Made by a program: the position numbers and the translations under genes
The notes under the pieces: model-generated
The model's input: the letters and a program-made list of their open reading frames with translations, nothing else
What the model was told of the DNA's origin: nothing
Databases searched by the model: none
NCBI GenBank assembly: GCA_964348275.1
Contig: CAYGBT010000003.1
Coordinates: 10,819-74,818, forward strand
Source of the DNA: an uncultured bacterium
GTDB lineage: Bacteria > Methylomirabilota > Methylomirabilia > Methylomirabilales > CSP1-5
Length of the DNA: 64,000 nucleotides
Direction of reading: 5' to 3'
Part shown: positions 1 through 64,000 of the stretch, piece after piece
Layout: each line of letters opens with the position of its first letter
Numbering within the stretch: the stretch's first letter is position 1

Positions 1-1
1 C

Positions 2-1153
2 TTGATCTGCAACATCCTGGACCCGATCACCCGAGAGCAGTACACTCGGGACCCCCGCAGTGTCGCCCAGAAGTCCGAGGCGTACCTCAGGGCGACCGGC
101 ATTGCCGATACGGCCTATTTCGGACCGGAGGCGGAGTTCTTCATCTTTGATGACGTACGGTTCGACTTTCAGCCGAATTGTGGGTACTACTATTTGGACT
201 CTATCGAGGGGCAGTGGAACATGGGGAAGGCGGAAAACCCCAACCTCGGGTACAAGTCCCGGTATAAGGAGGGGTACTTTCCGGTCTCCCCGACCGACCA
301 CTACATGGATCTCCGAACCGAAATGGTGCTCACGTTGGAGCAGCTCGGGATCAAGGTCGAGGCCCAACATCACGAGGTCGCCACAGGAGGGCAGGCAGAG
401 ATCGACATGCGCTTTGGCCCCCTCACCACGATGGCGGACAACCTCATGATGTACAAGTATGTGATCAAGAACGTGGCCTGGAAGCACGGGAAGACCGTCA
501 CCTTTATGCCAAAGCCGCTCTTCGGCGACAACGGATCCGGCATGCACACCCACCAGAGCCTCTGGAAAGGCGGTCAGCCCCTCTTTGCTGGCCATGGATA
601 CGCCGGGCTGTCAGACCTGGCGCTCTACTATATCGGGGGGATCCTTCACCACGCGGCAGCGTTGTGCGCGTTCGTAGCGCCGACCACCAATTCCTACAAG
701 CGGCTGGTGCCGGGCTACGAGGCACCCGTCAATTTGGCGTACTCCAGCCGAAACCGGTCGGCGGGTGTGCGGATCCCGATGTACAGCCCGAGCCCCAAGG
801 CGAAGCGGATCGAGGTTCGCTTCCCCGACAACACCTGTAATGGCTACCTCGCCTTCGCTGCGATGCTTATGGCCGGACTCGATGGGATCCAGAACAAAAT
901 CGATCCCGGATCCCCCCTTGACAAGGACATCTACGAGTTGCCGCCGGAGGAGCTTGCGGGGGTTCCTGCCGTCCCCGCCTCCTTGGGCGAGGCGCTCGAT
1001 GCCCTCGAGCAGGATCACGAATTCCTTTTGAAAGGGGACGTGTTCACCGAGGACGTGATCCAAACCTGGCTGTGGTACAAGCGGACGAAGGAGGTGGACC
1101 CAGTTCGACTGCGGCCGCATCCCTACGAATTCGTCCTGTACTTCGATCTATAG
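2..1153 (+). CDS. glnA: Glutamine synthetase type I, C-terminal 383 aa (5' end outside window)
   Basis: ORF open to the window edge; GS-I blocks [36 protein letters not shown] and adenylylation-loop context [10 protein letters not shown]. Confidence 0.95.
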
Positions 1154-1172
1154 CTCGTTGCCGTTTGGAGGC

Positions 1173-1205
1173 AGGGCCCCGCGTGATCGCGGGGCCCTTC
1201 TTATT
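1173..1205 (+). terminator. Rho-independent terminator after glnA
   Basis: Perfect GC-rich hairpin AGGGCCCCGCG-tgat-CGCGGGGCCCT followed by TCTTATT about 20 nt after the stop codon. Confidence 0.6.
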
Positions 1206-1237
1206 GATCCCCCCTTGATCCACCTATTGTAGGGAGC

Positions 1238-1909
1238 ATGCGGACGCGGATTCTCGACTTTCGGTTCGGACTCGTGGATCTGGAAGGCGTAATTTTCAAT
1301 CCGGGGCTCCTGTACCGGCGGGAGTTCGGCCGTTTCCTACAAGAACGGGTCGGTATCTCAGCAAAAGAGGCCCTGCGCTTCTACCAAGCCCATGAGGATC
1401 TGCCCTTGGAGGCGAAGTTCACACGCCTCCTCGCGGAGTACGGCCGTGCACCGGAGGAGGCGACTGAGGCGGCCGTCGCATTTCGGGTGACCGTCGCGAC
1501 GTCTAAACCGGTGGTCTCGGAAGGGGCTCGGGAGCTCTTGCAAGCTCTGGTATCTCGAGAGGCACAACTGTTCGCCCTTTCCGAGACTGAGACCCGGATC
1601 GCCGCAGGCACAATGGAAGAGGCCGAGCTCTGGCATCTCTTCGGGCATGTAATTGGCACCGAGCGGGCTCCGCGAGGGCGTGGGCAGATCGCGCTCTGTG
1701 CAGAGGCGGTCGGACTCCCGATGGAGGCCTTTGCCACCCAGAGCTTTGTTCTCACCAGCAACCCTGACGATCTCGCCGCGGCACGGGAACTAGGCTGTTA
1801 TGGTATCGGCATCGCTCATGTCTTTCCCGAAGCTGCCTTGGGGACGCACGGTGCTCAAGAGCTGTACCGGCATGTTGCTCATCTTTCGCTGCGGCTGGGT
1901 CAGGTCTAA
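1238..1909 (+). CDS. HAD-superfamily-like hydrolase (weak assignment)
   Basis: 223-aa ORF with N-terminal motif-I-like GLVDLEGVIF and a C-terminal acidic region as in the haloacid dehalogenase fold; specific family not recognised. Confidence 0.5.
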   Translation: MRTRILDFRFGLVDLEGVIFNPGLLYRREFGRFLQERVGISAKEALRFYQAHEDLPLEAKFTRLLAEYGRAPEEATEAAVAFRVTVATSKPVVSEGARELLQALVSREAQLFALSETETRIAAGTMEEAELWHLFGHVIGTERAPRGRGQIALCAEAVGLPMEAFATQSFVLTSNPDDLAAARELGCYGIGIAHVFPEAALGTHGAQELYRHVAHLSLRLGQV

Positions 1910-2012
1910 CCGGGACCCCTTTACCCCTTCGGGATCTTGCGTGGAGCAGGGTAGAGGATCTCGGCCCTGAGAGGGCCCGGCAAGGTCCAAGACCCTTTTC
2001 GAGTAAGGAGAT

Positions 2013-2654
2013 TCAGGCGATTCGGAGAGACGAGCAAGGCTGGATGGTGAGACCGACGAGAACCTGGATCGAGGGAGGGAAGGGTTCTTTTTTCGTCAGA
2101 AAGCACCGCATGTAGAGGCCGGTCGCTCTTTTGTTCCCTTCAAGGATAGTCCAGGTCTTCCCCTGGGGACGCCCGATCAAGATGAGTCGGGTCTCAACCT
2201 CTGCGACCTTCATCCGTTTTCGGATCTCGAGCACATGGGTTATCACCGCACGGGCCTCTTGGGCCCAACGACTCTTGGCCGTGGCGGGGCCCGTTTCTTT
2301 GGCGACCACGGCCGCCGCCGCTGACAGGCGCCCCGTGTTGCGGGAGAGAAGGGTCCATGTCGGGTAGTTGATGACCCGGAGTGTTCGAAATTCTTTGGGC
2401 GTGATCGTGGCCCGCCACCACTCTATATCTTGGGGAAGGGTTCCCCAGGTATCGCCCCGGTAAAGGGTGAGCACTTTTTGACGCAGATGATTCTCCCAGC
2501 GGCTGCTGAGGGTTGGTTCGTCAATTGCGCGCAGGGGGAGGTGGAGGTCTTTCAGGGCCTTGAGGACCCGGGGTCGAAACCGGGGAGAGAATAGTTCTGC
2601 CTTCAGCCAGCAGGCGGTCACGAAGTCGGAACTCACCTGTTCCAGGAAAATCAT
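2013..2654 (-). CDS. Hypothetical protein (213 aa)
   Basis: Longest ORF in the region with protein-like composition; no motif recognised. Confidence 0.4.
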   Translation of the reverse strand: MIFLEQVSSDFVTACWLKAELFSPRFRPRVLKALKDLHLPLRAIDEPTLSSRWENHLRQKVLTLYRGDTWGTLPQDIEWWRATITPKEFRTLRVINYPTWTLLSRNTGRLSAAAAVVAKETGPATAKSRWAQEARAVITHVLEIRKRMKVAEVETRLILIGRPQGKTWTILEGNKRATGLYMRCFLTKKEPFPPSIQVLVGLTIQPCSSLRIA

Positions 2655-2704
2655 GGGGTGGCTGGAGCCTCAATTCTCCTTGGGCTTCGCTTTGTCAGTC
2701 CCGC

Positions 2705-3421
2705 TCAACGTCCCCGGGGTTTTGTTGGTCGGATCTCGACGCGGGTCGTCATCGTGCGAGAGGGGGATTTGAGGAGGTAGATCACCATGTCAGCGATGTG
2801 CTCGGGAAGGATGGCCCACCCCGATCTCTCCCTCCTCCCGGCGGAAAACCCCGTGTCCACACTTCCAGGCATGATGTGGCTCACCCGGATGTTATCATGG
2901 CGGACCTCTTGGAACAGGGCCTCGCTGAAACCGAGAAGACCGAACTTCGAAGCGTTGTAAGCAGCCATGGTCGGGTGAGCGTTCGCCCCGGCCAGCGATC
3001 CGATGTTGATGATATAGCCACCTCCCCGCGTCCGCATTCTAGGAATGGCCTCGCGGCAACAGTGAAAGACCCCTGTTAAATTCGTTCCGACGACCTCCTG
3101 CCATTCCTCAGGCTTGAGATCACTGACAGCGGCCGTGTGGGAGACCCCGGCGTTGTTCACCAAGATGTCGAGGCCTCCTAGCTCTCGGACGACAAAGTCC
3201 ATGAGCTGCTGAACCTGACGGTGCTCCCGGACATCACAGGCGATCCCTGTCACCTTCCCTTTTCCCCGCTGGCGGCATTCGGATACTGTCCGATCCACGT
3301 CCCGCTGCCGGCGGGAGGAGACGACGACCGAGACCCCCTCTTCGATCAGGGCCTCGGCGATGGCCCGGCCAATTCCTCGCGTACTCCCCGTGACCACCGC
3401 GACCTGCCCCTGCAGCGACAT
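2705..3421 (-). CDS. Short-chain dehydrogenase/reductase (SDR)
   Basis: TGSTRGIG Rossmann motif, NNAG, catalytic YNASK. Start moved to ATG 3421 (MSLQGQVAVVTG) because the upstream part of the 272-aa ORF runs into an intergenic repeat. Confidence 0.85.
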   Translation of the reverse strand: MSLQGQVAVVTGSTRGIGRAIAEALIEEGVSVVVSSRRQRDVDRTVSECRQRGKGKVTGIACDVREHRQVQQLMDFVVRELGGLDILVNNAGVSHTAAVSDLKPEEWQEVVGTNLTGVFHCCREAIPRMRTRGGGYIINIGSLAGANAHPTMAAYNASKFGLLGFSEALFQEVRHDNIRVSHIMPGSVDTGFSAGRRERSGWAILPEHIADMVIYLLKSPSRTMTTRVEIRPTKPRGR

Positions 3422-3500
3422 GCGTTGCACCTCTCGGTGACCGATGACGGCTCGACTGTCTGCGACCCTGAGGCTCAGACCCGAAGGGAGCTCGCCGAAG

Positions 3501-3571
3501 TCCGACGACCGCTGACCGAACAATTTCGAAATTCGAAATTTTGCCTGCCGTGGGCCCTGAACTCTGAACCA
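3501..3571 (+). repeat. Intergenic direct repeat, copy A (TCGAAAT tandem units ... CTGAACTCTGAACCA)
   Basis: TCCGACGACCGCTGACCGAA..CAATTTCGAAATTCGAAATTTTGCC..CCCTGAACTCTGAACCA aligns with copy B at 8114-8197. Confidence 0.65.
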
Positions 3572-3799
3572 CTCGTTACGCGCTAATGGCTCATGTCACT
3601 ATACTGTTTTTTATGGGCTTTGCCAATGGACGAGGACGCATTTTGGCATTTTTCATGCCCGAGTGTGACATTGTGGCACACAAAAATGCTTTGTAAATTG
3701 ATCAGGATCGCCGGAGGGGGCGACTCGAGCGAAGCAGAGCCCATCGCTGCTGTTTGAGGGGAGATCGGTACGGATGTACGAAAGACGGGACCCGAAGCG

Positions 3800-4507
3800 C
3801 TACCTGGGAGGAGGGCTAGATCGGGACGGATCGGATGAGGAGAGCGTCTCACCACCTTGCCGATCGACGACGGCCCCGATCAGGGCTGCCTCTGACGGTC
3901 TGGGGTCGAGGAACTGCACGCCCATCCCCGTCGTGGCGCTTGGCTCCGTCTGCTCCCCACGCGTCCACACTACTCGTGCGAGGACCGAAAAGGTATGGGA
4001 CAGGTTCGGGAGGCTAAATGTCAATGAGACCTGTGAGTGCTGAGGCACCAGGTGTTTGGTTGCAATGAACATCCCGCCGCGACTCAGGTTTAGACACGTC
4101 CCGTGTCCCGCCGTTCCTACCTGCTGAAATGCGACAGGGAACCGGACTGATGCTCGGGCGTGGGACTGCCGTTCCGCGCGATACACCCATTGACGGACTA
4201 GGACTGGATCGACTGGTCGTTCGAAGGCCACTCCATGGGGTACTCTGATCCCAACGGGGGTCGGCATACCTTGGTGAACGGAGACAACGTATGCGCGCAA
4301 TGGATCCCCTTCACCGATTCGGACCAGCACCGGAGTCCTCAGGGGGAGGGCTTCGGGCAAGAGGATTTCGAGTCCACCGGCACTGACGGATCGCGTCTTT
4401 CCGGCGTGCTCTCTTGGACGGGGTTGTCCGGGCGTGGGAGCAGTACACTGGACGGGCAGGTAGGCCTCAAAGCGGGGGTAGCCGCCGACGGTTGTATCGC
4501 GAGCCAT
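3800..4507 (-). CDS. PilZ-domain protein (c-di-GMP receptor type)
   Basis: C-terminal PilZ signature (ERQSHARASVRF ... NLSRGGMFI). Start placed at ATG 4507 (SD GGAGA upstream) because the longer ORF start at 4558 overlaps the sigma-54 promoter. Confidence 0.7.
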   Translation of the reverse strand: MARDTTVGGYPRFEAYLPVQCTAPTPGQPRPREHAGKTRSVSAGGLEILLPEALPLRTPVLVRIGEGDPLRAYVVSVHQGMPTPVGIRVPHGVAFERPVDPVLVRQWVYRAERQSHARASVRFPVAFQQVGTAGHGTCLNLSRGGMFIATKHLVPQHSQVSLTFSLPNLSHTFSVLARVVWTRGEQTEPSATTGMGVQFLDPRPSEAALIGAVVDRQGGETLSSSDPSRSSPPPR

Positions 4508-4542
4508 CCTGTGTCTCCTACAGCATTTATAACAACCATGTC

Positions 4543-4558
4543 GCAAGGATCGTGCCAA
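4543..4558 (-). promoter_or_regulatory. Sigma-54 (-24/-12) promoter for the PilZ gene
   Basis: Minus-strand TTGGCACGATCCTTGCGA = TGGCACG-N4-TTGC with canonical GG-N10-GC spacing, about 35 nt upstream of ATG 4507. Confidence 0.65.
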
Positions 4559-4602
4559 TCAACCCTTTCCTTTACAATTGGTGGGAAGTGTGTTAGGCAT
4601 AA

Positions 4603-4968
<366 letters not shown>

Positions 4969-4972
4969 GGGC

Positions 4973-7900
4973 ATGACTGCCTTGCCTCCGAGCTTTCTCC
5001 TATCCGATTTTCCCACCCTCCCCGAACGCCTCAGGCAGATTGGCTGTACCGATGTTGCCAAGGCTACGAAAAACCTTGAGGCCCTGGCCCAACCGCCGCT
5101 CTATCGAGTGACATTTCTCCGCCTCCTCCCTGCTCTCCTGGAAGTGCTGGCGAATATCCCTGATCCCGATATGGCCCTGAATAACCTCGAGCGTTTCTCC
5201 GATGTGGTAATCGACCGGGGCTTTCTCTTCGACCTCCTTCGTGATCGTCGCAAGAGTCTCGATCTGGTTCTGACCATTTTTGGCAGTTCCCAGTACCTTT
5301 CCGATGTGCTAATTCGTTACCCGCAGCTTTTTGAATGGCTCCTCGAGCCGGGGGTGCTCAGGTGGCCCGTGCTCAAGGCTGAGCTTGCCCGGGAACTTGC
5401 GGCGATGACCGATCGGCTGGCGAGCGTGGAGCGAAAATGGGAGGCCCTTCGACGCTTCAAGACGCGGGAGATCCTCCGGATCAGTCTTCAGGATCTGCTC
5501 GGGAATCAAGATCTCACCGGTATCACCCAGGAACTGTCCCGCCTAGCGGAGGTGACCCTTCAAAAGGCATACGAGATCTCCCGTGAGGAGATGAACCGGC
5601 GGTTCGGGATACCGCAGGTCCTCGGGCCGACGGGTGATGCGCGTGAATGCGGCTTCTGCATTTTGGGGATGGGGAAGCTCGGGGGGGAGGAACTCAACTA
5701 TAGCTCGGACATCGACATCCTCTTTGTGTATGAGGCCGAGGGTGAGACGACAGGAGTGCCGGGCCCGGGCCGCATCCAAGAAGGGAAGATCTCCAATCAT
5801 CAGTACTTCGCCAAGTTGGCCGAGATGATCGTGAAGGCCATCGGGAGTGTCACGCGGGATGGCTCTGTCTTTCGCGTGGATACCCGTCTCCGCCCTGGTG
5901 GGCGCCAAGGGGATCTGTGTCTTTCCCTGCGGAGCTACGAGATCTATTACGAATCGTGGGGGCAGACGTGGGAGCGGCAGGCCTTGATCAAGGCCCGTTC
6001 GGTGGCGGGAGACGGGGGGCTGGGCCGAAGATTTCTCGAGATGATTGTCCCCTTCAGTTATCGAAAGTACGTGGATCAGACGGCGGTTCAGGAAGTCCGG
6101 GCCATGAAGGAGCGAATCGAGCAGAGTCTCCGGCAGGACCGGAAGCTCCACCGGGACGTGAAGCGGGGCTTTGGGGGTATCCGGGAGATCGAATTCATCG
6201 TACAAGCCTTCCAGCTCTTACACGGAGGGCGGGATCCCTGGATCCGTGGAGCGAATACGGTGAGGGCCTTGCACCGGCTGGCGGAGCGGCGCTATCTGTC
6301 CGATGAAGACTGCGCGGCCCTGGTGAAGGCGTACGTCTTTCTCCGGACGGTGGAGCACCGGCTTCAGATTCTCCACAATCTCCAAACGCATACTATTCCC
6401 GAAGATCACCGGCAGCTCTTTCATCTGGCCCGGCGCTCGGGGTATCGCAGCCAGGTGGCAGCCAAGCCGGTAGAGGACTTCTTGAGAGACTACCGGACGC
6501 ACACCCAGGCGGTTCGTCGTGTCTACGATGCCTTCTTTAGGGAAGAGGAGGGGCCAGCCACTCGAGTCGAGCAGGATGAAATTGTTCTTTTCTTCGAGGG
6601 AGCCCTCCCAGCGAGTGACATTCGGGATCGTTTACAGGAGATCGGGTTTGAGGATCTCGAGCGAGCCTATCGCAATTTCCAGCTCCTGCGCGACGGGCCC
6701 CCGTTCGCTCACTACAGCAAGGCGGGGCGGTGGGCGCTGGCTCACGTGGCACCCCATCTCATGAAAGCCCTCCGAGAGGCCCCGGATCCCGATATGGCCC
6801 TCAATCACTTCGAACGGCAGGTGGCGGCAATGGGGGCTCAAGGGGTGTTTCTTTCCATCCTGGCCGAGAAGCCCGAGACCCTGGGCCTCCTCTTTCGGCT
6901 CTTCGGGGTGAGTGACTTCCTTGCCCACACCCTGATTCAGCATCCCGAGCTCATCGATCTCCTCCTGGACCCAGCGAGCTTGAGCCACCGCAAGTTCCAT
7001 CAAGAGATGCTCCGGGAGCTTCAGGAGACCTTGCAGGCGGCACCGGTGGGAAGTGGGAAATTGGATGCCCTGCGCCGGTTCAAGAAGGTCGAGGAACTCC
7101 GGATCGGAATTCGAGACGTCCTGGGCGAGGTGGATCTCACGGACACGCAGGCGGAACTCACTCAGCTCGCAGAAGTATGTCTCACCGGCGCGTTGGGAAT
7201 GGCGTGGGAAGAAGTCGGAGTCCGCTACGGCGTGGCAGAGCAAAAGGGGTTTACCATTCTCGGGCTCGGAAAGCTGGGAGGCGCTGAGATGAATTACAGC
7301 TCCGACCTGGATCTCATCTTTGTCACCGAAGGCGAGATCATCGGGGGAGCCGCTCGCCCGGTCAGCCCCATCGAATTTTTCAGCAAGCTAGCGGACCGGG
7401 TCATGAAGAATTTGACCGTCATTACCCGGGAGGGCTCGGCGTATCGAGTAGACAGCCGGCTCCGGCCGGGGGGGAGCAAGGGGCCTCTCGCACAATCGGT
7501 CGCAGCTTTCGAGGATCATTTCGAACGGTGGGCCGAGATCTGGGAACGACAGGCATACACCAAGGCGAGGGTCGTGGCGGGAGACGAGAGGTTAGGCCGG
7601 AAGATCTGCGGTCTGGTGCAGACATTCGTCTATGAGAAACCGTTCCCTGAAGATCTGGCCCAGCGGATTGATGCCATGCGACACCGGATGGAGGAAGAGC
7701 GCGTCAAGCCGGGCGCGGATCTCCATCTGAAACTGGGCTCGGGCGGAATCGTCGAGGTGGAGTTTATTGTCCAATATCTGCAGCTTCTTCACGGTAGAAA
7801 CCGAAAAGCCGTCCAGGAGCCAAACACACTGTGCGTGTTGGATGCTCTGCACCGGGAGGGAATGCTCTCTGTCGAGGAGTATCAGGGCTTGCGTGAGTCT

Positions 7901-8128
7901 TACCGGTTCCTGCGGATGGTGGAAAACCGGCTGCGGATCGTGGCCGATCTCTCCGTCAATACCGTTCCGAGGGCTCCTGCCAAGCTTGAGAAGCTGGCGC
8001 GGCGCTTGGGATACGCCCGGACAGGGGATGTTCCACTCGGCGAGCGTTTTCTCCAGGATTTCGCGGCTCATACCTCTCGGGTCCACGCGATCTACCACGA
8101 AGTCTTCGGGAACACCGACGACCGATGA
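4973..8128 (+). CDS. glnE: Glutamine synthetase adenylyltransferase / adenylyl-removing enzyme
   Basis: Two nucleotidyltransferase halves, each with G(M/L)GKLGG-E(L/M)NYSSD-D(I/L)-F. Start placed at ATG 4973 (MTALPPSFLL), 4 nt after the glnB stop, rather than the overlapping 4805. Confidence 0.93.
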   Translation: MTALPPSFLLSDFPTLPERLRQIGCTDVAKATKNLEALAQPPLYRVTFLRLLPALLEVLANIPDPDMALNNLERFSDVVIDRGFLFDLLRDRRKSLDLVLTIFGSSQYLSDVLIRYPQLFEWLLEPGVLRWPVLKAELARELAAMTDRLASVERKWEALRRFKTREILRISLQDLLGNQDLTGITQELSRLAEVTLQKAYEISREEMNRRFGIPQVLGPTGDARECGFCILGMGKLGGEELNYSSDIDILFVYEAEGETTGVPGPGRIQEGKISNHQYFAKLAEMIVKAIGSVTRDGSVFRVDTRLRPGGRQGDLCLSLRSYEIYYESWGQTWERQALIKARSVAGDGGLGRRFLEMIVPFSYRKYVDQTAVQEVRAMKERIEQSLRQDRKLHRDVKRGFGGIREIEFIVQAFQLLHGGRDPWIRGANTVRALHRLAERRYLSDEDCAALVKAYVFLRTVEHRLQILHNLQTHTIPEDHRQLFHLARRSGYRSQVAAKPVEDFLRDYRTHTQAVRRVYDAFFREEEGPATRVEQDEIVLFFEGALPASDIRDRLQEIGFEDLERAYRNFQLLRDGPPFAHYSKAGRWALAHVAPHLMKALREAPDPDMALNHFERQVAAMGAQGVFLSILAEKPETLGLLFRLFGVSDFLAHTLIQHPELIDLLLDPASLSHRKFHQEMLRELQETLQAAPVGSGKLDALRRFKKVEELRIGIRDVLGEVDLTDTQAELTQLAEVCLTGALGMAWEEVGVRYGVAEQKGFTILGLGKLGGAEMNYSSDLDLIFVTEGEIIGGAARPVSPIEFFSKLADRVMKNLTVITREGSAYRVDSRLRPGGSKGPLAQSVAAFEDHFERWAEIWERQAYTKARVVAGDERLGRKICGLVQTFVYEKPFPEDLAQRIDAMRHRMEEERVKPGADLHLKLGSGGIVEVEFIVQYLQLLHGRNRKAVQEPNTLCVLDALHREGMLSVEEYQGLRESYRFLRMVENRLRIVADLSVNTVPRAPAKLEKLARRLGYARTGDVPLGERFLQDFAAHTSRVHAIYHEVFGNTDDR

Positions 8129-8197
8129 CCGACGACCAAGCAATGTCGAAATTCGAATGTCGAAATTCGAAATTTTACAGACGCTGAACTCTGAACC
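8114..8197 (+). repeat. Intergenic direct repeat, copy B (overlaps the glnE stop)
   Basis: ACCGACGACCGATGACCGA..GCAATGTCGAAATTCGAATGTCGAAATTCGAAATTTTACAG..CTGAACTCTGAACCA; same order and orientation as copy A. Confidence 0.65.
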
Positions 8198-8219
8198 ATG
8201 AACCCGAAAGGAGGACGTT

Positions 8220-8876
8220 ATGCTGAATTATGAGGGGATCGAGATTACATGGTTGGGGCATGATAGCTTTCGCATCACGAAGGGGAAAGTCATCTATGTT
8301 GACCCCTACCAACTTTCCGGATCACCAGCCAAGGCTGACCTGATCCTCATCACCCACGACCACTTTGATCACCTGAGTGCGGACGACGTGAAAAAGGTGA
8401 TTGGTCCGCAGACCGTGGTGGTTGCCCCTCCGGCGTGCCAGGGACAGCTCAAGGGCCTGTCGGTGAAAGAGGTTCGGAGTCTGGAGGCGGGTCAGAAGAC
8501 GGAACTGGATGCAATCGAGGTCGAGGCGGTCCCGGCATATAACGTGGACAAGTTTCGCTCTCCCGGAAATCCTTTTCACCCCAAGGGGACGGGCGTGGGC
8601 TATATCGTGACCATCGACGGGAAGCGGATCTACCATACGGGGGATACTGATCCGATTCCGGAGATGGCCGCGGCGAAAGGGGTCGATGTGGCCCTTGTGC
8701 CGGTGAGCGGGACATACGTCATGACCGCTCAGGAGGCGGTGGAGGCGGCCAAGGTCATCCAGCCCAAGGTCGCTATCCCGATGCACTTCGGGGCCATCGT
8801 TGGCTCGAAAGCCGACGCCGAGGCCTTCCAAAAGTCCGCCCCGTGCCGAGTCGAAATTCTCGAAGAAGAGAGCTGA
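8220..8876 (+). CDS. Metallo-beta-lactamase-fold hydrolase (UPF0173-like)
   Basis: SD AAAGGAGG before the ATG; HxHxDH-type motif LITHDHFDHL; later His/Asp ligand positions (YHTGDT, IPMHFG). Confidence 0.8.
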   Translation: MLNYEGIEITWLGHDSFRITKGKVIYVDPYQLSGSPAKADLILITHDHFDHLSADDVKKVIGPQTVVVAPPACQGQLKGLSVKEVRSLEAGQKTELDAIEVEAVPAYNVDKFRSPGNPFHPKGTGVGYIVTIDGKRIYHTGDTDPIPEMAAAKGVDVALVPVSGTYVMTAQEAVEAAKVIQPKVAIPMHFGAIVGSKADAEAFQKSAPCRVEILEEES

Positions 8877-8960
8877 GGGCCCGACCAAGCTGAGCCGCAA
8901 CAACCTCCCCCGTTCCACCCGTATCGTCGAGATTTAGTACCGGGCGGTCTCATCGGTTCG

Positions 8961-9845
8961 GTGGCAGTCTCCCCGGATTTGACTCCTGGCTCCTTAGTGA
9001 AAGTGCTGGAATGGCATATCCACACTCCCTATAGGACGGCCATGCTGCATTTTTGCATGAAAAGTTTGGCAGACGTAGGAAGCTTTGCGCGAGAGCAGTG
9101 CCGAGGACTTCAATATTTGGCGGCAGTCCTGGGGACCGTGCTCCTCGTGGGAATACAGCCGGGTCATTGGCGTCGGACCGTACGGCAAGTCTTTGCAAGG
9201 CAAGTTTTCTTAACCGGCGTCAAGTCGCTTCGCTTCATTTTTGCTGTTGCCATTTTGGTCGGTATCCTGGTCGTGGTGCAGATCCAATTGTGGGTTGGGA
9301 AGGTTGGCCATACCCAACTCCTGGGCCCCTTACTCGTGGTGGTTGTGGCGCGCGAATTGGGACCGTTGTTTGCCAATTTCGTCGCAATCGTGAACGGGGG
9401 AAGCACCATGACCACCGAATTGGGGATCATGAAATTCTCCGGAGAAGTACGCGCGCTCGAAGCACAGGGCATTGACCCATTCGTGTTCCTGGTGATGCCG
9501 CGGGTGATGGCAATGGCGGTGTCGGCATTGTGTTTGACCGTGTTTTTCATTGTGGGGGCATTTGGCAGTGGGTACGCGTTCGGGGCATTGATGGGGATCA
9601 CCCACCTTGATCTCACGAGCTTCCTGGCGAGCGTTTTCAAGTCCATTCGTCCGGTCGATGTCGTGAACATCTTGACCAAAAGCATACTGCCCGCGATGGT
9701 GACCAGCGCCATCTGCTCGACGGAAGGACTAGGCGTGGTGGCCACCCTCACCGATGTGCCACTGGCTACGAAGCGTTCGCTGGGTCGTTCCCTGTTAGCC
9801 CTGTTTGTAATTACTGCTGTGATCTCGCTCTTGACCTACTGGTGA
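8961..9845 (+). CDS. MlaE-type ABC transporter permease (start uncertain; ATG 9042 or 9057 also possible)
   Basis: Multi-TM protein with MlaE-like core VVARELGPLFANFVAIVNGGSTMTTELGIMKFSGEVRALEAQGIDP; 4-nt overlap with the next gene. Confidence 0.8.
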   Translation: MAVSPDLTPGSLVKVLEWHIHTPYRTAMLHFCMKSLADVGSFAREQCRGLQYLAAVLGTVLLVGIQPGHWRRTVRQVFARQVFLTGVKSLRFIFAVAILVGILVVVQIQLWVGKVGHTQLLGPLLVVVVARELGPLFANFVAIVNGGSTMTTELGIMKFSGEVRALEAQGIDPFVFLVMPRVMAMAVSALCLTVFFIVGAFGSGYAFGALMGITHLDLTSFLASVFKSIRPVDVVNILTKSILPAMVTSAICSTEGLGVVATLTDVPLATKRSLGRSLLALFVITAVISLLTYW

Positions 9846-10564
9846 TGGCGGAGGCGGCGATCCTGATGGCGTCTGAGCCCATTTTGCAATTCGACGACGT
9901 GACGGTTGAGTCTCATTCCGTGTACGAATCTGGCATTTGGAATGTTTGTTTCAGCTTGCAGCCGGGTGATCTTCTCCTGTTACGTTTGGAGCGGGAACAC
10001 CGACGACTCCCCCTCGCCGATGCCGCCGAGGGGCTGGTACTGCCGAGCCATGGGAGGGTGTTGTTTTTGAACGAAGACTGGCAGACGATGTCGGCAGATC
10101 ATGCGGCCAAGCAGCGAGGAACAATCGGTCGCGTCTTTGAGGACGGCGGCTGGATCACGGACCTCGGCGTGGACGAAAACGTCACACTGGCGCAGCGGCA
10201 TCACTCGTCGCGAGATGAGGGCGAGATCGTGCGCGAGGCGGCAAGTCTAGCAAGGATATTTGGCCTGCCAGGCCTGCCACGAGGACGACCCGACAAGGTG
10301 CGACGCCAGGATTTGGCGAAGGCTGCGTGCGTGCGTGCCTTCCTCGGCAAGCCGGTGCTGATCATTCTGGAGAGTCCAACCCGGGGCGTGTATGCGGACA
10401 TCATCGTTACCTTAGTGAATGCGGTGCACGACGCACGCAGAGGCGGCGCCGCGGTGCTCTGGACGAGCGTGGACCCGCAAGTCTGGGGGACCGCCGGTCT
10501 CCGTCCGAGCGCGCGCTGTAAGATGTTTGGCTCGCAGATGCACACCATGGAGAGGGAAGCGTGA
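9842..10564 (+). CDS. ABC-ATPase-like protein with degenerate nucleotide-binding motifs (MlaF position)
   Basis: Sits between the MlaE-like and MlaD-like genes with overlapping stops and starts. ABC-like topology, but no GxxGxGK(S/T) P-loop, no LSGGQ, and Walker B reads IILESP. Confidence 0.6.
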   Translation: MMAEAAILMASEPILQFDDVTVESHSVYESGIWNVCFSLQPGDLLLLRLEREHRRLPLADAAEGLVLPSHGRVLFLNEDWQTMSADHAAKQRGTIGRVFEDGGWITDLGVDENVTLAQRHHSSRDEGEIVREAASLARIFGLPGLPRGRPDKVRRQDLAKAACVRAFLGKPVLIILESPTRGVYADIIVTLVNAVHDARRGGAAVLWTSVDPQVWGTAGLRPSARCKMFGSQMHTMEREA

Positions 10565-11502
10565 TGGAAAGGCGTTTCAAATTTCGATACGTCAACGAGC
10601 TGACCGGGGTGATGGTTCTGATTGCCGTGGCGGTGGTCATCGCCGCGGTGTTCTTCACGGGACGCGCGCAGCGGTGGTTTTCCCCGCGATTCACCTTGCA
10701 GGTCCTTCTTCCCGAAGATGGCTCCTTCGGTTTGAGCCCCGGGAGCGAGGTCTTTATCCTGGGCATCTCCGCCGGATCGGTGGACGACATTCGCGTGGAT
10801 GAGGCCGGTCGTCTTCGGGCGCGGATCCAGATCCGCGCCGATTTCCAGCGGTTTGTGCGAACCGATTCGATTGGTAGCATCAAGAAGGTCTTCGGTGTGG
10901 CCGGGGACGCATACTTGGAGATCACCAGAGGAAAAGGTGACCCCCTGCCGAAGAAGGACGCCTTCATCACGGCCACGGCCGCAGAGGAACTTCCCGGCGT
11001 GATGGAAAACATGCTGGACGAGGTGCGTCAGGAAGTCCTCCCCGTTCTCAGGACGGCCCGACTGGCTCTCGAGGAGTGGAAGAAGCTGGGCGCCGGACTG
11101 CAAACAACACAGAGCGACTTGGAAAAACTGGTCTCGCGGATGGACAGAGTTGCCGCCGGCCTCGAACGGGGGCAGGGCACAGTCGGTAAGTTGCTGACAG
11201 AGTCGACGGTTGCGGACGCGGCAGAGACTTTGTTGACGCAGGCCAATCGGTCGCTGGAGGACTTGCGCACTGTCTTGAGAAGTCTTCAGCAGGGTACGGA
11301 GCGATTACCGGAAATCACGGATACGGTTGCCACCGAAGCAAAGGATTTGCCCGGTTTAGTATTGCAGGCGCAGCAGACGTTAGGCGAGTTGGAGAAATTG
11401 CTTGCCGGCTTGCAGAGACACTGGCTGTTCCGAGGATACATGGATCTCGCGGACCCCAGCCCGCGTATTCCGCCGGGTCAGGTAGAGGGAAGTCGGCCGT
11501 GA
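10561..11502 (+). CDS. MlaD/MCE-domain substrate-binding protein
   Basis: N-terminal TM helix followed by an MCE-type beta-barrel region (GSEVFILGISAGSVDDIRV) and a long helical C-terminus. Confidence 0.75.
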   Translation: MMERRFKFRYVNELTGVMVLIAVAVVIAAVFFTGRAQRWFSPRFTLQVLLPEDGSFGLSPGSEVFILGISAGSVDDIRVDEAGRLRARIQIRADFQRFVRTDSIGSIKKVFGVAGDAYLEITRGKGDPLPKKDAFITATAAEELPGVMENMLDEVRQEVLPVLRTARLALEEWKKLGAGLQTTQSDLEKLVSRMDRVAAGLERGQGTVGKLLTESTVADAAETLLTQANRSLEDLRTVLRSLQQGTERLPEITDTVATEAKDLPGLVLQAQQTLGELEKLLAGLQRHWLFRGYMDLADPSPRIPPGQVEGSRP

Positions 11503-12434
11503 GCAAGGGGACCTGGGGTGGCTCGAGCACGCTTCTTCTGGTGCTCTTGATAGGGTGCGCTTCGCCGAAGCCCCTGCCGACTCCACCGCGCGATGCGGAA
11601 CTGGCGCGGATGACGCGGATCGCACGAGCGGCTTTTGAGCGTGGATCGATGCCGCGGGCTATCACCCTTTATGGACGAGCGTTGAAGCGGGCCCGAATGC
11701 TGGACGAGGCGACGGAAATTGGCAACGCGGCCTATAACCTTGGAGTGTGTTTGACCATGGTGGGGCAGTACGACCGTGCCTGGGAATTATTGCACGAGGC
11801 GGCAAGCGAATTTAGACGGGCCAAACAGAATCTTGCAGACGTATGGCTCCTGGAGGCGAAGGTGGCCTACAAACAAGGGCGGCGCGCGGAAGCGCTGTCC
11901 CTGGCAGAGCGGGTCCTAACGGACCCGGCCTCAACCCCCAGCCGAAGCCATCGGGTACAGGTGGCGGTGCTCCAAGGGAATGTTGCTGTTGATGATCGCC
12001 ATACCGGACGCGCGGCAAGTGCCCTGGCCAGGGCGGAGCAAGAAATGCACGCCCTTTCCGATTATGCCTTGCAGGCAGAAACAGCAAGGCTGGCGGGCAG
12101 TATTGATCTCCTCGAAGAGAAAACGGAAGCGGCAGCCGCCGCCTTTGATCGCGAGGCCCGGCTGTGGCAACAGGTCGGCCGCTATCCCGAAATGGCCCGG
12201 GCCTTAGGGCGAGCGGGCGAGGCCTATCGTGCCGCCGGTCACAAGGGTCCGGGTGCGGAGAGATTTTTTCGCGCAGCCCGTAGCAGTTGGGCGCGGGGCG
12301 AGAGGGAAGTCGCACTCCAGTATATCCAGCAGGCTGCTTCCCTGGCCCAGGAGGTCGAGAATTCTTCGCTGCACCAAAGGGTGTTGACACTTAAAGAGGA
12401 GATACTCAATACTGCTGGGGAAGGGAACCAGTGA
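11499..12434 (+). CDS. TPR-repeat lipoprotein
   Basis: Signal peptide with lipobox LLIGC; repeated Ala/Leu-rich helical TPR-like units; translationally coupled to the MlaD-like gene. Confidence 0.6.
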   Translation: MSKGTWGGSSTLLLVLLIGCASPKPLPTPPRDAELARMTRIARAAFERGSMPRAITLYGRALKRARMLDEATEIGNAAYNLGVCLTMVGQYDRAWELLHEAASEFRRAKQNLADVWLLEAKVAYKQGRRAEALSLAERVLTDPASTPSRSHRVQVAVLQGNVAVDDRHTGRAASALARAEQEMHALSDYALQAETARLAGSIDLLEEKTEAAAAAFDREARLWQQVGRYPEMARALGRAGEAYRAAGHKGPGAERFFRAARSSWARGEREVALQYIQQAASLAQEVENSSLHQRVLTLKEEILNTAGEGNQ

Positions 12435-12461
12435 TCGAATCTCCAAATCCTTTGACCTGAC

Positions 12462-13622
12462 ATGGAAAAGGCGCCATTGCCCATGAATGAAGACGACCGC
12501 TTAGCGGCCGTTCGCGAGCTGGGGCTCCTGGATACCCCCAAAGAGGAGCGATTCGACCGAGTCACCCGGCTGCTGATGCGGCTGTTTGAGGTCCCGATAG
12601 CGTTCGTGGCGCTGATCGATGCTGACCGGCAGTGGTTCAAGTCCTGTTATGGATTACCCGTTTCCGAAACGCCTCGAGAAGTCTCCTTTTGTGGCCACAC
12701 CATTTTGGGGAACGAAACGCTGATCATCCCTGACGCGCAGTTGGATACACGTTTTTGCGACAACCCGCTGGTCACTGGCGAGCCTTGGATTCGCTTTTAT
12801 GCCGGACAACCCCTCCGCGGACCGCGGGGTCTCAAGGTTGGTACCCTTTGTGTGGTCGACCAGAAACCGCGGCAGCTTGATGAAGCGGATCATGAATTGT
12901 TGCGAGACCTGGCCGCTCTGGTGGAACGCGAGCTAAACTTGGCAGAGGCCATCGAACTTCAGCAACAATTGCTCGCTGCCCGCGCGGCTGAGGAAAAACT
13001 GTTGCTGAACATCCTTCCCAAATCCATCGCTGAACGGTTGAAATCCGATCCGGGAGTTATCGCTGATTGCTTTCCAGAGGCGACCATCTTGTTTGCCGAC
13101 CTCCACGATTTCTCCCGGCTGACCGCCAGCATGTCTCCAGCGGAAATGGTTGTGCTGCTCAACAAGATTTTTTCGCGGTTTGATGTCCTGGTGCAACAAC
13201 GCGGCTTGGAAAAGATCAAGACAGTTGGTGACGCCTACATGGTGGCGGCCGGAGTCCCTATTCCACGTCCCGACCACGTCGATGTGATGGCCGATCTCGC
13301 GCTCGCGATGCAGCAAGAAATCGTGCGCTTTGAAGCGCCAAGCCGAGAGACGTTCAGGCTACGGATAGGGCTCGACAGCGGTCCGGTGGTCGCGGGCGTG
13401 ATCGGTACCACCAGGTTCATTTATGACCTCTGGGGCGAAACGGTGGGGACGGCCTGGGAGATGGCAAGCTTTGGCGTTCCTGGGTGTATCCAAGTCATCG
13501 AAAGCACGTATGCGCGACTGCGAGATAAATATCTTTTCGAAGAGCGCGGCGAATTCTATGTGAAGGGAAAGGGTGAGGTGCGAACCCATTTCCTGAAGGG
13601 GCGAAAAAGCGGCCCAGCTTGA
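12462..13622 (+). CDS. GAF-domain class III adenylate/guanylate cyclase
   Basis: N-terminal GAF region; cyclase core ILFADLHDFSRLT, KTVGDAYMVAAG, LRIGLDSGPVVAGVIG. Confidence 0.85.
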   Translation: MEKAPLPMNEDDRLAAVRELGLLDTPKEERFDRVTRLLMRLFEVPIAFVALIDADRQWFKSCYGLPVSETPREVSFCGHTILGNETLIIPDAQLDTRFCDNPLVTGEPWIRFYAGQPLRGPRGLKVGTLCVVDQKPRQLDEADHELLRDLAALVERELNLAEAIELQQQLLAARAAEEKLLLNILPKSIAERLKSDPGVIADCFPEATILFADLHDFSRLTASMSPAEMVVLLNKIFSRFDVLVQQRGLEKIKTVGDAYMVAAGVPIPRPDHVDVMADLALAMQQEIVRFEAPSRETFRLRIGLDSGPVVAGVIGTTRFIYDLWGETVGTAWEMASFGVPGCIQVIESTYARLRDKYLFEERGEFYVKGKGEVRTHFLKGRKSGPA

Positions 13623-13738
13623 GATTCGGGACGTTTTGCTGGTCGGGCACCCGAGGGTCAGGGTGGAGGTTAAATCGAGGGCTCGGTTGCTCAAGACAGG
13701 TTTGGTATCGCCGATGAGGGAGGAGGAGAAGAGGGTAG

Positions 13739-14524
13739 TTATCCCACGCTCAGGCGGCGGGCGACGACGAAAAATCCGGTGTGGGCGACCATGCGAAGGG
13801 CCGGGCGCACGCTTGGGCCTTTGACCTGCCACGGGCGTTGCACCATCTCGAAGACCTCCTGGAGCCGAATGCGCGGCTCTGACTCGATGGCCTCAGTCAT
13901 CGTCTGTACTTGAGGCACGGTCGGAAAAAAGGCGACGAGCAATCCCCCGGGCCTGAGCGCCTGGGACGCATGCTGGACCGCCTGCCAGCCCTCCGGCAGA
14001 TCCAAAACCACCCGATCCACCGATGCCTCCTCGATCCCCTCATAGATGTCCTTCAGTTTCGACACCCAGTGCGGCACCCTCCCCAAAAAGGCCTCGACAT
14101 TGGTCCTGGCCTGCCGCAGGAAGTCTTCCCGAACCTCATACGTGACGACCTGTCCCTTCTCCCCCACTGCCTGGAGCAAGGCGATGGTCAGGGCTCCCGA
14201 GCCACCGCCTCCCTCGACCACAGTGGCGCCGGGGAAGATGTCCCCCCAAATCAGGACCGTGGCGATGTCTTTCGGGTAGAGGACCTGGGCCCCTCGCTTC
14301 ATCTTGAGGGCGTACTCGGCAAAGGTCGGGCGAAAGGCGACAAAGGCGGCGCCGCCAGAGGCACGGAGGACGGCCCCTTCATCGGATCCAATGATCTGGC
14401 CGTGGGGAATAGTCCCCAGGTGTGTGGAGAATTTGTCGTGGGGCCGGAGTGTGAGAAGGTACTTGCGTCCCTTTGGATCTATTAACAGGACCTTCTCACC
14501 TGACTCAAAAGGTCCCCTCCGCAT
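13739..14524 (-). CDS. trmI: tRNA (adenine58-N1)-methyltransferase
   Basis: GCD14/TrmI-like sequence with SAM motif VVEGGGGSGALT and C-terminal HTGFFVVARR. Start placed at the ATG with GGGAGG-N6 spacing. Confidence 0.85.
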   Translation of the reverse strand: MRRGPFESGEKVLLIDPKGRKYLLTLRPHDKFSTHLGTIPHGQIIGSDEGAVLRASGGAAFVAFRPTFAEYALKMKRGAQVLYPKDIATVLIWGDIFPGATVVEGGGGSGALTIALLQAVGEKGQVVTYEVREDFLRQARTNVEAFLGRVPHWVSKLKDIYEGIEEASVDRVVLDLPEGWQAVQHASQALRPGGLLVAFFPTVPQVQTMTEAIESEPRIRLQEVFEMVQRPWQVKGPSVRPALRMVAHTGFFVVARRLSVG

Positions 14525-14579
14525 GATCATCCTCCCAACGAGGTCCACTCTTTCAAACACGTGCAATGCCGGGTCTGCT

Positions 14580-15857
14580 TCACCCTCTCCTGGCGGTGGC
14601 TCTACTGTCCAGGGCCTCCCGGATCATGGCGAGCTCGTCACGGGCAAGCCGCGGCAAGAGGAACTCTTGCCGGACCCTCTCTCGCCCCGCACGGCCAAAT
14701 GCCGCTCGAACTCCCGGATGCTCGATAAGACTGAGCACTTTCTCCGCACAATCCTCCTCGCTTTCGACCAGGTAGCGCCGATACTCGGGAGGAAATTGCA
14801 TGGGAATCCCTCCCGCTTTGCCGGCCACGACGGCTTTTCCTTTCCAAAAGGCTTCCGAGACCACCAAACCGAAGCCCTCTTTGAGCGATTTCTGGATTAC
14901 CAGGTCAGCCCCGCGCTGGAAGGCATTGACCTCCATGTTCCCCACACCAGTCAGGTTAGTAAAGACATACAGATCTGGATCTTTCACCGCCTCCTCGTTC
15001 ACAATTTCGAGGAGCGCCCACCCCTCCGGATCATCCCCCGCCATGGACCCGACGAGGGCCAACTGGACGTCCGGCCTCACCTCCTTGACCAGACGATAGA
15101 CCCGGATCACGCCCAATGGGTCCTTCCAGGGGTCGAACCGGGAGACCTGAAGGAGGATGGGGCGCTGCATGTCGAGGCCGGAGTCGGCCAGAGCGCGCCG
15201 ACAGATCTCCTCGGGCAGTTGCATGTTCTTTGTGCTGAGGGGATCAATGGCCGGAGGGATGAAAGCCACGTGGCCGACCCGGAGGTCCGGTGGGCAGAAC
15301 TCTTCCAGGGTGAAGACCACGGCATCGTACTCCTGGATAAAGGGGCGTAAGAAGGACCAGACCTCAGGCTCGGGTTCCGAGCTGTCGATATGACAGCGCC
15401 AGATCCACACGGCTTTCCGGGTGCGGGCAAAGTGGCGGATCGCGGCGGGCTGGGGGTCGTGGACTATGTAGACGTCGTAGTCCTCCTCGAGCAGCCGGGC
15501 GCTATCCCGATTGTGGTCGAGATACGTTTCTTGAAACTCTTTGGAGAATGGAAACCACCCCCCCTGCAGGGCATTGTGGAAGCCTTTGGTCACCTTGAAA
15601 AAATCACGGTCGCCGTGAATCAAACGCCAGTCGGCCTGCAAGCCGAGGGCCTGCAGGAGTGGGATGTGGCGTCCCAACAGTTCAGCCACCCCTCCGCCTG
15701 CCACGGTGCTGTTGATGTGACAGAGGCGGACCCTCGATAGCTCGGTGGCCAGCCCTCTGATTTCCTGGATTAAACCATCCCCGACGAAGGGCTCGTAATT
15801 CTCCAAGTTGGTGGACTGCGCGACACAATGTCGACCGATGGCCACCTTAGGGAGCAT
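14580..15857 (-). CDS. GT4 glycosyltransferase, trehalose synthase (TreT)-like
   Basis: HINSTVAGGGVAELL and FFKVTKGFHNALQGG closely resemble the TreT N-terminal blocks as I recall them; C-terminal GT-B EGFG motif (EGFGLVVSEA). Confidence 0.7.
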   Translation of the reverse strand: MLPKVAIGRHCVAQSTNLENYEPFVGDGLIQEIRGLATELSRVRLCHINSTVAGGGVAELLGRHIPLLQALGLQADWRLIHGDRDFFKVTKGFHNALQGGWFPFSKEFQETYLDHNRDSARLLEEDYDVYIVHDPQPAAIRHFARTRKAVWIWRCHIDSSEPEPEVWSFLRPFIQEYDAVVFTLEEFCPPDLRVGHVAFIPPAIDPLSTKNMQLPEEICRRALADSGLDMQRPILLQVSRFDPWKDPLGVIRVYRLVKEVRPDVQLALVGSMAGDDPEGWALLEIVNEEAVKDPDLYVFTNLTGVGNMEVNAFQRGADLVIQKSLKEGFGLVVSEAFWKGKAVVAGKAGGIPMQFPPEYRRYLVESEEDCAEKVLSLIEHPGVRAAFGRAGRERVRQEFLLPRLARDELAMIREALDSRATARRG

Positions 15858-16074
15858 CCAATTTTTCTCCTGTGGTCTACCGCTTCCGGTTCTCCCCGTC
15901 GTTTCCCTGCCTTTCCATCCGACCCGTCATCACCGCACCGTAGCACAGTCTACAGGATTTCGAAAAGCCGCAAACGCATGGCATCTGTTGCACGACGATT
16001 TCGCGTTCCTCGGGGCGCTGCCATCGAAACACGGGCCTGGGAGGGATGAAAATCGAGGGGTGCGGGGCAGAGGT

Positions 16075-16998
16075 TCACAGATTCCGAGGTGGTGCCGCCC
16101 GCCGTGCCTGCTCCATCATTCGGCAAAAAGCGCAGGCCTCAGTCGTTGTCGCTTGGCCGCAGACCTCGCACTCATTGAGCTTAATGCCCTCAGTTTTGGT
16201 GGCAAGAAAAGCCGAGTGACCCTTCTTCAGAAAGCCGAAGTAGAAGCTCTGCTTTGTCCCCGGTGAGGCGTGCTCGAGCTGGTTCAACAAGTCCTTATAC
16301 AAAAGGGACGTCGCCCCGACCGAGTTGGGACACTCGTCTTCGTGATAGTCAATCCCTCGTAACATCGTATATGCCAACGTTTCGCGTTCGGTGAGGCGGA
16401 CCAAAGGTTTGACGGTCTTCACCAACTTCGGATGGGTCGCTTCCATGGCTGGCCTCATTCGGCCGAGCTGCTCCGTCTGCCAATGAAGCAGGTTTCCCAG
16501 GAGGGTGGAGGCGGCATCGTCCAGATTGTGCCCAGTGGCCAGCACGTTAAACCCCCCCTCGAGGGCCGCCCGGTTCATAAGATAGCGCTTGCTGAGGCCG
16601 CAGGCGGAGCATGGAACGCGAGGCGTAAAGAGGGCCAATTCCGGGATGGTGAAGTCGTATTCCGCCTTCACGTCGGTGACGATCAGGGAGAGCCCTTGAC
16701 CCTTGGCGTACGCCTCGACTTTCTCTAGTGCAAGTGGGGAATAGTCCTCAATCCCCAGGGCGATGTGGAGGCCAGTGGTGTGGTAACCCAAGCGATGCAG
16801 CACTTCCCAGAGGGTGAGGCTGTCTTTGCCCCCTGAGACCGCCACCAGGACCGAATCACCTTTGGAGAGCATCTTCTCAGTGTCGATCGTCTTCTGAACC
16901 TGGCGCTCCACGTGGGTAATGAAACAACCCTTGCAAAAGGCTGCGTTATGCCGCCTGACTTCGATCACCGCCTTGGCGGTGCAGGTTCTACACTTCAT
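16075..16998 (-). CDS. ttuA: tRNA 2-thiolation PP-loop ATPase, TtuA/Ncs6-type
   Basis: N-terminal CxxC..CxxC zinc finger (MKCRTCTAKA...FCKGC), PP-loop VAVSGGKDS, C-terminal CEVCG..CAFC. Start at ATG 16998 with SD GGGAGGG. Confidence 0.8.
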   Translation of the reverse strand: MKCRTCTAKAVIEVRRHNAAFCKGCFITHVERQVQKTIDTEKMLSKGDSVLVAVSGGKDSLTLWEVLHRLGYHTTGLHIALGIEDYSPLALEKVEAYAKGQGLSLIVTDVKAEYDFTIPELALFTPRVPCSACGLSKRYLMNRAALEGGFNVLATGHNLDDAASTLLGNLLHWQTEQLGRMRPAMEATHPKLVKTVKPLVRLTERETLAYTMLRGIDYHEDECPNSVGATSLLYKDLLNQLEHASPGTKQSFYFGFLKKGHSAFLATKTEGIKLNECEVCGQATTTEACAFCRMMEQARRAAPPRNL

Positions 16999-17197
16999 CG
17001 TCCGACCCTCCCGAGATGGCCGGGACGACTTCCACGGTCTCTCCTTCCTTGACGACCTCGTCCGGGGTGAGCAATTCCGCACCCCGGACGACGAGGACCG
17101 TCTCCGGGTTGATCTGAAGCTCTTGCAGCAGATCCTTCACGCGACGGCTCCCGGACATTTCGACCTCCCGGCGGGGGCGGCGGATGATGACCTTCAT
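16988..17197 (-). CDS. ThiS/MoaD-fold sulfur-carrier protein (TtuB-like) with 5 residues after the GG motif
   Basis: 69-aa beta-grasp-sized protein ending ...VVPAISGG-SDDEV, directly upstream of and overlapping ttuA; SD GGAGGA 8 nt before the ATG. Confidence 0.65.
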   Translation of the reverse strand: MKVIIRRPRREVEMSGSRRVKDLLQELQINPETVLVVRGAELLTPDEVVKEGETVEVVPAISGGSDDEV

Positions 17198-17220
17198 GCT
17201 CGAAATCCTCCGCGTGCAGG

Positions 17221-17328
17221 CTAGTGCCGTTCCAGTGTGATGAGGCAATTTTAAGCGGCGTACCCTGTTACAACGGTCGCTGGCGTGTCTAGCGACGAAG
17301 TCGGCATAAGAAGTTGAAACGGCACTAG
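17221..17328. repeat. 108-nt element bounded by a perfect 11-bp inverted repeat (CTAGTGCCGTT ... AACGGCACTAG)
   Basis: Read directly; lies in the leader just upstream of the ThiS-like/ttuA SD; function unknown. Confidence 0.5.
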
Positions 17329-17430
17329 CGCTACTGTAGCAGGATTCGGCAGCCCTTTCAACCTGGCCACGGGCCGGTCTCGGGGCCGCAGGTCTCTTTC
17401 AGTCCTCGAAATTCCCTTTTTCATTCCTGA

Positions 17431-17703
17431 TCAAAACCCAGCGCCGTGCAAGGCCCGGAGCATGTCTTCCACCTCTACCTGGCCTTTTCTATAGGTAATG
17501 CTGGCGAGGTGCTGTTCCAGGTCCACCCGGACCTCTACCACACCTTTCACCCCCCGTAAGACCCTGGCGACCGCAATGGCCTCCGTTTTGGATTTCATGT
17601 GGGCGATATGAATCGTGGCGTTCCCTAACGTGAGGCGCCGCAGCAGACGGATGCCGAGAAGGAGGAAAAAGGCCAAGATGGTTGCCACGACGACCCACTT
17701 CAT
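17431..17703 (-). CDS. Membrane-anchored HMA-fold protein lacking the CxxC metal site
   Basis: N-terminal TM helix, then a ferredoxin-like HMA pattern (IAHMKSKTEAIAV...GVVEVRVDL) with the Cys residues replaced. Confidence 0.5.
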   Translation of the reverse strand: MKWVVVATILAFFLLLGIRLLRRLTLGNATIHIAHMKSKTEAIAVARVLRGVKGVVEVRVDLEQHLASITYRKGQVEVEDMLRALHGAGF

Positions 17704-17818
17704 CGAGATCCTCCCGTCCTCGTGACTCTAACGAAGTGTCCCTCTCAAGTCCAGATTGAAGGGGTTTCGTACGGATTCTTTCCTTGCCATGCGGGGCGAG
17801 GGCGGGTATAGTATGGGT

Positions 17819-18263
17819 GGCCGGAGTGGGCCGGGTGGTCGCTTCGATCTCTGATCGGGGAGGAAAGTCCGGGCTCCGCAGGGCAGGGTGGTGGGTAACA
17901 CCCACCGGGGGTAACCCCAGGGAAAGTGCCACAGAAAATATACCGCCCCGCCGGTAGCCTTTGTTCTCTTTCTTCGAAAGAGGCTGTCCGCGGGGTAAGG
18001 GTGAAAAGGTGCGGTAAGAGCGCACCAGCAGTCCGGTGACGGGCTGGCTTGGCAAACCCCACCCGGAGCAAGGCCAAATAGGTTCCGCTTCCTGGTGGTC
18101 GCTCATCGAGCGAGGGCGAGGATGAGAGTGGCCCGCTCTCTTGCCCGAAAGGCAGGCGGAACGGGTAGGCCGCTAGAGTCCCAAAGTAATGCGGGACCCA
18201 GAGGAATGACCACCGTTCGCCTTCGGGCGAATACAGAACCCGGCTTATAGGCCCGCTCCGGCC
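17819..18263 (+). ncRNA. rnpB: RNase P RNA, bacterial type A
   Basis: Universal blocks GAGGAAAGTCCGGGCTCC, GGGAAAGTGCCACAGAAA, GGTAAGGGTGAAA-GGTGCGGTAAGAGCGCACC, CCCGGAGCAAGGCCAAATAGG, ACAGAACCCGGCTTAT; the 5' GGCCGGAGTGGGCC pairs with the 3' GGCCCGCTCCGGCC (P1). Confidence 0.93.
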
Positions 18264-18333
18264 ATTTCTCCCTCCGCGCAAGGCCGCCAGATTCAGCCTA
18301 CCTTCTTTGCCCTCTTTTTCCCGGTCGCTCGGG

Positions 18334-19344
18334 TCAGGTGAACCGCAGGACGACGGGGAGGAGGGCGTAGGCAAGGAGAGCGGCAACGAGCGGCGTCGTG
18401 CCCCACCCCACGATGATGTGGAGTAGCACGCGCCCCTTGATGGTCTGGATACCGCGGGCAAGTCCAATACCGACGACTGCGCCGACCAGCACCTGCGTCG
18501 CTGAGACCGGAATGGCCGGCAGGATGAAGCCGCCGAAGTCCCAGGAATGAGCGAAAAAATCCACCACCATCGCTTCGGCGAGGACCGCGATGAATGCCGT
18601 TACGGCGTCCAGCTTGACCAGGTCCCGCCCAACCGTAAGCATGACACGGTAAGAATACGTCGCGACGCCGAGTGCGATGGCCGAGCCGCCCAGCAAGGCC
18701 AGAATCCTGGACTGGGAGAGCACCCAGGGCCCGAGCCGCAACGGATCGAAGAGGTCGAGTCGTGTATAGACCCCGACGACGTTCGCCATGTTGTTACTGC
18801 CCAGAGCCCAGGCTCCGTAGCACCCCACGGCAAGGAGGCCGAAACGCAACCAGCGGTCGAGCACGAACAGGGGCATGGGCAATTGGCCAAACACCCAGGC
18901 CATTACCTTATATATAACGAATGCGGCGATTGCAGCGAGGATTGGGCAGGCCACCCAGGTGAGAACGATAGTCCGCAGTAAGTCCCAGGTTGCAGCATCG
19001 AGGCTGCCATGCTGGAACAGGCGGTAGCCGAGGAGGGCGCCGACTACGGCTTGCGAGGTAGAGACCGGCATCGCGTATCGAGTCATGGCCGCAATGGCCG
19101 CCGCCGCCGCGAGGGCGGTCGTAAAGGCGCCCGCCAGTAGTTCGATCTGCCCCAGGTCGCCGAGCGTCTCCATGGCGGCCGGTCCGACCACCACGCCGCC
19201 CAGCATGACAAAGAGGGCGGCCAGTTTTGCTGCGGTGCGGAACCGGACCATGTGCGAGGCGACTGCCGTGCCAAAGAGATTGGCCGCGTCATTGGCGCCC
19301 AGGGTCCAACCCAAAAATAAGCCGCTCGATAGTCCAAGCACCAT
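18334..19344 (-). CDS. Inorganic phosphate transporter, PiT family
   Basis: GANDAAN motif near the N-terminus and a duplicated half (GSNNMANV). ATG 19344 (2 nt after the upstream stop) preferred over TTG 19371. Confidence 0.9.
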   Translation of the reverse strand: MVLGLSSGLFLGWTLGANDAANLFGTAVASHMVRFRTAAKLAALFVMLGGVVVGPAAMETLGDLGQIELLAGAFTTALAAAAAIAAMTRYAMPVSTSQAVVGALLGYRLFQHGSLDAATWDLLRTIVLTWVACPILAAIAAFVIYKVMAWVFGQLPMPLFVLDRWLRFGLLAVGCYGAWALGSNNMANVVGVYTRLDLFDPLRLGPWVLSQSRILALLGGSAIALGVATYSYRVMLTVGRDLVKLDAVTAFIAVLAEAMVVDFFAHSWDFGGFILPAIPVSATQVLVGAVVGIGLARGIQTIKGRVLLHIIVGWGTTPLVAALLAYALLPVVLRFT

Positions 19345-19346
19345 GG

Positions 19347-20009
19347 CTAAAACAGCCGCTTGATAGCCCAAATCATGAGCCGGTCCCCCACATCTTCGGC
19401 CATGTCACAGATCGAACCCAAGCGGTCCACGAAGTGGTATAGTTGCATCTTTTCGGCTAACTCCAGGCTCGCATCCTCGAAGATCAGCTTCAGCGCCTGT
19501 TGTTCGATTAAGTCCCCCGCATGTTCGTGCTGCGAGAGTTGCTTTGCCCCTTCTCTGACGTGATGAGGCCTGTTCAGAAATGCGTGGGCCACCCGGGTTA
19601 ACACTTGCACAATTTGGACACCCCGGTCCGCCAGATCGTCTAAATTTTGGTGGAGATGTTCCGGGATACGGATGTGCTGCAATAGCATCTCTCGAGTGAC
19701 TGCCTGGATGCGATTCGGGATCTTGTCCACCGTCTCGAGCAATGTCAAAACATCGTCGCGCGTATCGGGAAGCAGTCGGTGTCCATAAATTTTCTCCTGA
19801 ATGTTGCGTCGTAGCATGTCTAGACGGTTTTCCAACGAGTTGATTCGTTCAAATACATGGAGAAACTGCTCCATATTCTGGCCGAGATAAGCTAGAATTG
19901 CCTTGCGCATGTCCAGGGTGATGGCGTTCAGGTTATCGAGATATTCGTCGAGTTCTGTCTGAATCTGCTCATGTCGCGCGCCGAATAGACTTTTCAGGAA
20001 GTTCTTCAT
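19347..20009 (-). CDS. DUF47 / PhoU-like phosphate-transport regulator partner of PiT
   Basis: About 220-aa helical protein immediately upstream of PiT, the usual DUF47-PiT pairing. Confidence 0.8.
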   Translation of the reverse strand: MKNFLKSLFGARHEQIQTELDEYLDNLNAITLDMRKAILAYLGQNMEQFLHVFERINSLENRLDMLRRNIQEKIYGHRLLPDTRDDVLTLLETVDKIPNRIQAVTREMLLQHIRIPEHLHQNLDDLADRGVQIVQVLTRVAHAFLNRPHHVREGAKQLSQHEHAGDLIEQQALKLIFEDASLELAEKMQLYHFVDRLGSICDMAEDVGDRLMIWAIKRLF

Positions 20010-20160
20010 GGTGGGGATTCTCGAGAGACTCGATTCTGACTGTGGTTTAATGATTGAGTGTGACCGACGCTAGGCATACTATGCGAACCCGAAGGGCTTG
20101 ACAAGGACAAAGAGTGATCGGAAACAGAATGTCTCGTGAACCAAATCCAGCAGAGGCTCG

Positions 20161-20793
20161 ATGAGGTCTGAAGGATGCAACAGACCCATGATCAAAGCAA
20201 TTGCATTTGATCTTGGGGGAGTTCTTTTCTCCGAAGGGAATTCCGTCGCAGCGGAGCAATTGTCCAAAGGGCATGGCTATAGGAAGGACCTTATTTTAGA
20301 GCTGTTGGTTTCTCCGAAGAGCATTGAACTGAGAAGGGGAGTCATTGATGATGCCGAGTTTTGGGCCTGGGCACAGTGCCACTTGCCGGAGACTTACGAC
20401 GCGCAATTGATCAAGCGGGAATGGTATAGTGCGTACATAATAGATGAAGACATCCTGAAGTTGATCACCCTGCTGAAAAGCAGATATAAGCTCTTGGCTT
20501 TTTCCGGAAACATCAAGAGTAGAATCGATTTTCTTGAGGAAAAATATCCGTTTCGGAATCTGTTCGATGTCGAAGTCTATTCATTTATGCACGGCCTCAG
20601 CAAAAAGGACAAAGGGTTTGCGGAGGTGATGATCAGAGCGTCCGGCGTCAAACCTGAAGAGATCCTCTATGTCGATGACAACGAGACGCATGCTAAGCAC
20701 GCGAAGGAACTTGGCGTGAAAGTCCTGATCTATGCGAGAGGAGAAATAGAGAAATTACACAAACAACTCGAAGCGTCAGGAGTAGAACCCTGA
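20161..20793 (+). CDS. HAD-IA family phosphatase (alternative start ATG 20188)
   Basis: Motif I AFDLGGVLF (YihX-like D-x-G), motif III/IV K...YVDDN; visibly AT-richer than its neighbours. Confidence 0.75.
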   Translation: MRSEGCNRPMIKAIAFDLGGVLFSEGNSVAAEQLSKGHGYRKDLILELLVSPKSIELRRGVIDDAEFWAWAQCHLPETYDAQLIKREWYSAYIIDEDILKLITLLKSRYKLLAFSGNIKSRIDFLEEKYPFRNLFDVEVYSFMHGLSKKDKGFAEVMIRASGVKPEEILYVDDNETHAKHAKELGVKVLIYARGEIEKLHKQLEASGVEP

Positions 20794-20889
20794 GATCACT
20801 GCCCGCCATGAGGGCCTAGGTTCTCCGGCGTGGGGACTCAGCCCTAGGACCCATCTTGCTAATTCTGTATTCCGGGAGGGAGCGCAGAT

Positions 20890-21765
20890 ATGTCTAAGGC
20901 GAAAAAGCTGAGGGAATTGTTCACCCGGCCCGGGCTGGTCCGGATCGTCGGCGCGCACAATGGGCTGGGGGCGAAACTCGTGGAGCGGGCTGGGTTTGAT
21001 GGTATTTGGTCCAGCAGTTTGGGGATTTCGGCGGCGCATGGCATCCCGGATGCCAGCCTTCTCTCCATGACTCAGTACCTTGAGGTGGCTCGAAGTATGG
21101 TCGAGGTGACCTCGATTCCTCTCGTGGTCGACGGGGATACCGGCTATGGCAATGCCAATAACGTCTTCTACGCCGTAGAGCGTTTTGAGGACGTGGGTGT
21201 TGCCGCCATCACGTTCGAGGACAAAAAGTATCCCAAAGATAACAGCCTCCTTCCCGGAGGTCGCCAGGTGCTCGCTGGAGTCGACGAGTTTGCCGGCAAA
21301 ATCGAGGCAGCCAAGGCCGCGCAGCGCTCCCCGGCTTTCATGGTCATTGCCAGGGTCGAAGCGCTCATTGCCGGCTGGGGGCAGGAAGAAGCCCAGAGGC
21401 GGGCAAATCGGTATGTGGACGCCGGCGCAGATGCGATTCTGATCCACTCGAAGTCATCCGACCCAGGAGAGATAATCGACTTTGTGAAGCAGTGGGGGGC
21501 GAGGGCGCCATTGGTTCTGGTCCCGACCACTTATCCAAGCCTTACGGAAAAACGCATTGAAGAGCTCGGTAAGGTGAAAATGGTCGTCTACGCAAACCAT
21601 CCGCTGCGCGCCGCCATCCGGGCCATGGAAGAAGTGCTGGGCAAGATTCAGCACGACGGGGGCATCTATGAGGTCGATCACCTGGTGGTGCCGATGAAGC
21701 ACGTGTTCGACTTGCAGGGTGTCCCGGAGATGAAAGAGCGGGAACAGCGGTTTTTGCGGGATTGA
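20890..21765 (+). CDS. Phosphoenolpyruvate mutase (PepM/Ppm) family
   Basis: ICL/PEPM fold with GAHNGLGAKL, DGDTGYGN and the PepM-diagnostic EDK-x5-NS (EDKKYPKDNS). Confidence 0.8.
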   Translation: MSKAKKLRELFTRPGLVRIVGAHNGLGAKLVERAGFDGIWSSSLGISAAHGIPDASLLSMTQYLEVARSMVEVTSIPLVVDGDTGYGNANNVFYAVERFEDVGVAAITFEDKKYPKDNSLLPGGRQVLAGVDEFAGKIEAAKAAQRSPAFMVIARVEALIAGWGQEEAQRRANRYVDAGADAILIHSKSSDPGEIIDFVKQWGARAPLVLVPTTYPSLTEKRIEELGKVKMVVYANHPLRAAIRAMEEVLGKIQHDGGIYEVDHLVVPMKHVFDLQGVPEMKEREQRFLRD

Positions 21766-22235
21766 TTGTCGGGGAAAGAACGAGCTGGTGACCAAGACGG
21801 CGAGCAAGCCCTCCCCACTCCACTGGCCGCAGCTGGGGCTCCCCTTAAGACATGAGTCTCGGTTGACGCCAGGGCGGCTGAGGTACCAGTTGACAACCAC
21901 TGCTCAGATCGCTGTATAGAAAGCCGAAGATGCCGCGCACGGATTTCGGGCACAGCATTACTGTCCCAGTATCCTCCGGATCAAAAAAATTGACCGAAAT
22001 CACCCCCTGTGACGCTCAAAAATCTTGAAAACCATGACCCAAAGCATCATTCTGTACTGCGATGCGCTATTCCATCTTCTCGACACCGCCGGCATCAAAT
22101 ATGCATTGGGTAGTTAGCGGTATCTCTCCCCATTGCCGCAGGGCGTAGTAAACCCGAGGAGCCGCCGATGAGGGGTCTGGGGAGGGGAGAGGCGATGGCG
22201 GGTTTCGTTCCTTCGCGTGGCGAGGAGGATAGGGA

Positions 22236-22997
22236 ATGCGGTTGAGAGGAAAGATCACCGTGATTACGGGGGGTGCACGGGGAATCGGGCGGGCGACGGC
22301 TCTGCGATTCGCTCAAGAAGGTGCTCACGTCGCGATCATCGACAAGGATCGAGAAGCTGGAGAAGCTCTGGTTCGGGAGATCATCGACCGAATCACGTCC
22401 CCGGTGAATGGTTGGCGTACCCCCGTCTTTTTTCGAGCGGACGTGACCAAGCGCGAGGAAGCGCAAGCGGCGATCGAAAAGATTCATCAACGCTTCAGGC
22501 GCATCGATGTTCTGCTCAACAACGCAGGCATCGTCCTCGACGCTCAGCTTTCGAGGATGAGCGAGGAGGAGTTCGATGCGGTGGTCTCTGTCAACCTAAA
22601 GGGCACCTTTAACTGCACGCAGGCAGTTGCACCGTTCATGATCGCGCAGGGAAGCGGCCGGATCATCAACGTATCATCGGTGGTGGGGCTCTACGGCAAC
22701 TTCGGTCAAACCAGCTACGCTGCCACGAAAGCCGGGGTGATCGGCATGACCAAGGTCTGGGCCCGTGAGCTTGGGGGCAAGGGCATTTGTGTCAATGCCG
22801 TCGCGCCGGGCTTCATCAGTACAGATATGCTTGGGAGTGTGCCCGAGAAGATTCTCAACCAACTCAATGGCAGGATTCCGCTCGGCCGGTTGGGCCAGCC
22901 CGAAGAAATCGCCGGAGTCTATGCTTTCCTCGCCTCGAACGACGCCAATTACATCAACGGCGCCGTCCTAAGCGTGGATGGCGGGATGTCCATATAG
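22236..22997 (+). CDS. FabG-like 3-oxoacyl reductase (SDR)
   Basis: TGGARGIG, NNAG, S...YAATK catalytic triad, C-terminal INGAVLSVDGG. Confidence 0.85.
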   Translation: MRLRGKITVITGGARGIGRATALRFAQEGAHVAIIDKDREAGEALVREIIDRITSPVNGWRTPVFFRADVTKREEAQAAIEKIHQRFRRIDVLLNNAGIVLDAQLSRMSEEEFDAVVSVNLKGTFNCTQAVAPFMIAQGSGRIINVSSVVGLYGNFGQTSYAATKAGVIGMTKVWARELGGKGICVNAVAPGFISTDMLGSVPEKILNQLNGRIPLGRLGQPEEIAGVYAFLASNDANYINGAVLSVDGGMSI

Positions 22998-23011
22998 CGG
23001 GAGAGATCGTG

Positions 23012-23221
23012 TTATTGGGATGCCGAAGACCGGGAACGACGGGGCAGAGGCGTCCAGCCGATGGTTTCCGGTTCGAGCTTGAGACCGAAGCGGTAGCAGT
23101 CCTCGTGGTAGACCTGTACCTCCGCCTTGTCGTCCTCCCGAAAAAATACCTGAGACCGGATGGGAAGACCACACCACGCGCAGTGGGGAACATCGGAACG
23201 CTCACGAAGCTCTCGTCGCAG
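23012..23221 (-). CDS. Candidate small zinc-ribbon-like protein with CTG start (not in the ORF track)
   Basis: Protein-like frame ...HCAWCGLPIRSQVFFREDDKAEVQVYHEDCYRFGLKLEPETIGW... lacking ATG/GTG/TTG; GGAGAG sits 6 nt before a CTG codon; third-position GC enrichment seen by eye. Confidence 0.25.
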   Translation of the reverse strand: MRRELRERSDVPHCAWCGLPIRSQVFFREDDKAEVQVYHEDCYRFGLKLEPETIGWTPLPRRSRSSASQ

Positions 23222-23249
23222 TGTGTGCTCTCCAGGAGAGGTGTTCAGG

Positions 23250-23945
23250 TCAGACGGCAGGGGCTTTTTGGTGGAGGAGAACCCGGGCGTCCACGACGCT
23301 GAAGCCTTTTTCGTAGACGATGATCGGATTGAGGTCCATCTCGGTAATCTCCACGTTCTCCTGGGCGATCTTTGAGACCTTCAGGAGAAGATCGGCGAGG
23401 CCCTCGAGATCTGCGGGCTTGCTCCCTCGGGCTCCCTGGAGCAACGGGAAGGCCTTGATCTGTTGAATCATGGCGGCCGCATCCTGTTTGGTGAGAGGGA
23501 CGAGCCGGAAGCTCACATCCTGATAGACCTCGACGAAGACCCCACCCAGCCCAAACATCACCACGGGGCCGAACTGGACGTCCTGCAGAAGACCGACAAT
23601 GACCTCGGTGCCCGGCGGGGCCATACGGCTGATGAGAACACCGCGGACTGTGGCCTTGGCCTGGCGGGCCCGGTCCGTAATCTGTCGGTAGGCATTCCTG
23701 ACTGCGGGTCCCTCGGTGAGATTCAGGACGACCCCCCCCGCCTCGGTCTTGTGCAAGATATTCGGGGAGACGATCTTGGCGACGACCGGGTAGCCGATCT
23801 CGGTGGCTGCGGCTTCGGCCTGTTCGTCCGAGTTGACCAACCGGTGAGGGGGAACAGAAACCCCGTAATGTGCAAGCAGTTCGTAGGCCTCCGGCTCCAA
23901 GAGATTTCGGCCTTCCTGAATCGCCTTCCCGATGGCAATCGTCAT
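23250..23945 (-). CDS. ADP-forming acetyl/acyl-CoA synthetase, beta (ATP-grasp) subunit
   Basis: ATP-grasp_5-like sequence (YPVVAKIVSPNILHKTEAGGV) adjacent to the CoA-binding alpha subunit. Confidence 0.85.
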   Translation of the reverse strand: MTIAIGKAIQEGRNLLEPEAYELLAHYGVSVPPHRLVNSDEQAEAAATEIGYPVVAKIVSPNILHKTEAGGVVLNLTEGPAVRNAYRQITDRARQAKATVRGVLISRMAPPGTEVIVGLLQDVQFGPVVMFGLGGVFVEVYQDVSFRLVPLTKQDAAAMIQQIKAFPLLQGARGSKPADLEGLADLLLKVSKIAQENVEITEMDLNPIIVYEKGFSVVDARVLLHQKAPAV

Positions 23946-23954
23946 CCGGACTTC

Positions 23955-25289
23955 CTATCGGAGGAGCTCTCCCAGGGCCCGAATTCCACGTTCAGGGGTC
24001 GGAAAGACCGGGATACCTTTCCGGTGAAAGCGGAGTCGCTCTTGCCGCTCCACCTCTGCCCCTCCGAGATAGATCACAAGCTGGAGGGGCTCTTTGCCGA
24101 CCACCTCTGAGGCACCAGGAATCGGGTCGCCAAAGATCAGGGCAACGGTGTCGAAGTGGGAAGTGGCAGCCTCGACCACCTGCCGGTACATCTCTGCGGT
24201 GGCATCGCCAGTCAGATCCAAAGGGTTCGCCACGATGCAGTGCTTGGGCAGCACATCCCTGAGGCTTCGCGCCATCTCGTCGGGAAGCGGCGCGACATCG
24301 AGTCCGGTCATTTCCGCCATGTCGGTGGCCAGGATACCAGAGCCTCCCGAGCTCGTCACGATCAGGAGCCGGGGTCCTTTCGGGCGAGGAAGGTAGGAGA
24401 GCGCCTTGCTGAAGTCGTAGAGCTGCTCCAGGTCGCTCGCCCGATGAATGTGGAGTTGGCGGAAGGCCCCCTCGTATACCTCGTCCCGGCCGGCGAGGGA
24501 CCGGGTATGGGATTCAGCCGCTTTACGCCCTTTGGGGGTCCGCCCCGCCTTTAAAATGACCAAGGGCTTTTGGCATTGTCGGACGGCTTCCAAGAACTTG
24601 GGAGCGACCTTGACCCCCTCCATGTAGATGGCGATGGTCTCGGTATGGGGGTCCTGGCTGAAGTAGTGGATCAAATCGGCCTCGTCAACATCTGCTCTGT
24701 TGCCCAGGCTGACGAACGTGGACACCCCGAGCTCTTCCTGAGAAGCCCAGTCCATGAGGGCTGCTCCGACGGTCCCACTCTGGGAGATGATCGCCACCCC
24801 CCCTCGCCGGGTGAGGAGGGGCCAAGAGGCGCAGAGGGGATGGTGTGGGTTGTTAACTCCTTGGCAGTTTGGTCCGATGACGGCTACGTTGGCCTTCTGG
24901 GCTGCCTCGACGAGTTGGCCTTGCAGGACCTCCCCCTCTGGCCCGATCTCGCTGAAACCGCCGCTGATCACGATGGCCCCTTTGACCCCTCGCTTGCCAC
25001 AGTGCCGAATGGTGTCGGCCACGAGTGGCGCGGGGATAATGATGACGGCTAGATCGACTTGTTCGGGGGTTGCGTCGATGGCCGGATGGCATGGGTGACC
25101 GAGGATCTCGGTCGCCTTAGGATTGATGGGGTAGACCGTGCCCGGAAAGCCTGCGTCAAGGATGTTCTTAAAAATCTGGTATCCGAGTTTTTCTGGCGCA
25201 GTGGAGGCCCCGATGACCGCCACGCTCTGCGGGCGAAAAAGGGCCTCAAAAGCCTCTTTCGACTTGAATAAGGGGGATGGGGCGGGCAT
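23955..25289 (-). CDS. ADP-forming acetyl/acyl-CoA synthetase, alpha (CoA-binding/ligase) subunit
   Basis: SVAVIGAS CoA-binding Rossmann motif, succinyl-CoA-synthetase-like GPNCQG and SQSGTVG blocks. Confidence 0.85.
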   Translation of the reverse strand: MPAPSPLFKSKEAFEALFRPQSVAVIGASTAPEKLGYQIFKNILDAGFPGTVYPINPKATEILGHPCHPAIDATPEQVDLAVIIIPAPLVADTIRHCGKRGVKGAIVISGGFSEIGPEGEVLQGQLVEAAQKANVAVIGPNCQGVNNPHHPLCASWPLLTRRGGVAIISQSGTVGAALMDWASQEELGVSTFVSLGNRADVDEADLIHYFSQDPHTETIAIYMEGVKVAPKFLEAVRQCQKPLVILKAGRTPKGRKAAESHTRSLAGRDEVYEGAFRQLHIHRASDLEQLYDFSKALSYLPRPKGPRLLIVTSSGGSGILATDMAEMTGLDVAPLPDEMARSLRDVLPKHCIVANPLDLTGDATAEMYRQVVEAATSHFDTVALIFGDPIPGASEVVGKEPLQLVIYLGGAEVERQERLRFHRKGIPVFPTPERGIRALGELLR

Positions 25290-25546
25290 TTCGCCTCGTC
25301 ATTGCCGATGTGAGGATCTCGCCGGCGCCACCGGTGCAAACAGGGCGACGACCGCGCTTACAATGCCGCCAGTGCTGGGGTTGTACCATGGCGCCAAAGG
25401 ACTGTCAAGGCATGAGCAGGACGGGTGGCTGGTGCGTTAAGACGGTTCGGGCTGAGCGTGAAGCGGGATGGAGCCCGCTGCAGGGCTGTTTGCTTGTATC
25501 GCCGCAACTGGTTAGGTTATGATTGCGCTGAAGCGTCCGGGGTAGG

Positions 25547-26677
<1,131 letters not shown>

Positions 26678-26800
26678 GGCGCTGGCAGGCTAGGAGGCTA
26701 GTACGCTGGAACGCGAGGACGCCAAAAGGCCGTAAGAGTGTGATTGACTGGAGTCCATCCGAGCCTCCTAGCTTCCTAGCGTTCTAGCGTTTGAGGAGTG

Positions 26801-28267
26801 ATGATGCCCGAGCCTCTGAGAGCAAAAATTGTGGTAGCGGACGATGAGGAAAGTGTCCGCTGGACGCTGAAAAAGGCCCTCGAGCGGTCGGGGTACGCTG
26901 TGCTCACAGTCGCGGATGGGAAGGCAGCGGTGGAGACAGCGGAACGGGTCAGTGCCGATCTGGTCCTCATGGATATCAAGATGCCTACCGTGGATGGGCT
27001 TGAGGCCCTCTCCCTACTCCGCGAACGCCGTCCAGATACCATCGTGATCGTCATGACCGCGTTCGGCAGCCTCCAAGCGGCCGTGGAGGCCATGAAGCGG
27101 GGGGCGTACGACTATATCACCAAACCCTTTGATTTCGAGGAGCTCACTCTTCTCGTTCGCAGGGCCCTAGAGGTGAAGACGCTCACGAAGGAGCTGAACC
27201 GGCTCAAGGCCCAGCTGAGAGATCGCCAAGAGTTGGATGAGATCGTGGGGACGAGTCAGGGCATGCAAGTGGTCTTCAAGTTGGTGGGCCAAGTGGCGGA
27301 CAGTGGGGCAACCGTTCTCATCCAGGGAGAAAGCGGAACCGGCAAGGAGCTTATTGCCCAAGCAATTCACAAGAACAGCCCGAGGTCCCAAGGCCCCTTC
27401 GTGACGGTCAACTGTGCTGCCATTCCTAAGGACCTGCTCGAGAGCGAACTCTTTGGCCACGAGAAAGGGGCCTTTACCGGAGCCGTCGCCACCCGGCGCG
27501 GGAAATTCGAGCTGGCCGACAGCGGAACCATCTTTCTCGACGAGATTGGAGAGATGGATCCAGCGCTGCAGACCAAGATTCTTCGAGTCTTTGAGGAGCG
27601 GCGCTTCGAGCGGTTGGGAGGAGAAGTCCCTATCACCGCGGACGTCCGGATCCTTGCCGCCACCAATCGCGATCTTCCGACCCTGGTGACGCGAGGGATC
27701 TTTCGGGAAGATCTCTTCTACCGGCTGAATGTGGTGACCATTGCGCTCCCGCCCCTGAGGGAGCGTCAGGATGATATCCCGCTCTTGGTGGACCATTTCC
27801 TTCGCCTCTATGCGGGAGCAGACCACAAAGAGGTTGCGCCAGAAGCGCTCAACTGCCTTCTCCGGTACCATTGGCCGGGCAATGTTCGGGAACTGGAGAA
27901 TGTGATCAAGCGAGCCTGCCTTCTGGCCCGGACGCGTCTCATCCTTCCGGAGCATTTCTCTGAAGCCCTGCAGGCGGCGGCCAGCGTACCCCATGCTGAA
28001 GATTCCGCTAGCGTCCCGGGAGGACTCGGACGGGAGGTCCGCGTAGAGCTCAAACGCGTAGGTGGAGAGAAAGACGGACAGCTGTACGAGCATCTCCTCT
28101 CCCTGGTAGAGCGCCCCCTGCTACAAGCCGTGTTGGATCGGGCAGGGGGGAATCAACTCAAGGCGGCCCAGCTTCTCGGCATCAACCGGAACACCCTGCG
28201 AAAACGGATGCGGCAGCTTGGGATCTCAGGAAAGAGGGAATCCCCGGAGGGTAGCGACCCTTCCTGA
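26801..28267 (+). CDS. Sigma-54-dependent response regulator (NtrC family bEBP)
   Basis: Receiver domain (VADDEES...DIKMP), AAA+ with GESGTGKE and the GAFTGA loop (EKGAFTGA), C-terminal Fis-type HTH. Confidence 0.9.
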   Translation: MMPEPLRAKIVVADDEESVRWTLKKALERSGYAVLTVADGKAAVETAERVSADLVLMDIKMPTVDGLEALSLLRERRPDTIVIVMTAFGSLQAAVEAMKRGAYDYITKPFDFEELTLLVRRALEVKTLTKELNRLKAQLRDRQELDEIVGTSQGMQVVFKLVGQVADSGATVLIQGESGTGKELIAQAIHKNSPRSQGPFVTVNCAAIPKDLLESELFGHEKGAFTGAVATRRGKFELADSGTIFLDEIGEMDPALQTKILRVFEERRFERLGGEVPITADVRILAATNRDLPTLVTRGIFREDLFYRLNVVTIALPPLRERQDDIPLLVDHFLRLYAGADHKEVAPEALNCLLRYHWPGNVRELENVIKRACLLARTRLILPEHFSEALQAAASVPHAEDSASVPGGLGREVRVELKRVGGEKDGQLYEHLLSLVERPLLQAVLDRAGGNQLKAAQLLGINRNTLRKRMRQLGISGKRESPEGSDPS

Positions 28268-28395
28268 TCGCCCCAGTCGAAATCTGTAAAACCTTACGGA
28301 CCTCTGTATGAAACAAAAAAGAGAACCCGCCCCCTTCAGTCCTTCTGGTCTCCGGGAGAGGCCTACTTATGATGGGGGGTATCCCCCTGTCCTTT

Positions 28396-29094
28396 TTACA
28401 GCAGGGCCCGGAGTCGATCGGGAGACTTGAGGGTCAGGCGTCGGCCGTGCACCTCCAAGAGCCCTTCCCGCTGAAATTGGCTCAGAAGGCGCATGGCCGT
28501 CTCCGGGCTCAGACCGACCAACGCAGCAAGCTCCCCCCGACGTAGAGACAGATTGAGCATCGTTCCCTTTGATCCCGGCTGCCCGTAACGATCTGCGAGG
28601 TCCAAGAGCTGGGCCGCCATTCGCGTTCGTGCGTCGCTCAGGGCCACGTGGGTGAAGCGGACTTGGGTATCTATCAATACCTGGCACACGTGACGGAGGA
28701 TTGGGAGGAGGACTCGATCCCGCTTTTGGAGCAGTTCGAGAAAGGCCTCGCGCCTTACGAAGGCACTTTGACAGGTGTCGAGCGCTTCAGCGGTATTCGT
28801 GTAGGGTGCCCCGTCCAAGAGGGCTTCTTCCCCGCAGATCTCTCCGGGACCCACAATTCGCAGGATCTGCTGCCGCCCATTATTGGCCCCCCGGGAGAGT
28901 TTTACTCGACCCGAGCAGAGGATGTGGATGCCTAGGGCCGGCATCCCCTCGTGATACAGGATTTGTCGGGGCTGGTAAGTCCGGGTGTGGCGGATCCCTT
29001 TCGTGGCCTCGATCTCCTCGGGAGTGAGCTGGCTAATGAGGAGACACTTCTGTCTGGCTCCGCATTCAACACAGCCGTTCTCTTCCACTGTCAC
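28396..29094 (-). CDS. FNR-type Crp/Fnr family transcription regulator
   Basis: N-terminal C-x2-C-x5-C (CVECGARQKC), cNMP-binding-like beta-roll, C-terminal HTH (RGELAALVGLSPETAMRLL). Confidence 0.85.
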   Translation of the reverse strand: MTVEENGCVECGARQKCLLISQLTPEEIEATKGIRHTRTYQPRQILYHEGMPALGIHILCSGRVKLSRGANNGRQQILRIVGPGEICGEEALLDGAPYTNTAEALDTCQSAFVRREAFLELLQKRDRVLLPILRHVCQVLIDTQVRFTHVALSDARTRMAAQLLDLADRYGQPGSKGTMLNLSLRRGELAALVGLSPETAMRLLSQFQREGLLEVHGRRLTLKSPDRLRALL

Positions 29095-29138
29095 CTCCTT
29101 GGACCGCCGTTCCCCCTAAGCCTGAGTGGATGTGGGGG

Positions 29139-30260
29139 TCACTGCTGGTCTCCCGGGGATTTGCCCCCGTCCGGTTGGTAGACGCAGAGGGGTTCCTCCG
29201 CTAGATAGTCTCCGCTCGTTGCATAGGCTCGTGCCCGAGAACCTCCACAGATCCACCGAAACTCACACTGCCCGCATTTTCCCTTCAACCGGTCCATATC
29301 CCGGAGTTCGGCCAGCCAGGGAGAGTTTCGGTAGATTTCTGACAGGGGTTTCTCCCGCACGTTCCCGAGGAGGGGATAGGGGAGAAAGCCCGCGGGGTAG
29401 ACCTCCCCCTTGTGGGAGACGAAGATCACCCCATTTCCGTCTCTGACCCCAAAGCCCATTGTCTTTCCCAGTCTCTCGATATCATCGAGGGCCATGCCCT
29501 CCTCGAGCTTTCGTTGAATCCAGTGCCTTCGAAAATGTGGAGCCTCCACCGTACTTACATGGAAGGGTGCATCCCCGGAGATTGAGTAGATCCAGGTGAA
29601 AAGATGCTCCACGTCGTCCGCCGAAGGGAGTCCCAGCGTGGCTCCCCGACCCACCGGGACCAGAAGGAAGAGGCTCCATCGGCGGACGGGAGGGGAGGCT
29701 TCTTCCTGCAACAGGCGGTAGAGGGCGGGTAGATGGGGAAGGGTTTCACGAGTGACGGTGGTGTTCACCTGCACGGGGATGTTGGATTCCCGAGCCCACT
29801 GGAGGGCGTTCAAGGAGTGTTCGAACGTTCCGGGGACTCCCCGAAAGGTGTCGTGGACCTCTTGGTTAGGTCCATCCAGGCTGACCCCCATGGCGACCAC
29901 CCCCAGCCTCCGGAATTGGTGGACGGCGTCCCGAGTCAGGGTAGGGGTCGTGCTCGGGGTGATTCCGAGGGGTAAACGGATTTCCCGGGCGTACGCGATG
30001 AGCTCGAAGAGATCAGGCCGCTTCATGGGATCCCCGCCCGTGAAGATCATCATGCTCCCCATGGTCTTGACATCTCGCATCAGGCCTTTCGCTTCATCGG
30101 TGGTGAGCTCCAGGGGGTCTCGGTGGGGAATGGCCTCGGCCCGACAATGCTGACAGGCAAGATCACACGCAGTAGTCATCTCCCAGTAGACGTTGCGCGG
30201 GGCATCCAGATAGAGGTCTCGGGGATAGGTGAATCTCTCTTTGAACCCATCCTGGATCAC
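29139..30260 (-). CDS. Radical SAM enzyme with SPASM-type C-terminal domain
   Basis: Cx3Cx2C (CDLACQHC), GGDP SAM motif, C-terminal Cys cluster CGQCEFRWICGGSRARAY..PLC; GTG start with SD AGGAGA. Confidence 0.85.
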   Translation of the reverse strand: MIQDGFKERFTYPRDLYLDAPRNVYWEMTTACDLACQHCRAEAIPHRDPLELTTDEAKGLMRDVKTMGSMMIFTGGDPMKRPDLFELIAYAREIRLPLGITPSTTPTLTRDAVHQFRRLGVVAMGVSLDGPNQEVHDTFRGVPGTFEHSLNALQWARESNIPVQVNTTVTRETLPHLPALYRLLQEEASPPVRRWSLFLLVPVGRGATLGLPSADDVEHLFTWIYSISGDAPFHVSTVEAPHFRRHWIQRKLEEGMALDDIERLGKTMGFGVRDGNGVIFVSHKGEVYPAGFLPYPLLGNVREKPLSEIYRNSPWLAELRDMDRLKGKCGQCEFRWICGGSRARAYATSGDYLAEEPLCVYQPDGGKSPGDQQ

Positions 30261-30307
30261 GCGGATCTCCTGAGCGATGATCGTGCTTCCGGCTGCATGG
30301 GCGTTCT

Positions 30308-30514
30308 CTACCGTCGAAGCCGTCTATACTGCCGACACAGGATATGCTTCACAGTCGTACACCGGTTCCAGTATTCCCAGAAACCAGGGACCTTGGTGAA
30401 TCCAGAAGCGAGGTCCCGACAGTATCCCGGGATAACCCATTCCTGCGCGTCAGCCTGCCGCCAGAAATAGGGGCAATCTCTTTCGGGGAGTCCTCTTCGC
30501 ATCGGATCGGCCAT
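30308..30514 (-). CDS. Small Cys/Trp-rich protein (68 aa), family not recognised
   Basis: ATG preceded by AGGAAGG at 7 nt; 4 Cys, 4 Trp, basic tail; 47 nt upstream of the radical SAM gene and downstream of a sigma-54 promoter. Confidence 0.55.
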   Translation of the reverse strand: MADPMRRGLPERDCPYFWRQADAQEWVIPGYCRDLASGFTKVPGFWEYWNRCTTVKHILCRQYRRLRR

Positions 30515-30679
30515 GATTGAGCCTTCCTATCACTTGCTTGCCAAATTTCCGATCGTGAGGCCCTCCGGTCCTGAATCACGTCCGAGGGGTACAGCCGCAC
30601 TCCTCCTCGAGTGGTCACTCAACGCAAAAACCTTTGGCTGTTCTTCAAGAAGGAGCCAGACGAGTATACGGTCGTTCAG

Positions 30680-30696
30680 AGCAATGGCAGTGCCAC
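30680..30696 (-). promoter_or_regulatory. Sigma-54 (-24/-12) promoter, copy 1
   Basis: Minus-strand TGTGGCACTGCCATTGCT = TGGCAC-N5-TTGCT, about 165 nt upstream of ATG 30514. Confidence 0.65.
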
Positions 30697-30802
30697 AATC
30701 TCCGCTGTGGGCCCGCTGAGGTGTTGATTATTTAATCTCTTAATTTTAAAGGACGAAAGACAAGTGTGGGTGGCGGCACATGACAGGATCTGAAATGGGA
30801 AC

Positions 30803-30920
30803 TGGGACAACCATGTCCCAGAGCAGCGTGTTTTCTGACGCAGAGCATGTCTGGACCATATTTTTTACAGGGAGATATCCCCTGGGGCAACTCTGCCACA
30901 TTGGGAAACGGCTTGCCCCA
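30803..30920 (-). promoter_or_regulatory. Putative enhancer (three dyads plus A-tract), copy 1
   Basis: Plus-strand TGGGACAACCATGTCCCA (30803-30820), TATTTTTTACAGG, TGGGGCAACTCTGCCACA (30883-30900), TTGGGAAACGGCTTGCCCCA (30901-30920); same order and spacing as at 42073-42191. Confidence 0.5.
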
Positions 30921-30968
30921 CTTGGTACGCCAGACATGTCCCTCGGCCGTGGTGACGTCTTTACCTTT

Positions 30969-31754
30969 TTATTTATCAGAAATTGGGAAGGCGTAGGTCA
31001 GGCCAAAAGTGATCCCCCAATTGTCCGATCCATCGCTCAGGCCGGCGAAGCCGCCAACATCGAATTTCAGTTCACCTGGCGTCGTATACGTAAGCCCTAA
31101 GAGCGCGGTTGCCTCGTCGTCGGCGTCTGGGATTGCCTTCCCCTGGAATTCGCCGACGAGGGCGATCCCATCGGCGATGCTGACCTCAGCCGCCATCGCC
31201 CAGAGAAAGACACCGACGTAATCGGCATCGTCGGGGTGTGGCTCGACTCCACCCCCGAGGTCCAGGATGTACAGGAGGGGTCCGGCCTCTCCCGTGAGGG
31301 CCACGAGACCGGTGACACCGACCCGCCGCGTCTCATCCGGCTGAAACTCCTCCCGGGCCGTGGGAAAAGTGAGGCCGAGTTCGGTGGCGAAAGATGGAGC
31401 CCCCTCCTCACCCTCCCACCAGAGGTTCTTAAAGGTCAGCTCCGTATCGCTAACGCTGCCGAGGGTCTCATCCGCTTCGTCATCGTCCACGAGCTCGAAT
31501 CCGGTGCCGATATCAATTTCGAACCGGTTTACGATGCCGATGTTGAAGGCGGCACTCGGCAGGGCGTAGCTCGTCTCGTCAGCATCATCCCGGGTATTTC
31601 GACTGACGTCGATCCCGAGCTCTATTTCTACCTCTCCAGGGGCCACGACCGCGGCATCGGTGGCGGCGAGGAAGGGCCGGAGGGCATGGGCGTCTTCACC
31701 CAGGATCAGGCCCATGATCCCTCCGGCCATGAGGACAATAGACCCCCACCTCAT
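30969..31754 (-). CDS. Putative outer-membrane beta-barrel protein with Asp/Glu-rich loops
   Basis: Signal peptide (..GEDAHA/LRPF), alternating-polarity strands, acidic loops (DDDEADE, PDADDEA, HPDDADY); resembles MetA-pathway/transporter-type barrels. Start at ATG 31754 assumed. Confidence 0.5.
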   Translation of the reverse strand: MRWGSIVLMAGGIMGLILGEDAHALRPFLAATDAAVVAPGEVEIELGIDVSRNTRDDADETSYALPSAAFNIGIVNRFEIDIGTGFELVDDDEADETLGSVSDTELTFKNLWWEGEEGAPSFATELGLTFPTAREEFQPDETRRVGVTGLVALTGEAGPLLYILDLGGGVEPHPDDADYVGVFLWAMAAEVSIADGIALVGEFQGKAIPDADDEATALLGLTYTTPGELKFDVGGFAGLSDGSDNWGITFGLTYAFPISDK

Positions 31755-31941
31755 TACACGGCGATCCACATCTTCGCCTCGCATCGCCTAAGCCCTCCTA
31801 TCGTCTTGGTGGAAGACGAGGAAAGGGGGGCTTTCGACGAGGCCGTGGTTCGCCCCCCAGCGAAATCTTCTGGTCTTGGCGTTCTGGCTCCCGCTTTACC
31901 TCCTCGCTCGGGGCAGAGACTTGAGCCTGTGCCGGTCAACG

Positions 31942-32730
31942 CTATTTTTTCGGCAGTGTCTGGGAATGAGCGAGCACATCGACAGCTTGCTTGATGTCCC
32001 AACCCAGAACCACCGCCGAAGGCATAGGAGGATCACTCCCGGGATGTCCCATCCGGACTTTATGCAGGAACTCCTGCGGGTTCTTATTGGCCAACGTGCC
32101 GAGGAACTCAGGCTTTTCCTCGCTACCGAAGTTCAACTTCTTCCCGTCAGCTCCGTGACACGCAACGCAAAGACCGGCAAGCGTCTTCCCGCGGCTCGCA
32201 TCTGCTCCGATCGGCTTCTTCGTCGTGTAGTCGATCACCTTGGTCATGTCGACAAGCCCATCGTTGAGAAAGTTCGCGAGATCGGCGATATCTTGGTCCC
32301 GCATGACTTTTGAGAAATCATGTTTTTTATTGGCCGATCCTCGCAGGATTGCCGCCAGTTGCTCGACACCCTTCTTTTGGGCTGCGTCCCACACGCCGGG
32401 GAATCCTGTGCGATGAGAGCCTGACCCGTAGGCACCATCCTTGCCTTGATAGTCCCAGCCATGGCATTCCTTGCAGCGCCACGTAGTATCTCCCTTCCGT
32501 GTGTTGGTAGTCTGGAGGGACCACAGGGGATGGTCACCCTTGGGCGTGGTAGCCCCCGGAACAACTTTCCACCACTTGTCGTATAACAATCCTCCACGGG
32601 CGACACTCTTGGCGTCAGACCCCGCAGCGGCAGCAAGTGAAATCAGCCCGCTCCCATAGTCCGGTTGGAAACTTAGAGTGAGCCACGCTGCCAGAAAAAC
32701 CAAAGCACTCGCGAACATAACCTTTTTCAT
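31942..32730 (-). CDS. Diheme c-type cytochrome
   Basis: Signal peptide; two CxxCH sites (CKECH, CVACH). Confidence 0.8.
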   Translation of the reverse strand: MKKVMFASALVFLAAWLTLSFQPDYGSGLISLAAAAGSDAKSVARGGLLYDKWWKVVPGATTPKGDHPLWSLQTTNTRKGDTTWRCKECHGWDYQGKDGAYGSGSHRTGFPGVWDAAQKKGVEQLAAILRGSANKKHDFSKVMRDQDIADLANFLNDGLVDMTKVIDYTTKKPIGADASRGKTLAGLCVACHGADGKKLNFGSEEKPEFLGTLANKNPQEFLHKVRMGHPGSDPPMPSAVVLGWDIKQAVDVLAHSQTLPKK

Positions 32731-32830
32731 GTCTTTTCCTCCTTCTCTCTCAGTTCCCTTCGTTCTCTGTCAGATACTCTAAGATATGCCCGCACGGGGG
32801 ACTTCGTTGTAAAAAGCGCGCGAGCGACCT

Positions 32831-33313
32831 TCAGGCTAAGGAATCTTTGCTCCTGAGGCGATCTTGGATCTCTTTGGCCAGCGCTGCCTGCAGCGTTTGG
32901 AATCGTCCACCAATGATACGGGCGGTGTTTTTCATGACAATGTAGCCCAGGCGAATATTTGTCTCACACAAGTGTTGAATATCAGCTTGGCTTATCTGCA
33001 ACACCTCAGAATCTTCTTTCGCGTACGCCGACAACGTGTATTTGTGGGGATGGGTCACCGCCGACCAACCAAACACTGCCCTTGGGACCTTTATTTCGAA
33101 GGGGATTTCTACCGTGGCACTGTAGTACGAGACTCTGGACCGAAGCTCAATCTCTCCCGCGCATACTAGAAACAGGGATGTGGCCTGTTCGCCCTCCTTG
33201 AAGATTTGTTCTCCCTTCTGGAACTTCTTGGTTTTGCACAGCTTTTTGATGGCCGCCAGGTCTTCCGGTCCCAGACCTTCAAAGATGCTGAATCTCACAA
33301 GTTGTTCTGTCAC
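32831..33313 (-). CDS. Stand-alone cyclic-nucleotide-binding domain protein
   Basis: 160-aa cNMP-binding beta-roll pattern (FKEGEQATSLFLVCAGEIEL). Confidence 0.75.
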   Translation of the reverse strand: MTEQLVRFSIFEGLGPEDLAAIKKLCKTKKFQKGEQIFKEGEQATSLFLVCAGEIELRSRVSYYSATVEIPFEIKVPRAVFGWSAVTHPHKYTLSAYAKEDSEVLQISQADIQHLCETNIRLGYIVMKNTARIIGGRFQTLQAALAKEIQDRLRSKDSLA

Positions 33314-33805
33314 GGCTACTTCCTCCTATCCCGCACCGCTGTCTGGATTTCACTGAATAAGCGGAGCCAAACCGCTGCCCGTGCCGCCGTGTGGGCAGCA
33401 GCCGCGCCAGTCCGGGAGCCCGCGAGTGAAACTTCTTTGCGGGCAGGATGACACCCGAGAAGGTGTCGCGCTTTCTGGTCCGCGAACCCACTGTACCGGA
33501 AATGGGCTACGAAGTAAACCTACCCGAGCTCTACCGCTGCATCTCCTGTGGTGTCTCCTCCTCCCGAGGATCTCGTCGGCGGCCGCCAAGGCTGTCACGT
33601 TGTTGGGCTGCACCTGTTCCCGCGTGAGTCTGTCGTACCGTCGATCCTAGGTGCATCGGTATCCTTGATCTTCTTGGTTTCCAACCCGATCTGCGCTGAC
33701 TAGGCTGTTCCGGGAGTAACCAGGGCGAATGGCATCAGTCGAACGAGCGCCCCCAGTAACCGTTTGATGGTCTAGGCACTTTTCCTTTATGCGTTGGGTG
33801 TCTCC

Positions 33806-35032
33806 TTACTTGCGCTTGCCCTTGAGCCCGTCCAGCTCAACCGATCCTCCCCCCATGTACAGCAGATAGGCAATCAGGTCGGCCATCTCCCCTCCCTTGA
33901 AGACCGGCCAGGCCATGTCCTGCTCCAGCATCATTTCTTCCATACTGGACGCGTGATTCCACATCGCAGTGATGACCTCCAGGGGGGTACCAAGGCCCGC
34001 CGCCGTCGCGAGATTCGGCCCCACAGTTTCGCGAACGCCCCCGAAGGAGTGACAGGAGACACACTGTTTCTCCACGATCACAACCCGCCCCCTTTGGGGG
34101 TCCGCCGCCGGGTCGATGAACTGGAAGAAGTAAAGGTAGTTAATAAGATCCGACATCTGTTTCGTGCTGAGAGAGGGCTCCTTGATCCCCATCTCAACCA
34201 TTTTCTCCCACATCTTGGGGCCGTGGTTCCACATCGCTCCGGCGATGCGCATGAGGCTTCCCGTGAGCGTGGTGCCGAGGTCTGGACCCACCTTGGCGCC
34301 GTGGCCTCGGATCGCGTGGCACTCGACGCACCGCTTCTCCCGGTACAGCTTCTCGCCCCGCTCAGGACTTCCCGGCGGGGCGTACACTCGCTCGAGGCCG
34401 CCAGCGACATCCCGGATATAGGCGAGGAGGTCTGGGATGTCATTCCCCTCAAAGGTGGGGCGCGACACGCCCATCTCCCGCATCGTCTCCGCCATCGCCT
34501 TCCCCTTCTTCCACAGGTCAGTCGTCAAAAAGAGGGGAGAAGCGTACCGGCCGTACTTGTCAAGCGCGGGGCCGATACTCCCGCCTCTCCCTCCCAAGGA
34601 GTGACAGGCCTCGCAGCCCTTTTGGCGGAAGAGGCGTGCGCCGAATGCCGGGTCTCCCGGAGGATCGAGGGAGTTTAGGTAGTACAGGAATGCGATGAGG
34701 CTTGCCATTTCCGAGGGCTCGAATGTGGGCCGGGAAACCCTTTTTTCTCGGAGGACCTGCTCCATTCCGGGGAAGTGGTTCCACATCACCCCGGCGATCT
34801 CCAACAGAGGACGGTTCAGGATCCCCCGGCCCAGCTCGGGCCCCGCGACTCCTCCCACTCCGGTGACCGCATGACACTGCAAACACCCTTTCTCGATGAA
34901 CAGTCGGCTTCCTTCAAGGGGATCACCCGGGAGGAGGGCCGAGAGGGCTCCATGGCCGCCAAAGGATGACGCAGGCACAATGCCAAATCCGACCAGTAAG
35001 GCGAGGCCGAACAACAGGGTTTTGACCTTCAT
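33806..35032 (-). CDS. Four-domain (tetraheme) class-I-type cytochrome c, paralogue 2
   Basis: Signal peptide MKVKTLLFGLALLVGFG; CLQCH, CEACH, CVECH, CVSCH, each followed by an (A)MWNH..M block; ATGA overlap with the upstream small gene. Confidence 0.85.
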   Translation of the reverse strand: MKVKTLLFGLALLVGFGIVPASSFGGHGALSALLPGDPLEGSRLFIEKGCLQCHAVTGVGGVAGPELGRGILNRPLLEIAGVMWNHFPGMEQVLREKRVSRPTFEPSEMASLIAFLYYLNSLDPPGDPAFGARLFRQKGCEACHSLGGRGGSIGPALDKYGRYASPLFLTTDLWKKGKAMAETMREMGVSRPTFEGNDIPDLLAYIRDVAGGLERVYAPPGSPERGEKLYREKRCVECHAIRGHGAKVGPDLGTTLTGSLMRIAGAMWNHGPKMWEKMVEMGIKEPSLSTKQMSDLINYLYFFQFIDPAADPQRGRVVIVEKQCVSCHSFGGVRETVGPNLATAAGLGTPLEVITAMWNHASSMEEMMLEQDMAWPVFKGGEMADLIAYLLYMGGGSVELDGLKGKRK

Positions 35033-35280
35033 GGCTCGCTCCGATCCGTGAGGAGCCCCCAGATGACGTAAAGGACCACGCCGAGGAGCACCAGAAAGAC
35101 CGGGATCGCCACTAACGAGATGCCGATAGAGGCAGAAGGGACGTCCCTGAGGTACCAGGCGGTGCGGATCAGGTGGATGATCCAGATCACGATCCCTCCG
35201 ACGAACAGGACAAAACCTCCCGCTATGGCCCACTGCATGATTCTCACGATTCGATCCGGCGCTGCATGCGGGCGATCCAT
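35029..35280 (-). CDS. Small two-TM membrane protein (83 aa)
   Basis: ATG 35280 lies 1 nt after the NrfD-like stop, with GGAGGG as SD; two hydrophobic helices; coupled to the downstream cytochrome. Confidence 0.5.
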   Translation of the reverse strand: MDRPHAAPDRIVRIMQWAIAGGFVLFVGGIVIWIIHLIRTAWYLRDVPSASIGISLVAIPVFLVLLGVVLYVIWGLLTDRSEP

Positions 35281-35281
35281 G

Positions 35282-36646
35282 TCACCCTCCTCCCTTGGCC
35301 GGGATGAATTCGGGCTCACCCGCTTCCGGGAGGTAGGTCAGGAGACGCTCCTCCACCTCTTTGATGCCTACCTCCCGCCCCTCCTCTATCTCCCAGATGG
35401 AGATGATGGGGAAGAGCTTGGTGAAGAGGAGATAAAAGAGGGCGAACAAGGCAAAGCTGGCCGCCGTTTCTCCCAGCTCTACCCACGTCGGCCAGTAGAT
35501 GCCCGCGGGGAATGGCAGCCGTGGGTACGACAGGGTGGGAACGACGATGATGAAGCGCTCAAGCCACATCCCCACCAGGACCGACAGGGACGCGGTCAGG
35601 ACTTTTCCGATGGTTTGCCCGTCGAGCCTCACCAGGCACAGGAGTGGGATGACGAAGTTGGTGAGGATCATCCCCCAGAAGAATGGCCAGAAGGGACCTG
35701 TGAACTTGGCCCAGAAGACCTTCATCTCCTCTGGATCGCCGCCATAGTAACCGGTCAGGTACTCGGTGAATGTGAAGTAGAACCAGAGGAGTGACATCAC
35801 GAGCAGGAGCTGTCCCAGGTACCTAAAATGAACCGGTCTGAGGTAGCTCTGAAGACCGTACATCTTTCTGAAAATGAGCATGGCCACGATGAGGGCGGCG
35901 ATGCCGGAGAAGATGGCCCCTACCACGAAGTACGGCCCGAAAATCGTCGAATGCCACATCGGCTGGAGCGTCATGGAGAAGACGAAAGAGACCACCGTAT
36001 GGACCGAGACGGCGATCGGGATCACGAGGACCGCCATGATGGCAATGGCGCGGTTGAGAACCTTATGCTGACGCTCCGTCCCCCGCCATCCCAGGGCCAA
36101 CACGGTATAAAAAAACTTTCGCTTTCCGAGACGGTCCCTGAGAATGGCGATATCCGGGATCATAGGGATCCACAGGTAGATGAGGCTGGCCGTCAGGTAG
36201 GCGCTGATACTGGTAGCGTCCCAGAGGAGGGGAGACTGGTAGCGGCCGTGATGGATGACGTTCATGGCCCGGTCAGGCCGACCCAGGTCCACCAGGATCT
36301 GTCCGGCGCCGATGAAGAGGACCATCACGGTGATCACCTCAGCCATCCGGGTGATGGGGCGCCGCCACTCGGCCTTCGAGAGGCGGAGGATGGCCGAGAT
36401 GAGCGTCCCCGCGTGGCTGATCCCGATGAAAAAGACAAAGTTGGTGACGTAAAAACCCCAGGAAACCGGCTGGTGGAGCCCGGTGACGCCCAGGCCTTCG
36501 TTGAGCTGGACCGAGTAGGCAAAGCCTCCCCAGAGGACAATGAGAAACAGGATGGCCACGGCCAAGTAGAAATTACGTCCCGTGTGCTCGATCGGAGCGA
36601 GGAGGATGGCATCTCGCATGTCAGTGGTATGTGCCACGAACTTCAC
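35282..36646 (-). CDS. NrfD/PsrC-type integral membrane quinone-interacting subunit (ActC/QrcD-like)
   Basis: Polytopic protein aligning with the ActC paralogue at 46141-47466 from its N-terminus. GTG start overlaps the Fe-S subunit stop (GTGA). Confidence 0.85.
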   Translation of the reverse strand: MKFVAHTTDMRDAILLAPIEHTGRNFYLAVAILFLIVLWGGFAYSVQLNEGLGVTGLHQPVSWGFYVTNFVFFIGISHAGTLISAILRLSKAEWRRPITRMAEVITVMVLFIGAGQILVDLGRPDRAMNVIHHGRYQSPLLWDATSISAYLTASLIYLWIPMIPDIAILRDRLGKRKFFYTVLALGWRGTERQHKVLNRAIAIMAVLVIPIAVSVHTVVSFVFSMTLQPMWHSTIFGPYFVVGAIFSGIAALIVAMLIFRKMYGLQSYLRPVHFRYLGQLLLVMSLLWFYFTFTEYLTGYYGGDPEEMKVFWAKFTGPFWPFFWGMILTNFVIPLLCLVRLDGQTIGKVLTASLSVLVGMWLERFIIVVPTLSYPRLPFPAGIYWPTWVELGETAASFALFALFYLLFTKLFPIISIWEIEEGREVGIKEVEERLLTYLPEAGEPEFIPAKGGG

Positions 36647-37311
36647 CCTTTCAGGTAGATCACCTTGGGCTTTGTCCCGAGCTCTTCCTGGAGCCTCATG
36701 GCCCGTGGGCTCCGGGCGAGCTTTGACACCTCGCTGCCAGGATCGGAGAAATCCCCAAAGACGATGGCTCGGGCGGGACACGCCTCAGCACAGGCGGGAA
36801 CGTATTCCCCCGGCTCGATCCCCCGTTCTTCGGCGCGGGACCGTGCGCGCACCTTCTGGAGACGATGGTGGCAGAAGGTGCATTTCTCCACCACGCCGTT
36901 TGAGCGGACGGAGACGTCTGGGTTCTGCGCTGGGCCCTCTTTCTGGTAAGTGTGCCAGTTGAAGTACTTGGCGTTATACGGGCAAGCGGCCATGCAGAAG
37001 CGACAGCCGATACAGCGGGCGTAAATCTGGGCGACGATCCCCTCCGGGTTCCGGTAGGTGGCGTAGACGGGACAGACCTTCGTGCAGGGAGGATCGTCGC
37101 AGTGGAGACACGGCCTTGGCAGGAACCGGATCTTCCCGTCAGGGTGTTCTTCATCCGCTTCGGTGAGGACCTGCATCCAACTGATGGTCCGCCCTCTGCT
37201 GGCCTCCTTGGCTCCAACGGCCGGGATGTTGTTCTCGGCCTTGCAGGCCATGACGCAGGCCTGGCATCCGGTGCAGCGATCCAGATCGATCACCATCCCC
37301 CAGAGTGCCAT
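36643..37311 (-). CDS. 4x[4Fe-4S] ferredoxin-type subunit (ActB2/QrcC/PsrB-like)
   Basis: CTGCQACVMACK, CLHCDDPPCTKVCP, CIGCRFCMAACP, CTFCHHR...CAEACP cluster motifs. Confidence 0.9.
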   Translation of the reverse strand: MALWGMVIDLDRCTGCQACVMACKAENNIPAVGAKEASRGRTISWMQVLTEADEEHPDGKIRFLPRPCLHCDDPPCTKVCPVYATYRNPEGIVAQIYARCIGCRFCMAACPYNAKYFNWHTYQKEGPAQNPDVSVRSNGVVEKCTFCHHRLQKVRARSRAEERGIEPGEYVPACAEACPARAIVFGDFSDPGSEVSKLARSPRAMRLQEELGTKPKVIYLKG

Positions 37312-37312
37312 G

Positions 37313-39733
37313 TCACGCCCTCCGTATCCTGACCCTGGTGGTGTTGAAGAGGCCGAAGCCCTTGACAGGGTCCAGCTCGCTCGAGATCAGGTCGTTGGGA
37401 TTGGGACCATCGCCCCCGAAAAGGGGCATAAGGACGACGCCGGGAAGCGTGCCATCATAGAGCTTGGCCTGAAGCCTGATTCGCCCCTTGGAAGATTCCA
37501 CCCAGACCCAGTCGCCGTCGTTGATGGCCAGTTTCTCGGCCGTCTCTGGGTGAACCTCGATCCACTTCTTCCAGGATGCTTCGACGTGGACCGCGGGCTG
37601 CTCCAGGAGCCACGGCTGGTTCTTTCCGCCCCCGACGGGCCGGGTCACAAGCCGGTAAGTGATCAAGCGGAGGGAGGATACTTCCGGCTCCTGTTCCTGA
37701 GCGGAAGGGATCGTAACGGCGGGAAGAAAGAGCAGGTCTCCCCGATCCCACCCCCCGATGGCGCTCACAAAGCGACCTTTTTTCCCCTCGCGCTTCACGG
37801 CCTCATCCACCCACCGCTTGAAGCGGCTCGAGTAAAACTCGAACTTCCCAGACGAGGTCGTAAGGAGGGCTTTCCGGCCAACTGGGAGGCCTGTAGGGTC
37901 CCACCATACTCCCCGCTTGAGCAAAGCGTTCCAGAACTCGTCGTAGTTCTTGAACTCGGGGATCCAGTATCCCTGGCGCTCCAGGATTTTCCTGAGCGAT
38001 TCCTCGGCATGGATCGAGACCACGTATCCCCGCCCTGCCTCGTAGAGTCCTCGGGCTCCTTCGTGAAGGAGGGCCTCGAAGGTGTTCCACGAAAGGCTTT
38101 CGGCAATGGTGCCGCCCAGAGCCTTCGAGATCTGGAGCAGCACGTCACCCGTGTTGCGGGTTTGGTGGAGGGGGGTCGCAGCAGGCCGGGCCAGGCTGAA
38201 GCAGGTGAAGCCAGCCAAATGTGTGACCTGGTCGTCCTGCCACCGCTCCAGATAGGGGTGGTCTGGCAGGATGAGATCGGCCAAAGCGCTGGATTCATCC
38301 AGAAATGGAGAGAAGCTAACAACGAAAGGAACCTGGTCCATCGCTCTGGCAAAAGCTTCTTTAGCCGGATGGTTGGCCAGCGGATTGGTGGCGAAGAGGA
38401 AGAGAGCGTTGATGGGATACGGATCCCCGCTCAGAATCTTTTCTGGTACAGCCTGGGAAGCATCGGAGACCAGGAAGTATTCCCCCAGCCCCGCCCCATC
38501 GATCCTCGGTTTGGCAAGTGCATCCTTTGCGGCCTTGTCTCGCTTAACCGGACGAAGCGGGGCCAGCGGCAGCTCGCCCTGGATCAGGAGGCCGCCGTGG
38601 ACGCCGATGTTTCCAATGAGGGCATTGAGGCTGTGGATGGCCATCCGGGTGTGAAGATCGTCAGGGCCGTACGATGGTCCCCGCTCGCCGATAACAAGGG
38701 CCGGCTTCATCGTGGCAAGATCCCGGCCGATCTCGAGGATAACATCTGCGGGGACGCCGGTGGTCTGCGAAACGGTGAACAGGCCATACTCACTGAGCAC
38801 CAGCTTCTTGAACCCCGTGTGGTGCTGACCGGTTCTGTCCACCCAGTCCTCAAAGCCGAACGTGTGTGTGTCCAAGAACTCTTGGTCAATGAGCCGTTCC
38901 CGGATCAGCACATTGGCGATCCCTAGGGCGAGGATCCCGTCCGTGCCGGGGATGATTGGGACCCACCGATCTGCCTTGGCCGCAGTCTGGGAGCGTCTGG
39001 CATCCACGTGAACGAGCCGGCCCCTCGGACGGTCGCCCGCCCCGCGCAAGCCGGCGAAGGCAAGGGAGGAATGCACCGGACCCATCCAGGATTCCAGAAG
39101 ACCGGCCCCGAAGGAGAGGATCAGTCGGGTCTCAGCGATGTCATAGCCCAGCGGGCTCGTCACTCCCTGCATCAGGTAGTGGGCGAGGGCAGGTCTCTCT
39201 GGCGAGAAGCAGCGGACCCGGATGTAGTTTGGACTCCCGTACGCCTCGGCGAAGCGTTTCCAGAGCGTGTCCCGATAGCCGCGGTACTGTCCCCCCAGGA
39301 TCGCCACGGTGTGAGACAGGCCCTGATCGCGAAGCGCAGCAAGGCGCGTTGTTACCAACCGTAGAGCCTCCTCCCACTCAATCGGACGCAAGCGCCCCTT
39401 CTTTTCATCCCGCACCATCGGCCCCTTCAGGCGGTGGGGGTCGTAGAGGAGCTGGAGTCCCCCAAACGCCTTTGGGCAGAGGGCTCCCCGATTGACGGGA
39501 TGAAGAGGGTTCCCTGAAATTCCCACCGCTTCCCCGTCCAGCGTCCGGACCAGGAGACCACAACCTCCCGGACACTGCTGACAGATGGAGGGGACGACGA
39601 CCTCCTCTGGGGTGGCCCAACGTTCAAAGTCCTGGCGTGCCTGGTCGGCCCTGGTCAGTCGGCCTCTCACCAGGGCGGCGGCTCCGGCAGTTCCACCCAC
39701 AGCCTGTAGGAATCTACGTCGCGTGACTCGCAT
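37313..39733 (-). CDS. Tat-exported Mo-bisPGD-fold subunit (ActB1/QrcB/PsrA-like)
   Basis: MRVTRRRFLQAVGG twin-arginine signal; N-terminal CQQCPGGCG..(x)..C Fe-S motif; molybdopterin-oxidoreductase-like domains. Confidence 0.85.
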   Translation of the reverse strand: MRVTRRRFLQAVGGTAGAAALVRGRLTRADQARQDFERWATPEEVVVPSICQQCPGGCGLLVRTLDGEAVGISGNPLHPVNRGALCPKAFGGLQLLYDPHRLKGPMVRDEKKGRLRPIEWEEALRLVTTRLAALRDQGLSHTVAILGGQYRGYRDTLWKRFAEAYGSPNYIRVRCFSPERPALAHYLMQGVTSPLGYDIAETRLILSFGAGLLESWMGPVHSSLAFAGLRGAGDRPRGRLVHVDARRSQTAAKADRWVPIIPGTDGILALGIANVLIRERLIDQEFLDTHTFGFEDWVDRTGQHHTGFKKLVLSEYGLFTVSQTTGVPADVILEIGRDLATMKPALVIGERGPSYGPDDLHTRMAIHSLNALIGNIGVHGGLLIQGELPLAPLRPVKRDKAAKDALAKPRIDGAGLGEYFLVSDASQAVPEKILSGDPYPINALFLFATNPLANHPAKEAFARAMDQVPFVVSFSPFLDESSALADLILPDHPYLERWQDDQVTHLAGFTCFSLARPAATPLHQTRNTGDVLLQISKALGGTIAESLSWNTFEALLHEGARGLYEAGRGYVVSIHAEESLRKILERQGYWIPEFKNYDEFWNALLKRGVWWDPTGLPVGRKALLTTSSGKFEFYSSRFKRWVDEAVKREGKKGRFVSAIGGWDRGDLLFLPAVTIPSAQEQEPEVSSLRLITYRLVTRPVGGGKNQPWLLEQPAVHVEASWKKWIEVHPETAEKLAINDGDWVWVESSKGRIRLQAKLYDGTLPGVVLMPLFGGDGPNPNDLISSELDPVKGFGLFNTTRVRIRRA

Positions 39734-39741
39734 CGCTTCCC

Positions 39742-40296
39742 TTACCGATGACAGGCGTTGCAATCAGTCAAGATTGCTCGCTGCGCCGCCGCCTCCGGTT
39801 TCACTTCTCCTGCTTCGTTTCCTCTGGACCACTCCCACTTCTCGTGACAGCGGATGCAGTCGTCCATGGTGAGGATCTTGAGGGCGCGCGCGGGGGGGCG
39901 GTCAAGGGTCTCCATCGGTCCATGGCAGGTCTGGCACTTCACCTTTGCCACCACCACGTGCGTGCGGTGAGGGAAGAAAACGTGAGAGGGGAGTCGCCAG
40001 ACGCGCTTCCAGGGGATCTCCTCGCCCTTTTCTTCGAAGGCTTGGAGCCTCTTCAATTCCTGGCTCTCGGGCTCCCCCCCCGAATGGCAGCCAAGGCACA
40101 ACGTGGTGGGAGGACGGCCTGCGACGACATCCTTCTCCGCTCGTTGGTGGCAGTTCGTGCACGTCAGGCCCACCTCCAGGTGGGTCTTGTGGGGGAACTC
40201 GATCGGCTGCCTGACAGCGGGCTCCGCCAACAGACGCCATGCTCCCCACGCGAAGAGGCCCAGGGCGAGCAGACCGACCGCAGCGAGCCACCTCAT
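39742..40296 (-). CDS. Pentaheme c-type cytochrome (ActA/NrfB-like)
   Basis: TM/signal anchor MRWLAAVGLLALGLFAW; CTNCH, CLGCH, CQTCH, CIRCH, CNACH. Confidence 0.8.
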   Translation of the reverse strand: MRWLAAVGLLALGLFAWGAWRLLAEPAVRQPIEFPHKTHLEVGLTCTNCHQRAEKDVVAGRPPTTLCLGCHSGGEPESQELKRLQAFEEKGEEIPWKRVWRLPSHVFFPHRTHVVVAKVKCQTCHGPMETLDRPPARALKILTMDDCIRCHEKWEWSRGNEAGEVKPEAAAQRAILTDCNACHR

Positions 40297-40483
40297 GGTG
40301 TTTCCCCGCGCTCGGCCCCTTGCGTTTGTCCCATAGCAGCCGGCGCCCCGCATCGGCCGTCGGCATGGTGTCCGTGAAGCCTTGATGGCACAGCCACCCT
40401 GACTGTGGTGAGAGGGGGTATCCAGCGTTTCTCCGTAGCGCCGCCCCCGTTGGTGTTCGTGGGGAAAAAACCCCGCAGGCCCT

Positions 40484-41827
40484 TCACCGGTTCTGCCTCA
40501 GCGTCTGGAGGTAAGCAACGAGGTCAGCCATCTCGTCTTGGCGGAACTGGGGCCAGGTGACCCCTTTAACCTCGGTTACCCGTTCCATGACCAAGGCGTG
40601 GTTCCACAATATTGAGATGACTGCGGCAGGCGAGACAAGGTGCTTCACCCGGGCGAGGTCGCCCGCGACCTTCCCGCCCTTCCCACGGACCGAATGGCAC
40701 TGCAAACACCCCTTGTCCTTCACCAGCTTCCGTCCCTTGCGGGGTTCGGTCGGTCCGCCGAAGTATTGGACAGAGTAAAGGTAGGCGACAAGGTCCGCCA
40801 TCTCTTCCGCCCGGAGTTGTGGGATGGAGATTCGCTTGGCCTTCATCGCCTTTATCATCGCCGGGGTCTTGTTCCACATCGCTGTCGCAAACTCAGTAAG
40901 GCTCCGGTGAACTCCTCGCTCGCCAAGGTCAGGCCCGAGCCGACCGCCCCGTCTTCCAATGCTGTGGCACACACGGCAGCCCTTCTCCACGAACAGCTCG
41001 CGCCCTTCGTCGGCGCGGCCGGGCAGGACATACAGCGGTTCCTCCTCCGGCTCCGGCGAGGCGGATTTGAGGTAGGCGATCAGATCGATGAGCTCCGTTC
41101 CCTTAAATGTGGGTCGCTCTATTCCTCTTGCCCGCATGGCCTCGGCCATGGCGGGGCCGTGGTTCCACATCGCCGTCGCGACATAGATCGGCGAGCCATA
41201 CTGCTTGAGCAAGTCGAGGTTAGGGCCGATCACGCCGCCAGTTCCACCCACCTGGTGGCAGATCACGCACTGCTTCTCGATGAAGATTTCTCTACCGGTC
41301 TCGGGATTCCCAGCGGGATCAAAGTAGTTGAGGGTATACAGAAAGGCGATCAGATCGCCGGTCTCCTGCGGACTGATGTGAGGGTGGGAGATCCCGAGCT
41401 CACGCATCTTTTCGGCCATGCGGGGAAAGTGGTTCCACATGGCCGCGGCAAGATCGTAGAGCGAGCGGGGACGCGAGATACGGCCGAGATCGGGCCCGAC
41501 CTTCCCGCCCTTCCCGTTCACGGCGTGACACTCGGTACATCCCTTAGCCCCGAAGACCCGCGACCCGACAACCGGGTTGTGGGTCGGGCTGAGAAGTTGC
41601 TGGGCGAATGCCAGTCCCAGGGACCAAAGGAGCAGAAGGACAACAGATATCAAGGAGAAGAAATAAGCTGGAGGAAAAGTGATAACGCCGCCCCGGGCAG
41701 CGCCAGAGCGAGGGATCTCGGCCAGATCCGGATGGCCGAGAAATTTCGTTTCGCAACAAGAGGAAGGGGTTCTCCCTCTCGCCAGCGATTCCCAGGCGGG
41801 TTGTGTGCGCTGTCGTCTGATCCTCAT
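40484..41827 (-). CDS. Four-domain (tetraheme) class-I-type cytochrome c, paralogue 1 (start uncertain)
   Basis: CTECH, CVICH, CRVCH, CLQCH with MWNH blocks. The 562-aa ORF start (42172) lies inside a regulatory module, so ATG 41827 or a later codon before the TM segment SLISVVLLLLW is more likely. Confidence 0.75.
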   Translation of the reverse strand: MRIRRQRTQPAWESLARGRTPSSCCETKFLGHPDLAEIPRSGAARGGVITFPPAYFFSLISVVLLLLWSLGLAFAQQLLSPTHNPVVGSRVFGAKGCTECHAVNGKGGKVGPDLGRISRPRSLYDLAAAMWNHFPRMAEKMRELGISHPHISPQETGDLIAFLYTLNYFDPAGNPETGREIFIEKQCVICHQVGGTGGVIGPNLDLLKQYGSPIYVATAMWNHGPAMAEAMRARGIERPTFKGTELIDLIAYLKSASPEPEEEPLYVLPGRADEGRELFVEKGCRVCHSIGRRGGRLGPDLGERGVHRSLTEFATAMWNKTPAMIKAMKAKRISIPQLRAEEMADLVAYLYSVQYFGGPTEPRKGRKLVKDKGCLQCHSVRGKGGKVAGDLARVKHLVSPAAVISILWNHALVMERVTEVKGVTWPQFRQDEMADLVAYLQTLRQNR

Positions 41828-41951
41828 CCGAGTTCGAATGATCGAGAGCTCCCCTGCTAGCGCAGTGGTTTGAGGAGGAGAAGAGCAAAGAACCTCGCCG
41901 TTTGTAATCGTTACATGCGCAGATCCGGTGGCAGACTCGGGGTCCGTGGAA

Positions 41952-41968
41952 GCAAAGGCGGTGCCACA
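41952..41968 (-). promoter_or_regulatory. Sigma-54 (-24/-12) promoter, copy 2
   Basis: Minus-strand TGTGGCACCGCCTTTGCT = TGGCAC-N5-TTGCT, about 125 nt upstream of ATG 41827. Confidence 0.65.
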
Positions 41969-42072
41969 TACTGCCTGGCAGGGCAAAGGAGGGTCGTCGC
42001 GACGTAACACATTGTCTTTAAAGGAGTACTTCAATCGGAGACGAGCCGACCAGAGAGCGGTGGAAGACGTCA

Positions 42073-42191
42073 TTGGGGCAAATACGCCCCAGAGCAGGCC
42101 CTCATCTGACGGCGGGCAGGTTTGTGCCTTATTTTTTACAGGAAGATACCGTTTGGGGCAACTGTGCCACACCCGACAAGGCCTTGTCCCA
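42073..42191 (-). promoter_or_regulatory. Putative enhancer (three dyads plus A-tract), copy 2
   Basis: Plus-strand TGGGGCAAATACGCCCCA (42073-42090), TATTTTTTACAGG, TGGGGCAACTGTGCCACA (42154-42171), CCCGACAAGGCCTTGTCCCA (42172-42191, containing the perfect palindrome GACAAGGCCTTGTC). Confidence 0.5.
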
Positions 42192-42436
42192 CCCGATACC
42201 CTTTCTTAATGAGTCGAAGGGGTTGTGCCACCTCACGGCGTTCCTGAGAAGCTGTGCAAGCCCTAGACCGAACAGGAGACGGTCGGGGAGGATAAAGGTT
42301 GTGGTCTCGCCGCGCGTACTGTCCGGGCAGCACGCTCAGCTCGCGCCGTGGCTGGCGAAAATGATTCATCCGTTAGGATGAAGTGTTGGACGTAACAATC
42401 CCGGGTCTGACGGCGGCCATGCACCAAGAGGCTCGA

Positions 42437-42551
42437 TTACGGTTGCCGCCTTTTCAAGGTCTTCAGATATCTTTCGACATCCCGGACCTGCTGCTGCAAT
42501 AGCGTCGTGCTCCACTCGGGCGCAGAGGTCCCTTTCGCTGATCGCGGACAA
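42437..42551 (-). pseudogene. Fragment duplicating the 3' end of the diheme cytochrome gene at 43041-43709
   Basis: Encodes ..AKG..PEWSTTLLQQQVRDVERYLKTLKRRQP*, compared with ..AKGFHGSPYMPEWRTTLSQQQIQDVMEYLKTFKKPNP* in the intact gene; no start and no heme site. Confidence 0.6.
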
Positions 42552-42554
42552 GTC

Positions 42555-43028
42555 CTATTTCTTTGCCAATGTCTGGGCATGGGCCAGCACATCGACACCT
42601 TGCTTCATGTCCCAGCCGAGAACCAGCGCCGAAGGCATGGGAGGATCGCTACCCGGATCTTTCACCCAAACCTTGTGTACGAACTCTTGCGGGTCCTTAT
42701 TGGCGAAGGTGCCGACGTACCTGGGCTTTCGCTCAGAGCCGAAGTTCAGCTTCTTCCCGTCAGATCCGTCGCACGGCACACACAGATGAAAGAGCCTCTT
42801 TCCACGGCTCGCATCCCCTCCGATCGGCATGTTGGCCCTGTGGTCGACGTATTTGGTCATGTCTACAAGGCCATGCTTGAGAAACTTCGCACGGTCGGCA
42901 ATATCTCGATCCCGCATGACTGAGGAAAAATCATGTTTGCGATTGGTCGATCCTCACAGGATGGGCGCCAGTCGCTTGATGCTCTTCTGTTGGGCCGCGT
43001 CCCAGACACCGGGAAATCCTGTACGATG
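42555..43028 (-). pseudogene. 5'-truncated, inactivated paralogue of the diheme cytochrome c gene at 31942-32730
   Basis: Collinear with the last ~157 codons of 31942-32730 (HRTGFPGVWDAAQ...VLAH.QTL.KK*). In-frame TGA at 42954-42956, heme motif CVACH changed to CVPCD, first heme domain absent. Confidence 0.7.
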
Positions 43029-43040
43029 TCTTCTCTCTCA

Positions 43041-43709
43041 TTACGGATTAGGCTTTTTGAAGGTCTTGAGATACTCCATGACATCCTGAATCTGCTGCTG
43101 CGATAACGTGGTCCTCCACTCGGGCATATAGGGGGAGCCGTGAAATCCTTTGGCCCCCCCCATGAAGATGGCTCGGGAGATTTCCTCTTCCCGCCCCTCG
43201 ATGACAAATTCCTCGGAAGTGAAATCCCTTGGCGTCACACCGACCAAGTTCTTGGCGGCGGGCCCTTGTCCATCCCCTCGGGATCCATGACACGCTTGGC
43301 AGAAGGTGTTGTAAATATCCTTGCCCGCCAGGATGCTTACATGTTTGCCCGGCACTGCGAGGGTCCGGATATACGCAATGGCATCGCGAAGCGCCTCTTC
43401 CTTCAGCGACTCAATGACAGTTGCCATGGGCATATGCGCAGTGTCGGGACGCCCCTTTCTTTGTGTGAGCGTGGAAACGATCTGCTGATTAGACCTGCCT
43501 CCGAGGACTGCGGGGTTGGTAAAATCGGGTAGCGGTGTAGCGATATATTGGGCAGCCGGGCCATCTCCCCGGCCGTAACGACCGTGACATGTCCAGCAAA
43601 AGGTCATATATACCTCTTCCCCCTGGGGAACCACCGCTTGGGCCTGTGGCTGAGCGGCAACCCCGCCTGCCATCAAGAGGAGTCCGAGAATCGCCATCCC
43701 CGCTCTCAT
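43041..43709 (-). CDS. Diheme cytochrome c (c4-like)
   Basis: Signal peptide; CWTCHGRYGRGDG and CQACHGSRGDG class-I motifs. Confidence 0.8.
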   Translation of the reverse strand: MRAGMAILGLLLMAGGVAAQPQAQAVVPQGEEVYMTFCWTCHGRYGRGDGPAAQYIATPLPDFTNPAVLGGRSNQQIVSTLTQRKGRPDTAHMPMATVIESLKEEALRDAIAYIRTLAVPGKHVSILAGKDIYNTFCQACHGSRGDGQGPAAKNLVGVTPRDFTSEEFVIEGREEEISRAIFMGGAKGFHGSPYMPEWRTTLSQQQIQDVMEYLKTFKKPNP

Positions 43710-43718
43710 TTCGCTCCC

Positions 43719-44219
43719 TCACTTCGCCTGCACGTGCCGAATGAAATTGACGATGTCCCAACGCTCCCGGCGTGAAAGGGCGTCCCCCTGACCAGGCATG
43801 AGGGCACCCCCATTCCGGATGGTACCATACATGAACCCGTCAGTTCGTTGCCGGAAAATCTCCAGGGTGAGGTCGGGCGGAGGAACAAATTTGGTCGCGA
43901 CAGGCCCATCCCCCTTCCCATCAGGGCCGTGGCACAGGGCGCAGTAGATCTGAAAGAGCCGCTTTCCGTTTTCGATGGACGCGGCAGTCGGCTGCACAGG
44001 ATTGCGCAACTTCTCTGATGCTTCGATCCGGTCCATGCGCGGCTCTTTTCCTTGCCTCGGGATTGAGCCAGGCGGGGGGAGCCGCGGGTCCTCCTGAGGT
44101 CGGATGGAGGGCTGTTTCTCCATATCGGTGCTCCAGGGCCATCCATGGGCAAGGCTTACCCCGATGAGCACGAGGCCCACTGCCGTCGCCAGGGACCGGA
44201 AGAGCTCTCTGACGGCCAT
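43719..44219 (-). CDS. actE: Monoheme cytochrome c subunit of ACIII (ActE-like)
   Basis: Start placed at MAVRELFRSLATAVGLVLIG (signal/anchor); single CALCHGPDGKGDG site. Confidence 0.7.
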   Translation of the reverse strand: MAVRELFRSLATAVGLVLIGVSLAHGWPWSTDMEKQPSIRPQEDPRLPPPGSIPRQGKEPRMDRIEASEKLRNPVQPTAASIENGKRLFQIYCALCHGPDGKGDGPVATKFVPPPDLTLEIFRQRTDGFMYGTIRNGGALMPGQGDALSRRERWDIVNFIRHVQAK

Positions 44220-44298
44220 CCTCTTCTCACGCCAGAGGACGCGCCGGCTTCCAGGTCTGTCCCTGGAACAGGTGGGACTGGCGTGGATGCTGCCGGCC

Positions 44299-45582
44299 CT
44301 AGGCCCTTGAAGACGTCTCCTCAAGAATCTTCCCTCCTGAGTGGCCCGAGGCCGAGACAATGGGGAACCTCACGCGCGGGACGATGGGGATGTGCTGTAC
44401 GAAGAACACATAGCTCAACCCGACCGTTCCGAGGAACCCCAGCGTCACCCCGATCTCGAGCCACCCGAACGGAACCCTTTCCGCGTGCCAGAGCGATGGG
44501 ACCACCAGGACATACCGCTCGAGCCACAATCCTGCCGCAATCAACGTGCCCACCGCGAGCATGATGGATGGGATCTGTTTGGCTCGACGGCTGAGAAAGA
44601 CGACGGAGGGGATGAAAAAGGTCGCGACCAGGACAGTCCACGACAGCAGCGCCCAAGGTTTCTCCCAGAGGCGGAGCATCACAAAGTGGGTCTCCTCGGG
44701 GAGATTGCCGTACCAGATCACGACATACTGGGACCAGAGCATGGCCATGTAGGTGAGGCTGAACCCAAAAAGGAGCTTGCCCAAGTCCAAGAAGTGGGCG
44801 GGAGTGATGTCGTGGATGCCAAGATAGCGGCGGGTGAGTGCGGCTCCGATAGTGAGGCCAGCGAGGCCAAGGAGGAAGGTGCTGACGAGGAAGTGGCCGC
44901 CGAAGAGCGAGCTGTACCAGAAAGGATCCAGCGCCATAATCAGATCGAACGCCATAAAGCTGTAGATCATCGGATACGCGAGAAGCACCGCTGCAGCGAG
45001 GACGTCCAGTCCCCGCTCGCTTCGCTGAATCTCCGCCTGCTCTCCCTGCCATCCCTCGACCAACCATCCGTAGAGCCATTGCCGGGGCCGAAGACCCTGC
45101 TCGATGAGCGAACCCATATCGAGGCGGAATGAGTAGTAGACAAAGAGCAGGCTCAACACCGTCATGGATCCGATGCCGAGACCGCCGCGAACGAAGATGA
45201 AACGGAAATCAAACCACGCCCCTCGGTCCGGGTTGAGTTCGCGGATCTGGCCAAAGAACAAGTCCAACCCAAAGTACAGCGGCAAAAACAGCACGAGACT
45301 CACCGGCAGAAAAGCAGACATTCCCTCGGCCAAGCGACGGATGGGTGGTCCCCATTGTCCGCCAACCACATGGTAGACGGCCGCGAAGACTACCCCACCC
45401 TGGGCCAACGCACCCCAAAAGAGGAAATTTACCAAGTACGCCTGCCAGGCGCGCCCTGGGTCGAGCAACAGGCCGGAAAGGAAAGCCCCGACGCCGACGG
45501 CCAGCAGGCCCCCCAATGTCCAGGTCAGTCCTGATGGGATCGAGAGGGATTGCGCCCAGCGCTCTTCCCAGCCCTCGTGCAT
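44299..45582 (-). CDS. actF: ACIII membrane subunit, NrfD-related (ActF-like)
   Basis: Polytopic 427-aa protein with an NrfD-like N-terminal pattern (NFLFWGALAQGGVVFAA); start overlaps the ActD stop. Confidence 0.75.
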   Translation of the reverse strand: MHEGWEERWAQSLSIPSGLTWTLGGLLAVGVGAFLSGLLLDPGRAWQAYLVNFLFWGALAQGGVVFAAVYHVVGGQWGPPIRRLAEGMSAFLPVSLVLFLPLYFGLDLFFGQIRELNPDRGAWFDFRFIFVRGGLGIGSMTVLSLLFVYYSFRLDMGSLIEQGLRPRQWLYGWLVEGWQGEQAEIQRSERGLDVLAAAVLLAYPMIYSFMAFDLIMALDPFWYSSLFGGHFLVSTFLLGLAGLTIGAALTRRYLGIHDITPAHFLDLGKLLFGFSLTYMAMLWSQYVVIWYGNLPEETHFVMLRLWEKPWALLSWTVLVATFFIPSVVFLSRRAKQIPSIMLAVGTLIAAGLWLERYVLVVPSLWHAERVPFGWLEIGVTLGFLGTVGLSYVFFVQHIPIVPRVRFPIVSASGHSGGKILEETSSRA

Positions 45583-46139
45583 TACGCCTCCTTCACCGGG
45601 TGATCCGCCTGCTCTCCAGCGCGGTGCACCTCCTCGGCCCCCGCGCTTTCGAGCAGTCGACTGACCGTGTCGAAATCCTTTGTCTCACAACGGACAAAGA
45701 GACCAAATCGGTCCTCCGAGAACCGGGGATCGTAGGCTGGGACAACATGTACGCGCGGCAGGCGGGCATTGAGCAGCATCCCACCGAGCGTCATGAGCCC
45801 GCCGAAAAGGATTGTCAGTTCAAAGACGATAATCAGGAAGGGGGGCATCGAGACGATCGGTTTGCCACCGGTCATGATGCCACCGGCGATGATCGGGTAA
45901 AGCTTCGAGGTATGGATGGTAAGAAACAACCCCGTGGCGCCTCCCAGCAGACAGCCAATCAGGGTGAAGACGCGCACGGGGCTAGGCGGCTTCTCCAGCG
46001 CCTCGTCGATGGCGTGGTGGGGAACCGGAGACAGCGCCTGAAGGTTCCGGTAGCCGGCTTGACGCAGTCGTTCGATGGCCTCAAGCAGGCTGTCCAGGTG
46101 GCGAAAACTCCCGACAATCCCTCCGGACGGTCGAGCCAT
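45582..46139 (-). CDS. actD: ACIII subunit ActD (DUF3341-like)
   Basis: 185 aa with a soluble N-domain plus two TM helices, positioned directly after ActC. Confidence 0.75.
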   Translation of the reverse strand: MARPSGGIVGSFRHLDSLLEAIERLRQAGYRNLQALSPVPHHAIDEALEKPPSPVRVFTLIGCLLGGATGLFLTIHTSKLYPIIAGGIMTGGKPIVSMPPFLIIVFELTILFGGLMTLGGMLLNARLPRVHVVPAYDPRFSEDRFGLFVRCETKDFDTVSRLLESAGAEEVHRAGEQADHPVKEA

Positions 46140-46140
46140 C

Positions 46141-47466
46141 TTATGTGACCCCCTCCGTAGCTCTCGTGGGAGGTGGCAACTCCTCCTTTACCTCCACAAT
46201 AGAGACGACGGGCAAAAGCTTCGCAAAGAGCAGAAACCAGAGGAAGAACCAGGCAAAGCTCCCCAGCGTGATGCTGATATCCACCCAGGTGGGAATGTAC
46301 AGCCCCCATGCATACGGAACGTATTCGTGGGCCAAGCCGGTCACGATGATGACGAAACGCTCCATCCACATGCCGATGTTGATCAGGATGGCGATCCCGA
46401 ACAGCCACGGGGTGCTGGTCCGGATCCGTTTCACGAAAAACAGGAGGGGAACGAGCGAGTTGAAGAGGATCATGATCCAGAAGGGAATGGCGTACTCGCC
46501 AGCGACTTGATAGACGAAGCGCTGCCACTCGGGGACGTTGTTGCTGTACCAGGCGATATAGGACTCGACCACGTAGGCGTAACCCACGATCAGGCCGGTG
46601 AGGATGATGAGCTTCGCTAAATTCTCCATGTGCCACTGGGTCAGATAGACATCGAGGCGGAAAATCCGCCGCAGCGGAATCAGCAGGGTCAGAACCATGG
46701 CGAGCCCGGAATGGATCGCCCCCGCGACAAAGTACGGAGCAAAGATGGTGCTGTGCCAGCCCGGGACGATGGACTGGGCAAAGTCCCACGAGACGACGCT
46801 ATGGACTGAGATCACCAGGGGAGTGGCCAACGCTGCCAGAAACACGTAGGCGGCCTTGTAGTGGCGCCACTGTCGGTCGGTCCCTTGCCATCCCTGTGCG
46901 AGGAAGGCGTAGAGGCGATGCCGCCACCCGGAGGTTCGGTTGCGGACCACGGCCACATCCGGGACCAGCCCGGTAAAGAAGAAGAGAATGCTGATGATCA
47001 TATAGGTCATCACTGCAAAGACGTCCCAGACCAGGGGCGAGCGGAAGTTAACCCACAGCCCCCCCAGTTGCGGGTAGGGCAGGAGCCAGTAGAAGAACCA
47101 GGGACGGCCCAGGTGAATGATGGGGAAGAGCCCCGCCGTGAAGAGGGCAAAGACCGTGACCGCCTCGGCCGTTCGGTAGACGCTTGCGCGCCACCGGACC
47201 CGGAAGAGGAAAAGGATGGCCGAGATGAGGGTACCGGAGTGGGCAATTCCCACCCAGAAAACGAAATTGGTAATGTAAATACCCCACATAACCGGGTGGC
47301 TGAGCCCGGAGACGCCCATGCCATGGACGATTTGATACCACCAGGCGAAGGCCCCCCAGGCTAGGACGAGGAGGGTGGCCGCAAGGACCGCGTAGTAACG
47401 CGGCCCGGGTGCCTCCATGGCCTGGAGGATATCCCGATCCACTTGGCTGTACGTGAGATGGGACAC
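46141..47466 (-). CDS. actC: ACIII quinol-interacting membrane subunit ActC (NrfD family)
   Basis: 441-aa polytopic NrfD-type protein (GLSHPVMWGIYITNFVFWVGIAHSGTLISA). Confidence 0.88.
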   Translation of the reverse strand: MSHLTYSQVDRDILQAMEAPGPRYYAVLAATLLVLAWGAFAWWYQIVHGMGVSGLSHPVMWGIYITNFVFWVGIAHSGTLISAILFLFRVRWRASVYRTAEAVTVFALFTAGLFPIIHLGRPWFFYWLLPYPQLGGLWVNFRSPLVWDVFAVMTYMIISILFFFTGLVPDVAVVRNRTSGWRHRLYAFLAQGWQGTDRQWRHYKAAYVFLAALATPLVISVHSVVSWDFAQSIVPGWHSTIFAPYFVAGAIHSGLAMVLTLLIPLRRIFRLDVYLTQWHMENLAKLIILTGLIVGYAYVVESYIAWYSNNVPEWQRFVYQVAGEYAIPFWIMILFNSLVPLLFFVKRIRTSTPWLFGIAILINIGMWMERFVIIVTGLAHEYVPYAWGLYIPTWVDISITLGSFAWFFLWFLLFAKLLPVVSIVEVKEELPPPTRATEGVT

Positions 47467-50391
47467 CTAGCCCTCCACCGGCCCGGCGGTGATCTTCTTC
47501 AAGTAGGTGATCGCCGGTTGGGTGTTCACATGTTCCAGAATAAGATACCGCCGGGGGTTTCTTGACAGCCTGGAGGCCTCACTTTCGGAATCATTCAGGT
47601 TGCCGAAGACGATGGCCCGGGTCGGACAGGTCTGGGCGCAGGCGGGGGTGATCTCCCCGTCGCGGACTGGTCGCTTCTCCGCCTTTGCCGTGAGTTTCGC
47701 GGCTTGAATCCGCTGCACGCAGAAGGTGCACTTCTCCATCACCCCCATGGTCCGGACGGTGACATCCGGGTTGAGCTGGAGGTGAAGCGGCTCGGGCCAC
47801 TCCGCCGTGAACCAGTTGAACCGGCGGACCTTATATGGGCAGTTGTTGGAGCAGTACCGGGTGCCGACACACCGGTTGTAGACCTGCACGTTGAGGCCCC
47901 CCGGGTTGTGGTAGGTCGCGTAGACGGGGCAGACTGGTTCACACGGAGCATAGTCGCAATGCTGACAAAGCATCGGGAGAAAGTGGTGCTCGGGTCGGTG
48001 AGGTGCTCCCACATTGACGCGTTCGATCCGGATCCACGACATCTCGCGCCCCTTCGCCACCTCTGCTTTCCCCATGACCGGGATGTTGTTCTCGGCGTAA
48101 CAGGCGGTCACGCAGGCGCCGCACCCGATGCACGCATTGAGGTCAATAGCCATACCCCAGCGGTGCTGGGGATGGGGGTGCTCTGGATAGACCTGAAGCA
48201 GGTGTGGGTGTGCTTTAGCGTGACGGCCGCTCTGCAAGCTCGCCAGCGAAATTGTCTGAATGATGTCCCGGTCGTGGGGCTGATCGCTTCCCGCGGTGGA
48301 GATGAGCGGACGTCGCCGTCCCGTTCGGGCAATGGTCACGCGGGTGGCAATCCAGGGAAGCCCCCCTGAGCTTTCCTCGGGCTCGGGTGAGAGGAGGGGA
48401 ATCGGGTTGGCCCCCTGCCCATTCGCGGTGCGACCGTACGCGGTGTGTCCCTGGCCGATGGCGACCGCGAGTGTTCCGGGGTGTACACCACCGGAAAGAT
48501 GGGCTGGCAGCTCCATGTGGCCGAACGACGACTGCACCCGGAGTAGGTCTCCTGTTTTTACCCCGAGTCGGCTGGCATCGGCGGGGTGGATGTCAAGCCA
48601 GCTATCCCAGACGATATTGGTTAGGGCGTCGGGAAGCTCCTGGAGCCACGGGCGGTTCGCCATCCGCCCGTCATAAAAAACGGGAGACGGAAAGGGAATG
48701 AGCGTCAGCCCTTCAGTCTCCCCGACAAACCTCGGCGGTGTGAATTGGCGTGTGAATATCTCCGGGTTCAGCCGGACAGCCCGAGTAGGGGCGGCTTGGA
48801 AAAGGCCACCGCGCTGAAGTGCCTGGGCCCAGAAATTCTCGAAGTCCTCTGCGGGCTTGAACCCTTGGGAGAGTTCCTTCCACTGCTCCCTCAGATACGC
48901 ATAAAAGTTCTCCCATGGGAAGCGCTGCTCTAGCCCGATCCGTTTCGCTACGGATATGAGGACGTCTCCGAAGACCCGGGTGTCGTATAGTGGCCGCATG
49001 GCGGGCTGCTGGAGACCGCGGATCCCCTCCCACGGTTCGTGATCACCCCAGTTCTCTAAGAAGGTATGATCCGGCAGGATCAAGTGCGCCGCATTCGCCG
49101 TTTCGTCGAGAAAGCTGGCGAAACTGACGACCAGGGGAACCTTTTCGAGTGCTTTGCGAAAGCGCTCGCCCTCCGGAAGAGTGAAGACTGGATTCACCCC
49201 GGACAAAAGGAGCAGGGAGATCTCCCCTGCCTCCATCGCCTCAAGGAGGTTTCGCATCTCCCGGTATGTCGAGGTTTTCCCGACCGCGGCCGTGGGACCA
49301 AAGTGAATCGTCTCGCCCACATTACCGACCACATAATTGAGGAGATTCACCGCCAGACATGTTGCTGTTCCGTTGGAGGTCTTGCCATCGACCAGGGCGA
49401 GGCTCGGGCGGACACGAGCGAAGGCGCGGGCCAGGGCGCGGACCTTGTCGGGTGATACTCCGGCCTGCTCTGCCACTGCAGCGGGCGTGTAGGGTAGCAC
49501 GAGCTTCAGGAACGCCGCCTCTTCGTCGGCGGGTAAGGAGGTCGCGAGCCCCTCTTCGATGATGGCCTGAATCATGCCCAGTGCGAGGAGGCCTTCGGTG
49601 CCCGGTCGAATGGCGACCCACTCGTCCGCGTTGGCCCCTGTCAAAGAGAGGCGAGGACCAACGTAGGCGAAACGCCCCATACGCCCCTGCCGGTAACTTC
49701 GCATGGAGGCAAAGTGGCGCGCGTACTCTACCGGTGACAGCCATGTCTCCAGGAAGTCGGCCCCGAAGGAAAGGATCAGTTCTGCCTGCTCAAGGTTGTA
49801 AAAGGGGACGGCTTCGATCCCAAAGGCGGTCCCATTCGCCTCCCGGAGCGACTCGTAGTTAATCGCCTCGTAGCGGAGACGGCGACCACCACCCAGGGCT
49901 TGCAGCCACGTTTCGATCAGGTGATCCAGACTGCCTGTGAGGAGGGACGTCACACAGGCAATCCGATTTCCCTCCCCCTTAAGCTCGGCGAGGCGGCCGG
50001 CGAGAAGTCCCTCGCCTTCCTCCCACGAGATCGGCCGCCACATGCCATCCTTCCCCTTCCTCATGGGCTCTCGAACCCTCTCCGGATTAAAGAGACCCTG
50101 GAGGCTTGCCTGTCCCCGGGCGCAGAGTCGGCCGCGGTTTACCGGGTGGTCCGGGTTTCCCTCGACCTTGATGGCCCGTCCGTCCATGGTCTTCGCCAAC
50201 ATCCCACAGCCAGCGGGGCATTCCCGGCAAACGGTGGCATACCAGGTGGCCTGGCCCGGAATGATCTCTTCTGGGGGAACGACATACGGGATGAGCGTCT
50301 CAGGCGGCTGAGCCGAGCAGCCCACCATGGCGGCCGCGGCGCCCCCAATCCCCAAGACCTTGAAGAAATCTCGGCGATTCACTTCCATCAC
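47467..50391 (-). CDS. actB: ACIII subunit ActB (fused Mo-bisPGD-fold plus 4-cluster Fe-S domains)
   Basis: Tat signal MMEVNRRDFFKVLG with lipobox-like MVGC; CRECPAGCG Fe-S motif; C-terminal ferredoxin-type clusters (CIGCGACVTACY, CQHCDYAPCEPVCP, CVGTRYCSNNCP, CTFCVQR). Confidence 0.9.
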   Translation of the reverse strand: MMEVNRRDFFKVLGIGGAAAAMVGCSAQPPETLIPYVVPPEEIIPGQATWYATVCRECPAGCGMLAKTMDGRAIKVEGNPDHPVNRGRLCARGQASLQGLFNPERVREPMRKGKDGMWRPISWEEGEGLLAGRLAELKGEGNRIACVTSLLTGSLDHLIETWLQALGGGRRLRYEAINYESLREANGTAFGIEAVPFYNLEQAELILSFGADFLETWLSPVEYARHFASMRSYRQGRMGRFAYVGPRLSLTGANADEWVAIRPGTEGLLALGMIQAIIEEGLATSLPADEEAAFLKLVLPYTPAAVAEQAGVSPDKVRALARAFARVRPSLALVDGKTSNGTATCLAVNLLNYVVGNVGETIHFGPTAAVGKTSTYREMRNLLEAMEAGEISLLLLSGVNPVFTLPEGERFRKALEKVPLVVSFASFLDETANAAHLILPDHTFLENWGDHEPWEGIRGLQQPAMRPLYDTRVFGDVLISVAKRIGLEQRFPWENFYAYLREQWKELSQGFKPAEDFENFWAQALQRGGLFQAAPTRAVRLNPEIFTRQFTPPRFVGETEGLTLIPFPSPVFYDGRMANRPWLQELPDALTNIVWDSWLDIHPADASRLGVKTGDLLRVQSSFGHMELPAHLSGGVHPGTLAVAIGQGHTAYGRTANGQGANPIPLLSPEPEESSGGLPWIATRVTIARTGRRRPLISTAGSDQPHDRDIIQTISLASLQSGRHAKAHPHLLQVYPEHPHPQHRWGMAIDLNACIGCGACVTACYAENNIPVMGKAEVAKGREMSWIRIERVNVGAPHRPEHHFLPMLCQHCDYAPCEPVCPVYATYHNPGGLNVQVYNRCVGTRYCSNNCPYKVRRFNWFTAEWPEPLHLQLNPDVTVRTMGVMEKCTFCVQRIQAAKLTAKAEKRPVRDGEITPACAQTCPTRAIVFGNLNDSESEASRLSRNPRRYLILEHVNTQPAITYLKKITAGPVEG

Positions 50392-50444
50392 TACCGTCCG
50401 ATGTCTGAAGTCCGCCTCTCTGAGCCCTCAACCCTGAACTATTT

Positions 50445-50948
50445 CTAGCGGTGGCACACCGCGCAGTCGATGCTCGCCTTCTTCCGCCGATGACAGTTCA
50501 CGCAGAATTTCATGCTGAGGTCCCTGACCTGCCGCATGCGATCCATGGTCTCTACCGGGCCGTGACAGGTCTGACACTTGATTTCAGCCCGGACGTGGGG
50601 CCAATGTTCAAAAAAGACAAAGTCAGGCATCCAGGTGACCTTCGGCCAAGGGATCGACTCTTTCCGGTCCCAGTACCCCTTGAGTTTTTTCACTTCGGGT
50701 TTGTTGGCCGCGGTGATCTTGTGACACCCCATGCACCGCTCCACCGAGGGGATGCCAGCGGTTGATGACCGTCGGGCATTTACATGGCAGTACAGGCACG
50801 GGATTTTGTTCTCCCCGGCATGCACCCGGTGATTATAGGCGACAGGCAGTTCCGAGGTCGCTTGGCGACCGGAAGCCATCGTAAAAAGCCCAAGCGCGAC
50901 CACGGCCAGAAGTGCTGCCGTAATGCCTGCGATTCTGAGAAATCTCAT
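50445..50948 (-). CDS. actA: ACIII pentaheme cytochrome c subunit ActA
   Basis: N-terminal anchor; CLYCH, CMGCH, CQTCH, CVNCH, CAVCH. Confidence 0.85.
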   Translation of the reverse strand: MRFLRIAGITAALLAVVALGLFTMASGRQATSELPVAYNHRVHAGENKIPCLYCHVNARRSSTAGIPSVERCMGCHKITAANKPEVKKLKGYWDRKESIPWPKVTWMPDFVFFEHWPHVRAEIKCQTCHGPVETMDRMRQVRDLSMKFCVNCHRRKKASIDCAVCHR

Positions 50949-50960
50949 CGTAACAACAAA

Positions 50961-51341
50961 TTATTTTCCAGATTTCGACAGCGATCGGATGTGCGCCACG
51001 ACATTCCAAATATCCTGATCCTTCAGCTGGCCACCCCAGGGAGGCATGAGGGCGGATTTCCCCACGCTGGCACCACCCTCTTTGATGACCTTGAACAGAT
51101 ATTCATCTTTCAGAGTGCTCACGTACTTGCCATCCGCAAGATTCTGAGGCTTGGTGGGGAGTGCCGCGGCGGCCGGGCCATCCCCCTTGCCGGTGTTCCC
51201 GTGGCACGAGGCGCACAGAACATCGTACGTTTTCTTCCCCGCTTGAGCATCACCCTTCTGACCGGCAAAGCTCGTCGAGACAGCTGCCACAACCAGCAAA
51301 AGCATAGCACCCATACTCACTAAGATCTGAAATCCCTTCAA
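50961..51341 (-). CDS. Class I monoheme cytochrome c (likely oxidase electron donor)
   Basis: CASCHGNTGKGDG plus a distal Met region. TTG 51341 with GGAGG-N7 gives a proper signal peptide; the ORF-track start at 51443 is less likely. Confidence 0.75.
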   Translation of the reverse strand: MKGFQILVSMGAMLLLVVAAVSTSFAGQKGDAQAGKKTYDVLCASCHGNTGKGDGPAAAALPTKPQNLADGKYVSTLKDEYLFKVIKEGGASVGKSALMPPWGGQLKDQDIWNVVAHIRSLSKSGK

Positions 51342-51446
51342 GGCTGCACCTCCATGCGAGAGAATTGTCTTGTGTTTACGCTCCCCAAGCTTCCTCTGTA
51401 AGACGAAACGCCCAGTTTGGAAATTCCGAGTACGTTTACTCATGCC

Positions 51447-53090
51447 TTACCACACCCGAAGGCCTGGTGCGTTAAAAGGCGTCGTCGTGATCAGCCGGAC
51501 GATAGTGGGGCCGTAGGCGATCACGATCATCACCATGGCGAGGGCCAGCCACGGTCGCCACCGATCCAGGATGGGCGGGGCGTGCTCGGGACCGGAGAGT
51601 GCCTGGGCGAATGGAACCTCCACGGACTCCTGCTCGCGGGACGCCACCACCGTGAGGAAGATATTCGCGAAATAGAGAACCGCACTGACAAAAAGGATGG
51701 TCCCGCCAATCCCCACCAGCGGGAGAGCCGACTGCCACTCGGGCTGTAGATAAGGCGAGACACCGATCATCGTCCGGCGGGGCATCCCCATGAGTCCAAG
51801 CCGATGTTGAGTATTGGACAGAATCGCCATCCCCACGAACCAAGACCATGCCTGGACTAGCGCTATGCGCCGGCTCCAAAGCTTCCGCCTTCGGAGCAGT
51901 GGGACCAGCCAATACGTGATTCCCATAAAGGTCAAGGTCACCGCCGTTCCGATCGTCAGGTGGAAGTGTCCGACGACCCACGCAGTGTTGTGAACGACTA
52001 GGTTCATGGTAAACGATGCATTGATCAATCCCCCGATACCACCGAAGGCGAAGAGAATCATGGACAGGACCTGAGCCGCCAGGGAGGGATCACCCCAGGG
52101 GAGCTTTCCAAACCAGGCAACCAATCCCTTGCCGCCGCGGGCTCGCGCTCCATTTTCAAGAGAGGCAACGACGCTGAAGAAGGTCAGAAGGCTTGGGAAG
52201 AAAACGACAAAAGTCAGAAACGCATGCAGGAGCTTCCATCCTTCGCCGATGCCCGGGTCGGTAAACTGATGGTGGAAGCCGAGTGGAGTCGAGAGGATCA
52301 AAAACAAGATAAACGATACCCGAGCTAACGGATCGCTGAAGAGCCGCCCTCCGGCCTGCCGAGGGACAAGCGTGTACCAGGAGATGTACGCAGGGAGGAG
52401 CCAGAAGTAGACGATCGGATGCCCGGTGTACCAGAAGAGGACCCGGGCAAAGAGAGCGTCTGTTCCAGCGACCAGCCCAAGTGACCACGGAATGAGCATA
52501 AAAATCATTTCGACGGCCAACCCGAGGGAGGCAAAGGTCCACATCACGAAGGTGACCAACGACATAAATGCGGGCAGGGGCGTCCGGATCTCCGGATTCC
52601 GTGACCGCCAGGCGCGATAGGTGAGCACGAGGTTCAAAGTCACGATCCAGGTGGCGACCACAACCACCGTGAGCCCGACGTAAAACGCCCAATGGGCTTT
52701 CATGGGGGGATAAAAGGTGAAGAGAACTGTTGCCGCATTGCCCACGAGCGGGATCGCCGCCAGGATGAGCCCGCCAGTCATGAGCCAAAGGGTTGTCCAC
52801 GCGAGGGGGCGACTCCAGAGAGGCATGGCGAGCGCCCGGCTGGTGATGAACTGCAGAAACCCGGAGATGAAAAAGGTCGTGAATACCAGGACGTTCAATA
52901 CTCCATGGAGGCTCAAACCGTGATAGTACGATTTAATCACGGGGGTGAGCCACGGGTACAGATTGATACCGGCGTGCTCGAGCGCCTGAAAGAGGCCGAT
53001 GGACACGCCGCCAAAAAGGGCGACCAGCGCGACAACAAGATATGCGGCGGTCATGCGGTTTTCCGGAGTCAGATCAGGGGTGGTGGTCAT
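51447..53090 (-). CDS. cbaA: B-family (ba3-type) heme-copper oxidase subunit I
   Basis: SYYHGLSLHGVLNVLVFT matches the Thermus ba3 CbaA block SYYQGLTLHGVLNAIVFT as I recall it; His ligands (GHPIVYFW, HHQF..); about 13 TM helices. Confidence 0.92.
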   Translation of the reverse strand: MTTTPDLTPENRMTAAYLVVALVALFGGVSIGLFQALEHAGINLYPWLTPVIKSYYHGLSLHGVLNVLVFTTFFISGFLQFITSRALAMPLWSRPLAWTTLWLMTGGLILAAIPLVGNAATVLFTFYPPMKAHWAFYVGLTVVVVATWIVTLNLVLTYRAWRSRNPEIRTPLPAFMSLVTFVMWTFASLGLAVEMIFMLIPWSLGLVAGTDALFARVLFWYTGHPIVYFWLLPAYISWYTLVPRQAGGRLFSDPLARVSFILFLILSTPLGFHHQFTDPGIGEGWKLLHAFLTFVVFFPSLLTFFSVVASLENGARARGGKGLVAWFGKLPWGDPSLAAQVLSMILFAFGGIGGLINASFTMNLVVHNTAWVVGHFHLTIGTAVTLTFMGITYWLVPLLRRRKLWSRRIALVQAWSWFVGMAILSNTQHRLGLMGMPRRTMIGVSPYLQPEWQSALPLVGIGGTILFVSAVLYFANIFLTVVASREQESVEVPFAQALSGPEHAPPILDRWRPWLALAMVMIVIAYGPTIVRLITTTPFNAPGLRVW

Positions 53091-53608
53091 GATCCCAAGT
53101 CCACGCGGCGAATATTCGCCTCCGATGTAGGCTCAACGATGACCTTGCCCCACATCGCATGGTGAGCGACGCCACAGTACTCGTGACAGAAAAAGGGGTA
53201 TTCGCCAGATCGGTCGAATCGCGTGGTGACCCGGGCGATCTGGCCGGGAAGGAGCATCACGTTGACGTTCGCCCGGGGAATGAACAGTCCGTGGACCACG
53301 TCCCTGCTGGTGGCCACGAACGTCACTGTCGACCCTGCCGGCACACGGATCTCATTCGGGGTGAAAAGCCATATACCGGCGATCATGCGTACCTCGTAGG
53401 CTCCGGGACCAACCTGAACAACTCCTGGCTGGTCAAACGGCGCCGTGGCCATGACCCTGGTCGGGTTCACCCGTCCCTCATCCCCCGGCAGGTGTTTACC
53501 GGTGCCAAAGGCAAAGACCACTAACGCCACGAGCATCCCGATCGGAATCGCGATGCTGGGAAGAATCCACGCGAGCTCGTAAAGATAGACCGTGCTGCCG
53601 CGCTGCAT
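53087..53608 (-). CDS. cbaB: ba3-type oxidase subunit II (CuA)
   Basis: Single TM helix plus cupredoxin with the CuA site DVVHG...CHEYCGVAHHAM; ATGA overlap with subunit I. Confidence 0.9.
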   Translation of the reverse strand: MQRGSTVYLYELAWILPSIAIPIGMLVALVVFAFGTGKHLPGDEGRVNPTRVMATAPFDQPGVVQVGPGAYEVRMIAGIWLFTPNEIRVPAGSTVTFVATSRDVVHGLFIPRANVNVMLLPGQIARVTTRFDRSGEYPFFCHEYCGVAHHAMWGKVIVEPTSEANIRRVDLGS

Positions 53609-53614
53609 GGCCCC

Positions 53615-53722
53615 TCATCCTCCCCAGAGTCGCAGATAGACGTTGAGCCAAAGCCCGACGAGGATCAGCAGATATACGAGCATGAAGAACAGGGCGCCCT
53701 TGGGATGCTCGTTTTCACCCAC
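53615..53722 (-). CDS. cbaD: ba3-type oxidase subunit IIa (35 aa, not in the ORF track)
   Basis: GTG start with SD AAGGAGG 6 nt upstream. VGENEHPKGALFFMLVYLLILVGLWLNVYLRLWGG resembles Thermus subunit IIa (..KPKGAL..WLGVY..) as I recall it; its stop codon is separated by 6 nt from the subunit II start codon. Confidence 0.7.
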   Translation of the reverse strand: MGENEHPKGALFFMLVYLLILVGLWLNVYLRLWGG

Positions 53723-53945
53723 GACTTGCCTCCTTGGATCGTTCTGTCGCCAGCGCTCCGTTGCAGGTCTCGTCCGTCTGCGACCTCTCGAAGACCCAGG
53801 CTCACTTCAGGCTTGAGGGAAAAAACTCCAACATGTAATTCTCGCTTCGAGGAGACCCGGAGGGGTGAGCCGAGAGAGACCGAGGCCCTGGATCGTTTTG
53901 GTACCCGCAGACCCTAGCAAAGCCAGGCCACTCCCGTCAAGGCAG

Positions 53946-54284
53946 TCATGCCTTTCCTTCCTTGTCGGTCTTGATGAGCAGCAGGAGCATCACCAAGGGG
54001 GTTTTGGCCACAATACTGTGACGAAGATGTGGCGGCATGTGCACCCATGTTCCGGCGTGGGCAGACATCGTGTCCTCTCCTAGCGTCAAGTGGGCTTCCC
54101 CCTCAAGGACGTGGAGGATCGCGGGCTGCGACGCGGTGTGCTCGGAAAGTTCCTGACCCGCTGCGAAGCCGAAGAGGACGGCCCTGAGCCGGTCGTCGGT
54201 GTAAATGGCACGACTGACAATACTGTCGGGGGGGATATCCGGCAACAAGTCAGATAAATTGGCAAGATAGGTATATGTGTTCAT
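53946..54284 (-). CDS. Cupin-domain protein
   Basis: Cupin motifs (ELSEHTASQPAILHVLEGE ... GTWVHMPPHLRHS); start at MNTYTYL assumed. Confidence 0.7.
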   Translation of the reverse strand: MNTYTYLANLSDLLPDIPPDSIVSRAIYTDDRLRAVLFGFAAGQELSEHTASQPAILHVLEGEAHLTLGEDTMSAHAGTWVHMPPHLRHSIVAKTPLVMLLLLIKTDKEGKA

Positions 54285-54477
54285 GCTAGCAATTCCAATG
54301 GGGCCTTCGGGACACATAATGACCCATGCTATGGTGGATCCGCAACACCCGTCTGATGAAAAATGGGAGAAGTCTCAAGGTTTTCTGCGGCCTGTCAGCA
54401 CACAGTATGCGTTGCTCTCTCGGGTCGACGTTAGCCCCCGATGTATGCTTCGAGATATTCTGGGCGCGCGCTGCGGT

Positions 54478-55149
54478 TCACGCGTTGCACTTCCAGGTGC
54501 TTCCCTGAACGATGTCCGTCGCGTAGTCGGAAAGCTTTCGGATCTGTGCTTGGATTCCCGTTGTCTCTTTATCGAGAACGAGCTTGAGCAGCGCTCCGAT
54601 CCTGCGGTAATACTCCTCCTCGGTTTGTCCTTCAAGGCGGCGGACAAAGACCTCGTACCAGCGTCCGAGGTGGTCGGCGAGGAACTTTCGGTAGGCGTCT
54701 CCGCAGATCTCTGCCCCGTCCTGGTCTCCCTCCTTAAAGGTGTAGGACAGCTTCTGAAGAAGCAGGGAAAGGAACTCAAGCTCTGCGACCAAACTGTCCG
54801 GTTCCAGGGGAATGGTTAAATTGAGCCCGAAGGCGCGGTAAAATCCCTCAATATCCGACAGCTCGGCCGCCCTCCTCGCTGTCTTGTCGATCTCATAAGC
54901 GGTTTCCCAGGCAGGGGCCTTGACACTCGTCGCAAAGAGGGCGTTGTATTCCCCCTGAAGGTCCAGAAGTCTCTGACGCGCTTGCTTCAAGACCGGTCTC
55001 AGCGACAGGGCATCATAGCGTATCGCGAGAGCTTGTACGGATCGGTCAAGATCTTCGAGACTCTCTTCCAATGTGTGCATAACGGTCTGTTCAGGGTAGG
55101 AGAACGCGAGGGAAAGAAATTGATAGACAAAAGCCCGGTACGCCTCCAT
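54478..55149 (-). CDS. TorD/NarJ-family redox-enzyme maturation chaperone
   Basis: GEYNALF and PDSLVAELEFLS motifs. Start codon ATG 55149-55147 follows 1 nt after the gamma-subunit stop codon (55153-55151). Confidence 0.7.
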   Translation of the reverse strand: MEAYRAFVYQFLSLAFSYPEQTVMHTLEESLEDLDRSVQALAIRYDALSLRPVLKQARQRLLDLQGEYNALFATSVKAPAWETAYEIDKTARRAAELSDIEGFYRAFGLNLTIPLEPDSLVAELEFLSLLLQKLSYTFKEGDQDGAEICGDAYRKFLADHLGRWYEVFVRRLEGQTEEEYYRRIGALLKLVLDKETTGIQAQIRKLSDYATDIVQGSTWKCNA

Positions 55150-55150
55150 C

Positions 55151-56014
55151 TCATTTCTCCTCGATCTTGAGTGGAGTCCAGGCGAATTCGAGAGATTTTC
55201 TGGCTCCCCGCTCGTTGTTCGCGCCATCCCACACGGCAAAGTTGATAAACGTGTTCTTTCCGGCTCCCCACTCGGGGTTGCTCGTGTTCTCCTCCACGAA
55301 TTTTCGTTTGATGGCGACGTGCCACCGGCCATCCCTGTAGATGCCTTTTCCCTCTGCCCCCTGAATATCTTTCCAGGTTGACGACCCAAATCCTTCTGCG
55401 ACAACCTCCCGGACGGGAGTTTTCACAGTATTTTTCCTGAACACCTTTTCCCCGCCGATGTAGTTCAAAGCATAGGGACTGTGCCAGTCTTCAGGATACT
55501 TGTAGGGAGCGTTTGCATGAGGATACCAGTCGTACGTGTAGTTTGGTTTGGCCTTTTCCGTGTCGTAATAGCCTTGGTCAATATTTTCCTGTCGAAATGC
55601 CGTCCAGTGAAGGATGAGTACCCGCTGGCCCGGACCGCCCATGGTGATCGGGACCCGATCGCTGGGTATATATGGAATCTGGACCGCGACCGCATCGGAG
55701 AACTCTCCCAGCGAGTGGAACCGATTCTCGGTGGGGTCCTTCCACACGAGCAAGAAGCCGATTTCCGTGTCTGTACTGAGGGTCCTTACGGTGAGAGACC
55801 TGACGGAGGGATTCATATGCATCGGGGTCGTGATAATCTGGCCATGGAGGTCCACGGTGACGGGTGCGGCCTTATTCCAGACCTTGCTGAGGGGGTCCAG
55901 CGGTATCTCCCCGGGGACGCGTGTGGAGACCAGGGCCTCCTGCGCTAAAGCGGGGACCGCCAGTATCAGTGCCGCAGCGAGTAGCGGTGCCGAGAACAAT
56001 GCAGTCCGTTTCAT
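55151..56014 (-). CDS. Type II DMSO-reductase-family gamma subunit (EB_dh heme-b domain; NxrC/EbdC-like)
   Basis: Sec signal MKRTALFSAPLLAAALILAVPALA; blocks DAVAVQIPY, ITMGGPG, NFAVWDG typical of EbdC/NarC-like gamma subunits. Confidence 0.8.
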   Translation of the reverse strand: MKRTALFSAPLLAAALILAVPALAQEALVSTRVPGEIPLDPLSKVWNKAAPVTVDLHGQIITTPMHMNPSVRSLTVRTLSTDTEIGFLLVWKDPTENRFHSLGEFSDAVAVQIPYIPSDRVPITMGGPGQRVLILHWTAFRQENIDQGYYDTEKAKPNYTYDWYPHANAPYKYPEDWHSPYALNYIGGEKVFRKNTVKTPVREVVAEGFGSSTWKDIQGAEGKGIYRDGRWHVAIKRKFVEENTSNPEWGAGKNTFINFAVWDGANNERGARKSLEFAWTPLKIEEK

Positions 56015-56123
56015 CCCCTCGCCTCCTGTTTCTATTTCAGTTATCAACCCCCAGCTTTCTGCTTTGCGGCTTGCCCTGAACTTTCTGTGCTGACTGCTTG
56101 GATCTATCAAGCTTTCCCTCCCC

Positions 56124-57260
56124 TTACGGGATGTCCTGGCGCACGACGGTGAGCTGCTTGTCCTTGTGGGGTCTATGCTGGAACGGTTCCTGAACAGGAA
56201 CCCGAACGACCTCTGTTCCCTTTTCGTCGAATCCAATCGCTTCCCCTTTTTTCACCTGGAAGGAGTGGAGGATGAGGGGGCTGGAACCGAAGAGGTGTAA
56301 TAGCCCTTGAAGTTCCGATTCCTTCCCGGCCCGCATGTCCTTGTAAGTCTTGACCGCCTGCTCGACTCCTGGACCGTACATTTGCATCAGAAACCGGGGC
56401 GGGACGTGGATCGGGGGGATGTAGTAGACGTTCGGCTCAAGGCCGGACTGAGGAAAGAGGGGAAGGGCCACCTTCTTGATATGCACGAGAAAGTCGATGG
56501 GGTTGTCGGCTCTCACCTTCTTGGGGGGGCTCACAAATCCCTGCATGCGTATCTTTCCGATGCACGTTGTCACGCACTGCGGCTGACGGCCCTGCTCGAT
56601 CATGGGGAAGCATCCGATGCACTTCTGAGAGATGCGGGCGACGAAGTTGAACAGCACCTTCTTGTATGGGCAGGCCATGACGCACTCCTGATAGCCCTCA
56701 CATCGCTCCGGGTCGATCAGGACGATGCCGTCTTCCTCGCGCTTATAGATGGCCTGGCGCGGACAGGCGGCCAGGCAGGCAGGATTGGTGCAGTGGTTGC
56801 AAATTCGCGGAAGGTAGAACATCCAAACGGGATGAGGCAGCGCATCTAGGATGGTGCCGACGTCGACGGGCTCGTTGACCTCGTCTTCGCCGATGTTGGG
56901 GTTCATCCAGTCCCTTTCTTCCGGTTTCCATCCCTGAACCCGCTCGCCCGGTGGGGCGTCGAGAACCGTTTTTCCGGTATACGCGTCCCCCGTCCACTCC
57001 TGGTTATCTCCCAACATCTCCATGAGACGGACATCCCAGCCCATCGGGTAGAACCCATACGGTTTGGTCTCGACGTTATTCCACAGCATATACTCCTGTC
57101 CCCGACCCGGCGTCCACGTGGTCTTGCAGGCGACCGTGCAGGTCTGGCAGGCAATACACTTGTTCAGGTCCATTACCATGGCGAACTGCCGCTTCGGCCG
57201 CTTGGACTCGTATGGGTACGGCACTTCTCTTTTCAGGTGCCAGTTGTCAGCTTTGGCCAT
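56124..57260 (-). CDS. Type II DMSO-reductase-family beta subunit (NxrB/NarH-like, 4 Fe-S clusters)
   Basis: CIACQTCTVACK, CNHCTNPACLAACP, CEGYQECVMACP, CIGCFP...CVTTCIG; no signal peptide (Tat hitch-hiker). Confidence 0.9.
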   Translation of the reverse strand: MAKADNWHLKREVPYPYESKRPKRQFAMVMDLNKCIACQTCTVACKTTWTPGRGQEYMLWNNVETKPYGFYPMGWDVRLMEMLGDNQEWTGDAYTGKTVLDAPPGERVQGWKPEERDWMNPNIGEDEVNEPVDVGTILDALPHPVWMFYLPRICNHCTNPACLAACPRQAIYKREEDGIVLIDPERCEGYQECVMACPYKKVLFNFVARISQKCIGCFPMIEQGRQPQCVTTCIGKIRMQGFVSPPKKVRADNPIDFLVHIKKVALPLFPQSGLEPNVYYIPPIHVPPRFLMQMYGPGVEQAVKTYKDMRAGKESELQGLLHLFGSSPLILHSFQVKKGEAIGFDEKGTEVVRVPVQEPFQHRPHKDKQLTVVRQDIP

Positions 57261-57271
57261 GGCTCATCCCC

Positions 57272-60200
57272 CTATCGTTTCTTGAACTTCACATATGCGG
57301 CCTGAAGGTACTTTGTGAAACCTTTCCGGGGTCTTGTCGGTCGAAGGCCGAGCTTTACAGGCCTCCACACGCCCTTGGCGCCAAGGCCGCCGTCTTCCGC
57401 TTTGCGCACCTTCCCGAGGGCCTCGCGGGGGGCACCAATGGGCCCGTGGACGTCCACGGCAAACCCCTTGCCAATCGCCTGGCCCATCAGGTTCTTTCGC
57501 ACTAACGAGTCGGTCATATAGGTCGGCTTGAGCCAGGATCGCGTCACACTCTGGTGGCTTCCCCTGCGGTACAGCGACTGGTAGCCCGTCCCCGGGTTTT
57601 TCGCGAGGCCGGTGCGATTCACCTTGGTTCCCTTCACGGTTCCGTGGGAAGACCCGTACATGTTAAACCAGATCTTGGCTACGCCCGAGGGGGTGTTGTT
57701 TGAGGCGCGGGCCCGGATCAGCATCCGTCCGACCTCGTAGTCTTCGTCTCGTCCTTTCCACCCTGTAAAGGGACGATCCTGGGGATCGGCGTCCACCCAG
57801 ACGTAGTCGCCATCCTGGGTCCCAAGCTTCTCGAGGTCCTTTGGGTTGACGTCGATGTAGGCCTCGGCGACGAACGGCTGCCGCTTGTCGTGCCGGTAGA
57901 TATCGCCAAACGGACCGAAGAGAAGGGTAGTGACATCCGTGTCACCCGTGGTGGTATGGGCGGCATGGCGGTATTTCGGCGTGTGCACGATGTGGCTTGC
58001 TCCGAAGGTCACCGTGAGAGGATGCCTGGTGCCGGGAAGTTTCTCCGGGGAGACCATGACGTTACGCGCCTGTCGCAGTTCCGTGGACGTGAGCGCTTTG
58101 GCAGAGTCCACACCGTAGTCCTCCGGACGCTTGGGGCGCAGCAGGGGGTGAGGCTTGGCGACGATCACGTTAGGCTCGTGGTGGGTGGAGTCGATGGGTT
58201 CCCGGTATACCGGCAGATTTTCGCCGGCGTCCACGAATTCGTCCTCTTCACGGTAGAACTCCAGCCTGCCGCTCTTGGTGTACCAGGGCTGGTTCTCATC
58301 GGTCTGGTCGATTCCCACATACTTCGGGTAGCTCCGGGTCATGATCAGCGAGGGTATCCCTTGCTGAGCCTTCTGGGCAATATCGGCCAGCTTGTACCCG
58401 CGGAGATTAGACGAGGCGTTGATGACGCGCTGGGTGTAAGCTTCCGGTTGTCCCTCGATGGCGAACTTCCAAAAGTCATGGAATCGTTGGTCCGCCGTCA
58501 GCTCGGAGAGACGGACCGCCACCCGGGCGAACACCTCCACGTCGTTTCTGGTGTCGAAGAGGCGGCGGTGCCCGGTCTTGGGCCAGACGTAGACGAATGG
58601 GTTCGTGACGGAGCCGGCGATGTCCCAATATTTGTTCTCGTTCCAGGCGTCCACCCCCAGCACGATATCCGAGTACTCACAGGTGAGCGACCACCACCAC
58701 TCGTTGGTAACGATACAGTCGATCTTGGGGAGGGTGTTTGCGATGATGTTGTACTTCCACTTGGCGTTCCCGAGAATGGAGTTGGCATCCACGAACCACA
58801 TCAACTTGGTGGGCGTAGGCATGTGAGTCTTTCCAGTGAGCACCGCATCTCCCATCATCAGGGGGTGGTCGTCGTGGGAATAATAGTGGGCCGACTCCGC
58901 CCTGAAGTAGAACTTCACTCGGGAGGGCTTTTGGGGATCGAGCTGAACGCGGAACGGATCTTCAGCGAGGAACTGCCCGGCCCCGTTGAAGAGAGGGAGA
59001 CGGAAGTTTCCCGCGTATGAGCCAATGTTGCCGGTCAGGTGCCCGATATTGTCGGTTAAGGCACAGACGAGGTACATCGCGCGGTCCTTTAAGTCTGCAT
59101 GCTGGTACTGGTTCACCCCCATTCCCTGCGAGAGTCGCGTCTGTTTGGGATGGGCGGCAATCTCCCGGGCCAATTCCACGATCTTCTTGGCTGCAACCCC
59201 GGTGATCTTCTCGGCCAGCTCCGGCCGGTAGTTCTCCTCGAAGAACTCGAAGTAAACGTGGAAGAGCGGCCGGACCTCTACGTCCTTGCCCTCGATGGTC
59301 TTCAGTCGGTGACTTCCCGTCAGCGCAGGATCGATGTTGAGTTTCCAGAAGTCCTCGCCTACGGCGTCCCGCGTGACCACCTTGAGGGAGTTGGTTCGGG
59401 TATCCCACATCACGAAGTCGTTCATATCCTCGTTTCGGATATTCTCAGGAATATACTGCTTCTCCTGTTGAAAGAAGAGGGGAAGCTTCTCACCTTTTTT
59501 GAAGACCGCGGCCTTTTGCAGGGGCGCGGGCTGGTAATTGGGGACGATGTCCTTCCCTCGCAAAAGCTTTCCAGTATCCATGCGAACGAGGAGGGGCATG
59601 TCGGTGAAACTCTTGACATATCGCTCCCGATAGCGCTTTTCCTTCATGATCACGTAGGCGAGGGAGTTCGCGAACACTGTATCAGTTCCTGTGCGAAGGA
59701 TGATGACCTCATCGGCGGCCCGGGAGGTGGGGGAGTAATCGTTCGAGATCACCGTCACCTTGGATCCCTTGGCCCGCGCTTCGGTCAGCCAGTGGCAGTC
59801 AGGCATCTTGGTGGTGAAAGGGTTCATCCCCCAGAGGATGTTGAGCTTGGAATGCTCCCAGAGGCAGAGGTCGTAATCGGTGTTCTGCTGACCGGTGACC
59901 ATGGGGTGGCCGGGGGCAAGATCGGTGTGGAACGCGTAGTTGTCCCACCCGCGGCCTCCTTTAGCCTGCTTGGGCGGGACGCCACGGATGTGGTGATCGA
60001 GGAGCGCCATCATGTTGGACATCCGGTAGGGCGCTGTGTACCGGGTGACGGCGAGGAAGGGCATGGATCCCCGGAACTTGAAGGCGCGGGTTCCGGCGCC
60101 GTCCATGGCGTCCAGCATAACCTTTGGATAATGTCCCTGAGACTCGAGGCGCTTTCGCCCCTCATCACCAGAGTAAGTCTGGGCGACATTGATCAGGCTC

Positions 60201-60742
60201 TTGGCGAGGATGTCGCTCACCTCATCCCAGGTCAGGCGGAGCCACTTATCCTTGCCCCGTTGGAAGAATTTTTCAGGGGGCCTCCCTGTCACAGGGTCGC
60301 GGGGGAACCCGGACCGAAACCATTCGTAGTAACCTTTCCGGACCATAGGTCCTTTGACCCGGCGGTCTCCGTAAAAGCGCCGCATGAGAGACAAGCCCTT
60401 ATTACAGCACCTGGGGTCCCATCGGTGCGATGCCTTCAGTCCGTACAGATCTGTGGCCTCGCCGTAGCCATGGGTGGGTTCGATACGCGTGATCACTCCG
60501 TTCTTGACGTGGCCGGTCAAAAGGCAGTTGTGCGTGTCGTTGGGGGCGCAGAGAAAGGTTATCGTGGATTCTGAACGCGCGATGTCCCGGTAAAACCGTT
60601 CCCAGTCCCGGTTTGGGTAGACAGCCAGGGGGTTGTCCACCTTGACCACCGGTTCAAAGACCCGAAAAGTGGCCCCCAGGTTGGAAACGCCCGCCAAGGA
60701 GAGTCCGAAAATCTTCACGAAATCTCGTCTGGTGACCTCCAT
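57272..60742 (-). CDS. Type II DMSO-reductase-family catalytic alpha subunit, periplasmic, NxrA-like (substrate unproven)
   Basis: 1156 aa; twin-arginine signal MEVTRRDFVKIF; N-terminal Fe-S region FLCAPNDTHNC...C; Mo-bisPGD domains throughout. Confidence 0.88.
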   Translation of the reverse strand: MEVTRRDFVKIFGLSLAGVSNLGATFRVFEPVVKVDNPLAVYPNRDWERFYRDIARSESTITFLCAPNDTHNCLLTGHVKNGVITRIEPTHGYGEATDLYGLKASHRWDPRCCNKGLSLMRRFYGDRRVKGPMVRKGYYEWFRSGFPRDPVTGRPPEKFFQRGKDKWLRLTWDEVSDILAKSLINVAQTYSGDEGRKRLESQGHYPKVMLDAMDGAGTRAFKFRGSMPFLAVTRYTAPYRMSNMMALLDHHIRGVPPKQAKGGRGWDNYAFHTDLAPGHPMVTGQQNTDYDLCLWEHSKLNILWGMNPFTTKMPDCHWLTEARAKGSKVTVISNDYSPTSRAADEVIILRTGTDTVFANSLAYVIMKEKRYRERYVKSFTDMPLLVRMDTGKLLRGKDIVPNYQPAPLQKAAVFKKGEKLPLFFQQEKQYIPENIRNEDMNDFVMWDTRTNSLKVVTRDAVGEDFWKLNIDPALTGSHRLKTIEGKDVEVRPLFHVYFEFFEENYRPELAEKITGVAAKKIVELAREIAAHPKQTRLSQGMGVNQYQHADLKDRAMYLVCALTDNIGHLTGNIGSYAGNFRLPLFNGAGQFLAEDPFRVQLDPQKPSRVKFYFRAESAHYYSHDDHPLMMGDAVLTGKTHMPTPTKLMWFVDANSILGNAKWKYNIIANTLPKIDCIVTNEWWWSLTCEYSDIVLGVDAWNENKYWDIAGSVTNPFVYVWPKTGHRRLFDTRNDVEVFARVAVRLSELTADQRFHDFWKFAIEGQPEAYTQRVINASSNLRGYKLADIAQKAQQGIPSLIMTRSYPKYVGIDQTDENQPWYTKSGRLEFYREEDEFVDAGENLPVYREPIDSTHHEPNVIVAKPHPLLRPKRPEDYGVDSAKALTSTELRQARNVMVSPEKLPGTRHPLTVTFGASHIVHTPKYRHAAHTTTGDTDVTTLLFGPFGDIYRHDKRQPFVAEAYIDVNPKDLEKLGTQDGDYVWVDADPQDRPFTGWKGRDEDYEVGRMLIRARASNNTPSGVAKIWFNMYGSSHGTVKGTKVNRTGLAKNPGTGYQSLYRRGSHQSVTRSWLKPTYMTDSLVRKNLMGQAIGKGFAVDVHGPIGAPREALGKVRKAEDGGLGAKGVWRPVKLGLRPTRPRKGFTKYLQAAYVKFKKR

Positions 60743-60856
60743 GACCGTTGCCTCCTCTCCTATGCGTTCCTCCTGCCTGGACGGTATGTGGCGCCGCTTC
60801 CTCTTTTTTTCCCCTAGCCCAAGCGATGCAGATTGAAAACATATCGTATGAGAGAT

Positions 60857-61303
60857 CTACAGAAGGACCTGCTCGTGCTTAGGAACCCCCTGATCGCCTC
60901 CATATTCGCGGGCGAGATCTTCGAGCGACTTTTTTTCCAATGCTAGGAGCAGTTGGGGTTTAATCCGGGCCCATTCGGAGTGCAGGAGGCAAGGATTTTC
61001 GTCTTCGCACCGGTGGCCCCAGAACAAGCAGCGCCGAAAAAGATCCGCTCCCTCGATCGCCTCGAGCAGCTCTCGCAGTTTCATTTCTGAGGCGTCGCAG
61101 GCGAGACAATAGCCACGTTGGCGACCGCGAAACGACTGAAGCAGACCGTGCCGGACCAGCTTCTGAAGGATCTTGGCCAGGAAGCCGACCGGGAGATCTC
61201 CGGCCTCGGCGATATGATGCAAGGTCAGGACTGTCGCCGGCGGCTGGTGGGCCAGGTAGATCATCGCCCTCAGTCCGTATTCGCTCTCGCGGCTCAGATT
61301 CAT
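60857..61303 (-). CDS. Rrf2-family transcription regulator (NsrR/IscR-like, Fe-S type)
   Basis: MNLSRESEYGLRAMIYLA wHTH; Cys triad C-x6-C-x5-C (CLFWGHRCEDENPC); start at ATG 61303 assumed. Confidence 0.85.
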   Translation of the reverse strand: MNLSRESEYGLRAMIYLAHQPPATVLTLHHIAEAGDLPVGFLAKILQKLVRHGLLQSFRGRQRGYCLACDASEMKLRELLEAIEGADLFRRCLFWGHRCEDENPCLLHSEWARIKPQLLLALEKKSLEDLAREYGGDQGVPKHEQVLL

Positions 61304-61626
61304 GGTCTCAAATGACCCATCGGGTCTTTTGCCTCCGATCATGCCTAAATTAGAACAATAACAGCCAACATTCAATGATGTGTGTCTTATGGCGATGTGA
61401 TTTTCGTCATATATTTACAGGTGTTGTTTAAGCTTTCCGGGAGCCGAGGGTGGCTCCAGTGGTGCTCGGGACAGGTGAGCGAGTTTGGTGGCGGTAAGCG
61501 TGTCGAGGGACCTCTTGGCCTTAGGGCCGTCGACGGGCGTGCCTGAAGTGCTGAGGGCCGAGGAGTAACGCGGTCTCTCCTCGGCCCTCTCTCTCAGCAG
61601 CCAATATTCATCCAAATGACCAGAAC

Positions 61627-62529
61627 TTAGAACTCCTCCTCTTGCTCGTGCTCGTCATGAAGCCAGACGAGGTAGTCCACCAGGTCCTCTGAGAGGTCAA
61701 AGAAGGCCCTGCTGACCTCGGACGTCTGCTTAGCCAGAAGGTAAGGGGTTGCTCCTCCTTGCACCGTCCCGAGCGCAGGCTCATAAGGGATTGGCACCCG
61801 GATCGGGATACCGAACGTTCGGCCCAACTCCTCAACACTCTCGCCCCGGTATCGTCCCTCCATGTTCGAGATAAGGCCGATGGCCGGGGTGCTACTGGCA
61901 TCAAAGAACTTCCAAAGACTTCTGATCCGCTCCCGCTCCCCCTCGCCAGGACGGGTGACGATCAGCGTGGCCTCGATCGGAGGCAGCACTTCTGAGAGGT
62001 CTTCCACCGCCTCGATGCCGGGGGGAAACTCGATCAGAAGCAGGTCCAGCTCGTCCCAATCGACCTCGCCCAGAGATCCCCGCACGGTGTTCCAATCTCT
62101 CAGCCCTGCGACTCCCGGGGTGAAGCGATCCCCCATGAGCATGTCCAGGGTGACCACCTGCACGTCCCCGAGTCCCCGAGCCGGACGAAACCGGGTACCG
62201 CGTCTCTCCAGCCCGGTGGTGTTTCCACCCAGCCGCTCGGGGAAGGTCGAGCCACCGAGATCGAGGATGCCGATGTTGGGCGTCCGTACGACCTCGAATT
62301 CGGAACCCTCGAGCTTTCCATGCCGCAGGGCCATGGCCAGATTCATGGTGAACGTGCTCACGCCGACGCCGGGTCTGGTGCCGGTGACGGCCACCTTGAA
62401 TTCCACCGGCGCCATGAGGTTCTTGAGCCGCTTCAGCGTCTCGGGCTCGTCGAGGTGCAGCCCCGCGGCCATGGCCTGTTTCATATCCCTGTCTGGAATC
62501 GCCATCGTGTTATCCTCCCGCGCGATCAC
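61627..62529 (-). CDS. Mrp/MinD-superfamily-like protein with a degenerate P-loop
   Basis: The position of the deviant Walker A reads VTGTRPGVGVST (no Lys); the DxD-like site reads DLGG; no CxxC. Overall SIMIBI-like layout (LLLIEFPPG, ATLIVTRPG). Confidence 0.55.
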   Translation of the reverse strand: MIAREDNTMAIPDRDMKQAMAAGLHLDEPETLKRLKNLMAPVEFKVAVTGTRPGVGVSTFTMNLAMALRHGKLEGSEFEVVRTPNIGILDLGGSTFPERLGGNTTGLERRGTRFRPARGLGDVQVVTLDMLMGDRFTPGVAGLRDWNTVRGSLGEVDWDELDLLLIEFPPGIEAVEDLSEVLPPIEATLIVTRPGEGERERIRSLWKFFDASSTPAIGLISNMEGRYRGESVEELGRTFGIPIRVPIPYEPALGTVQGGATPYLLAKQTSEVSRAFFDLSEDLVDYLVWLHDEHEQEEEF

Positions 62530-62581
62530 TCGGGATCGCGTTTCTCTCGTTTTCCGTCAGATCCCCTCAGCCAGGCAGGGG

Positions 62582-64000
62582 TCATATGATATCCCTCCGG
62601 CCAAAGCTCATGGCCTCGAAGGAGCGCTTGTAGGGCGACTCCCCGGTCTTCTTGACCTTGGCCACCGCCAGCATGAAGCGGTAGTGGTTGTTGAAGGGGT
62701 CTGTCACCCGGGGGATGAGGTCGTTGGCCGACTTGTCCATATCCATCTTCAAGACGGCCATGATCCCTTTCTTCACCGCCGGGGTCACGATGGCCACGGC
62801 CGAGATGGACGCCTTGGTCATCTTGATATGGCCATGCTTCATCAGCCCGGTGAAGCTGTTGTCATCCCCCATGACCCCGTAAAATCCACCTGTCTGGACG
62901 GGGATCCGCTCATTGGCAAGGCGCACCCAGTCACCGCTCTCGATCCCGTGGCGTTTGGCGTCGTCCGGGTGGATCTCGACGAAGACGTCCGGCCACCGCT
63001 GCATGATATACGGTCTCCGCATATCATCGAACTGGGTTTGCCAGGTCTCGTTGATGCGGACGTTGGTCAGCCAAAGCTCCTCACCCCTGGGCTTGAGCCA
63101 CTCGTAGTAGTCAGAGAAGAAGTCCCACGGCGACCGCATCCAGTTGAACTTGCCGGTCTGCGACTTGGCCCCCGTGAGCCATTTCTGCCAGACCGTGGGC
63201 CCCTGCGGCCCGGTCTCGGGGAGCTTGAGCGTCGAGTCGTGGAGGCGCACGCTTCCGACCAATTTTCCATCTTCATACCGGATGGGGCACTGAATCCCCT
63301 CGGTCCCGTAGGTCCTGAGGAGTTCGTGACCGCGCATCCCCTTCTTTTTGGCCAGCCAGACCAACGGATGGTAGTTCACCCGGCTTCCCCTTCTGAACCG
63401 GGCGCCCTCTTCGAAGACGTCGTTCGAATCCTTCCAGTCAAATCCGTCAAAGCCCATCCGCTTGGCAAACTGGGCGGCGATCCACCAGTCGGGCTTGCTG
63501 TCGCCTGGCGCATCATAGAATTTCTCGTAGATGCGGATCCGTCTCTCGCCGTTACAGCGCGTAAAGTCTTCCTCGCCCCAGGTGGCGGCCGGCAGGACGA
63601 TATCGGCGTACGTCGTGCTGATGGGATCCCGCAGGTAGATCTCCTGATTGACCAGCACCATGCCACCGCTGTCCATCCGCTTCTTGAACGTCTCGATCGC
63701 CTTTTTCTTGTCGAAGCTTTTGAGCTGGTGTGGGTTGTTCCGGGTCAGGGATTCAAAGACGCGGCGCAGCTCGGCGCCGGCCGCCATCGACTGGATCCAG
63801 GTGGTCCCAATCACCCAGGCAAACCTGACGTTTCCGCTCTGCACCCAGCGGTCCAAATCGATCTTTCGCTTCCGCCGGCCGGGGTACTTCTCCGGCGATC
63901 GCTCATTGGGGTTTCGTCCGGCCGTGTTTCCGCCCCGCTGGTGGCCGCCAAATCGGCCGACCATCTGGCCGGGCCGATTCCCCGCCCCGCAGAGGAGCGC
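62582..64000 (-). CDS. aioA: Arsenite-oxidase large-subunit (AioA)-like molybdoenzyme, C-terminal ~470 aa (N-terminus outside window)
   Basis: The frame stays open to the window edge. GRFGGHQRG, NGERRIRIYEKFYDAPG, FDGFDWKDSNDVFEEG and the C-terminal ..SFGRR.. parallel the Alcaligenes AioA blocks (MGGHQEG, NGERRIRLSEKFMDPPG, FEGFDWKTEEDAFNDG, ..SFKSRRFA) as I recall them. Confidence 0.75.
   Translation of the reverse strand, partial: ALLCGAGNRPGQMVGRFGGHQRGGNTAGRNPNERSPEKYPGRRKRKIDLDRWVQSGNVRFAWVIGTTWIQSMAAGAELRRVFESLTRNNPHQLKSFDKKKAIETFKKRMDSGGMVLVNQEIYLRDPISTTYADIVLPAATWGEEDFTRCNGERRIRIYEKFYDAPGDSKPDWWIAAQFAKRMGFDGFDWKDSNDVFEEGARFRRGSRVNYHPLVWLAKKKGMRGHELLRTYGTEGIQCPIRYEDGKLVGSVRLHDSTLKLPETGPQGPTVWQKWLTGAKSQTGKFNWMRSPWDFFSDYYEWLKPRGEELWLTNVRINETWQTQFDDMRRPYIMQRWPDVFVEIHPDDAKRHGIESGDWVRLANERIPVQTGGFYGVMGDDNSFTGLMKHGHIKMTKASISAVAIVTPAVKKGIMAVLKMDMDKSANDLIPRVTDPFNNHYRFMLAVAKVKKTGESPYKRSFEAMSFGRRDII

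Follow-up and report, generated by a model that had tools for sequence, protein, structure and literature searches.

The analyzed DNA (the window, 64 kb in length) represents a heme-rich respiratory island. A trio of minus-strand genes reported in a preliminary description of the window was recovered with the same coordinates and sequences, namely the genes of a small protein, a radical SAM (rSAM) enzyme and a regulator. That description inferred that the small protein may be the substrate of the rSAM enzyme, modified through Cys/Trp chemistry like that of QhpC; as an alternative, it considered a heme-pathway enzyme of the NirJ/AhbD type next to an unrelated open reading frame (ORF). The genes and the adjacent features are as follows.

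30308–30514, minus strand: small ORF, 68 codons (68 aa), with four Cys and four Trp
29139–30260, minus strand: rSAM gene, 373 aa, with the motif CDLACQHC
28396–29094, minus strand: CRP/FNR-family regulator gene, with FNR-type Cys ligands
28371–28391, no strand assigned: GC-rich terminator-like hairpin where the NtrC and FNR genes converge
26798–28267, plus strand: NtrC-type sigma-54 activator gene, convergent with the trio
25547–26677, plus strand: PAS histidine kinase gene, convergent with the trio

A Shine–Dalgarno-like sequence, GGAAGG, is located 7 nt ahead of the ATG of the small ORF. The stop codon of this ORF is separated from the rSAM start by 47 nt, and the rSAM gene from the regulator gene by 44 nt. 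Rfam elements and tRNAs were not found in the region. Neither a peptidase, nor an exporter, nor a peptide-recognition (RRE/PqqD-type) domain or gene was detected in the operon, which counts against the small protein being a peptide substrate.

Small four-cysteine protein

A word-indexed homology search with the single small-protein query returned only the query itself, and an exhaustive phmmer search was required; it revealed homologues with E-values down to 1e-24. These homologues, the conserved reading frame and purifying selection (dN/dS 0.1–0.35) indicate that the small ORF is a genuine gene and not a chance ORF. Three weak phmmer matches (P0130, P0131 and P0136) turned out to be unrelated large repeat/adhesin proteins and were rejected as spurious. 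The family comprises 38 clusters at 90% identity versus thousands of rSAM homologues, a disproportion that speaks against an enzyme–substrate pair. The preliminary description had suggested HMM searches for both proteins; these placed the rSAM enzyme in the family TIGR04053 (see below), but Pfam and NCBIfam scans with the window's small protein and all 37 family members gave no match. A PDB profile search with the family gave no match either. Judging from the sequences, the four-cysteine mini-protein is conserved in Methylomirabilis bacteria and constitutes a previously undescribed family.

Among 37 sequences, residues C14, P15, P43, C52, C60 and R64 are invariant, and C32 is present in 36. 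The invariance of C14, C52 and C60 and the near invariance of C32 extend across two subfamilies sharing only about 30% identity. The first Cys belongs to an invariant Cys-Pro-(Tyr/Phe)-(Leu/Phe) motif, and Cys-Pro also occurs at the fourth Cys in many members. We take this motif to resemble that of heme regulatory motif (Cys-Pro) proteins, a likeness of four residues only, which serves as a lead to a heme-sensing role; the other invariant Cys residues suggest a Cys4 metal site instead. The rSAM-linked subfamily retains an aromatic-rich core, FWEYWNRC, which together with the four conserved Cys would suit a substrate peptide. However, the Trp positions vary across the family and are not conserved in the sister subfamily, and this is at odds with the proposed Cys/Trp chemistry.

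The protein is basic (pI 9.6 in the window, 9.6–10.3 in the family) with an Arg-rich tail, a feature compatible with a regulatory role; neither a DNA-binding domain nor any known regulatory one could be recognized in it, which tells against such a role. Its AlphaFold model, calculated from the 37-sequence alignment, is of low confidence (pLDDT 48.6) and hence unfit for a fold search or for assessing Cys geometry; an unfolded substrate peptide would fit this value as well.

Coupling of the small ORF to the rSAM gene

The small protein has 68 aa in the window versus about 85 aa in its relatives. The difference is accounted for by the following feature.

30257–30310, minus strand: in-frame TAG (30308–30310), then 16 in-frame codons, RTPMQPEARSSLRRSA, then TGA

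This stretch corresponds to the usual C-terminal tail of the family, lost from the window's protein through the TAG. Its TGA overlaps the GTG start of the rSAM gene (GTGA), and the ribosome-binding site of the rSAM gene, AGGAG, falls within it. The 47-nt gap is peculiar to the window; most relatives have a longer small ORF, the TGA of which overlaps the rSAM start codon.

The small ORF is located directly upstream of the rSAM gene in 15 of the 15 Methylomirabilis-type loci examined, most of which show a 4-nt stop/start overlap (GTGA or ATGA). Thus, the adjacency on which the preliminary description depended is conserved in the Methylomirabilis clade. The translational coupling seen in most relatives means that the ORF is not unrelated to the rSAM gene, as had alternatively been supposed, and the overlap also disfavors chance co-transcription. 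Such tight coupling would also be expected of a substrate–enzyme pair and in this respect weakens the case for an accessory protein over a substrate.

Radical SAM enzyme

The enzyme belongs to the rSAM superfamily (C32-x3-C36-x2-C39; PF04055, 83.2 bits) and was assigned to TIGR04053 of NCBIfam with 429.6 bits, the cutoff being 395 (E 1.1e-128; residues 19–363 corresponding to positions 5–366 of the 366-position model). Full-length alignments were obtained only with tetrapyrrole enzymes, namely AhbD (302 bits), NirJ2 (193), NirJ (172) and AhbC (169). The models of peptide maturases matched only the N-terminal rSAM core, residues about 18–240. Of the proteins with solved structures, the decarboxylase BlsE was the closest in sequence. 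These full-length alignments make a NirJ/AhbD-like heme-pathway enzyme, the alternative of the preliminary description, the closer reading and argue against a peptide substrate.

There are seven Cys residues in the enzyme, forming the motifs CX3CX2C (C32/C36/C39) and CX2CX5CX20C (C329/C332/C338/C359), and all seven are invariant among 19 homologues. With seven Cys in total and four of them C-terminal, there is a single auxiliary-cluster site. Full SPASM maturases (PqqE, MftC, sactisynthases, QhpD) have seven or eight C-terminal Cys and two auxiliary clusters, and in sactisynthases the AuxI cysteines lie next to the substrate. In the window enzyme, the usual "PC" position is occupied by an invariant Ala290 and no Cys is found at +4 after CX2CX5C, so that these substrate-proximal cysteines are missing. 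The "SPASM-type C-terminal Cys cluster" noted previously is therefore present as an auxiliary-cluster motif but incomplete. The rSAM motif is preceded by only 31 residues, and nothing PqqD-like was matched. A Foldseek search with the rSAM model gave PqqE, SuiB, SkfB, CteB and anSME as neighbors, a generic SPASM/Twitch set that cannot tell peptide from small-molecule substrates. Since the maturases PqqE, SuiB, SkfB and CteB are among them, this result is also compatible with a substrate role of the small protein and weakens the accessory reading.

The mean column identity of 77% across the Methylomirabilales and Gemmatimonadota rSAM homologues argues for a universal substrate of this enzyme. 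Heme-biosynthesis genes were not found beside the rSAM gene in any locus examined, and ahbA/B/C or coproporphyrin-pathway genes were recognized neither in the window (64 kb) nor in the nine related loci inspected. The literature searched yielded nothing on TIGR04053 or on Methylomirabilis in connection with heme or radical SAM.

Regulator, sigma-54 promoter and enhancers

The regulator contains C8, C11, C17 and C107, and its residues 8–230 correspond to positions 20–241 of the Fnr model; the FNR-type pattern described earlier (C8-x2-C11-x5-C17) was thus recovered with the additional C107. The domains PF00027 (cNMP-binding fold) and PF13545 (Crp-type helix-turn-helix) were found. With a score of 71.8 versus the Fnr subfamily cutoff of 228, the protein qualifies as FNR-like rather than as an Fnr orthologue. 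No FNR box (TTGAT-N4-ATCAA) was found near the operon. The following elements were located upstream of the trio and of the cytochrome c/ACIII-like operon.

30681–30695, minus strand: sigma-54 promoter (-24/-12) predicted from sequence, TGGCACTGCCATTGC, a perfect TGGCAC-N5-TTGC
30721–30750, minus strand: AT-rich, IHF-consensus-like stretch (ATCAA-N4-TT) between enhancer and promoter
30803–30921, minus strand: enhancer (UAS) module, kept in the loci L002, L003, L013 and L014
30803–30820, minus strand: enhancer inverted repeat TGGGACATGGTTGTCCCA
30883–30900, minus strand: enhancer element TGTGGCAGAGTTGCCCCA
30912–30921, minus strand: enhancer element GTGGGGCAAG
41952–42200, minus strand: second module (enhancer, IHF-like stretch and sigma-54 promoter) upstream of the cytochrome c/ACIII-like operon
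41952–41966, minus strand: promoter of the second module
42154–42171, minus strand: TGTGGCACAGTTGCCCCA of the second module

The promoter at 30681–30695 is one of only three perfect sigma-54 matches in the window and lies 167 nt upstream of the ATG of the small ORF. An alignment of five loci shows it without variation, and the inverted repeats 110–230 nt upstream of it are likewise conserved; the AT-rich stretch may represent an IHF site. The preliminary description had placed the trio behind a sigma-54 module; the sigma-54 link holds by virtue of this promoter, but the kinase and activator genes are convergent with the trio and not upstream of it. An enhancer common to the trio and to the neighboring cytochrome/quinone-complex operon was confirmed, the module being duplicated. 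The PAS kinase and the NtrC-type activator are probably the activator pair for both enhancers.

Separate occurrence of the two proteins

Orthologues of the rSAM enzyme with 69–77% identity were found without the small ORF within 5–8 kb. The association, complete in the 15 Methylomirabilis-type loci, does not extend to these orthologues. In Gemmatimonadota, the rSAM gene neighbors PriA, HNH, TatA and YjbQ genes, contexts that show no link to heme.

Conversely, the second small-protein subfamily has no adjacent rSAM gene in any locus examined, another point against an enzyme–substrate pair. Its distant member P0134 has no rSAM gene in its vicinity and is encoded divergently beside genes for a CRP-family regulator and a cytochrome c; further distant homologues lie near sigma-54 activators. 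CRP adjacency is confined to the lineage of P0134, the other subfamily-2 loci having no CRP gene. Other neighbors in subfamily 2 (PF14407 "Frankia_peptide", SBP_bac_3 and 72-aa proteins) were rejected as a shared context, having no counterpart in the window. The loci L006 (small protein, no rSAM) and L026 (rSAM, no small protein) come from the same metagenome, and their origin from one organism was rejected because their GC contents (70.6% vs 62.8%) indicate different organisms.

Proposed function and alternatives

These characteristics allow us to propose, with about an even chance of being right, that the locus combines an rSAM enzyme for anaerobic work on a heme-type tetrapyrrole, an FNR-type regulator and an accessory protein confined to this lineage that would bind metal or heme, the whole being regulated together with respiratory cytochromes. 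The trio would form a sigma-54-dependent operon of a Candidatus Methylomirabilis bacterium. The product of its first gene (68–85 aa) most likely binds a metal center (Fe-S or Zn) or heme and would assist the rSAM enzyme, e.g., as an electron partner or as an acceptor or sensor of heme; a role as its substrate is improbable. The second product, a TIGR04053 protein of the AhbD/NirJ clade, most likely modifies a heme-type tetrapyrrole by means of SAM-derived radicals. The favored reaction is an AhbD-like, oxygen-independent decarboxylation of two coproheme propionates that would yield heme b, with the single C-terminal [4Fe-4S] cluster passing electrons on. The third would sense oxygen through an FNR-type [4Fe-4S] cluster. 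Both the trio and the cytochrome c/ACIII-like operon are probably switched on by the neighboring NtrC-type activator via the duplicated enhancers, and this joint activation would tie the supply of heme to the assembly of cytochromes for anaerobic respiration. The heme assignment is weakened by the uncharacterized status of TIGR04053, by the AhbD score of 302 bits (the AhbD cutoff being 500), by the ability of AhbD homologues to take non-heme substrates (Gms, PMC11214058) and by the lack of an adjoining heme-biosynthesis gene in any locus examined.

The first three of these considerations, together with the Gemmatimonadota contexts, lend something to an unlikely alternative, according to which the rSAM enzyme uses another non-peptide substrate (another tetrapyrrole step, a lipid or a cofactor) and the small protein is independent and merely co-transcribed. 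Against it, AhbD is the nearest characterized family by a wide margin, the Gms-defining N-terminal domain is absent (the rSAM motif begins at residue 32 of 373), regulation is shared with the cytochrome operons, and the stop/start overlap is hard to reconcile with independence.

It is still more doubtful that the small protein is the rSAM substrate, converted into a peptide with Cys cross-links or into a redox cofactor derived from the peptide, in the manner of QhpC/QhpD, PqqA/PqqE or the sactipeptides, with a product that might serve the neighboring cytochrome complex. This first reading of the locus is not favored because of the TIGR04053 assignment with full-length alignments to tetrapyrrole enzymes only, the seven Cys without those of AuxI, the orthologues lacking the ORF, the rSAM-free subfamily and the unconserved Trp, despite the coupling in the Methylomirabilis clade. 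A helper of the rSAM enzyme is more likely than a peptide modified by it.

There is a similarly small chance that the small protein does not help the rSAM enzyme but has a regulatory function in the FNR/sigma-54 circuit (e.g., as a CRP/FNR partner), sensing redox state or heme, as the surroundings of P0134 and of the homologues near sigma-54 activators would suggest; in Methylomirabilis, however, it is the rSAM gene and not the regulator gene to which the small ORF is coupled. We hold it equally improbable that the mini-protein physically associates with an AhbD-type enzyme as its dedicated partner, either as a substrate which this tetrapyrrole-clade enzyme cross-links or turns into a redox cofactor, or as a Cys-Pro heme acceptor that receives heme b straight from an anaerobic heme synthase and signals heme status to this circuit, which controls the cytochrome operons.

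Numerous cytochromes are required by Methylomirabilis, a nitrite-dependent methane oxidizer. The sigma-54 enhancer, being duplicated, defines a small regulon in which the trio operon is linked to the ACIII-like cytochrome complex. Little is understood of how heme is made anaerobically outside the classical siroheme pathway; according to reviews, AhbD-like genes occur in many bacteria without the remaining pathway, and their activity and electron partners are still to be established. A strictly conserved four-cysteine protein coupled to an AhbD-like enzyme offers a testable candidate for such a partner, be it one that accepts or donates electrons or one that accepts heme. If it were the substrate, peptide modification would have to be counted among the activities of the tetrapyrrole-type rSAM enzymes.

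Comparison with known systems

AhbD (TIGR04545) is the rSAM coproheme decarboxylase of the siroheme-dependent pathway. Its genes are also found in organisms without the rest of this pathway, where an anaerobic coproheme decarboxylase has been proposed (PMC13564367). The C-terminal motif CX2CX5CX20-38C is present in all AhbDs and is the sole auxiliary site in those of non-methanogenic archaea (PMC10452713). Similarly, residues 24–363 of the window enzyme align with positions 2–339 of the 339-position AhbD model, it has CX3CX2C and C329-x2-C332-x5-C338-x20-C359 without an extra N-terminal domain, and one auxiliary-cluster site only. In contrast to AhbD, it falls below the curated cutoff into a separate family, has no ahbA, ahbB or ahbC nearby and is preceded by a coupled four-cysteine mini-protein, none being described for AhbD in PMC13564367 and PMC10452713. 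Other TIGR04053 proteins (e.g., from Gemmatimonadota) share its length, the seven invariant Cys and 69–77% identity, but the Gemmatimonadota-type orthologues stand alone, with no small ORF, FNR gene or sigma-54 promoter context.

NirJ, NirJ1, NirJ2 and AhbC belong to the same clade and gave full-length or two-part alignments (153–193 bits); however, the window enzyme is far under their cutoffs (500–650 bits) and no heme d1 (nir) genes adjoin it. Gms (GMGT synthase), an archaeal lipid cross-linking enzyme, is an AhbD homologue (PMC11214058) and, like the window enzyme, an AhbD-like SPASM/Twitch enzyme. Its action on membrane lipids means that the AhbD clade is not confined to heme. Unlike Gms, with its N-terminal COG4001 lipid-binding domain of about 100 aa and its length of at least 400 aa, the window enzyme has 373 aa and lacks this domain.

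As in the QhpC/QhpD, PqqA/PqqE, MftA/MftC and sactipeptide systems, a Cys-rich small ORF lies upstream of the gene for an rSAM enzyme with a SPASM/Twitch fold. The difference from these peptide systems is that the window enzyme has neither AuxI cysteines nor a peptide-recognition domain or partner, the similarity is confined to the rSAM core, and the enzyme and the small protein are each widespread alone.

Organization of the operon

The small ORF, the radical SAM (rSAM) gene and the CRP/FNR-family gene were found on the minus strand, at the coordinates given in the preliminary description. Its placement of the trio behind a sigma-54 module has to be corrected: the histidine kinase and NtrC-type activator genes are located on the plus strand, convergent with the trio and not upstream of it. 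A large respiratory island occupies positions 33806–60742 (minus strand).

Genes of the operon and its surroundings
25547–26677, plus: histidine kinase gene
26798–28267, plus: NtrC-type sigma-54 activator gene
28396–29094, minus: CRP/FNR-family gene, 44 nt beyond the rSAM gene
29139–30260, minus: rSAM gene (373 aa, CDLACQHC), starting 47 nt past the end of the small ORF
30308–30514, minus: small ORF (68 aa, 4 Cys, 4 Trp, pI 9.6)
33806–42172, minus: second ACIII-like complex
43041–50948, minus: canonical ACIII with ActD
51447–53608, minus: heme-copper oxidase subunits II and I
54478–60742, minus: Nxr/Nar-like molybdoenzyme, FeS subunit, EB_dh-type heme subunit and NarJ-like chaperone

The sequence GGAAGG lies 7 nt 5' of the small ORF's ATG. 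The nearest genome match was a Candidatus Methylomirabilis MAG (rSAM identity 78%), and database names of relatives were consistent with this taxon. The window also contains a bacterial class A RNase P RNA (17823–18263, plus strand; 313 bits).

Linkage was evaluated in the window's twin contig, two genome loci found via the rSAM and 12 metagenome loci found via the small ORF. The small ORF precedes the rSAM gene in every locus, and the CRP/FNR gene comes next in each locus with a long enough contig. In most of them, a small ORF of about 85 aa has the C-terminus ...EARSSLRRSA, and its stop codon (TGA) shares bases with the start codon of the rSAM gene as GTGA or ATGA, the classic layout for translational coupling. 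In the window, an in-frame TAG (30308–30310) was found at codon 69, where relatives have Q, S or W; beyond it come 16 conserved codons in the same frame, RTPMQPEARSSLRRSA, and then a TGA in a GTGA overlap with the rSAM start (30257–30310, minus strand). Since the tail codons and GTGA persist, the 47-nt "gap" is either a truncation allele of the overlapping layout or an error of the assembly. Whether nonsense allele or sequence error, the TAG drops the tail and uncouples translation; the truncated form keeps all four cysteines. The twin Logan contig L001, possibly derived from the same reads, has the TAG too.

Family of the small protein

When 1.8 billion representative proteins were searched exhaustively with phmmer, eight clusters matched the small protein at E <= 1e-10, and weaker matches keep the same four cysteines. 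Against 5.8 billion proteins, a profile search extended the family to 38 clusters, all labelled "hypothetical" and none with a Pfam domain; searches of Pfam, NCBIfam and the PDB with family members gave no match for any of them. The family, of about 38 clusters, is undescribed and probably under-annotated. In the JBHIAH010000011.1 locus (GCA_046758505.1), the homologue (3963–4238) overlaps the rSAM start and is uncalled in the gene set returned for the assembly.

Two subfamilies with about 30% identity between them were distinguished. C14, P15, P43, C52, C60 and R64 are invariant across the family, and C32 is kept in 36 of 37 sequences. Tryptophan is not a family feature, since the window's FWEYWNRC becomes IEEYRALC in subfamily 2. 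The small ORF represents a genuine gene: pairwise dN/dS in its core was 0.1–0.35, with synonymous sites near saturation. AlphaFold modeling gave no confident fold (pLDDT 48.6).

Identity of the radical SAM enzyme

Both the rSAM and the regulator belong to known families. The rSAM scored 429.6 bits against TIGR04053, above the NCBIfam cutoff of 395, and its only other full-length alignments were with tetrapyrrole enzymes, namely AhbD (302 bits), NirJ2 (193), NirJ (172) and AhbC (169). Mycofactocin, PqqE, sactipeptide and other peptide maturases aligned with its N-terminal core only. The protein contains only seven cysteines (C32, C36, C39, C329, C332, C338 and C359); each is invariant in 19 homologues, and no further conserved cysteine was found among these. 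Like AhbD, the rSAM has a C-terminal CX2CX5CX20C pattern; a motif of this type is common to all AhbDs and is the sole auxiliary site in those of non-methanogenic archaea (PMC10452713). It lacks the cysteines of AuxI, the substrate-proximal auxiliary cluster, one such position being the invariant Ala290. With just 31 residues ahead of its rSAM motif, the enzyme has no room for a peptide-recognition domain and contains none. In addition, the enzyme does not contain the COG4001 domain that defines Gms, a lipid-modifying AhbD homologue (PMC11214058).

Among solved structures, the best sequence match was the decarboxylase BlsE. The structural neighbours of the AlphaFold model (pLDDT 77.5) were generic SPASM/Twitch proteins, namely PqqE, SuiB, BlsE, SkfB, CteB and anSME; SuiB was also the top structural match of AhbD models according to the AhbD authors (PMC10452713). 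Bacteria without the rest of the siroheme pathway can carry AhbD, for which oxygen-independent coproheme decarboxylation was proposed (PMC13564367).

Regulatory elements

Regulatory elements of the window
30681–30695, minus: sigma-54 −24/−12 element TGGCACTGCCATTGC, perfect match, 167 nt upstream of the small ORF
upstream of this element, minus: AT-rich, IHF-site-like stretch, and the conserved inverted repeats of the next two lines
30803–30820, minus: conserved inverted repeat TGGGACATGGTTGTCCCA
30883–30900, minus: conserved inverted repeat TGTGGCAGAGTTGCCCCA
41952–42200, minus: second enhancer/IHF-like/sigma-54 promoter module, with TGTGGCACAGTTGCCCCA at 42154–42171

The trio's element is one of three perfect sigma-54 matches in the window and is invariant or differs by one base in orthologous loci. 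The complete module occurs in the window only twice (30681–30921 and 41952–42200, both minus strand), and two enhancer motif matches were obtained in none of 100 shuffles. Its second copy precedes a cytochrome c gene and the ACIII-like operon, which encodes a c7-type cytochrome, molybdopterin-like, 4Fe-4S and NrfD subunits and a tetraheme cytochrome c. The earlier proposal of an enhancer shared with the neighbouring cytochrome/quinone complex is supported at the sequence level. The two modules define a putative small regulon of the cytochrome c/ACIII-like and small ORF–rSAM–FNR operons, and the adjacent NtrC-type protein would bind both enhancer sites. The third sigma-54 match, TGGCACGATCCTTGC (4543–4557, minus strand), lacks the shared enhancer motif and is located where a TIGR02266-domain ORF begins, beside glnA and glnE.

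The regulator has four FNR-type cysteines and scores below the Fnr subfamily cutoff; no FNR box was found near the operon. A stand-alone 160-aa cNMP-binding protein is encoded within the cytochrome cluster (32831–33313, minus strand) and a GAF-adenylate/guanylate cyclase elsewhere in the window (12462–13622, plus strand), which hints at cyclic-nucleotide input to CRP-family regulators.

Distribution of the partners

Lone rSAM orthologues with 69–77% identity were found in Gemmatimonadota and also in other contigs of Methylomirabilota-like character. In loci L004, L005, L026, L027 and L028, searching all six frames by HMM within 5 kb on either side revealed no small-ORF homologue; in the gene calls of L029 (8-kb flanks), with a Gemmatimonadota-type neighbourhood, no small-ORF gene was present. 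The Methylomirabilota-like L026 contig (rSAM identity 77%) contains an unrelated 85-aa ORF 58 nt downstream of the rSAM (6153–6410, plus strand), with Trp and Cys residues and an FCPLE motif; its 3' end is overlapped by a perfect sigma-54 promoter match, and it is possibly not a real gene.

Subfamily-2 proteins never adjoin an rSAM. In one subfamily-2 lineage, the neighbours are a cytochrome c gene and a CRP-family gene in divergent orientation; another lineage has SBP_bac_3, PF14407 "Frankia_peptide" and 72-aa protein genes and sigma-54 activators nearby. The latter neighbourhood is conserved in L020 (3263–5423), L022 (1077–5503) and L024 (2718–5363), with several small ORFs, including the PF14407 gene and that of a membrane-like 72-aa protein, and an SBP_bac_3 protein; L022 and L024 have sigma-54 activators as well. 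These three loci belong to a lineage of higher GC content (66–71%). Subfamily 1 carries Candidatus Methylomirabilis names in databases; a Methylomirabilota origin of the high-GC subfamily-2 contigs is only a guess.

The separate occurrence of the partners indicates that the pairing is lineage-specific, being tight where found, with neither partner generally needing the other. The mean column identity of 77% across the compared rSAM enzymes is more in keeping with a universal substrate than with a peptide restricted to one lineage. That the rSAM acts on another non-peptide substrate, with the small protein being independent of it, is considered unlikely.

Possible function of the small protein

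According to the preliminary description, the small protein may be the substrate of the rSAM. This would agree with the translational coupling, with the failure to predict a fold and with the SPASM-like fold of the enzyme. Against it stand the tetrapyrrole clade of the rSAM, its missing AuxI site, the lack of any recognition element and the fact that the two proteins are distributed independently across taxa, which make it improbable. A role as a regulatory partner is also judged doubtful.

In the best-supported reading, the trio is an anaerobically relevant heme/tetrapyrrole rSAM operon, co-regulated with respiratory cytochromes in a heme-rich respiratory island; in Methylomirabilis, the operon has been extended by an FNR-type regulator and by the four-Cys mini-protein with its translational coupling. 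We give about even chances to the small protein being an accessory of a heme-type rSAM. Four invariant cysteines in a protein of the cytoplasm suggest a metal centre. The invariant Cys-Pro-(Y/F)-(L/F) resembles heme regulatory motifs, which serves as a lead only.

The AhbD papers and reviews consulted contain no mention of a small protein coupled to an AhbD-type enzyme. The four-Cys protein offers this enzyme class a concrete candidate for a partner. As an electron-transfer partner or heme acceptor, it would fit the question of the external electron acceptor of AhbD raised in the literature on that enzyme (PMC10452713).

Follow-up and report, generated by a model that had tools for sequence, protein, structure and literature searches.

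Two stretches on the minus strand of the window (the whole 64,000-nucleotide piece of DNA that was analysed) most probably each constitute a complete sigma-54 regulatory module, in which a promoter, an IHF-like site, a proximal dyad, a segment bearing an A-tract and a distal pair of dyads succeed one another in the upstream direction; on the sequence comparisons given below, this reading was assigned a probability of roughly 0.8. The proximal dyad has the motif TGGGRCA-N4-TGYCCCA, and the distal dyads, which abut each other, lie 80 and ~99 bp farther upstream. The features of the two modules, of the operons downstream of them and of a candidate two-component system are the following.

30680..30697, minus strand: module 1 sigma-54 promoter TGTGGCACTGCCATTGCT, exact consensus, aligned block identity 0.85
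30733..30745, minus strand: module 1 IHF-like site AATTAAGAGATTA, within an AT-rich box, centre at about -70, one mismatch to WATCAANNNNTTR
30803..30820, read on the minus strand: module 1 dyad 3 (proximal) TGGGACAtggtTGTCCCA, centre 118 bp upstream of the -24 GG
30821..30882, minus strand: module 1 inter-dyad segment, with a GGGGATATCTCC box, the A-tract CCTGTAAAAAATA, CAGAC.TGCTC and GCGTCAG
30883..30900, read on the minus strand: module 1 dyad 2 (distal) TGTGGCAgagtTGCCCCA, 80 bp from dyad 3
30901..30920: module 1 dyad 1, TGGGGCA-N6-TTCCCAA, degenerate, adjoining dyad 2
28396..30514, minus strand: module 1 operon, comprising a Cys-rich ORF, a TIGR04053 radical-SAM/SPASM gene and a Crp/Fnr-family regulator gene
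30308-30514, minus strand: conserved 68-aa Cys-rich ORF
29139-30260, minus strand: TIGR04053 radical-SAM/SPASM protein, 429.6 bits against a cut-off of 395
28396-29094, minus strand: Crp/Fnr-family regulator, at the end of the radical-SAM operon
41951..41968, minus strand: module 2 sigma-54 promoter TGTGGCACCGCCTTTGCT, exact consensus
42005..42017, minus strand: module 2 IHF-like site AGACAATGTGTTA, two mismatches to the consensus
42074..42091, read on the minus strand: module 2 dyad 3 (proximal) TGGGGCGtattTGCCCCA, 118 bp from the GG
42092..42153, minus strand: module 2 inter-dyad segment with the A-tract, conserved
42154..42171: module 2 dyad 2 (distal) TGTGGCAcagtTGCCCCA
42172..42191: module 2 dyad 1 TGGGACAaggcctTGTCGGG, which includes the palindrome GACAAGGCCTTGTC
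33806..41827, minus strand: module 2 operon, six genes for a Qrc/ACIII-like complex
25547-26677, plus strand: PAS histidine kinase, part of the candidate cognate two-component system
26801-28267, plus strand: NtrC-type bacterial enhancer-binding protein (bEBP) of the same candidate system, with REC, AAA+ (GAFTGA) and HTH_8 domains

A previous sequence-only reading of this DNA had placed a canonical -24/-12 element on the minus strand at both loci, and an exact TGGCAC-N5-TTGC was indeed found in each, as TGGCACtgccaTTGC at 30681-30695(-) and TGGCACcgcctTTGC at 41952-41966(-); the ranges given at that time were each short by one base, since the complete 18-mers TGTGGCAC..TTGCT occupy 30680-30697 and 41951-41968. 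In module 1 the -24 GG corresponds to 30693-30694 and the -12 GC to 30681-30682, with transcription predicted to start near 30669, and in module 2 the GG and GC are found at 41964-41965 and 41952-41953, with a predicted start near 41940. The 10-nt GG-GC spacing within the TGGCAC-N5-TTGC pattern is observed at both promoters, and both are intergenic and on the same strand as the operon downstream. Exact matches to this pattern numbered three in the window against 0.10 expected, a count that none of 100 shuffles reached, the third match being located at 4543-4557(-). The rpoN gene was not seen among the annotated ORFs of the window; a sigma-54 gene is nevertheless expected to exist in the genome, because a bEBP with GAFTGA implies one.

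Regarding the dyads, their consensus is TGGGGCA-N4-TGCCCCA in an 18-bp frame, and the only matches with at most two mismatches in the window are dyads 2 and 3 of both copies (four matches against 0.48 expected, a number reached in 1 of 100 shuffles). The earlier claim that three dyads occur at equal relative spacing in both loci proved correct, the dyad centres lying 118, 198 and 217 bp upstream of the GG in each, with 80 bp between dyads 2 and 3. Dyad 1, whose spacer is N6 rather than N4, is degenerate in both window copies; its orthologous position in another Methylomirabilales contig (L081) is a perfect 18-bp palindrome, GGGACAACATGTTGTCCC, and the perfect palindrome reported within copy 2 was found again at 42175-42188. 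Likewise, the two copies agree letter for letter in the A-tract described between dyads 2 and 3. On the other hand, the proposal that both arms of dyad 3 change together did not generalise: among 28 distinct dyads, positions 5 and 14 were complementary in 16, where shuffling predicted 15.1, and no mirror pair showed covariation in excess. The half-sites thus vary independently, with R at position 5 and Y at position 14, while G4, C6, G13 and C15 are invariant; independent variation is what a dyad recognised by a protein normally shows, and it does not weaken the assignment of these sites.

The pairwise alignment of the two copies followed a single gapless offset of 11271 from the upstream block through the promoter, in agreement with the earlier description of a gapless alignment of about 125 nt that continues through the promoter. 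The upstream block of ~126 nt (30928-30803 versus 42199-42074) is 71% identical and the promoter is identical at 16 of 18 positions, whereas the spacer between them has diverged to ~35-45%. The upstream block of copy 1 shows an identity of 0.71 to copy 2 and of 0.74-0.75 to its orthologues in other genomes. Since copy 1 is as far from copy 2 as from these orthologues, the duplication must be old, and selection has kept the elements that the copies share. In the same region, 300 nt of a cytochrome c gene (31942-32241) recur at 42555-42854, immediately upstream of module 2, with 76% nucleotide and 71% amino acid identity and with the haem motif CxxCH changed to CxxCD.

The conservation of the dyads in related genomes was assessed on orthologous contigs chosen by close orthologues of the bEBP or of the radical-SAM gene. 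In five Methylomirabilales contigs (L081, L083, L085, L086 and L090) the same small-ORF/radical-SAM operon is preceded by the module, with 79-80 bp between dyads 2 and 3 and 116-119 bp between dyad 3 and the GG, and the seven modules align nearly gapless across 312 columns. Block conservation was expressed as mean pairwise identity over these seven aligned modules, on which the alignment rests, the metagenome scan with the radical-SAM protein having given five loci only. The values were 0.72 for dyad 1, 0.86 for dyad 2 (the best conserved block of the module), 0.71 for the box with GGGGATATCTCC and the A-tract, 0.75 for dyad 3, 0.66 for the AT-rich box matching the IHF consensus WATCAANNNNTTR and 0.85 for the promoter, where TGGCAC, TTGCT and two C's of the spacer are invariant. 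Spacers and flanks reached only 0.36-0.40. The conservation of the elements together with the randomisation of the spacers in the orthologues indicates functional DNA rather than duplication debris.

Conservation is not confined to the dyads themselves, as it covers the entire 60-nt inter-dyad segment, whose identity over the seven modules is 0.61-0.71 compared with 0.36-0.40 in spacers. This segment is probably a bend or the site of an architectural protein, and a conservation wider than the dyads may point to a second factor bound there. Additionally, the IHF-like block (alignment columns 207-229) has an identity of 0.66 compared with 0.40 in the neighbouring spacers, and the IHF consensus is perfect, at the same columns, in three of the seven modules (L081, L085 and L090), has one mismatch in two, including copy 1, and two mismatches in the remaining two, including copy 2.

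The same architecture recurs well beyond the radical-SAM operon. A search of the window and related loci (1.38 Mb) for dyad pairs spaced by 65-86 bp with a sigma-54 promoter after them gave 16 matches, corresponding to 14 distinct modules, and none in 20 local shuffles. In the matched modules the dyads are 69-83 bp apart and the promoter lies 99-138 bp beyond, and the dyad spacings cluster at 69-72 and at 79-83 bp, two classes that differ by about one helical turn. NC10 bacterium CSP1-5 (L035) has three modules: the first lies ahead of an FeS/molybdopterin oxidoreductase operon, the second, with dyad and sigma-54 promoter, ahead of the orthologous Qrc-like operon and the third ahead of an FAD-type oxidoreductase. 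L086 has a second module, upstream of a PCP_red-repeat protein; modules are also present in L087 and L088, though the radical-SAM protein there is only 50% identical, and L091 carries a divergent-promoter version between its hemA and radical-SAM genes, with two abutting dyads and a third 72 bp away. In most of the lineages sampled, among them Rokubacteria, Binatia and Deltaproteobacteria, the QrcA-like gene has a sigma-54 promoter ahead of it. In Rokubacteria this promoter is paired with a divergent sigma-54 promoter of a kinase/bEBP operon, and the two flank a single dyad, TGTGGGGA-tttt-TCCCCAC. In Methylomirabilis lanthanidiphila, a homologue with 59% identity is found close to a nirBD-like operon that has a sigma-54 promoter, and no recognisable dyads were seen there.

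Three other explanations of these sequences have to be weighed. The sequence-only reading had itself cautioned that the similarity of the copies could be a neutral remnant of a segmental duplication, which would here have included the 3' end of the cytochrome c gene and left functionless dyads. The cytochrome c repeat does prove that duplication took place in this region; however, its offset is 10613, against 11271 for the module, and in one and the same register the spacers and flanks have fallen to 0.28-0.40 while the elements remain at 0.64-0.94. Moreover, the copies are no closer to each other than to their orthologues, as described above, and the same elements recur before unrelated genes in other lineages. 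Neutral descent is therefore rejected for the module and was judged highly improbable as an account of the similarity. The idea that the dyads are transcribed RNA hairpins and not DNA-binding sites, for example as terminators or RNA-processing sites for the operons upstream, or as parts of a structured RNA, draws on the facts that each dyad could fold as a 7-bp stem with a 4-nt loop and that the modules sit just downstream of the preceding operons. It is disfavoured because the half-sites vary independently: arm covariation is absent across the 28 dyads, 5 of which contain A/C combinations incompatible with pairing. The dyads are not followed by a T-run, no terminator-like site was predicted on the minus strand in either module, and Rfam gave no match to a known RNA family at the modules, its only match in the window being RNase P, elsewhere. 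Hairpins would also leave the conserved spacing to the sigma-54 promoter unexplained. This account was regarded as scarcely credible.

An improbable alternative, though one with more in its favour, is that the dyads do not form the enhancer but are operators of a modulator or repressor other than a bEBP, for example the Crp/Fnr-family protein encoded at 28396-29094 or the HTH protein of L083, L085 and L086. A Crp/Fnr gene stands beside the radical-SAM gene in all five Methylomirabilales loci, Crp-family sites are likewise dyads of similar length, and the conservation of the inter-dyad segment extends past the dyads. Nevertheless, a sigma-54 promoter requires an AAA+ activator and no alternative enhancer is conserved in the module, whose sites lie ~140-240 bp upstream of the predicted start, a distance typical of bEBPs and not of Crp-type activation or repression. 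Furthermore, no Crp gene is found near the modules of L035, L087, L088 and L091. In a consensus scan no sigma-70-like promoter was predicted in the upstream block, where the candidate TTGCCC-N17-TAAAAA scored negative and its -10 positions vary among orthologues.

The genes flanking the modules are as the sequence-only reading had described them. For the radical-SAM protein, the next-best families after TIGR04053 are AhbD and NirJ. The module 2 operon encodes a four-domain cytochrome c, a QrcA-like multihaem cytochrome, a QrcB-like molybdopterin-family subunit, an FeS subunit, an NrfD-type membrane subunit and a cytochrome c, and its first gene may have its true start downstream of 41827. The NCBIfam Qrc cut-offs were not reached (81 versus 180 for QrcA, 267 versus 440 for QrcB and 41 versus 570 for QrcD), and the complex is best described as Qrc/ACIII-like only. 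The surroundings form a long respiratory island, with a haem-copper oxidase, an ACIII and molybdopterin oxidoreductases, and the closest relatives are Methylomirabilales/NC10 MAGs. The suggestion that the radical-SAM and Qrc-like operons belong to one regulon is supported by the footprints, by the recurrent architecture, by the module before the Qrc-like operon of CSP1-5 and by the sigma-54 promoters found ahead of QrcA-like genes in most lineages sampled. The occurrence of the same module at further redox genes of relatives additionally suggests a regulon that would extend across the lineage.

Among possible activators, the PAS-kinase/NtrC-type pair is the leading candidate, although its assignment to the modules was put at slightly short of even odds. 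The bEBP is the sole one in the window, is encoded 2.4 kb from module 1, and together with the kinase (25547-28267) is convergent to the radical-SAM operon. It resembles a generic NtrC/AtoC protein and falls below the curated cut-offs (519.6 versus 558.6 for TIGR01818, and 515.3 versus 714 for AtoC PRK11361). The earlier proposal that this regulator possibly drives the module is plausible: it adjoins the radical-SAM locus in all five Methylomirabilales loci of this kind, but, taken from the side of the regulator, the radical-SAM locus and module are beside it in five of seven loci (the window, L081, L083, L086 and L090), the other two (L082 and L084) being without a radical-SAM locus and having no module within 10 kb, and in the distant loci where the motif is present (L035, L087, L088 and L091) no regulator orthologue was found in the flanks. 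The conserved synteny of the regulator is with acd genes and not with the module. In other lineages with the same dyads the bEBPs nearby are unrelated, or there are none, and the two bEBPs of L091 have recognition helices unlike that of the window bEBP; in other phyla a kinase/bEBP pair usually adjoins the Qrc-like operon.

Three further candidates concerning the activator were tried and rejected. A sigma-54 target common to all loci of the bEBP was not identified, as the shared neighbour is the acd operon, in which intergenic sigma-70-like elements are conserved and no -24/-12 element was found. Orthology of the window bEBP with the Qrc-adjacent bEBPs of Rokubacteria was dismissed because their recognition helices differ (INRNTLRKRM versus TRDELRYRVKK). 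Canonical NtrC boxes, TGCACCA-N3-TGGTGCA, showed no enrichment: they occurred four times in the window against 2.3 expected, none of them near a sigma-54 promoter.

What the comparisons show directly is the set of sequence elements with their conservation, spacing and enrichment; from these we infer rpoN dependence, binding of the dyads, the start sites, the inducing signal and which protein is the activator, and the following sequence of events can be proposed. Dimers of one bEBP would occupy the proximal dyad as well as the distal dyad pair, and the A-tract and the IHF-like site would bend the DNA and bring these dimers together. The assembled AAA+ oligomer would then contact the sigma-54 holoenzyme at -24/-12 and open the promoter using ATP, such that the radical-SAM operon and the Qrc/ACIII-like operon would be induced together. 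As for the signal, it may be speculated that it is redox or oxygen, because of the PAS kinase, the Crp/Fnr regulator, the Usp and CBS targets in relatives and the AhbD/NirJ-like nature of the radical-SAM protein.

A broader hypothesis, tentative and on balance unlikely, is that of an undescribed regulon across Methylomirabilota and neighbouring lineages, in which one sensor/bEBP system would co-induce the AhbD/NirJ-like radical-SAM protein with its Cys-rich partner, haem-rich quinone-interacting complexes and other redox genes, from an enhancer made of two groups of sites, 70 or 80 bp apart, helically phased around a conserved A-tract. The radical-SAM protein would possibly serve there in oxygen-independent haem or cofactor maturation. 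If such a split enhancer is real, assembly of the activator would need a DNA loop within the enhancer. For the uncultured NC10/Methylomirabilales, the motif, the spacing rules, the IHF-like site and the sigma-54 promoter provide a testable cis-regulatory code. The link of the TIGR04053 radical-SAM protein and its 68-aa partner to cytochrome-rich respiratory complexes suggests a common physiological trigger and offers a route to the prediction of their function. The two modules also represent a clean example of regulon growth through copying of the enhancer-promoter cassette as a unit, after which selection maintained both copies. A literature search yielded no paper dealing with TIGR04053 or with control by sigma-54 in Methylomirabilis.

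The mechanism itself is that of textbook sigma-54/bEBP systems, and what is new is the motif, the wide enhancer split around an A-tract, the gene set and the lineage. In the case of NtrC at the enteric glnAp2, TGCACCA-N3-TGGTGCA dyads are located more than 100 bp upstream of the -24/-12 element, and adjacent dimers nucleate the active oligomer. The system described here is alike in having an NtrC-type response regulator with HTH_8 and dyads of TG...CA half-sites more than 100 bp upstream of -24/-12, but its modules use an 18-bp TGGGGCA-N4-TGCCCCA with an N4 spacer, its strong sites are 80 bp apart around a conserved A-tract, and its targets are respiratory and cofactor genes instead of those of nitrogen assimilation. 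NorR at norVW relies on three dyads upstream of a sigma-54 promoter, all of them required for one bEBP oligomer. A three-dyad enhancer and redox or NO-related targets are common to both systems, whereas NorR uses GT-N7-AC sites that are clustered, unlike the site groups of the present module with their long intervening gap, and carries a GAF domain and not a receiver domain. At pspA, controlled by PspF, and at other promoters of the UAS-IHF-sigma-54 type, protein-induced bending delivers the activator. The order of enhancer, IHF site and -24/-12 promoter is the same here; however, the IHF-like site of the present modules is a consensus match only, at about -70, and the enhancer itself contains a second bend element, the A-tract. 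A further parallel comes from Desulfovibrio vulgaris, where comparative genomics predicted that the two-component bEBP DVU3142 and a sigma-54 promoter control ohcBAC (PMC4641369). In both cases the operon encodes a periplasmic multihaem cytochrome/membrane electron-transfer complex, although phylum, complex and motif differ, and the module described here would also drive a radical-SAM operon.

Between the remnants of the ACIII operon and module 2, the sigma-54 promoter with TGGGGCA-N4-TGCCCCA dyads that precedes the Qrc-like cytochrome operon, a terminator-like hairpin was found, which is consistent with module 2 beginning a separate transcription unit. The features of this region are as follows:

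42365-42382, minus strand: terminator-like hairpin TTCATCCTAACGGATGAA, then TCATTTTC
42436-42528: 93-nt remnant beside the truncated copy listed next; it shares 75% identity with the 3' end of the 43041-43709 cytochrome c gene
42555-42917, minus strand: truncated copy of a haem domain, the C-terminal one of the cytochrome c encoded at 31942-32730

The truncated copy shares 71% amino acid and 76% nucleotide identity with this cytochrome c, and its 120-codon frame is still open despite the change of the haem motif from CVACH to CVPCD. The module spacers are less well preserved than either the truncated copy or the 93-nt remnant.

On the radical-SAM side, a small ORF is found next to the TIGR04053 gene:

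30308-30514, minus strand: 68-aa ORF, immediately upstream of the radical-SAM gene

No family match was obtained for this ORF, which is kept in four related loci from other genomes (L081, L083, L085 and L086) at 59-65% identity, with four cysteines, one histidine and an FWEYWNRC motif invariant between these and the window. The ORF product may serve the radical-SAM enzyme as a substrate peptide or as a small metal-binding partner. In another related locus (L091, 6298-11188), a homologue 78% identical to the window radical-SAM gene adjoins hemA (glutamyl-tRNA reductase) and two more radical-SAM genes, flanked by two kinase/enhancer-binding protein (bEBP) pairs, a gene neighbourhood that supports a tetrapyrrole-related role for this radical-SAM family.

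Two further upstream regions were compared with related loci:

25290-25546: intergenic region flanked by ADP-forming acyl-CoA synthetase genes on one side and kinase/bEBP genes on the other, with a counterpart in L081-L084
4543-4557, minus strand: third predicted sigma-54 promoter, TGGCACGATCCTTGC, an exact consensus match upstream of the PilZ-domain gene
3800-4500, minus strand: PilZ-domain gene, putatively driven by this promoter

In the first, two sigma-70-like promoters are conserved in the window and L081-L084, with CCTTGACAG-N17 in one direction and CTTGT..TATGAT in the opposite one, and no -24/-12 element was found in the region or its counterparts. In L082, the PilZ orthologue is preceded by the same sigma-54 promoter, at 2677 on the minus strand; no TGGGGCA-type dyads were found at the window locus. 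A divergent PII (glnB-like)/glnE operon starts 49 bp away from the window promoter.

Other features of the window include:

12462-13622, plus strand: GAF-adenylate/guanylate cyclase
17823-18263, plus strand: bacterial RNase P RNA class A (313 bits)
28396-29094, minus strand: cyclic-nucleotide-binding Crp/Fnr regulator
32831-33313, minus strand: cyclic-nucleotide-binding protein without an HTH domain

The cyclase and both binding-protein genes lie within the same 20 kb, and from these three a cyclic-nucleotide layer may exist above sigma-54 control.

In other lineages, the QrcA-like gene is preceded by a nearly identical sigma-54 promoter, TGGCATAAG(G/C)(C/T)TTGC, located some 600-650 bp ahead of the QrcB-like gene, in loci from MAGs labelled Deltaproteobacteria, Syntrophobacteraceae and Binatia (L014, L015, L016, L019, L024 and L040). 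This suggests that sigma-54 control of the Qrc-like operon family is ancient, or that the family has spread horizontally. In Rokubacteria (L003, L004, L006, L007, L010 and L030; e.g., L007, 9235-9462), the Qrc-like and kinase/bEBP operons are divergent, with two sigma-54 promoters 210-340 bp apart and, midway between them, the single dyad TGTGGGGA-tttt-TCCCCAC; this arrangement seems to be the same theme in an autoregulated form that uses a different bEBP.

Follow-up and report, generated by a model that had tools for sequence, protein, structure and literature searches.

A sigma-54-type operon for a putative membrane respiratory complex that is related to ACIII and Qrc and matches neither

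Seven consecutive genes in a 64,000-nucleotide stretch of DNA from an uncultured bacterium of the Methylomirabilota (hereafter the window) raise the question of which respiratory complex they encode, and in which direction electrons would pass through it. The original prediction described seven minus-strand genes in the order of a four-domain cytochrome c, a pentaheme cytochrome, a Mo-bisPGD-fold subunit, a separate Fe-S subunit, an NrfD-type membrane subunit, a small two-TM protein and a second four-domain cytochrome c. Coordinates and gaps confirmed this order and these features (Table 1). The genes run from 41827 to 33806 as one operon, with gaps between successive genes, from cytT1 to cytT2, of 187, 8, 1, -4, 1 and -4 nt. 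The GTG start of the NrfD gene overlaps the Fe-S stop codon (GTGA), and the cytT2 start overlaps the end of the small TM gene (ATGA). Together with synteny and natural gene fusions (see below), these overlapping starts and stops mark genes that behave as one unit and not as unrelated ones.

Table 1. Genes and promoter element of the operon, and candidate regulatory genes, in window coordinates
Feature	Position	Strand	Properties
cytT1	41827-40484	(-)	447 aa counted from ATG, 4 CxxCH
c5	40296-39742	(-)	184 aa, 5 CxxCH, N-terminal TM helix
Mo-fold subunit	39733-37313	(-)	806 aa, RRRF Tat motif, PF04879+PF00384+PF01568
Fe-S subunit	37311-36643	(-)	222 aa, 16 Cys
NrfD subunit	36646-35282	(-)	454 aa, GTG start, PF03916
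small TM protein	35280-35029	(-)	83 aa, 2 predicted TM helices
cytT2	35032-33806	(-)	408 aa, 4 CxxCH
sigma-54 type -24/-12 promoter element TGGCACCGCCTTTGCT	41951-41966	(-)	exact consensus match
PAS histidine kinase	25547-26677	(+)	Pfam HisKA/HATPase/PAS
NtrC-type sigma-54 activator	26798-28267	(+)	Pfam Sigma54_activat/Response_reg/HTH_8

Sigma-54 control had also been proposed, and the promoter element was indeed found: TGGCACCGCCTTTGCT lies 124 nt upstream of the cytT1 ATG and is one of two exact consensus matches in the window, compared to 0.05 expected. In at least 12 related loci, the first gene of the cluster is preceded, at 30-100 nt, by a sigma-54-like element (0-1 mismatch), and in at least 13 a sigma-54 activator is encoded within 8 kb of the cluster; in L081, a divergent kinase-kinase-activator set adjoins the operon. 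In the case of the window, the PAS histidine kinase and the NtrC-type activator may be regulators of the operon.

The same gene set was syntenic in about 40 other species-level genomes with labels from about ten lineages. The arrangement is therefore not due to chance, and the operon represents a conserved family of uncultured soil and groundwater bacteria and not a rare one. Wherever the contig of a clade A/B locus continues beyond NrfD, the locus contains c5, the Mo-fold, Fe-S and NrfD subunits, the small TM protein and one or more tetraheme cytochromes; a reordered gene set was detected in Acidobacteria, Syntrophales and Calditrichaeota. cytT2 is encoded downstream of NrfD in all relatives whose contig reaches that far, in most of them immediately behind the small TM gene. 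The bracketing of the core by two cytochromes, as originally described, is true at this locus but peculiar to an NC10-type subclade, as most relatives carry both downstream. A second NrfD-like gene is present in few relatives (L014, L083). The literature searched contained no account of this combination of genes; in NCBIfam, all subunit scores were below the family cut-offs and no characterised family has the same gene set, in line with the original claim of a distinct variant.

The relationships of the core were then derived from its four subunits. c5 is a membrane-anchored pentaheme cytochrome (TM helix at residues 4-22; alternative ATG at 40353). Among solved proteins it best matches ActA, in four ACIII structures with E 8e-22 to 3e-17. 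It shares 34% identity with the window's ActA (E 2.5e-34) and can be classed by sequence as an ActA/QrcA homologue. The Fe-S subunit, which matches Pfam Fer4 families and has no signal peptide of its own, shares 49% identity with the ActB2 of the window (E 5e-74). Its 16 Cys, arranged in four groups, are all conserved, one of them being absent from the window's ActB2; four [4Fe-4S] clusters are predicted, and the [3Fe-4S] signature common to ACIII and Qrc is not present. The NrfD subunit, with about 10 TM helices, appears clearly to be of the ActC type, its best solved matches being ActC of 6f0k, 6btm, 6lod and 8k9e (E 3e-70 to 8e-62), with 38% identity to the window's ActC (E 2e-98). Of the half-channel residues listed for R. 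marinus ActC (PMC5928083), it keeps 13/13 on the cytoplasmic and 5/6 on the periplasmic side. At the quinol site, two of three charged residues are changed (His139 to Asp, Asp253 to Val), so that the quinone chemistry may differ from that of ActC.

In the case of the Mo-fold subunit, the picture is less uniform. It is 30% identical to the window's ActB1 over 824 aa (E 4e-95), its best solved matches are ArrA (1.5e-63) and PsrA (4e-51), and its NCBIfam scores for QrcB, PhsA and ArrA are nearly equal (267, 251 and 247 bits). The FS0 motif CX2CX3CX27C is invariant, and the PGTD Asp is kept, a position at which relatives without cofactor mostly carry Glu; the canonical Mo-ligand column, however, is variable within the clade (S/A/P/D/E/H). 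Clades A and B share an invariant, clade-specific cysteine, Cys175. The AF2 model of this subunit reached a pLDDT of only 39.7. Altogether, the homologies to ActA, ActB1, ActB2 and ActC bear out the ACIII/Qrc-type core module that had been recognised. This core stands equally near to ACIII and to Qrc. Judged by gene content, residue signatures and scores, it fails the defining tests of ACIII, Qrc and the catalytic Psr/Arr enzymes; the operon would thus encode a membrane respiratory complex that is related to ACIII and Qrc and matches neither.

Outside the core, cytT1 and cytT2 each consist of four tandem class-I cytochrome c domains (in cytT1, Pfam Cytochrom_C in 4 stretches). cytT1 has a Sec signal ending in AFA before QQ and an uncertain start codon, its orthologues having ordinary signal peptides; cytT2 also has a signal peptide, its AF2 model has a pLDDT of 77.5, and no whole-chain match was found in the PDB. 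The two are clear paralogues, as had been proposed: they are colinear, with 44% identity over 357 aa (E 4e-107), and at 3/4 positions the best match of a domain is its positional counterpart. A MWNH..M block had been described after each heme site. The Trp, and the Met seven residues after M/L, are invariant in 8/8 domains, but 'MWN' occurs in only 6/8, the remaining two reading LWNH and LWKK. The heme domains are thus predicted to be class I with His/Met ligation and an invariant distal Met. The 83-aa protein had no Pfam or NCBIfam match above threshold, and its family comprises only 48 clusters among 1.84 billion representatives; it is kept in relatives, with a conserved loop motif D[VT]PSASIGIS. 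In natural fusions it is joined either to the C-terminus of NrfD (P0251, P0253) or to a tetraheme cytochrome (P0254, P0285), and these fusions argue for one physical complex.

Taken as a whole, the best reading, which we consider probable although well short of certain, is one periplasm-facing, proton-coupled quinol/quinone:cytochrome c oxidoreductase of the ACIII/Qrc superfamily, which probably connects the quinones of the membrane with high-potential c-type cytochromes of the periplasm. The ActC-like NrfD subunit would provide the quinone site, and the four [4Fe-4S] clusters of the Fe-S subunit together with the membrane-anchored, ActA-like c5 would form the electron wire. The 83-aa subunit would hold both four-heme His/Met cytochromes, cytT1 and cytT2, on the complex, and their eight hemes would lengthen the wire in the direction of soluble or outer-membrane partners. 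As NrfD keeps both proton half-channels of ActC, the complex probably couples electron transfer to the movement of protons. The Mo-fold subunit most likely serves for Tat export and as a scaffold, like ActB1 and QrcB, and not as a catalyst. Sigma-54 and an NtrC-type activator would drive expression. Concerning direction, we infer as first choice the oxidation of menaquinol towards periplasmic acceptors, with the cd1 nitrite reductase and oxidases as candidates and, in relatives, decaheme/porin conduits. The cautious wording of the original prediction, a distinct quinone:cytochrome or substrate:quinone oxidoreductase, is supported and corresponds to what the evidence allows.

About two-fifths of the weight goes to the reverse direction, i.e. 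quinone reduction from high-potential donors driven by the proton-motive force. A complex built for this purpose would take electrons from periplasmic high-potential cytochromes and pass them uphill to the quinone pool so that NAD(P)H can be formed, a reading that we regard as unlikely and nevertheless the most serious of the rivals. Electrons would reach these cytochromes from nitrite oxidation or, via decaheme/porin conduits, from the extracellular oxidation of Fe(II)/Mn(II); the complex would then have the role proposed for CymA or for the ACIII-like clusters of iron oxidisers. In relatives, 8 loci have a decaheme MtrA-like gene and an MtrB/PioB porin gene upstream of the operon and in the same orientation, and 2 further loci have the two on the opposite strand; this neighbourhood also counts for our best reading. 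Of the 8, seven belong to the 23 loci of the clade A/B genome scan that have 3.5 kb or more of sequence upstream, and the eighth is L084, fetched separately on a metagenome contig. Monoheme cytochromes sit between this pair and the complex genes. In L084 and related loci the genes run from decaheme and porin through monoheme class-I cytochromes to the complex, an order that speaks for reverse flow and presumably mirrors the mtoA-mtoB-mtoD-cymA clusters of iron oxidisers. The window itself, however, contains no MtrAB-like genes, and sequence alone cannot separate oxidising MtoAB/PioAB from reducing MtrAB, nor can electron direction be read from it. Moreover, nirS is directly upstream of the operon in L083 and nearby in L018, which fits forward flow, and some hosts are labelled Syntrophales or Desulfobacterales, lineages not expected to oxidise metals lithotrophically.

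Next to the operon, the window also encodes a canonical ACIII, together with a heme-copper oxidase and an Nxr-like enzyme. The ACIII cluster begins about 1.2 kb upstream of the operon. Its actB gene (47467-50391), at a distance of about 5.6 kb and not of 3 kb as given originally, codes for a fused protein of 974 aa with Mo and Fer4 domains. The contrast noted originally, a split B subunit in the operon and a fused one in the ACIII, holds. With this ACIII available for the forward reaction, there would seem to be no need of a second quinol:cytochrome c oxidoreductase, which favours another direction or another partner. In addition, the NrfD proton channels could run backwards, and a wire made up of [4Fe-4S] clusters only has a lower potential than that of ACIII, which includes a [3Fe-4S] cluster. 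For iron oxidisers, an ACIII-like role in uphill transfer has already been proposed (PMC4643136).

A genuine Mo/W-bisPGD enzyme of the Psr/Phs/Arr lineage, with periplasmic small-molecule redox chemistry at a Cys175-ligated metal (the substrate being e.g. a sulfur or arsenic oxyanion) and with the cytochromes and quinone as electron partners, seems improbable to us. It would account for the three complete Pfam domains with a Tat signal and for PhsA and ArrA scores that almost equal the QrcB score. The invariant FS0 motif, the PGTD Asp, the invariant Cys175 near the ligand loop and the 16-Cys Fe-S subunit, which resembles PsrB, ArrB and thus the catalytic CISM enzymes, fit it as well and count against our best reading. 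The position of Cys175 differs between alignments: in a pairwise alignment, which fits this reading, it falls on the PsrA Mo ligand Cys173, but profile-profile alignment to the closest Cys-bearing relatives, ungapped in the loop, puts it two residues before the variable ligand column, which counts against the reading. Furthermore, the subunit keeps 0/6 loop positions typical of the Cys-bearing group and only about 28% of 34 discriminating positions, and at the ligand loop Cys is missing altogether from more distant relatives that have the same cytochrome partners. Cys-bearing relatives are without the pentaheme subunit, and pentaheme-bearing ones are without the canonical Cys. Scores for the catalytic NCBIfam families are all far below cut-off, and the 10-helix ActC-type NrfD is associated with non-catalytic partners (PMC6303296).

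Finally, it is very improbable that the complex is a plain QrcABCD orthologue to which accessory cytochromes have been added (QrcABCD being the cytochrome c3:menaquinone oxidoreductase of sulfate reducers): the best NCBIfam matches of three subunits are QrcA, QrcB and QrcC, and some sources call homologues 'menaquinone reductase, molybdopterin-binding-like subunit', but the scores stay under the equivalog cut-offs (81 vs 180, 267 vs 440, 278 vs 400, and for QrcD only 41 vs 570), the genuine ACIII subunits of the window score about as well on these models (319, 227 and 87 bits), the [3Fe-4S] signature is missing, the partner cytochromes are class I His/Met and not tetraheme c3, and NrfD keeps ActC channels that are reported as not conserved in QrcD (PMC6303296).

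Compared to known systems, the operon shares with the catalytic CISM enzymes with NrfD anchors (PsrABC, PhsABC, ArrABC, TtrABC) the A-B-C architecture, Tat export, FS0 and a 16-Cys Fe-S subunit, and the best solved Mo-fold matches are among them (ArrA, PsrA). It differs in the missing canonical Mo-ligand Cys, in the added pentaheme subunit and eight class-I hemes, in an NrfD of 10 helices vs 8-9, and in scores far below the family cut-offs. With Qrc of sulfate-reducing Desulfobacterota it has in common the gene order (multiheme cytochrome, Mo-fold, Fe-S, NrfD, with B and C separate) and the best NCBIfam matches for three subunits; these matches cannot tell Qrc from ACIII, since on the QrcB model the genuine ActB of the window scores at least as high. 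Unlike in Qrc, NrfD is ActC-like and not QrcD-like, the Fe-S subunit has no [3Fe-4S] signature, the putative partners are high-potential class-I cytochromes instead of cytochrome c3, and the hosts are mostly not sulfate reducers.

The ACIII-like act clusters of neutrophilic iron oxidisers (actAB1B2CDEF; PMC4643136) show the same split into ActB1 and ActB2 and the same CX2CX3CX27C motif, as well as a link to cytochromes of extracellular electron transfer, which is genomic in the case of the operon and a hypothesis in theirs. They are set apart by description, since they keep ActD, ActE and ActF and are without the tetraheme cytochromes and the 83-aa subunit. With ACIII itself (ActABCDEF; 6F0K, 6BTM, 6LOD, 8K9E), the operon shares a membrane-anchored pentaheme ActA homologue, a Tat-exported Mo-bisPGD-fold module that lacks the canonical ligand and precedes an Fe-S module with four clusters, a 10-helix ActC-type NrfD with both proton half-channels conserved, and a predicted periplasm-facing orientation with wiring to class-I cytochromes; its core subunits are 30-49% identical to those of the window's own ACIII. 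The differences are the split B subunit, also found in the ACIII of iron oxidisers (PMC4643136), the 16 Cys in place of a 3-Cys [3Fe-4S] site, and the Asp and Val at the quinol site. As originally described, ActD, ActE and ActF are absent, and the operon adds the 83-aa two-TM subunit and two four-heme cytochromes with eight class-I heme domains.

The seven genes that had been described as a closely packed minus-strand operon were borne out in content and order by the gene calls, the spacing and the Pfam domains (see table below). The order is cytT1, a pentaheme cytochrome (c5), a molybdopterin-fold (Mo-fold) subunit, an Fe-S subunit, an NrfD-type membrane subunit, an 83-aa two-helix membrane protein and cytT2, where cytT1 and cytT2 are tetraheme cytochromes.

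Features of the operon and its surroundings in the window, with the closest counterparts in the neighbouring alternative complex III (ACIII)
Feature	Position	Strand	Description	ACIII counterpart (window)
Operon, seven genes	41827-33806	minus	intergenic distances 187, 8, 1, −4, 1, −4 nt	
cytT1		minus	four class-I cytochrome c stretches (Pfam)	
c5		minus	c3/c7-type cytochrome, five CxxCH, N-terminal membrane helix at residues 4-22	ActA, 34%, E 2.5e-34
Mo-fold subunit		minus	806 aa; Fe4S4, Molybdopterin and Molydop_binding domains (Pfam); RRRF Tat motif ahead	ActB1, 30% over 824 aa, E 4e-95
Fe-S subunit		minus	222 aa; Pfam	ActB2, 49%, E 5e-74
NrfD subunit		minus	454 aa; GTG start overlaps stop of preceding gene (GTGA)	ActC, 38%, E 2e-98
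Small TM protein		minus	83 aa; two predicted membrane helices; no family match	
cytT2		minus	four class-I cytochrome c stretches (Pfam)	
Mo-enzyme gene, another	62582-63964			
Respiratory island	43041-60742	minus	ACIII, heme-copper oxidase, Nxr/Nar-like enzyme	
ActA	50445-50948	minus	canonical ACIII	
Fused ActB	47467-50391	minus	canonical ACIII; 974 aa	
Rest of canonical ACIII		minus	ActC; ActD with PF11821; ActF-like; monoheme ActE-like; diheme cytochrome (ActD, ActE and ActF within 43719-46139)	
120-aa ORF	42555-42917	minus	between ACIII and cytT1	
Short stretch	~42440-42500		just downstream of the 120-aa ORF; resembles a cytochrome C-terminal end	
cNMP-binding protein	32831-33313	minus	stand-alone	
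Diheme cytochrome	31942-32730	minus	class I, 262 aa	
Beta-barrel protein	30969-31784	minus	271 aa, predicted outer-membrane; weak PF13557 match	
Second exact sigma-54 element	30680-30695	minus	upstream of the 89-aa ORF and the radical-SAM/SPASM gene	
89-aa ORF	30349-30618	minus		
Radical-SAM/SPASM gene	29139-30260	minus	TIGR04053 score above cut-off	
Crp/Fnr-family regulator	28396-29094	minus		
PAS histidine kinase and NtrC-type sigma-54 activator	25547-28267	plus		

To place this operon among related genomes, one genome per species was scanned, which gave 79 loci, and the gene set was found to recur in both closer and more distant relatives. The closer ones (clades A and B, 45-80% identical) carry, in this order, c5, Mo-fold, Fe-S, NrfD, the small membrane protein and a tetraheme cytochrome in every locus whose contig extends past NrfD. 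A second tetraheme cytochrome usually comes next after the first; in the window and in L002, L016 and L036 it lies upstream instead. An extra NrfD-like gene occurs in a few of these loci, and in L083 (14966-16453) and L014 (5082-6590) such a divergent gene, about 35% identical to the first, sits between the small protein and the cytochrome, which recalls an ActF-like addition. Clade A/B loci are labelled as Rokubacteria, NC10/Methylomirabilota, Binatia, 'Deltaproteobacteria', Syntrophobacteraceae, Verrucomicrobiia, Pyrinomonadaceae, Deferrimicrobiaceae, Desulfobacterales and Pseudomonadota. The distant relatives (37-42% identical) hold the same gene set in Syntrophales, Calditrichaeota and Desulfobacterales, and the Acidobacteria show the order tetraheme, c5, tetraheme, Mo-fold, Fe-S, NrfD. 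The exact sequence of the window's Mo-fold protein has no database record; in the species representative nearest to it, 'candidate division NC10 bacterium CSP1-5', this subunit is 80% identical.

The operon had also been placed under sigma-54 control, and an exact −24/−12 element does lie 124 nt upstream of the first ATG, being one of two exact matches in the window against 0.05 expected. A scan for sigma-70 promoters and terminators gave nothing above the shuffled expectation. In at least 12 relatives, sigma-54 elements (0-1 mismatch) are found 30-100 nt upstream of the first cluster gene, and in L036 the element precedes the upstream tetraheme gene, same as in the window. NtrC-type activators lie within 8 kb of the cluster in at least 13 loci from four lineages, and L081 has a kinase-kinase-activator set divergent from the operon; the 46% identity between its activator and that of the window is a level typical of the family and no proof of orthology. 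Just downstream of the window's operon, a PAS histidine kinase is paired with an NtrC-type activator, and genes for a Crp/Fnr-family regulator and for a stand-alone cNMP-binding protein lie close by. The other exact sigma-54 match precedes an 89-aa ORF and a TIGR04053 radical-SAM/SPASM gene related to the heme-modifying AhbD and NirJ; the two may share a regulon.

The two large cytochromes are indeed paralogues, colinear and 44% identical (E 4e-107). In three of the four positions the domains are closest to their positional counterpart, so that the four-domain gene was duplicated after the internal repeats had arisen. The MWNH..M block predicted at each heme site stands as regards its Trp and Met, whereas 'MWN' itself occurs in six of the eight domains, the others reading LWNH and LWKK. 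All eight domains, and 32 homologues as well, share without exception the Trp and the Met seven residues after the M/L; this Met is likely the sixth heme ligand. Both proteins have ordinary Sec signal peptides and are annotated only in generic terms. When an AF2 model of cytT2 (pLDDT 77.5) was compared with the PDB by Foldseek, only generic class-I domains were matched and no whole-chain analogue.

The 83-aa protein does not significantly resemble ActD (E 0.018 over 26 aa) or ActE. Its loop motif D[VT]PSASIGIS is conserved from Rokubacteria to Calditrichaeota, and in Syntrophales a different two-TM protein of 97 aa takes its position. The family is small, with only 48 clusters among 1.84 billion representatives. 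Natural fusions occur in 4 of these 48 clusters: in P0254 and P0285 the protein is joined to the N-terminus of the tetraheme cytochrome, and in P0251 and P0253 to the C-terminus of NrfD, which argues that the three proteins touch each other.

Upstream, the same strand encodes a complete canonical ACIII, in the order ActA-B-C-D-F-E and together with a diheme cytochrome, as well as a heme-copper oxidase (COX2, COX1, cytochrome c). It also encodes an Nxr/Nar-like type II DMSO-reductase set that includes an EB_dh subunit and a NarJ-type chaperone. An ACIII is adjacent in L002 and L026 too, thus the complex occurs alongside ACIII rather than in its place. The solved ActB1 of R. marinus has no cofactor. 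The window's fused ActB has a full FS0 Cys motif in its B1 part and the expected 3-Cys site in B2, and this ACIII may carry an extra cluster. Between ACIII and cytT1 lies a 120-aa ORF, truncated and paralogous to the C-terminal half of the diheme cytochrome downstream of the operon; in this ORF the heme motif CVACHG has decayed to CVPCDG, therefore it is probably a gene remnant. The downstream diheme cytochrome is followed by a predicted beta-barrel protein. L015 and L084 have this pair after the complex too, and five further loci have only the cytochrome there; the pair may form a small outer-membrane cytochrome/porin partner of the complex. An EB_dh protein of about 320 aa (heme-b, ethylbenzene-dehydrogenase gamma-like) directly follows the tetraheme cytochrome in 11 relatives, e.g. 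L001, L023, L082 and L083, and the window's operon contains no such gene.

Comparison with solved structures placed the NrfD and c5 subunits close to ACIII. NrfD gave full-length matches to ActC only (four structures, 3e-70 to 8e-62), with partial matches to ActF (9e-12 to 6e-05), and all four significant matches of c5 were ActA chains (E 8e-22 to 3e-17). Like ActA, c5 is a pentaheme cytochrome with an N-terminal membrane helix, and like ActC, the operon NrfD is of the 10-helix type. NrfD was aligned to R. marinus ActC and compared at the channel and pocket residues listed in PMC5928083. It keeps 13 of 13 cytoplasmic and five of six periplasmic residues of the proton half-channels, and since most of these ActC residues are reported to lack conservation in QrcD (PMC6303296), this makes the operon NrfD ActC-like. 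The quinol pocket is, unlike that of ACIII, altered: in R. marinus numbering His139 is replaced by Asp and Asp253 by Val, with Asp169 kept, and Tyr323 is Thr. Among about 60 aligned related NrfD subunits, Asp139 is near-universal, Thr323 is found in most, and position 253 is hydrophobic in all (Val/Ile/Leu; Val in every clade A/B locus). The window's own ActC has the canonical residues at all these positions. Judged by residue spacing alone, Asp120 of the QrcD pocket might be equivalent to His139 of ActC.

Further differences from ACIII concern the Fe-S wire and the composition. The B2 part of ACIII holds one [3Fe-4S] cluster, at a 3-Cys site, and three [4Fe-4S] clusters. The operon Fe-S subunit, in contrast, has all 16 Cys, and so do its counterparts in all cytochrome-linked relatives. 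The absence of the Cys103 equivalent is the [3Fe-4S] signature; this position is Thr in the window's ActB2, and the Cys is also absent in a Qrc-like group of relatives. As predicted, the B subunit is split here into Mo-fold and Fe-S genes 1 nt apart and fused in the neighbouring ACIII. The split alone does not disqualify ACIII, because split ActB1/ActB2 is reported in the ACIII of iron oxidisers (PMC4643136). The predicted lack of ActD (PF11821), monoheme ActE and the second NrfD-like ActF was likewise confirmed: none of them was found in the operon, which has the small membrane protein and class-I hemes instead, and all three are encoded in the adjacent ACIII.

The other near relative is Qrc, the menaquinone reductase of sulfate reducers. 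The best NCBIfam matches of the operon core are QrcA, QrcB and QrcC, all below cut-off (81/180, 267/440 and 278/400 bits against cut-off; QrcD 41/570). An identity as Qrc drawn from these matches was dropped: on the same models the genuine ActB of the window scores 319 and 227 bits and its ActA 87 bits, as well or better, and therefore the operon proteins belong to the ACIII/Qrc superfamily and not to Qrc. In Qrc, the proximal cluster of QrcC is [3Fe-4S], QrcB has no redox cofactor, and the electron donor is the periplasmic tetraheme cytochrome c3 of a sulfate reducer. The operon, unlike Qrc, has a 16-Cys Fe-S subunit without the [3Fe-4S] site expected for QrcC, and its encoded partner cytochromes are class-I His/Met proteins. 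The window contains no sulfate-reduction genes; ACIII, heme-copper oxidase and the Nxr-like enzyme are there instead. None of five related loci tested reached the Qrc cut-offs. A related group from Desulfobacterota-type MAGs (L048, L052, L054, L059, L061, L065, L080) combines an ActA-like pentaheme cytochrome with Mo-fold, Fe-S and NrfD subunits; its Mo-fold has no ligand Cys, its Fe-S subunit shows the [3Fe-4S] signature, tetraheme cytochromes are absent and the scores stay below the Qrc cut-offs. It looks like a further unnamed sister family.

Whether the Mo-fold subunit holds a cofactor or serves as a scaffold was considered next to the catalytic molybdoenzymes Psr, Phs, Arr and Ttr. Like these, the operon has a Tat motif and an FS0 motif on its A subunit and 16 Cys on its B subunit; unlike these, it has no conserved Cys, Ser, Asp or SeCys at the canonical Mo/W ligand position. 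The FS0 motif (CX2CX3CX27C; C51, C54, C58, C86) is invariant, but it is not discriminating, as ActB1 of the window, of the cofactor-less type, keeps it too. As cofactor discriminators, FS0, the DPR/PGTD motifs and a Lys after the fourth Cys were all rejected, being conserved in cofactor-less-type relatives as well. The check proposed on Mo-ligand and pterin-binding residues found the nucleotide-binding motifs conserved in every Mo-fold group and the ligand column variable. Relatives without the pentaheme subunit have an Arr-type 'HSSICADG' loop carrying the ligand Cys. In the window's clade the column holds S/A/P/D/E/H (by hhalign, Ser177 in the window protein), and an invariant Cys175, in the context R-C-[LFM]-x-P-E, stands two residues ahead. 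The profile-profile alignment is ungapped through the loop, which confirms this offset; when the protein is aligned pairwise with PsrA, which has three more residues in its loop, Cys175 falls on the ligand Cys173. The loop might be rearranged so that Cys175 ligates metal. The ligand loop is free of Cys in distant relatives that retain the same cytochrome partners (Acidobacteria, Syntrophales, Calditrichaeota). At 34 positions that discriminate Cys-bearing from cofactor-less proteins the clade keeps about 28%, none within the loop, which is indicative only because the reference set is mostly one lineage. Scores against catalytic families are far from their cut-offs (PhsA 251/694, ArrA 247/1600, TtrA 67/1750 bits). 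An AF2 model from 25 close homologues was unusable (pLDDT 39.7). In a neighbour-joining tree the cofactor-less and Cys-bearing groups interleave, and since topology and rooting are unreliable the tree was used for clade definition only. Altogether, a role in scaffolding and Tat export is more likely than catalysis, and we regard a real metal site in this subunit as quite improbable.

We propose that the operon encodes one periplasm-facing complex with its quinone site in the ActC-like NrfD subunit. Electrons would pass between this site and, in turn, four [4Fe-4S] clusters, the five c5 hemes and the eight His/Met hemes of the two tetraheme cytochromes, which the two-TM subunit would dock, and the conserved channels would couple this transfer to proton movement. 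Taking both directions of flow together, we consider such a complex reasonably probable. Within it, the forward direction, i.e. quinol oxidation to periplasmic cytochromes, is favored tentatively: class-I hemes are expected to be of high potential, the channels are ActC-like, and nirS adjoins in some relatives, where it abuts the operon (L083, with heme-d1 biosynthesis genes alongside) or lies near it (L018).

The opposite direction, somewhat less probable and on balance unlikely, would be a 'reverse ACIII' driven by the proton-motive force, feeding the quinone pool with electrons from high-potential donors outside the cell or in the periplasm. Such donors would be Fe(II)/Mn(II) via decaheme/porin conduits, or nitrite via Nxr, with the eight His/Met hemes as a collecting wire. 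A canonical ACIII encoded next door and the all-[4Fe-4S] wire speak for this direction, as does the gene order of decaheme, porin, monoheme cytochrome and complex, which resembles iron-oxidiser clusters. In L006, L016, L020, L025, L028, L030, L041 and L084 the operon is directly preceded, on the same strand, by genes for a decaheme MtrA-like cytochrome (10 CxxCH) and an MtrB/PioB porin, often with monoheme class-I cytochromes between the pair and the operon; in L004 and L008 the pair is on the opposite strand. Among the 23 clade A/B loci of the genome scan with at least 3.5 kb of upstream flank the pair is found in eight (six co-directional, two opposite), a count that leaves out L025, with a shorter flank, and L084, fetched separately. 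If true, a reverse ACIII would be a widespread, unrecognised inner-membrane electron entry point, and would provide the step of quinone reduction that is still lacking to explain lithoautotrophy in Rokubacteria, NC10-type bacteria, Binatia and Acidobacteria.

For the proposed complex in either direction, the family is encoded in many abundant uncultured lineages of soil and groundwater (Rokubacteria, NC10-type Methylomirabilota, Binatia, Acidobacteria), and its direction and coupling would decide how these hosts link denitrification or extracellular metal redox to the quinone pool, and how much energy is conserved. It would also offer a comparison case for the debated proton pumping by ActC, with channels kept, quinone pocket changed, no ActF and an all-[4Fe-4S] wire. 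The automated names 'QrcB' and 'selenocysteine-containing dehydrogenase' for these genes are misleading.

To our knowledge, only a handful of quinone-linked respiratory complexes has been characterised: bc1/b6f, ACIII, Qrc, the NrfD/CISM enzymes and CymA-type cytochromes. That the gene set already belongs to a characterised family was not found: no curated family model names the operon proteins, and the literature searched in full text gave no description of the set. Reviews of NrfD complexes, searched by keyword, likewise yielded no complex of this kind (PMC8076601, PMC6303296). The nearest published systems are an ACIII-type cluster noted beside Nar/Nxr genes (PMC10732223) and the iron-oxidiser ACIII with split ActB, which keeps ActD, ActE and ActF (PMC4643136). 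In conclusion, the operon family, of which no member is characterised, is built of familiar modules but stands apart in its composition and diagnostic residues.
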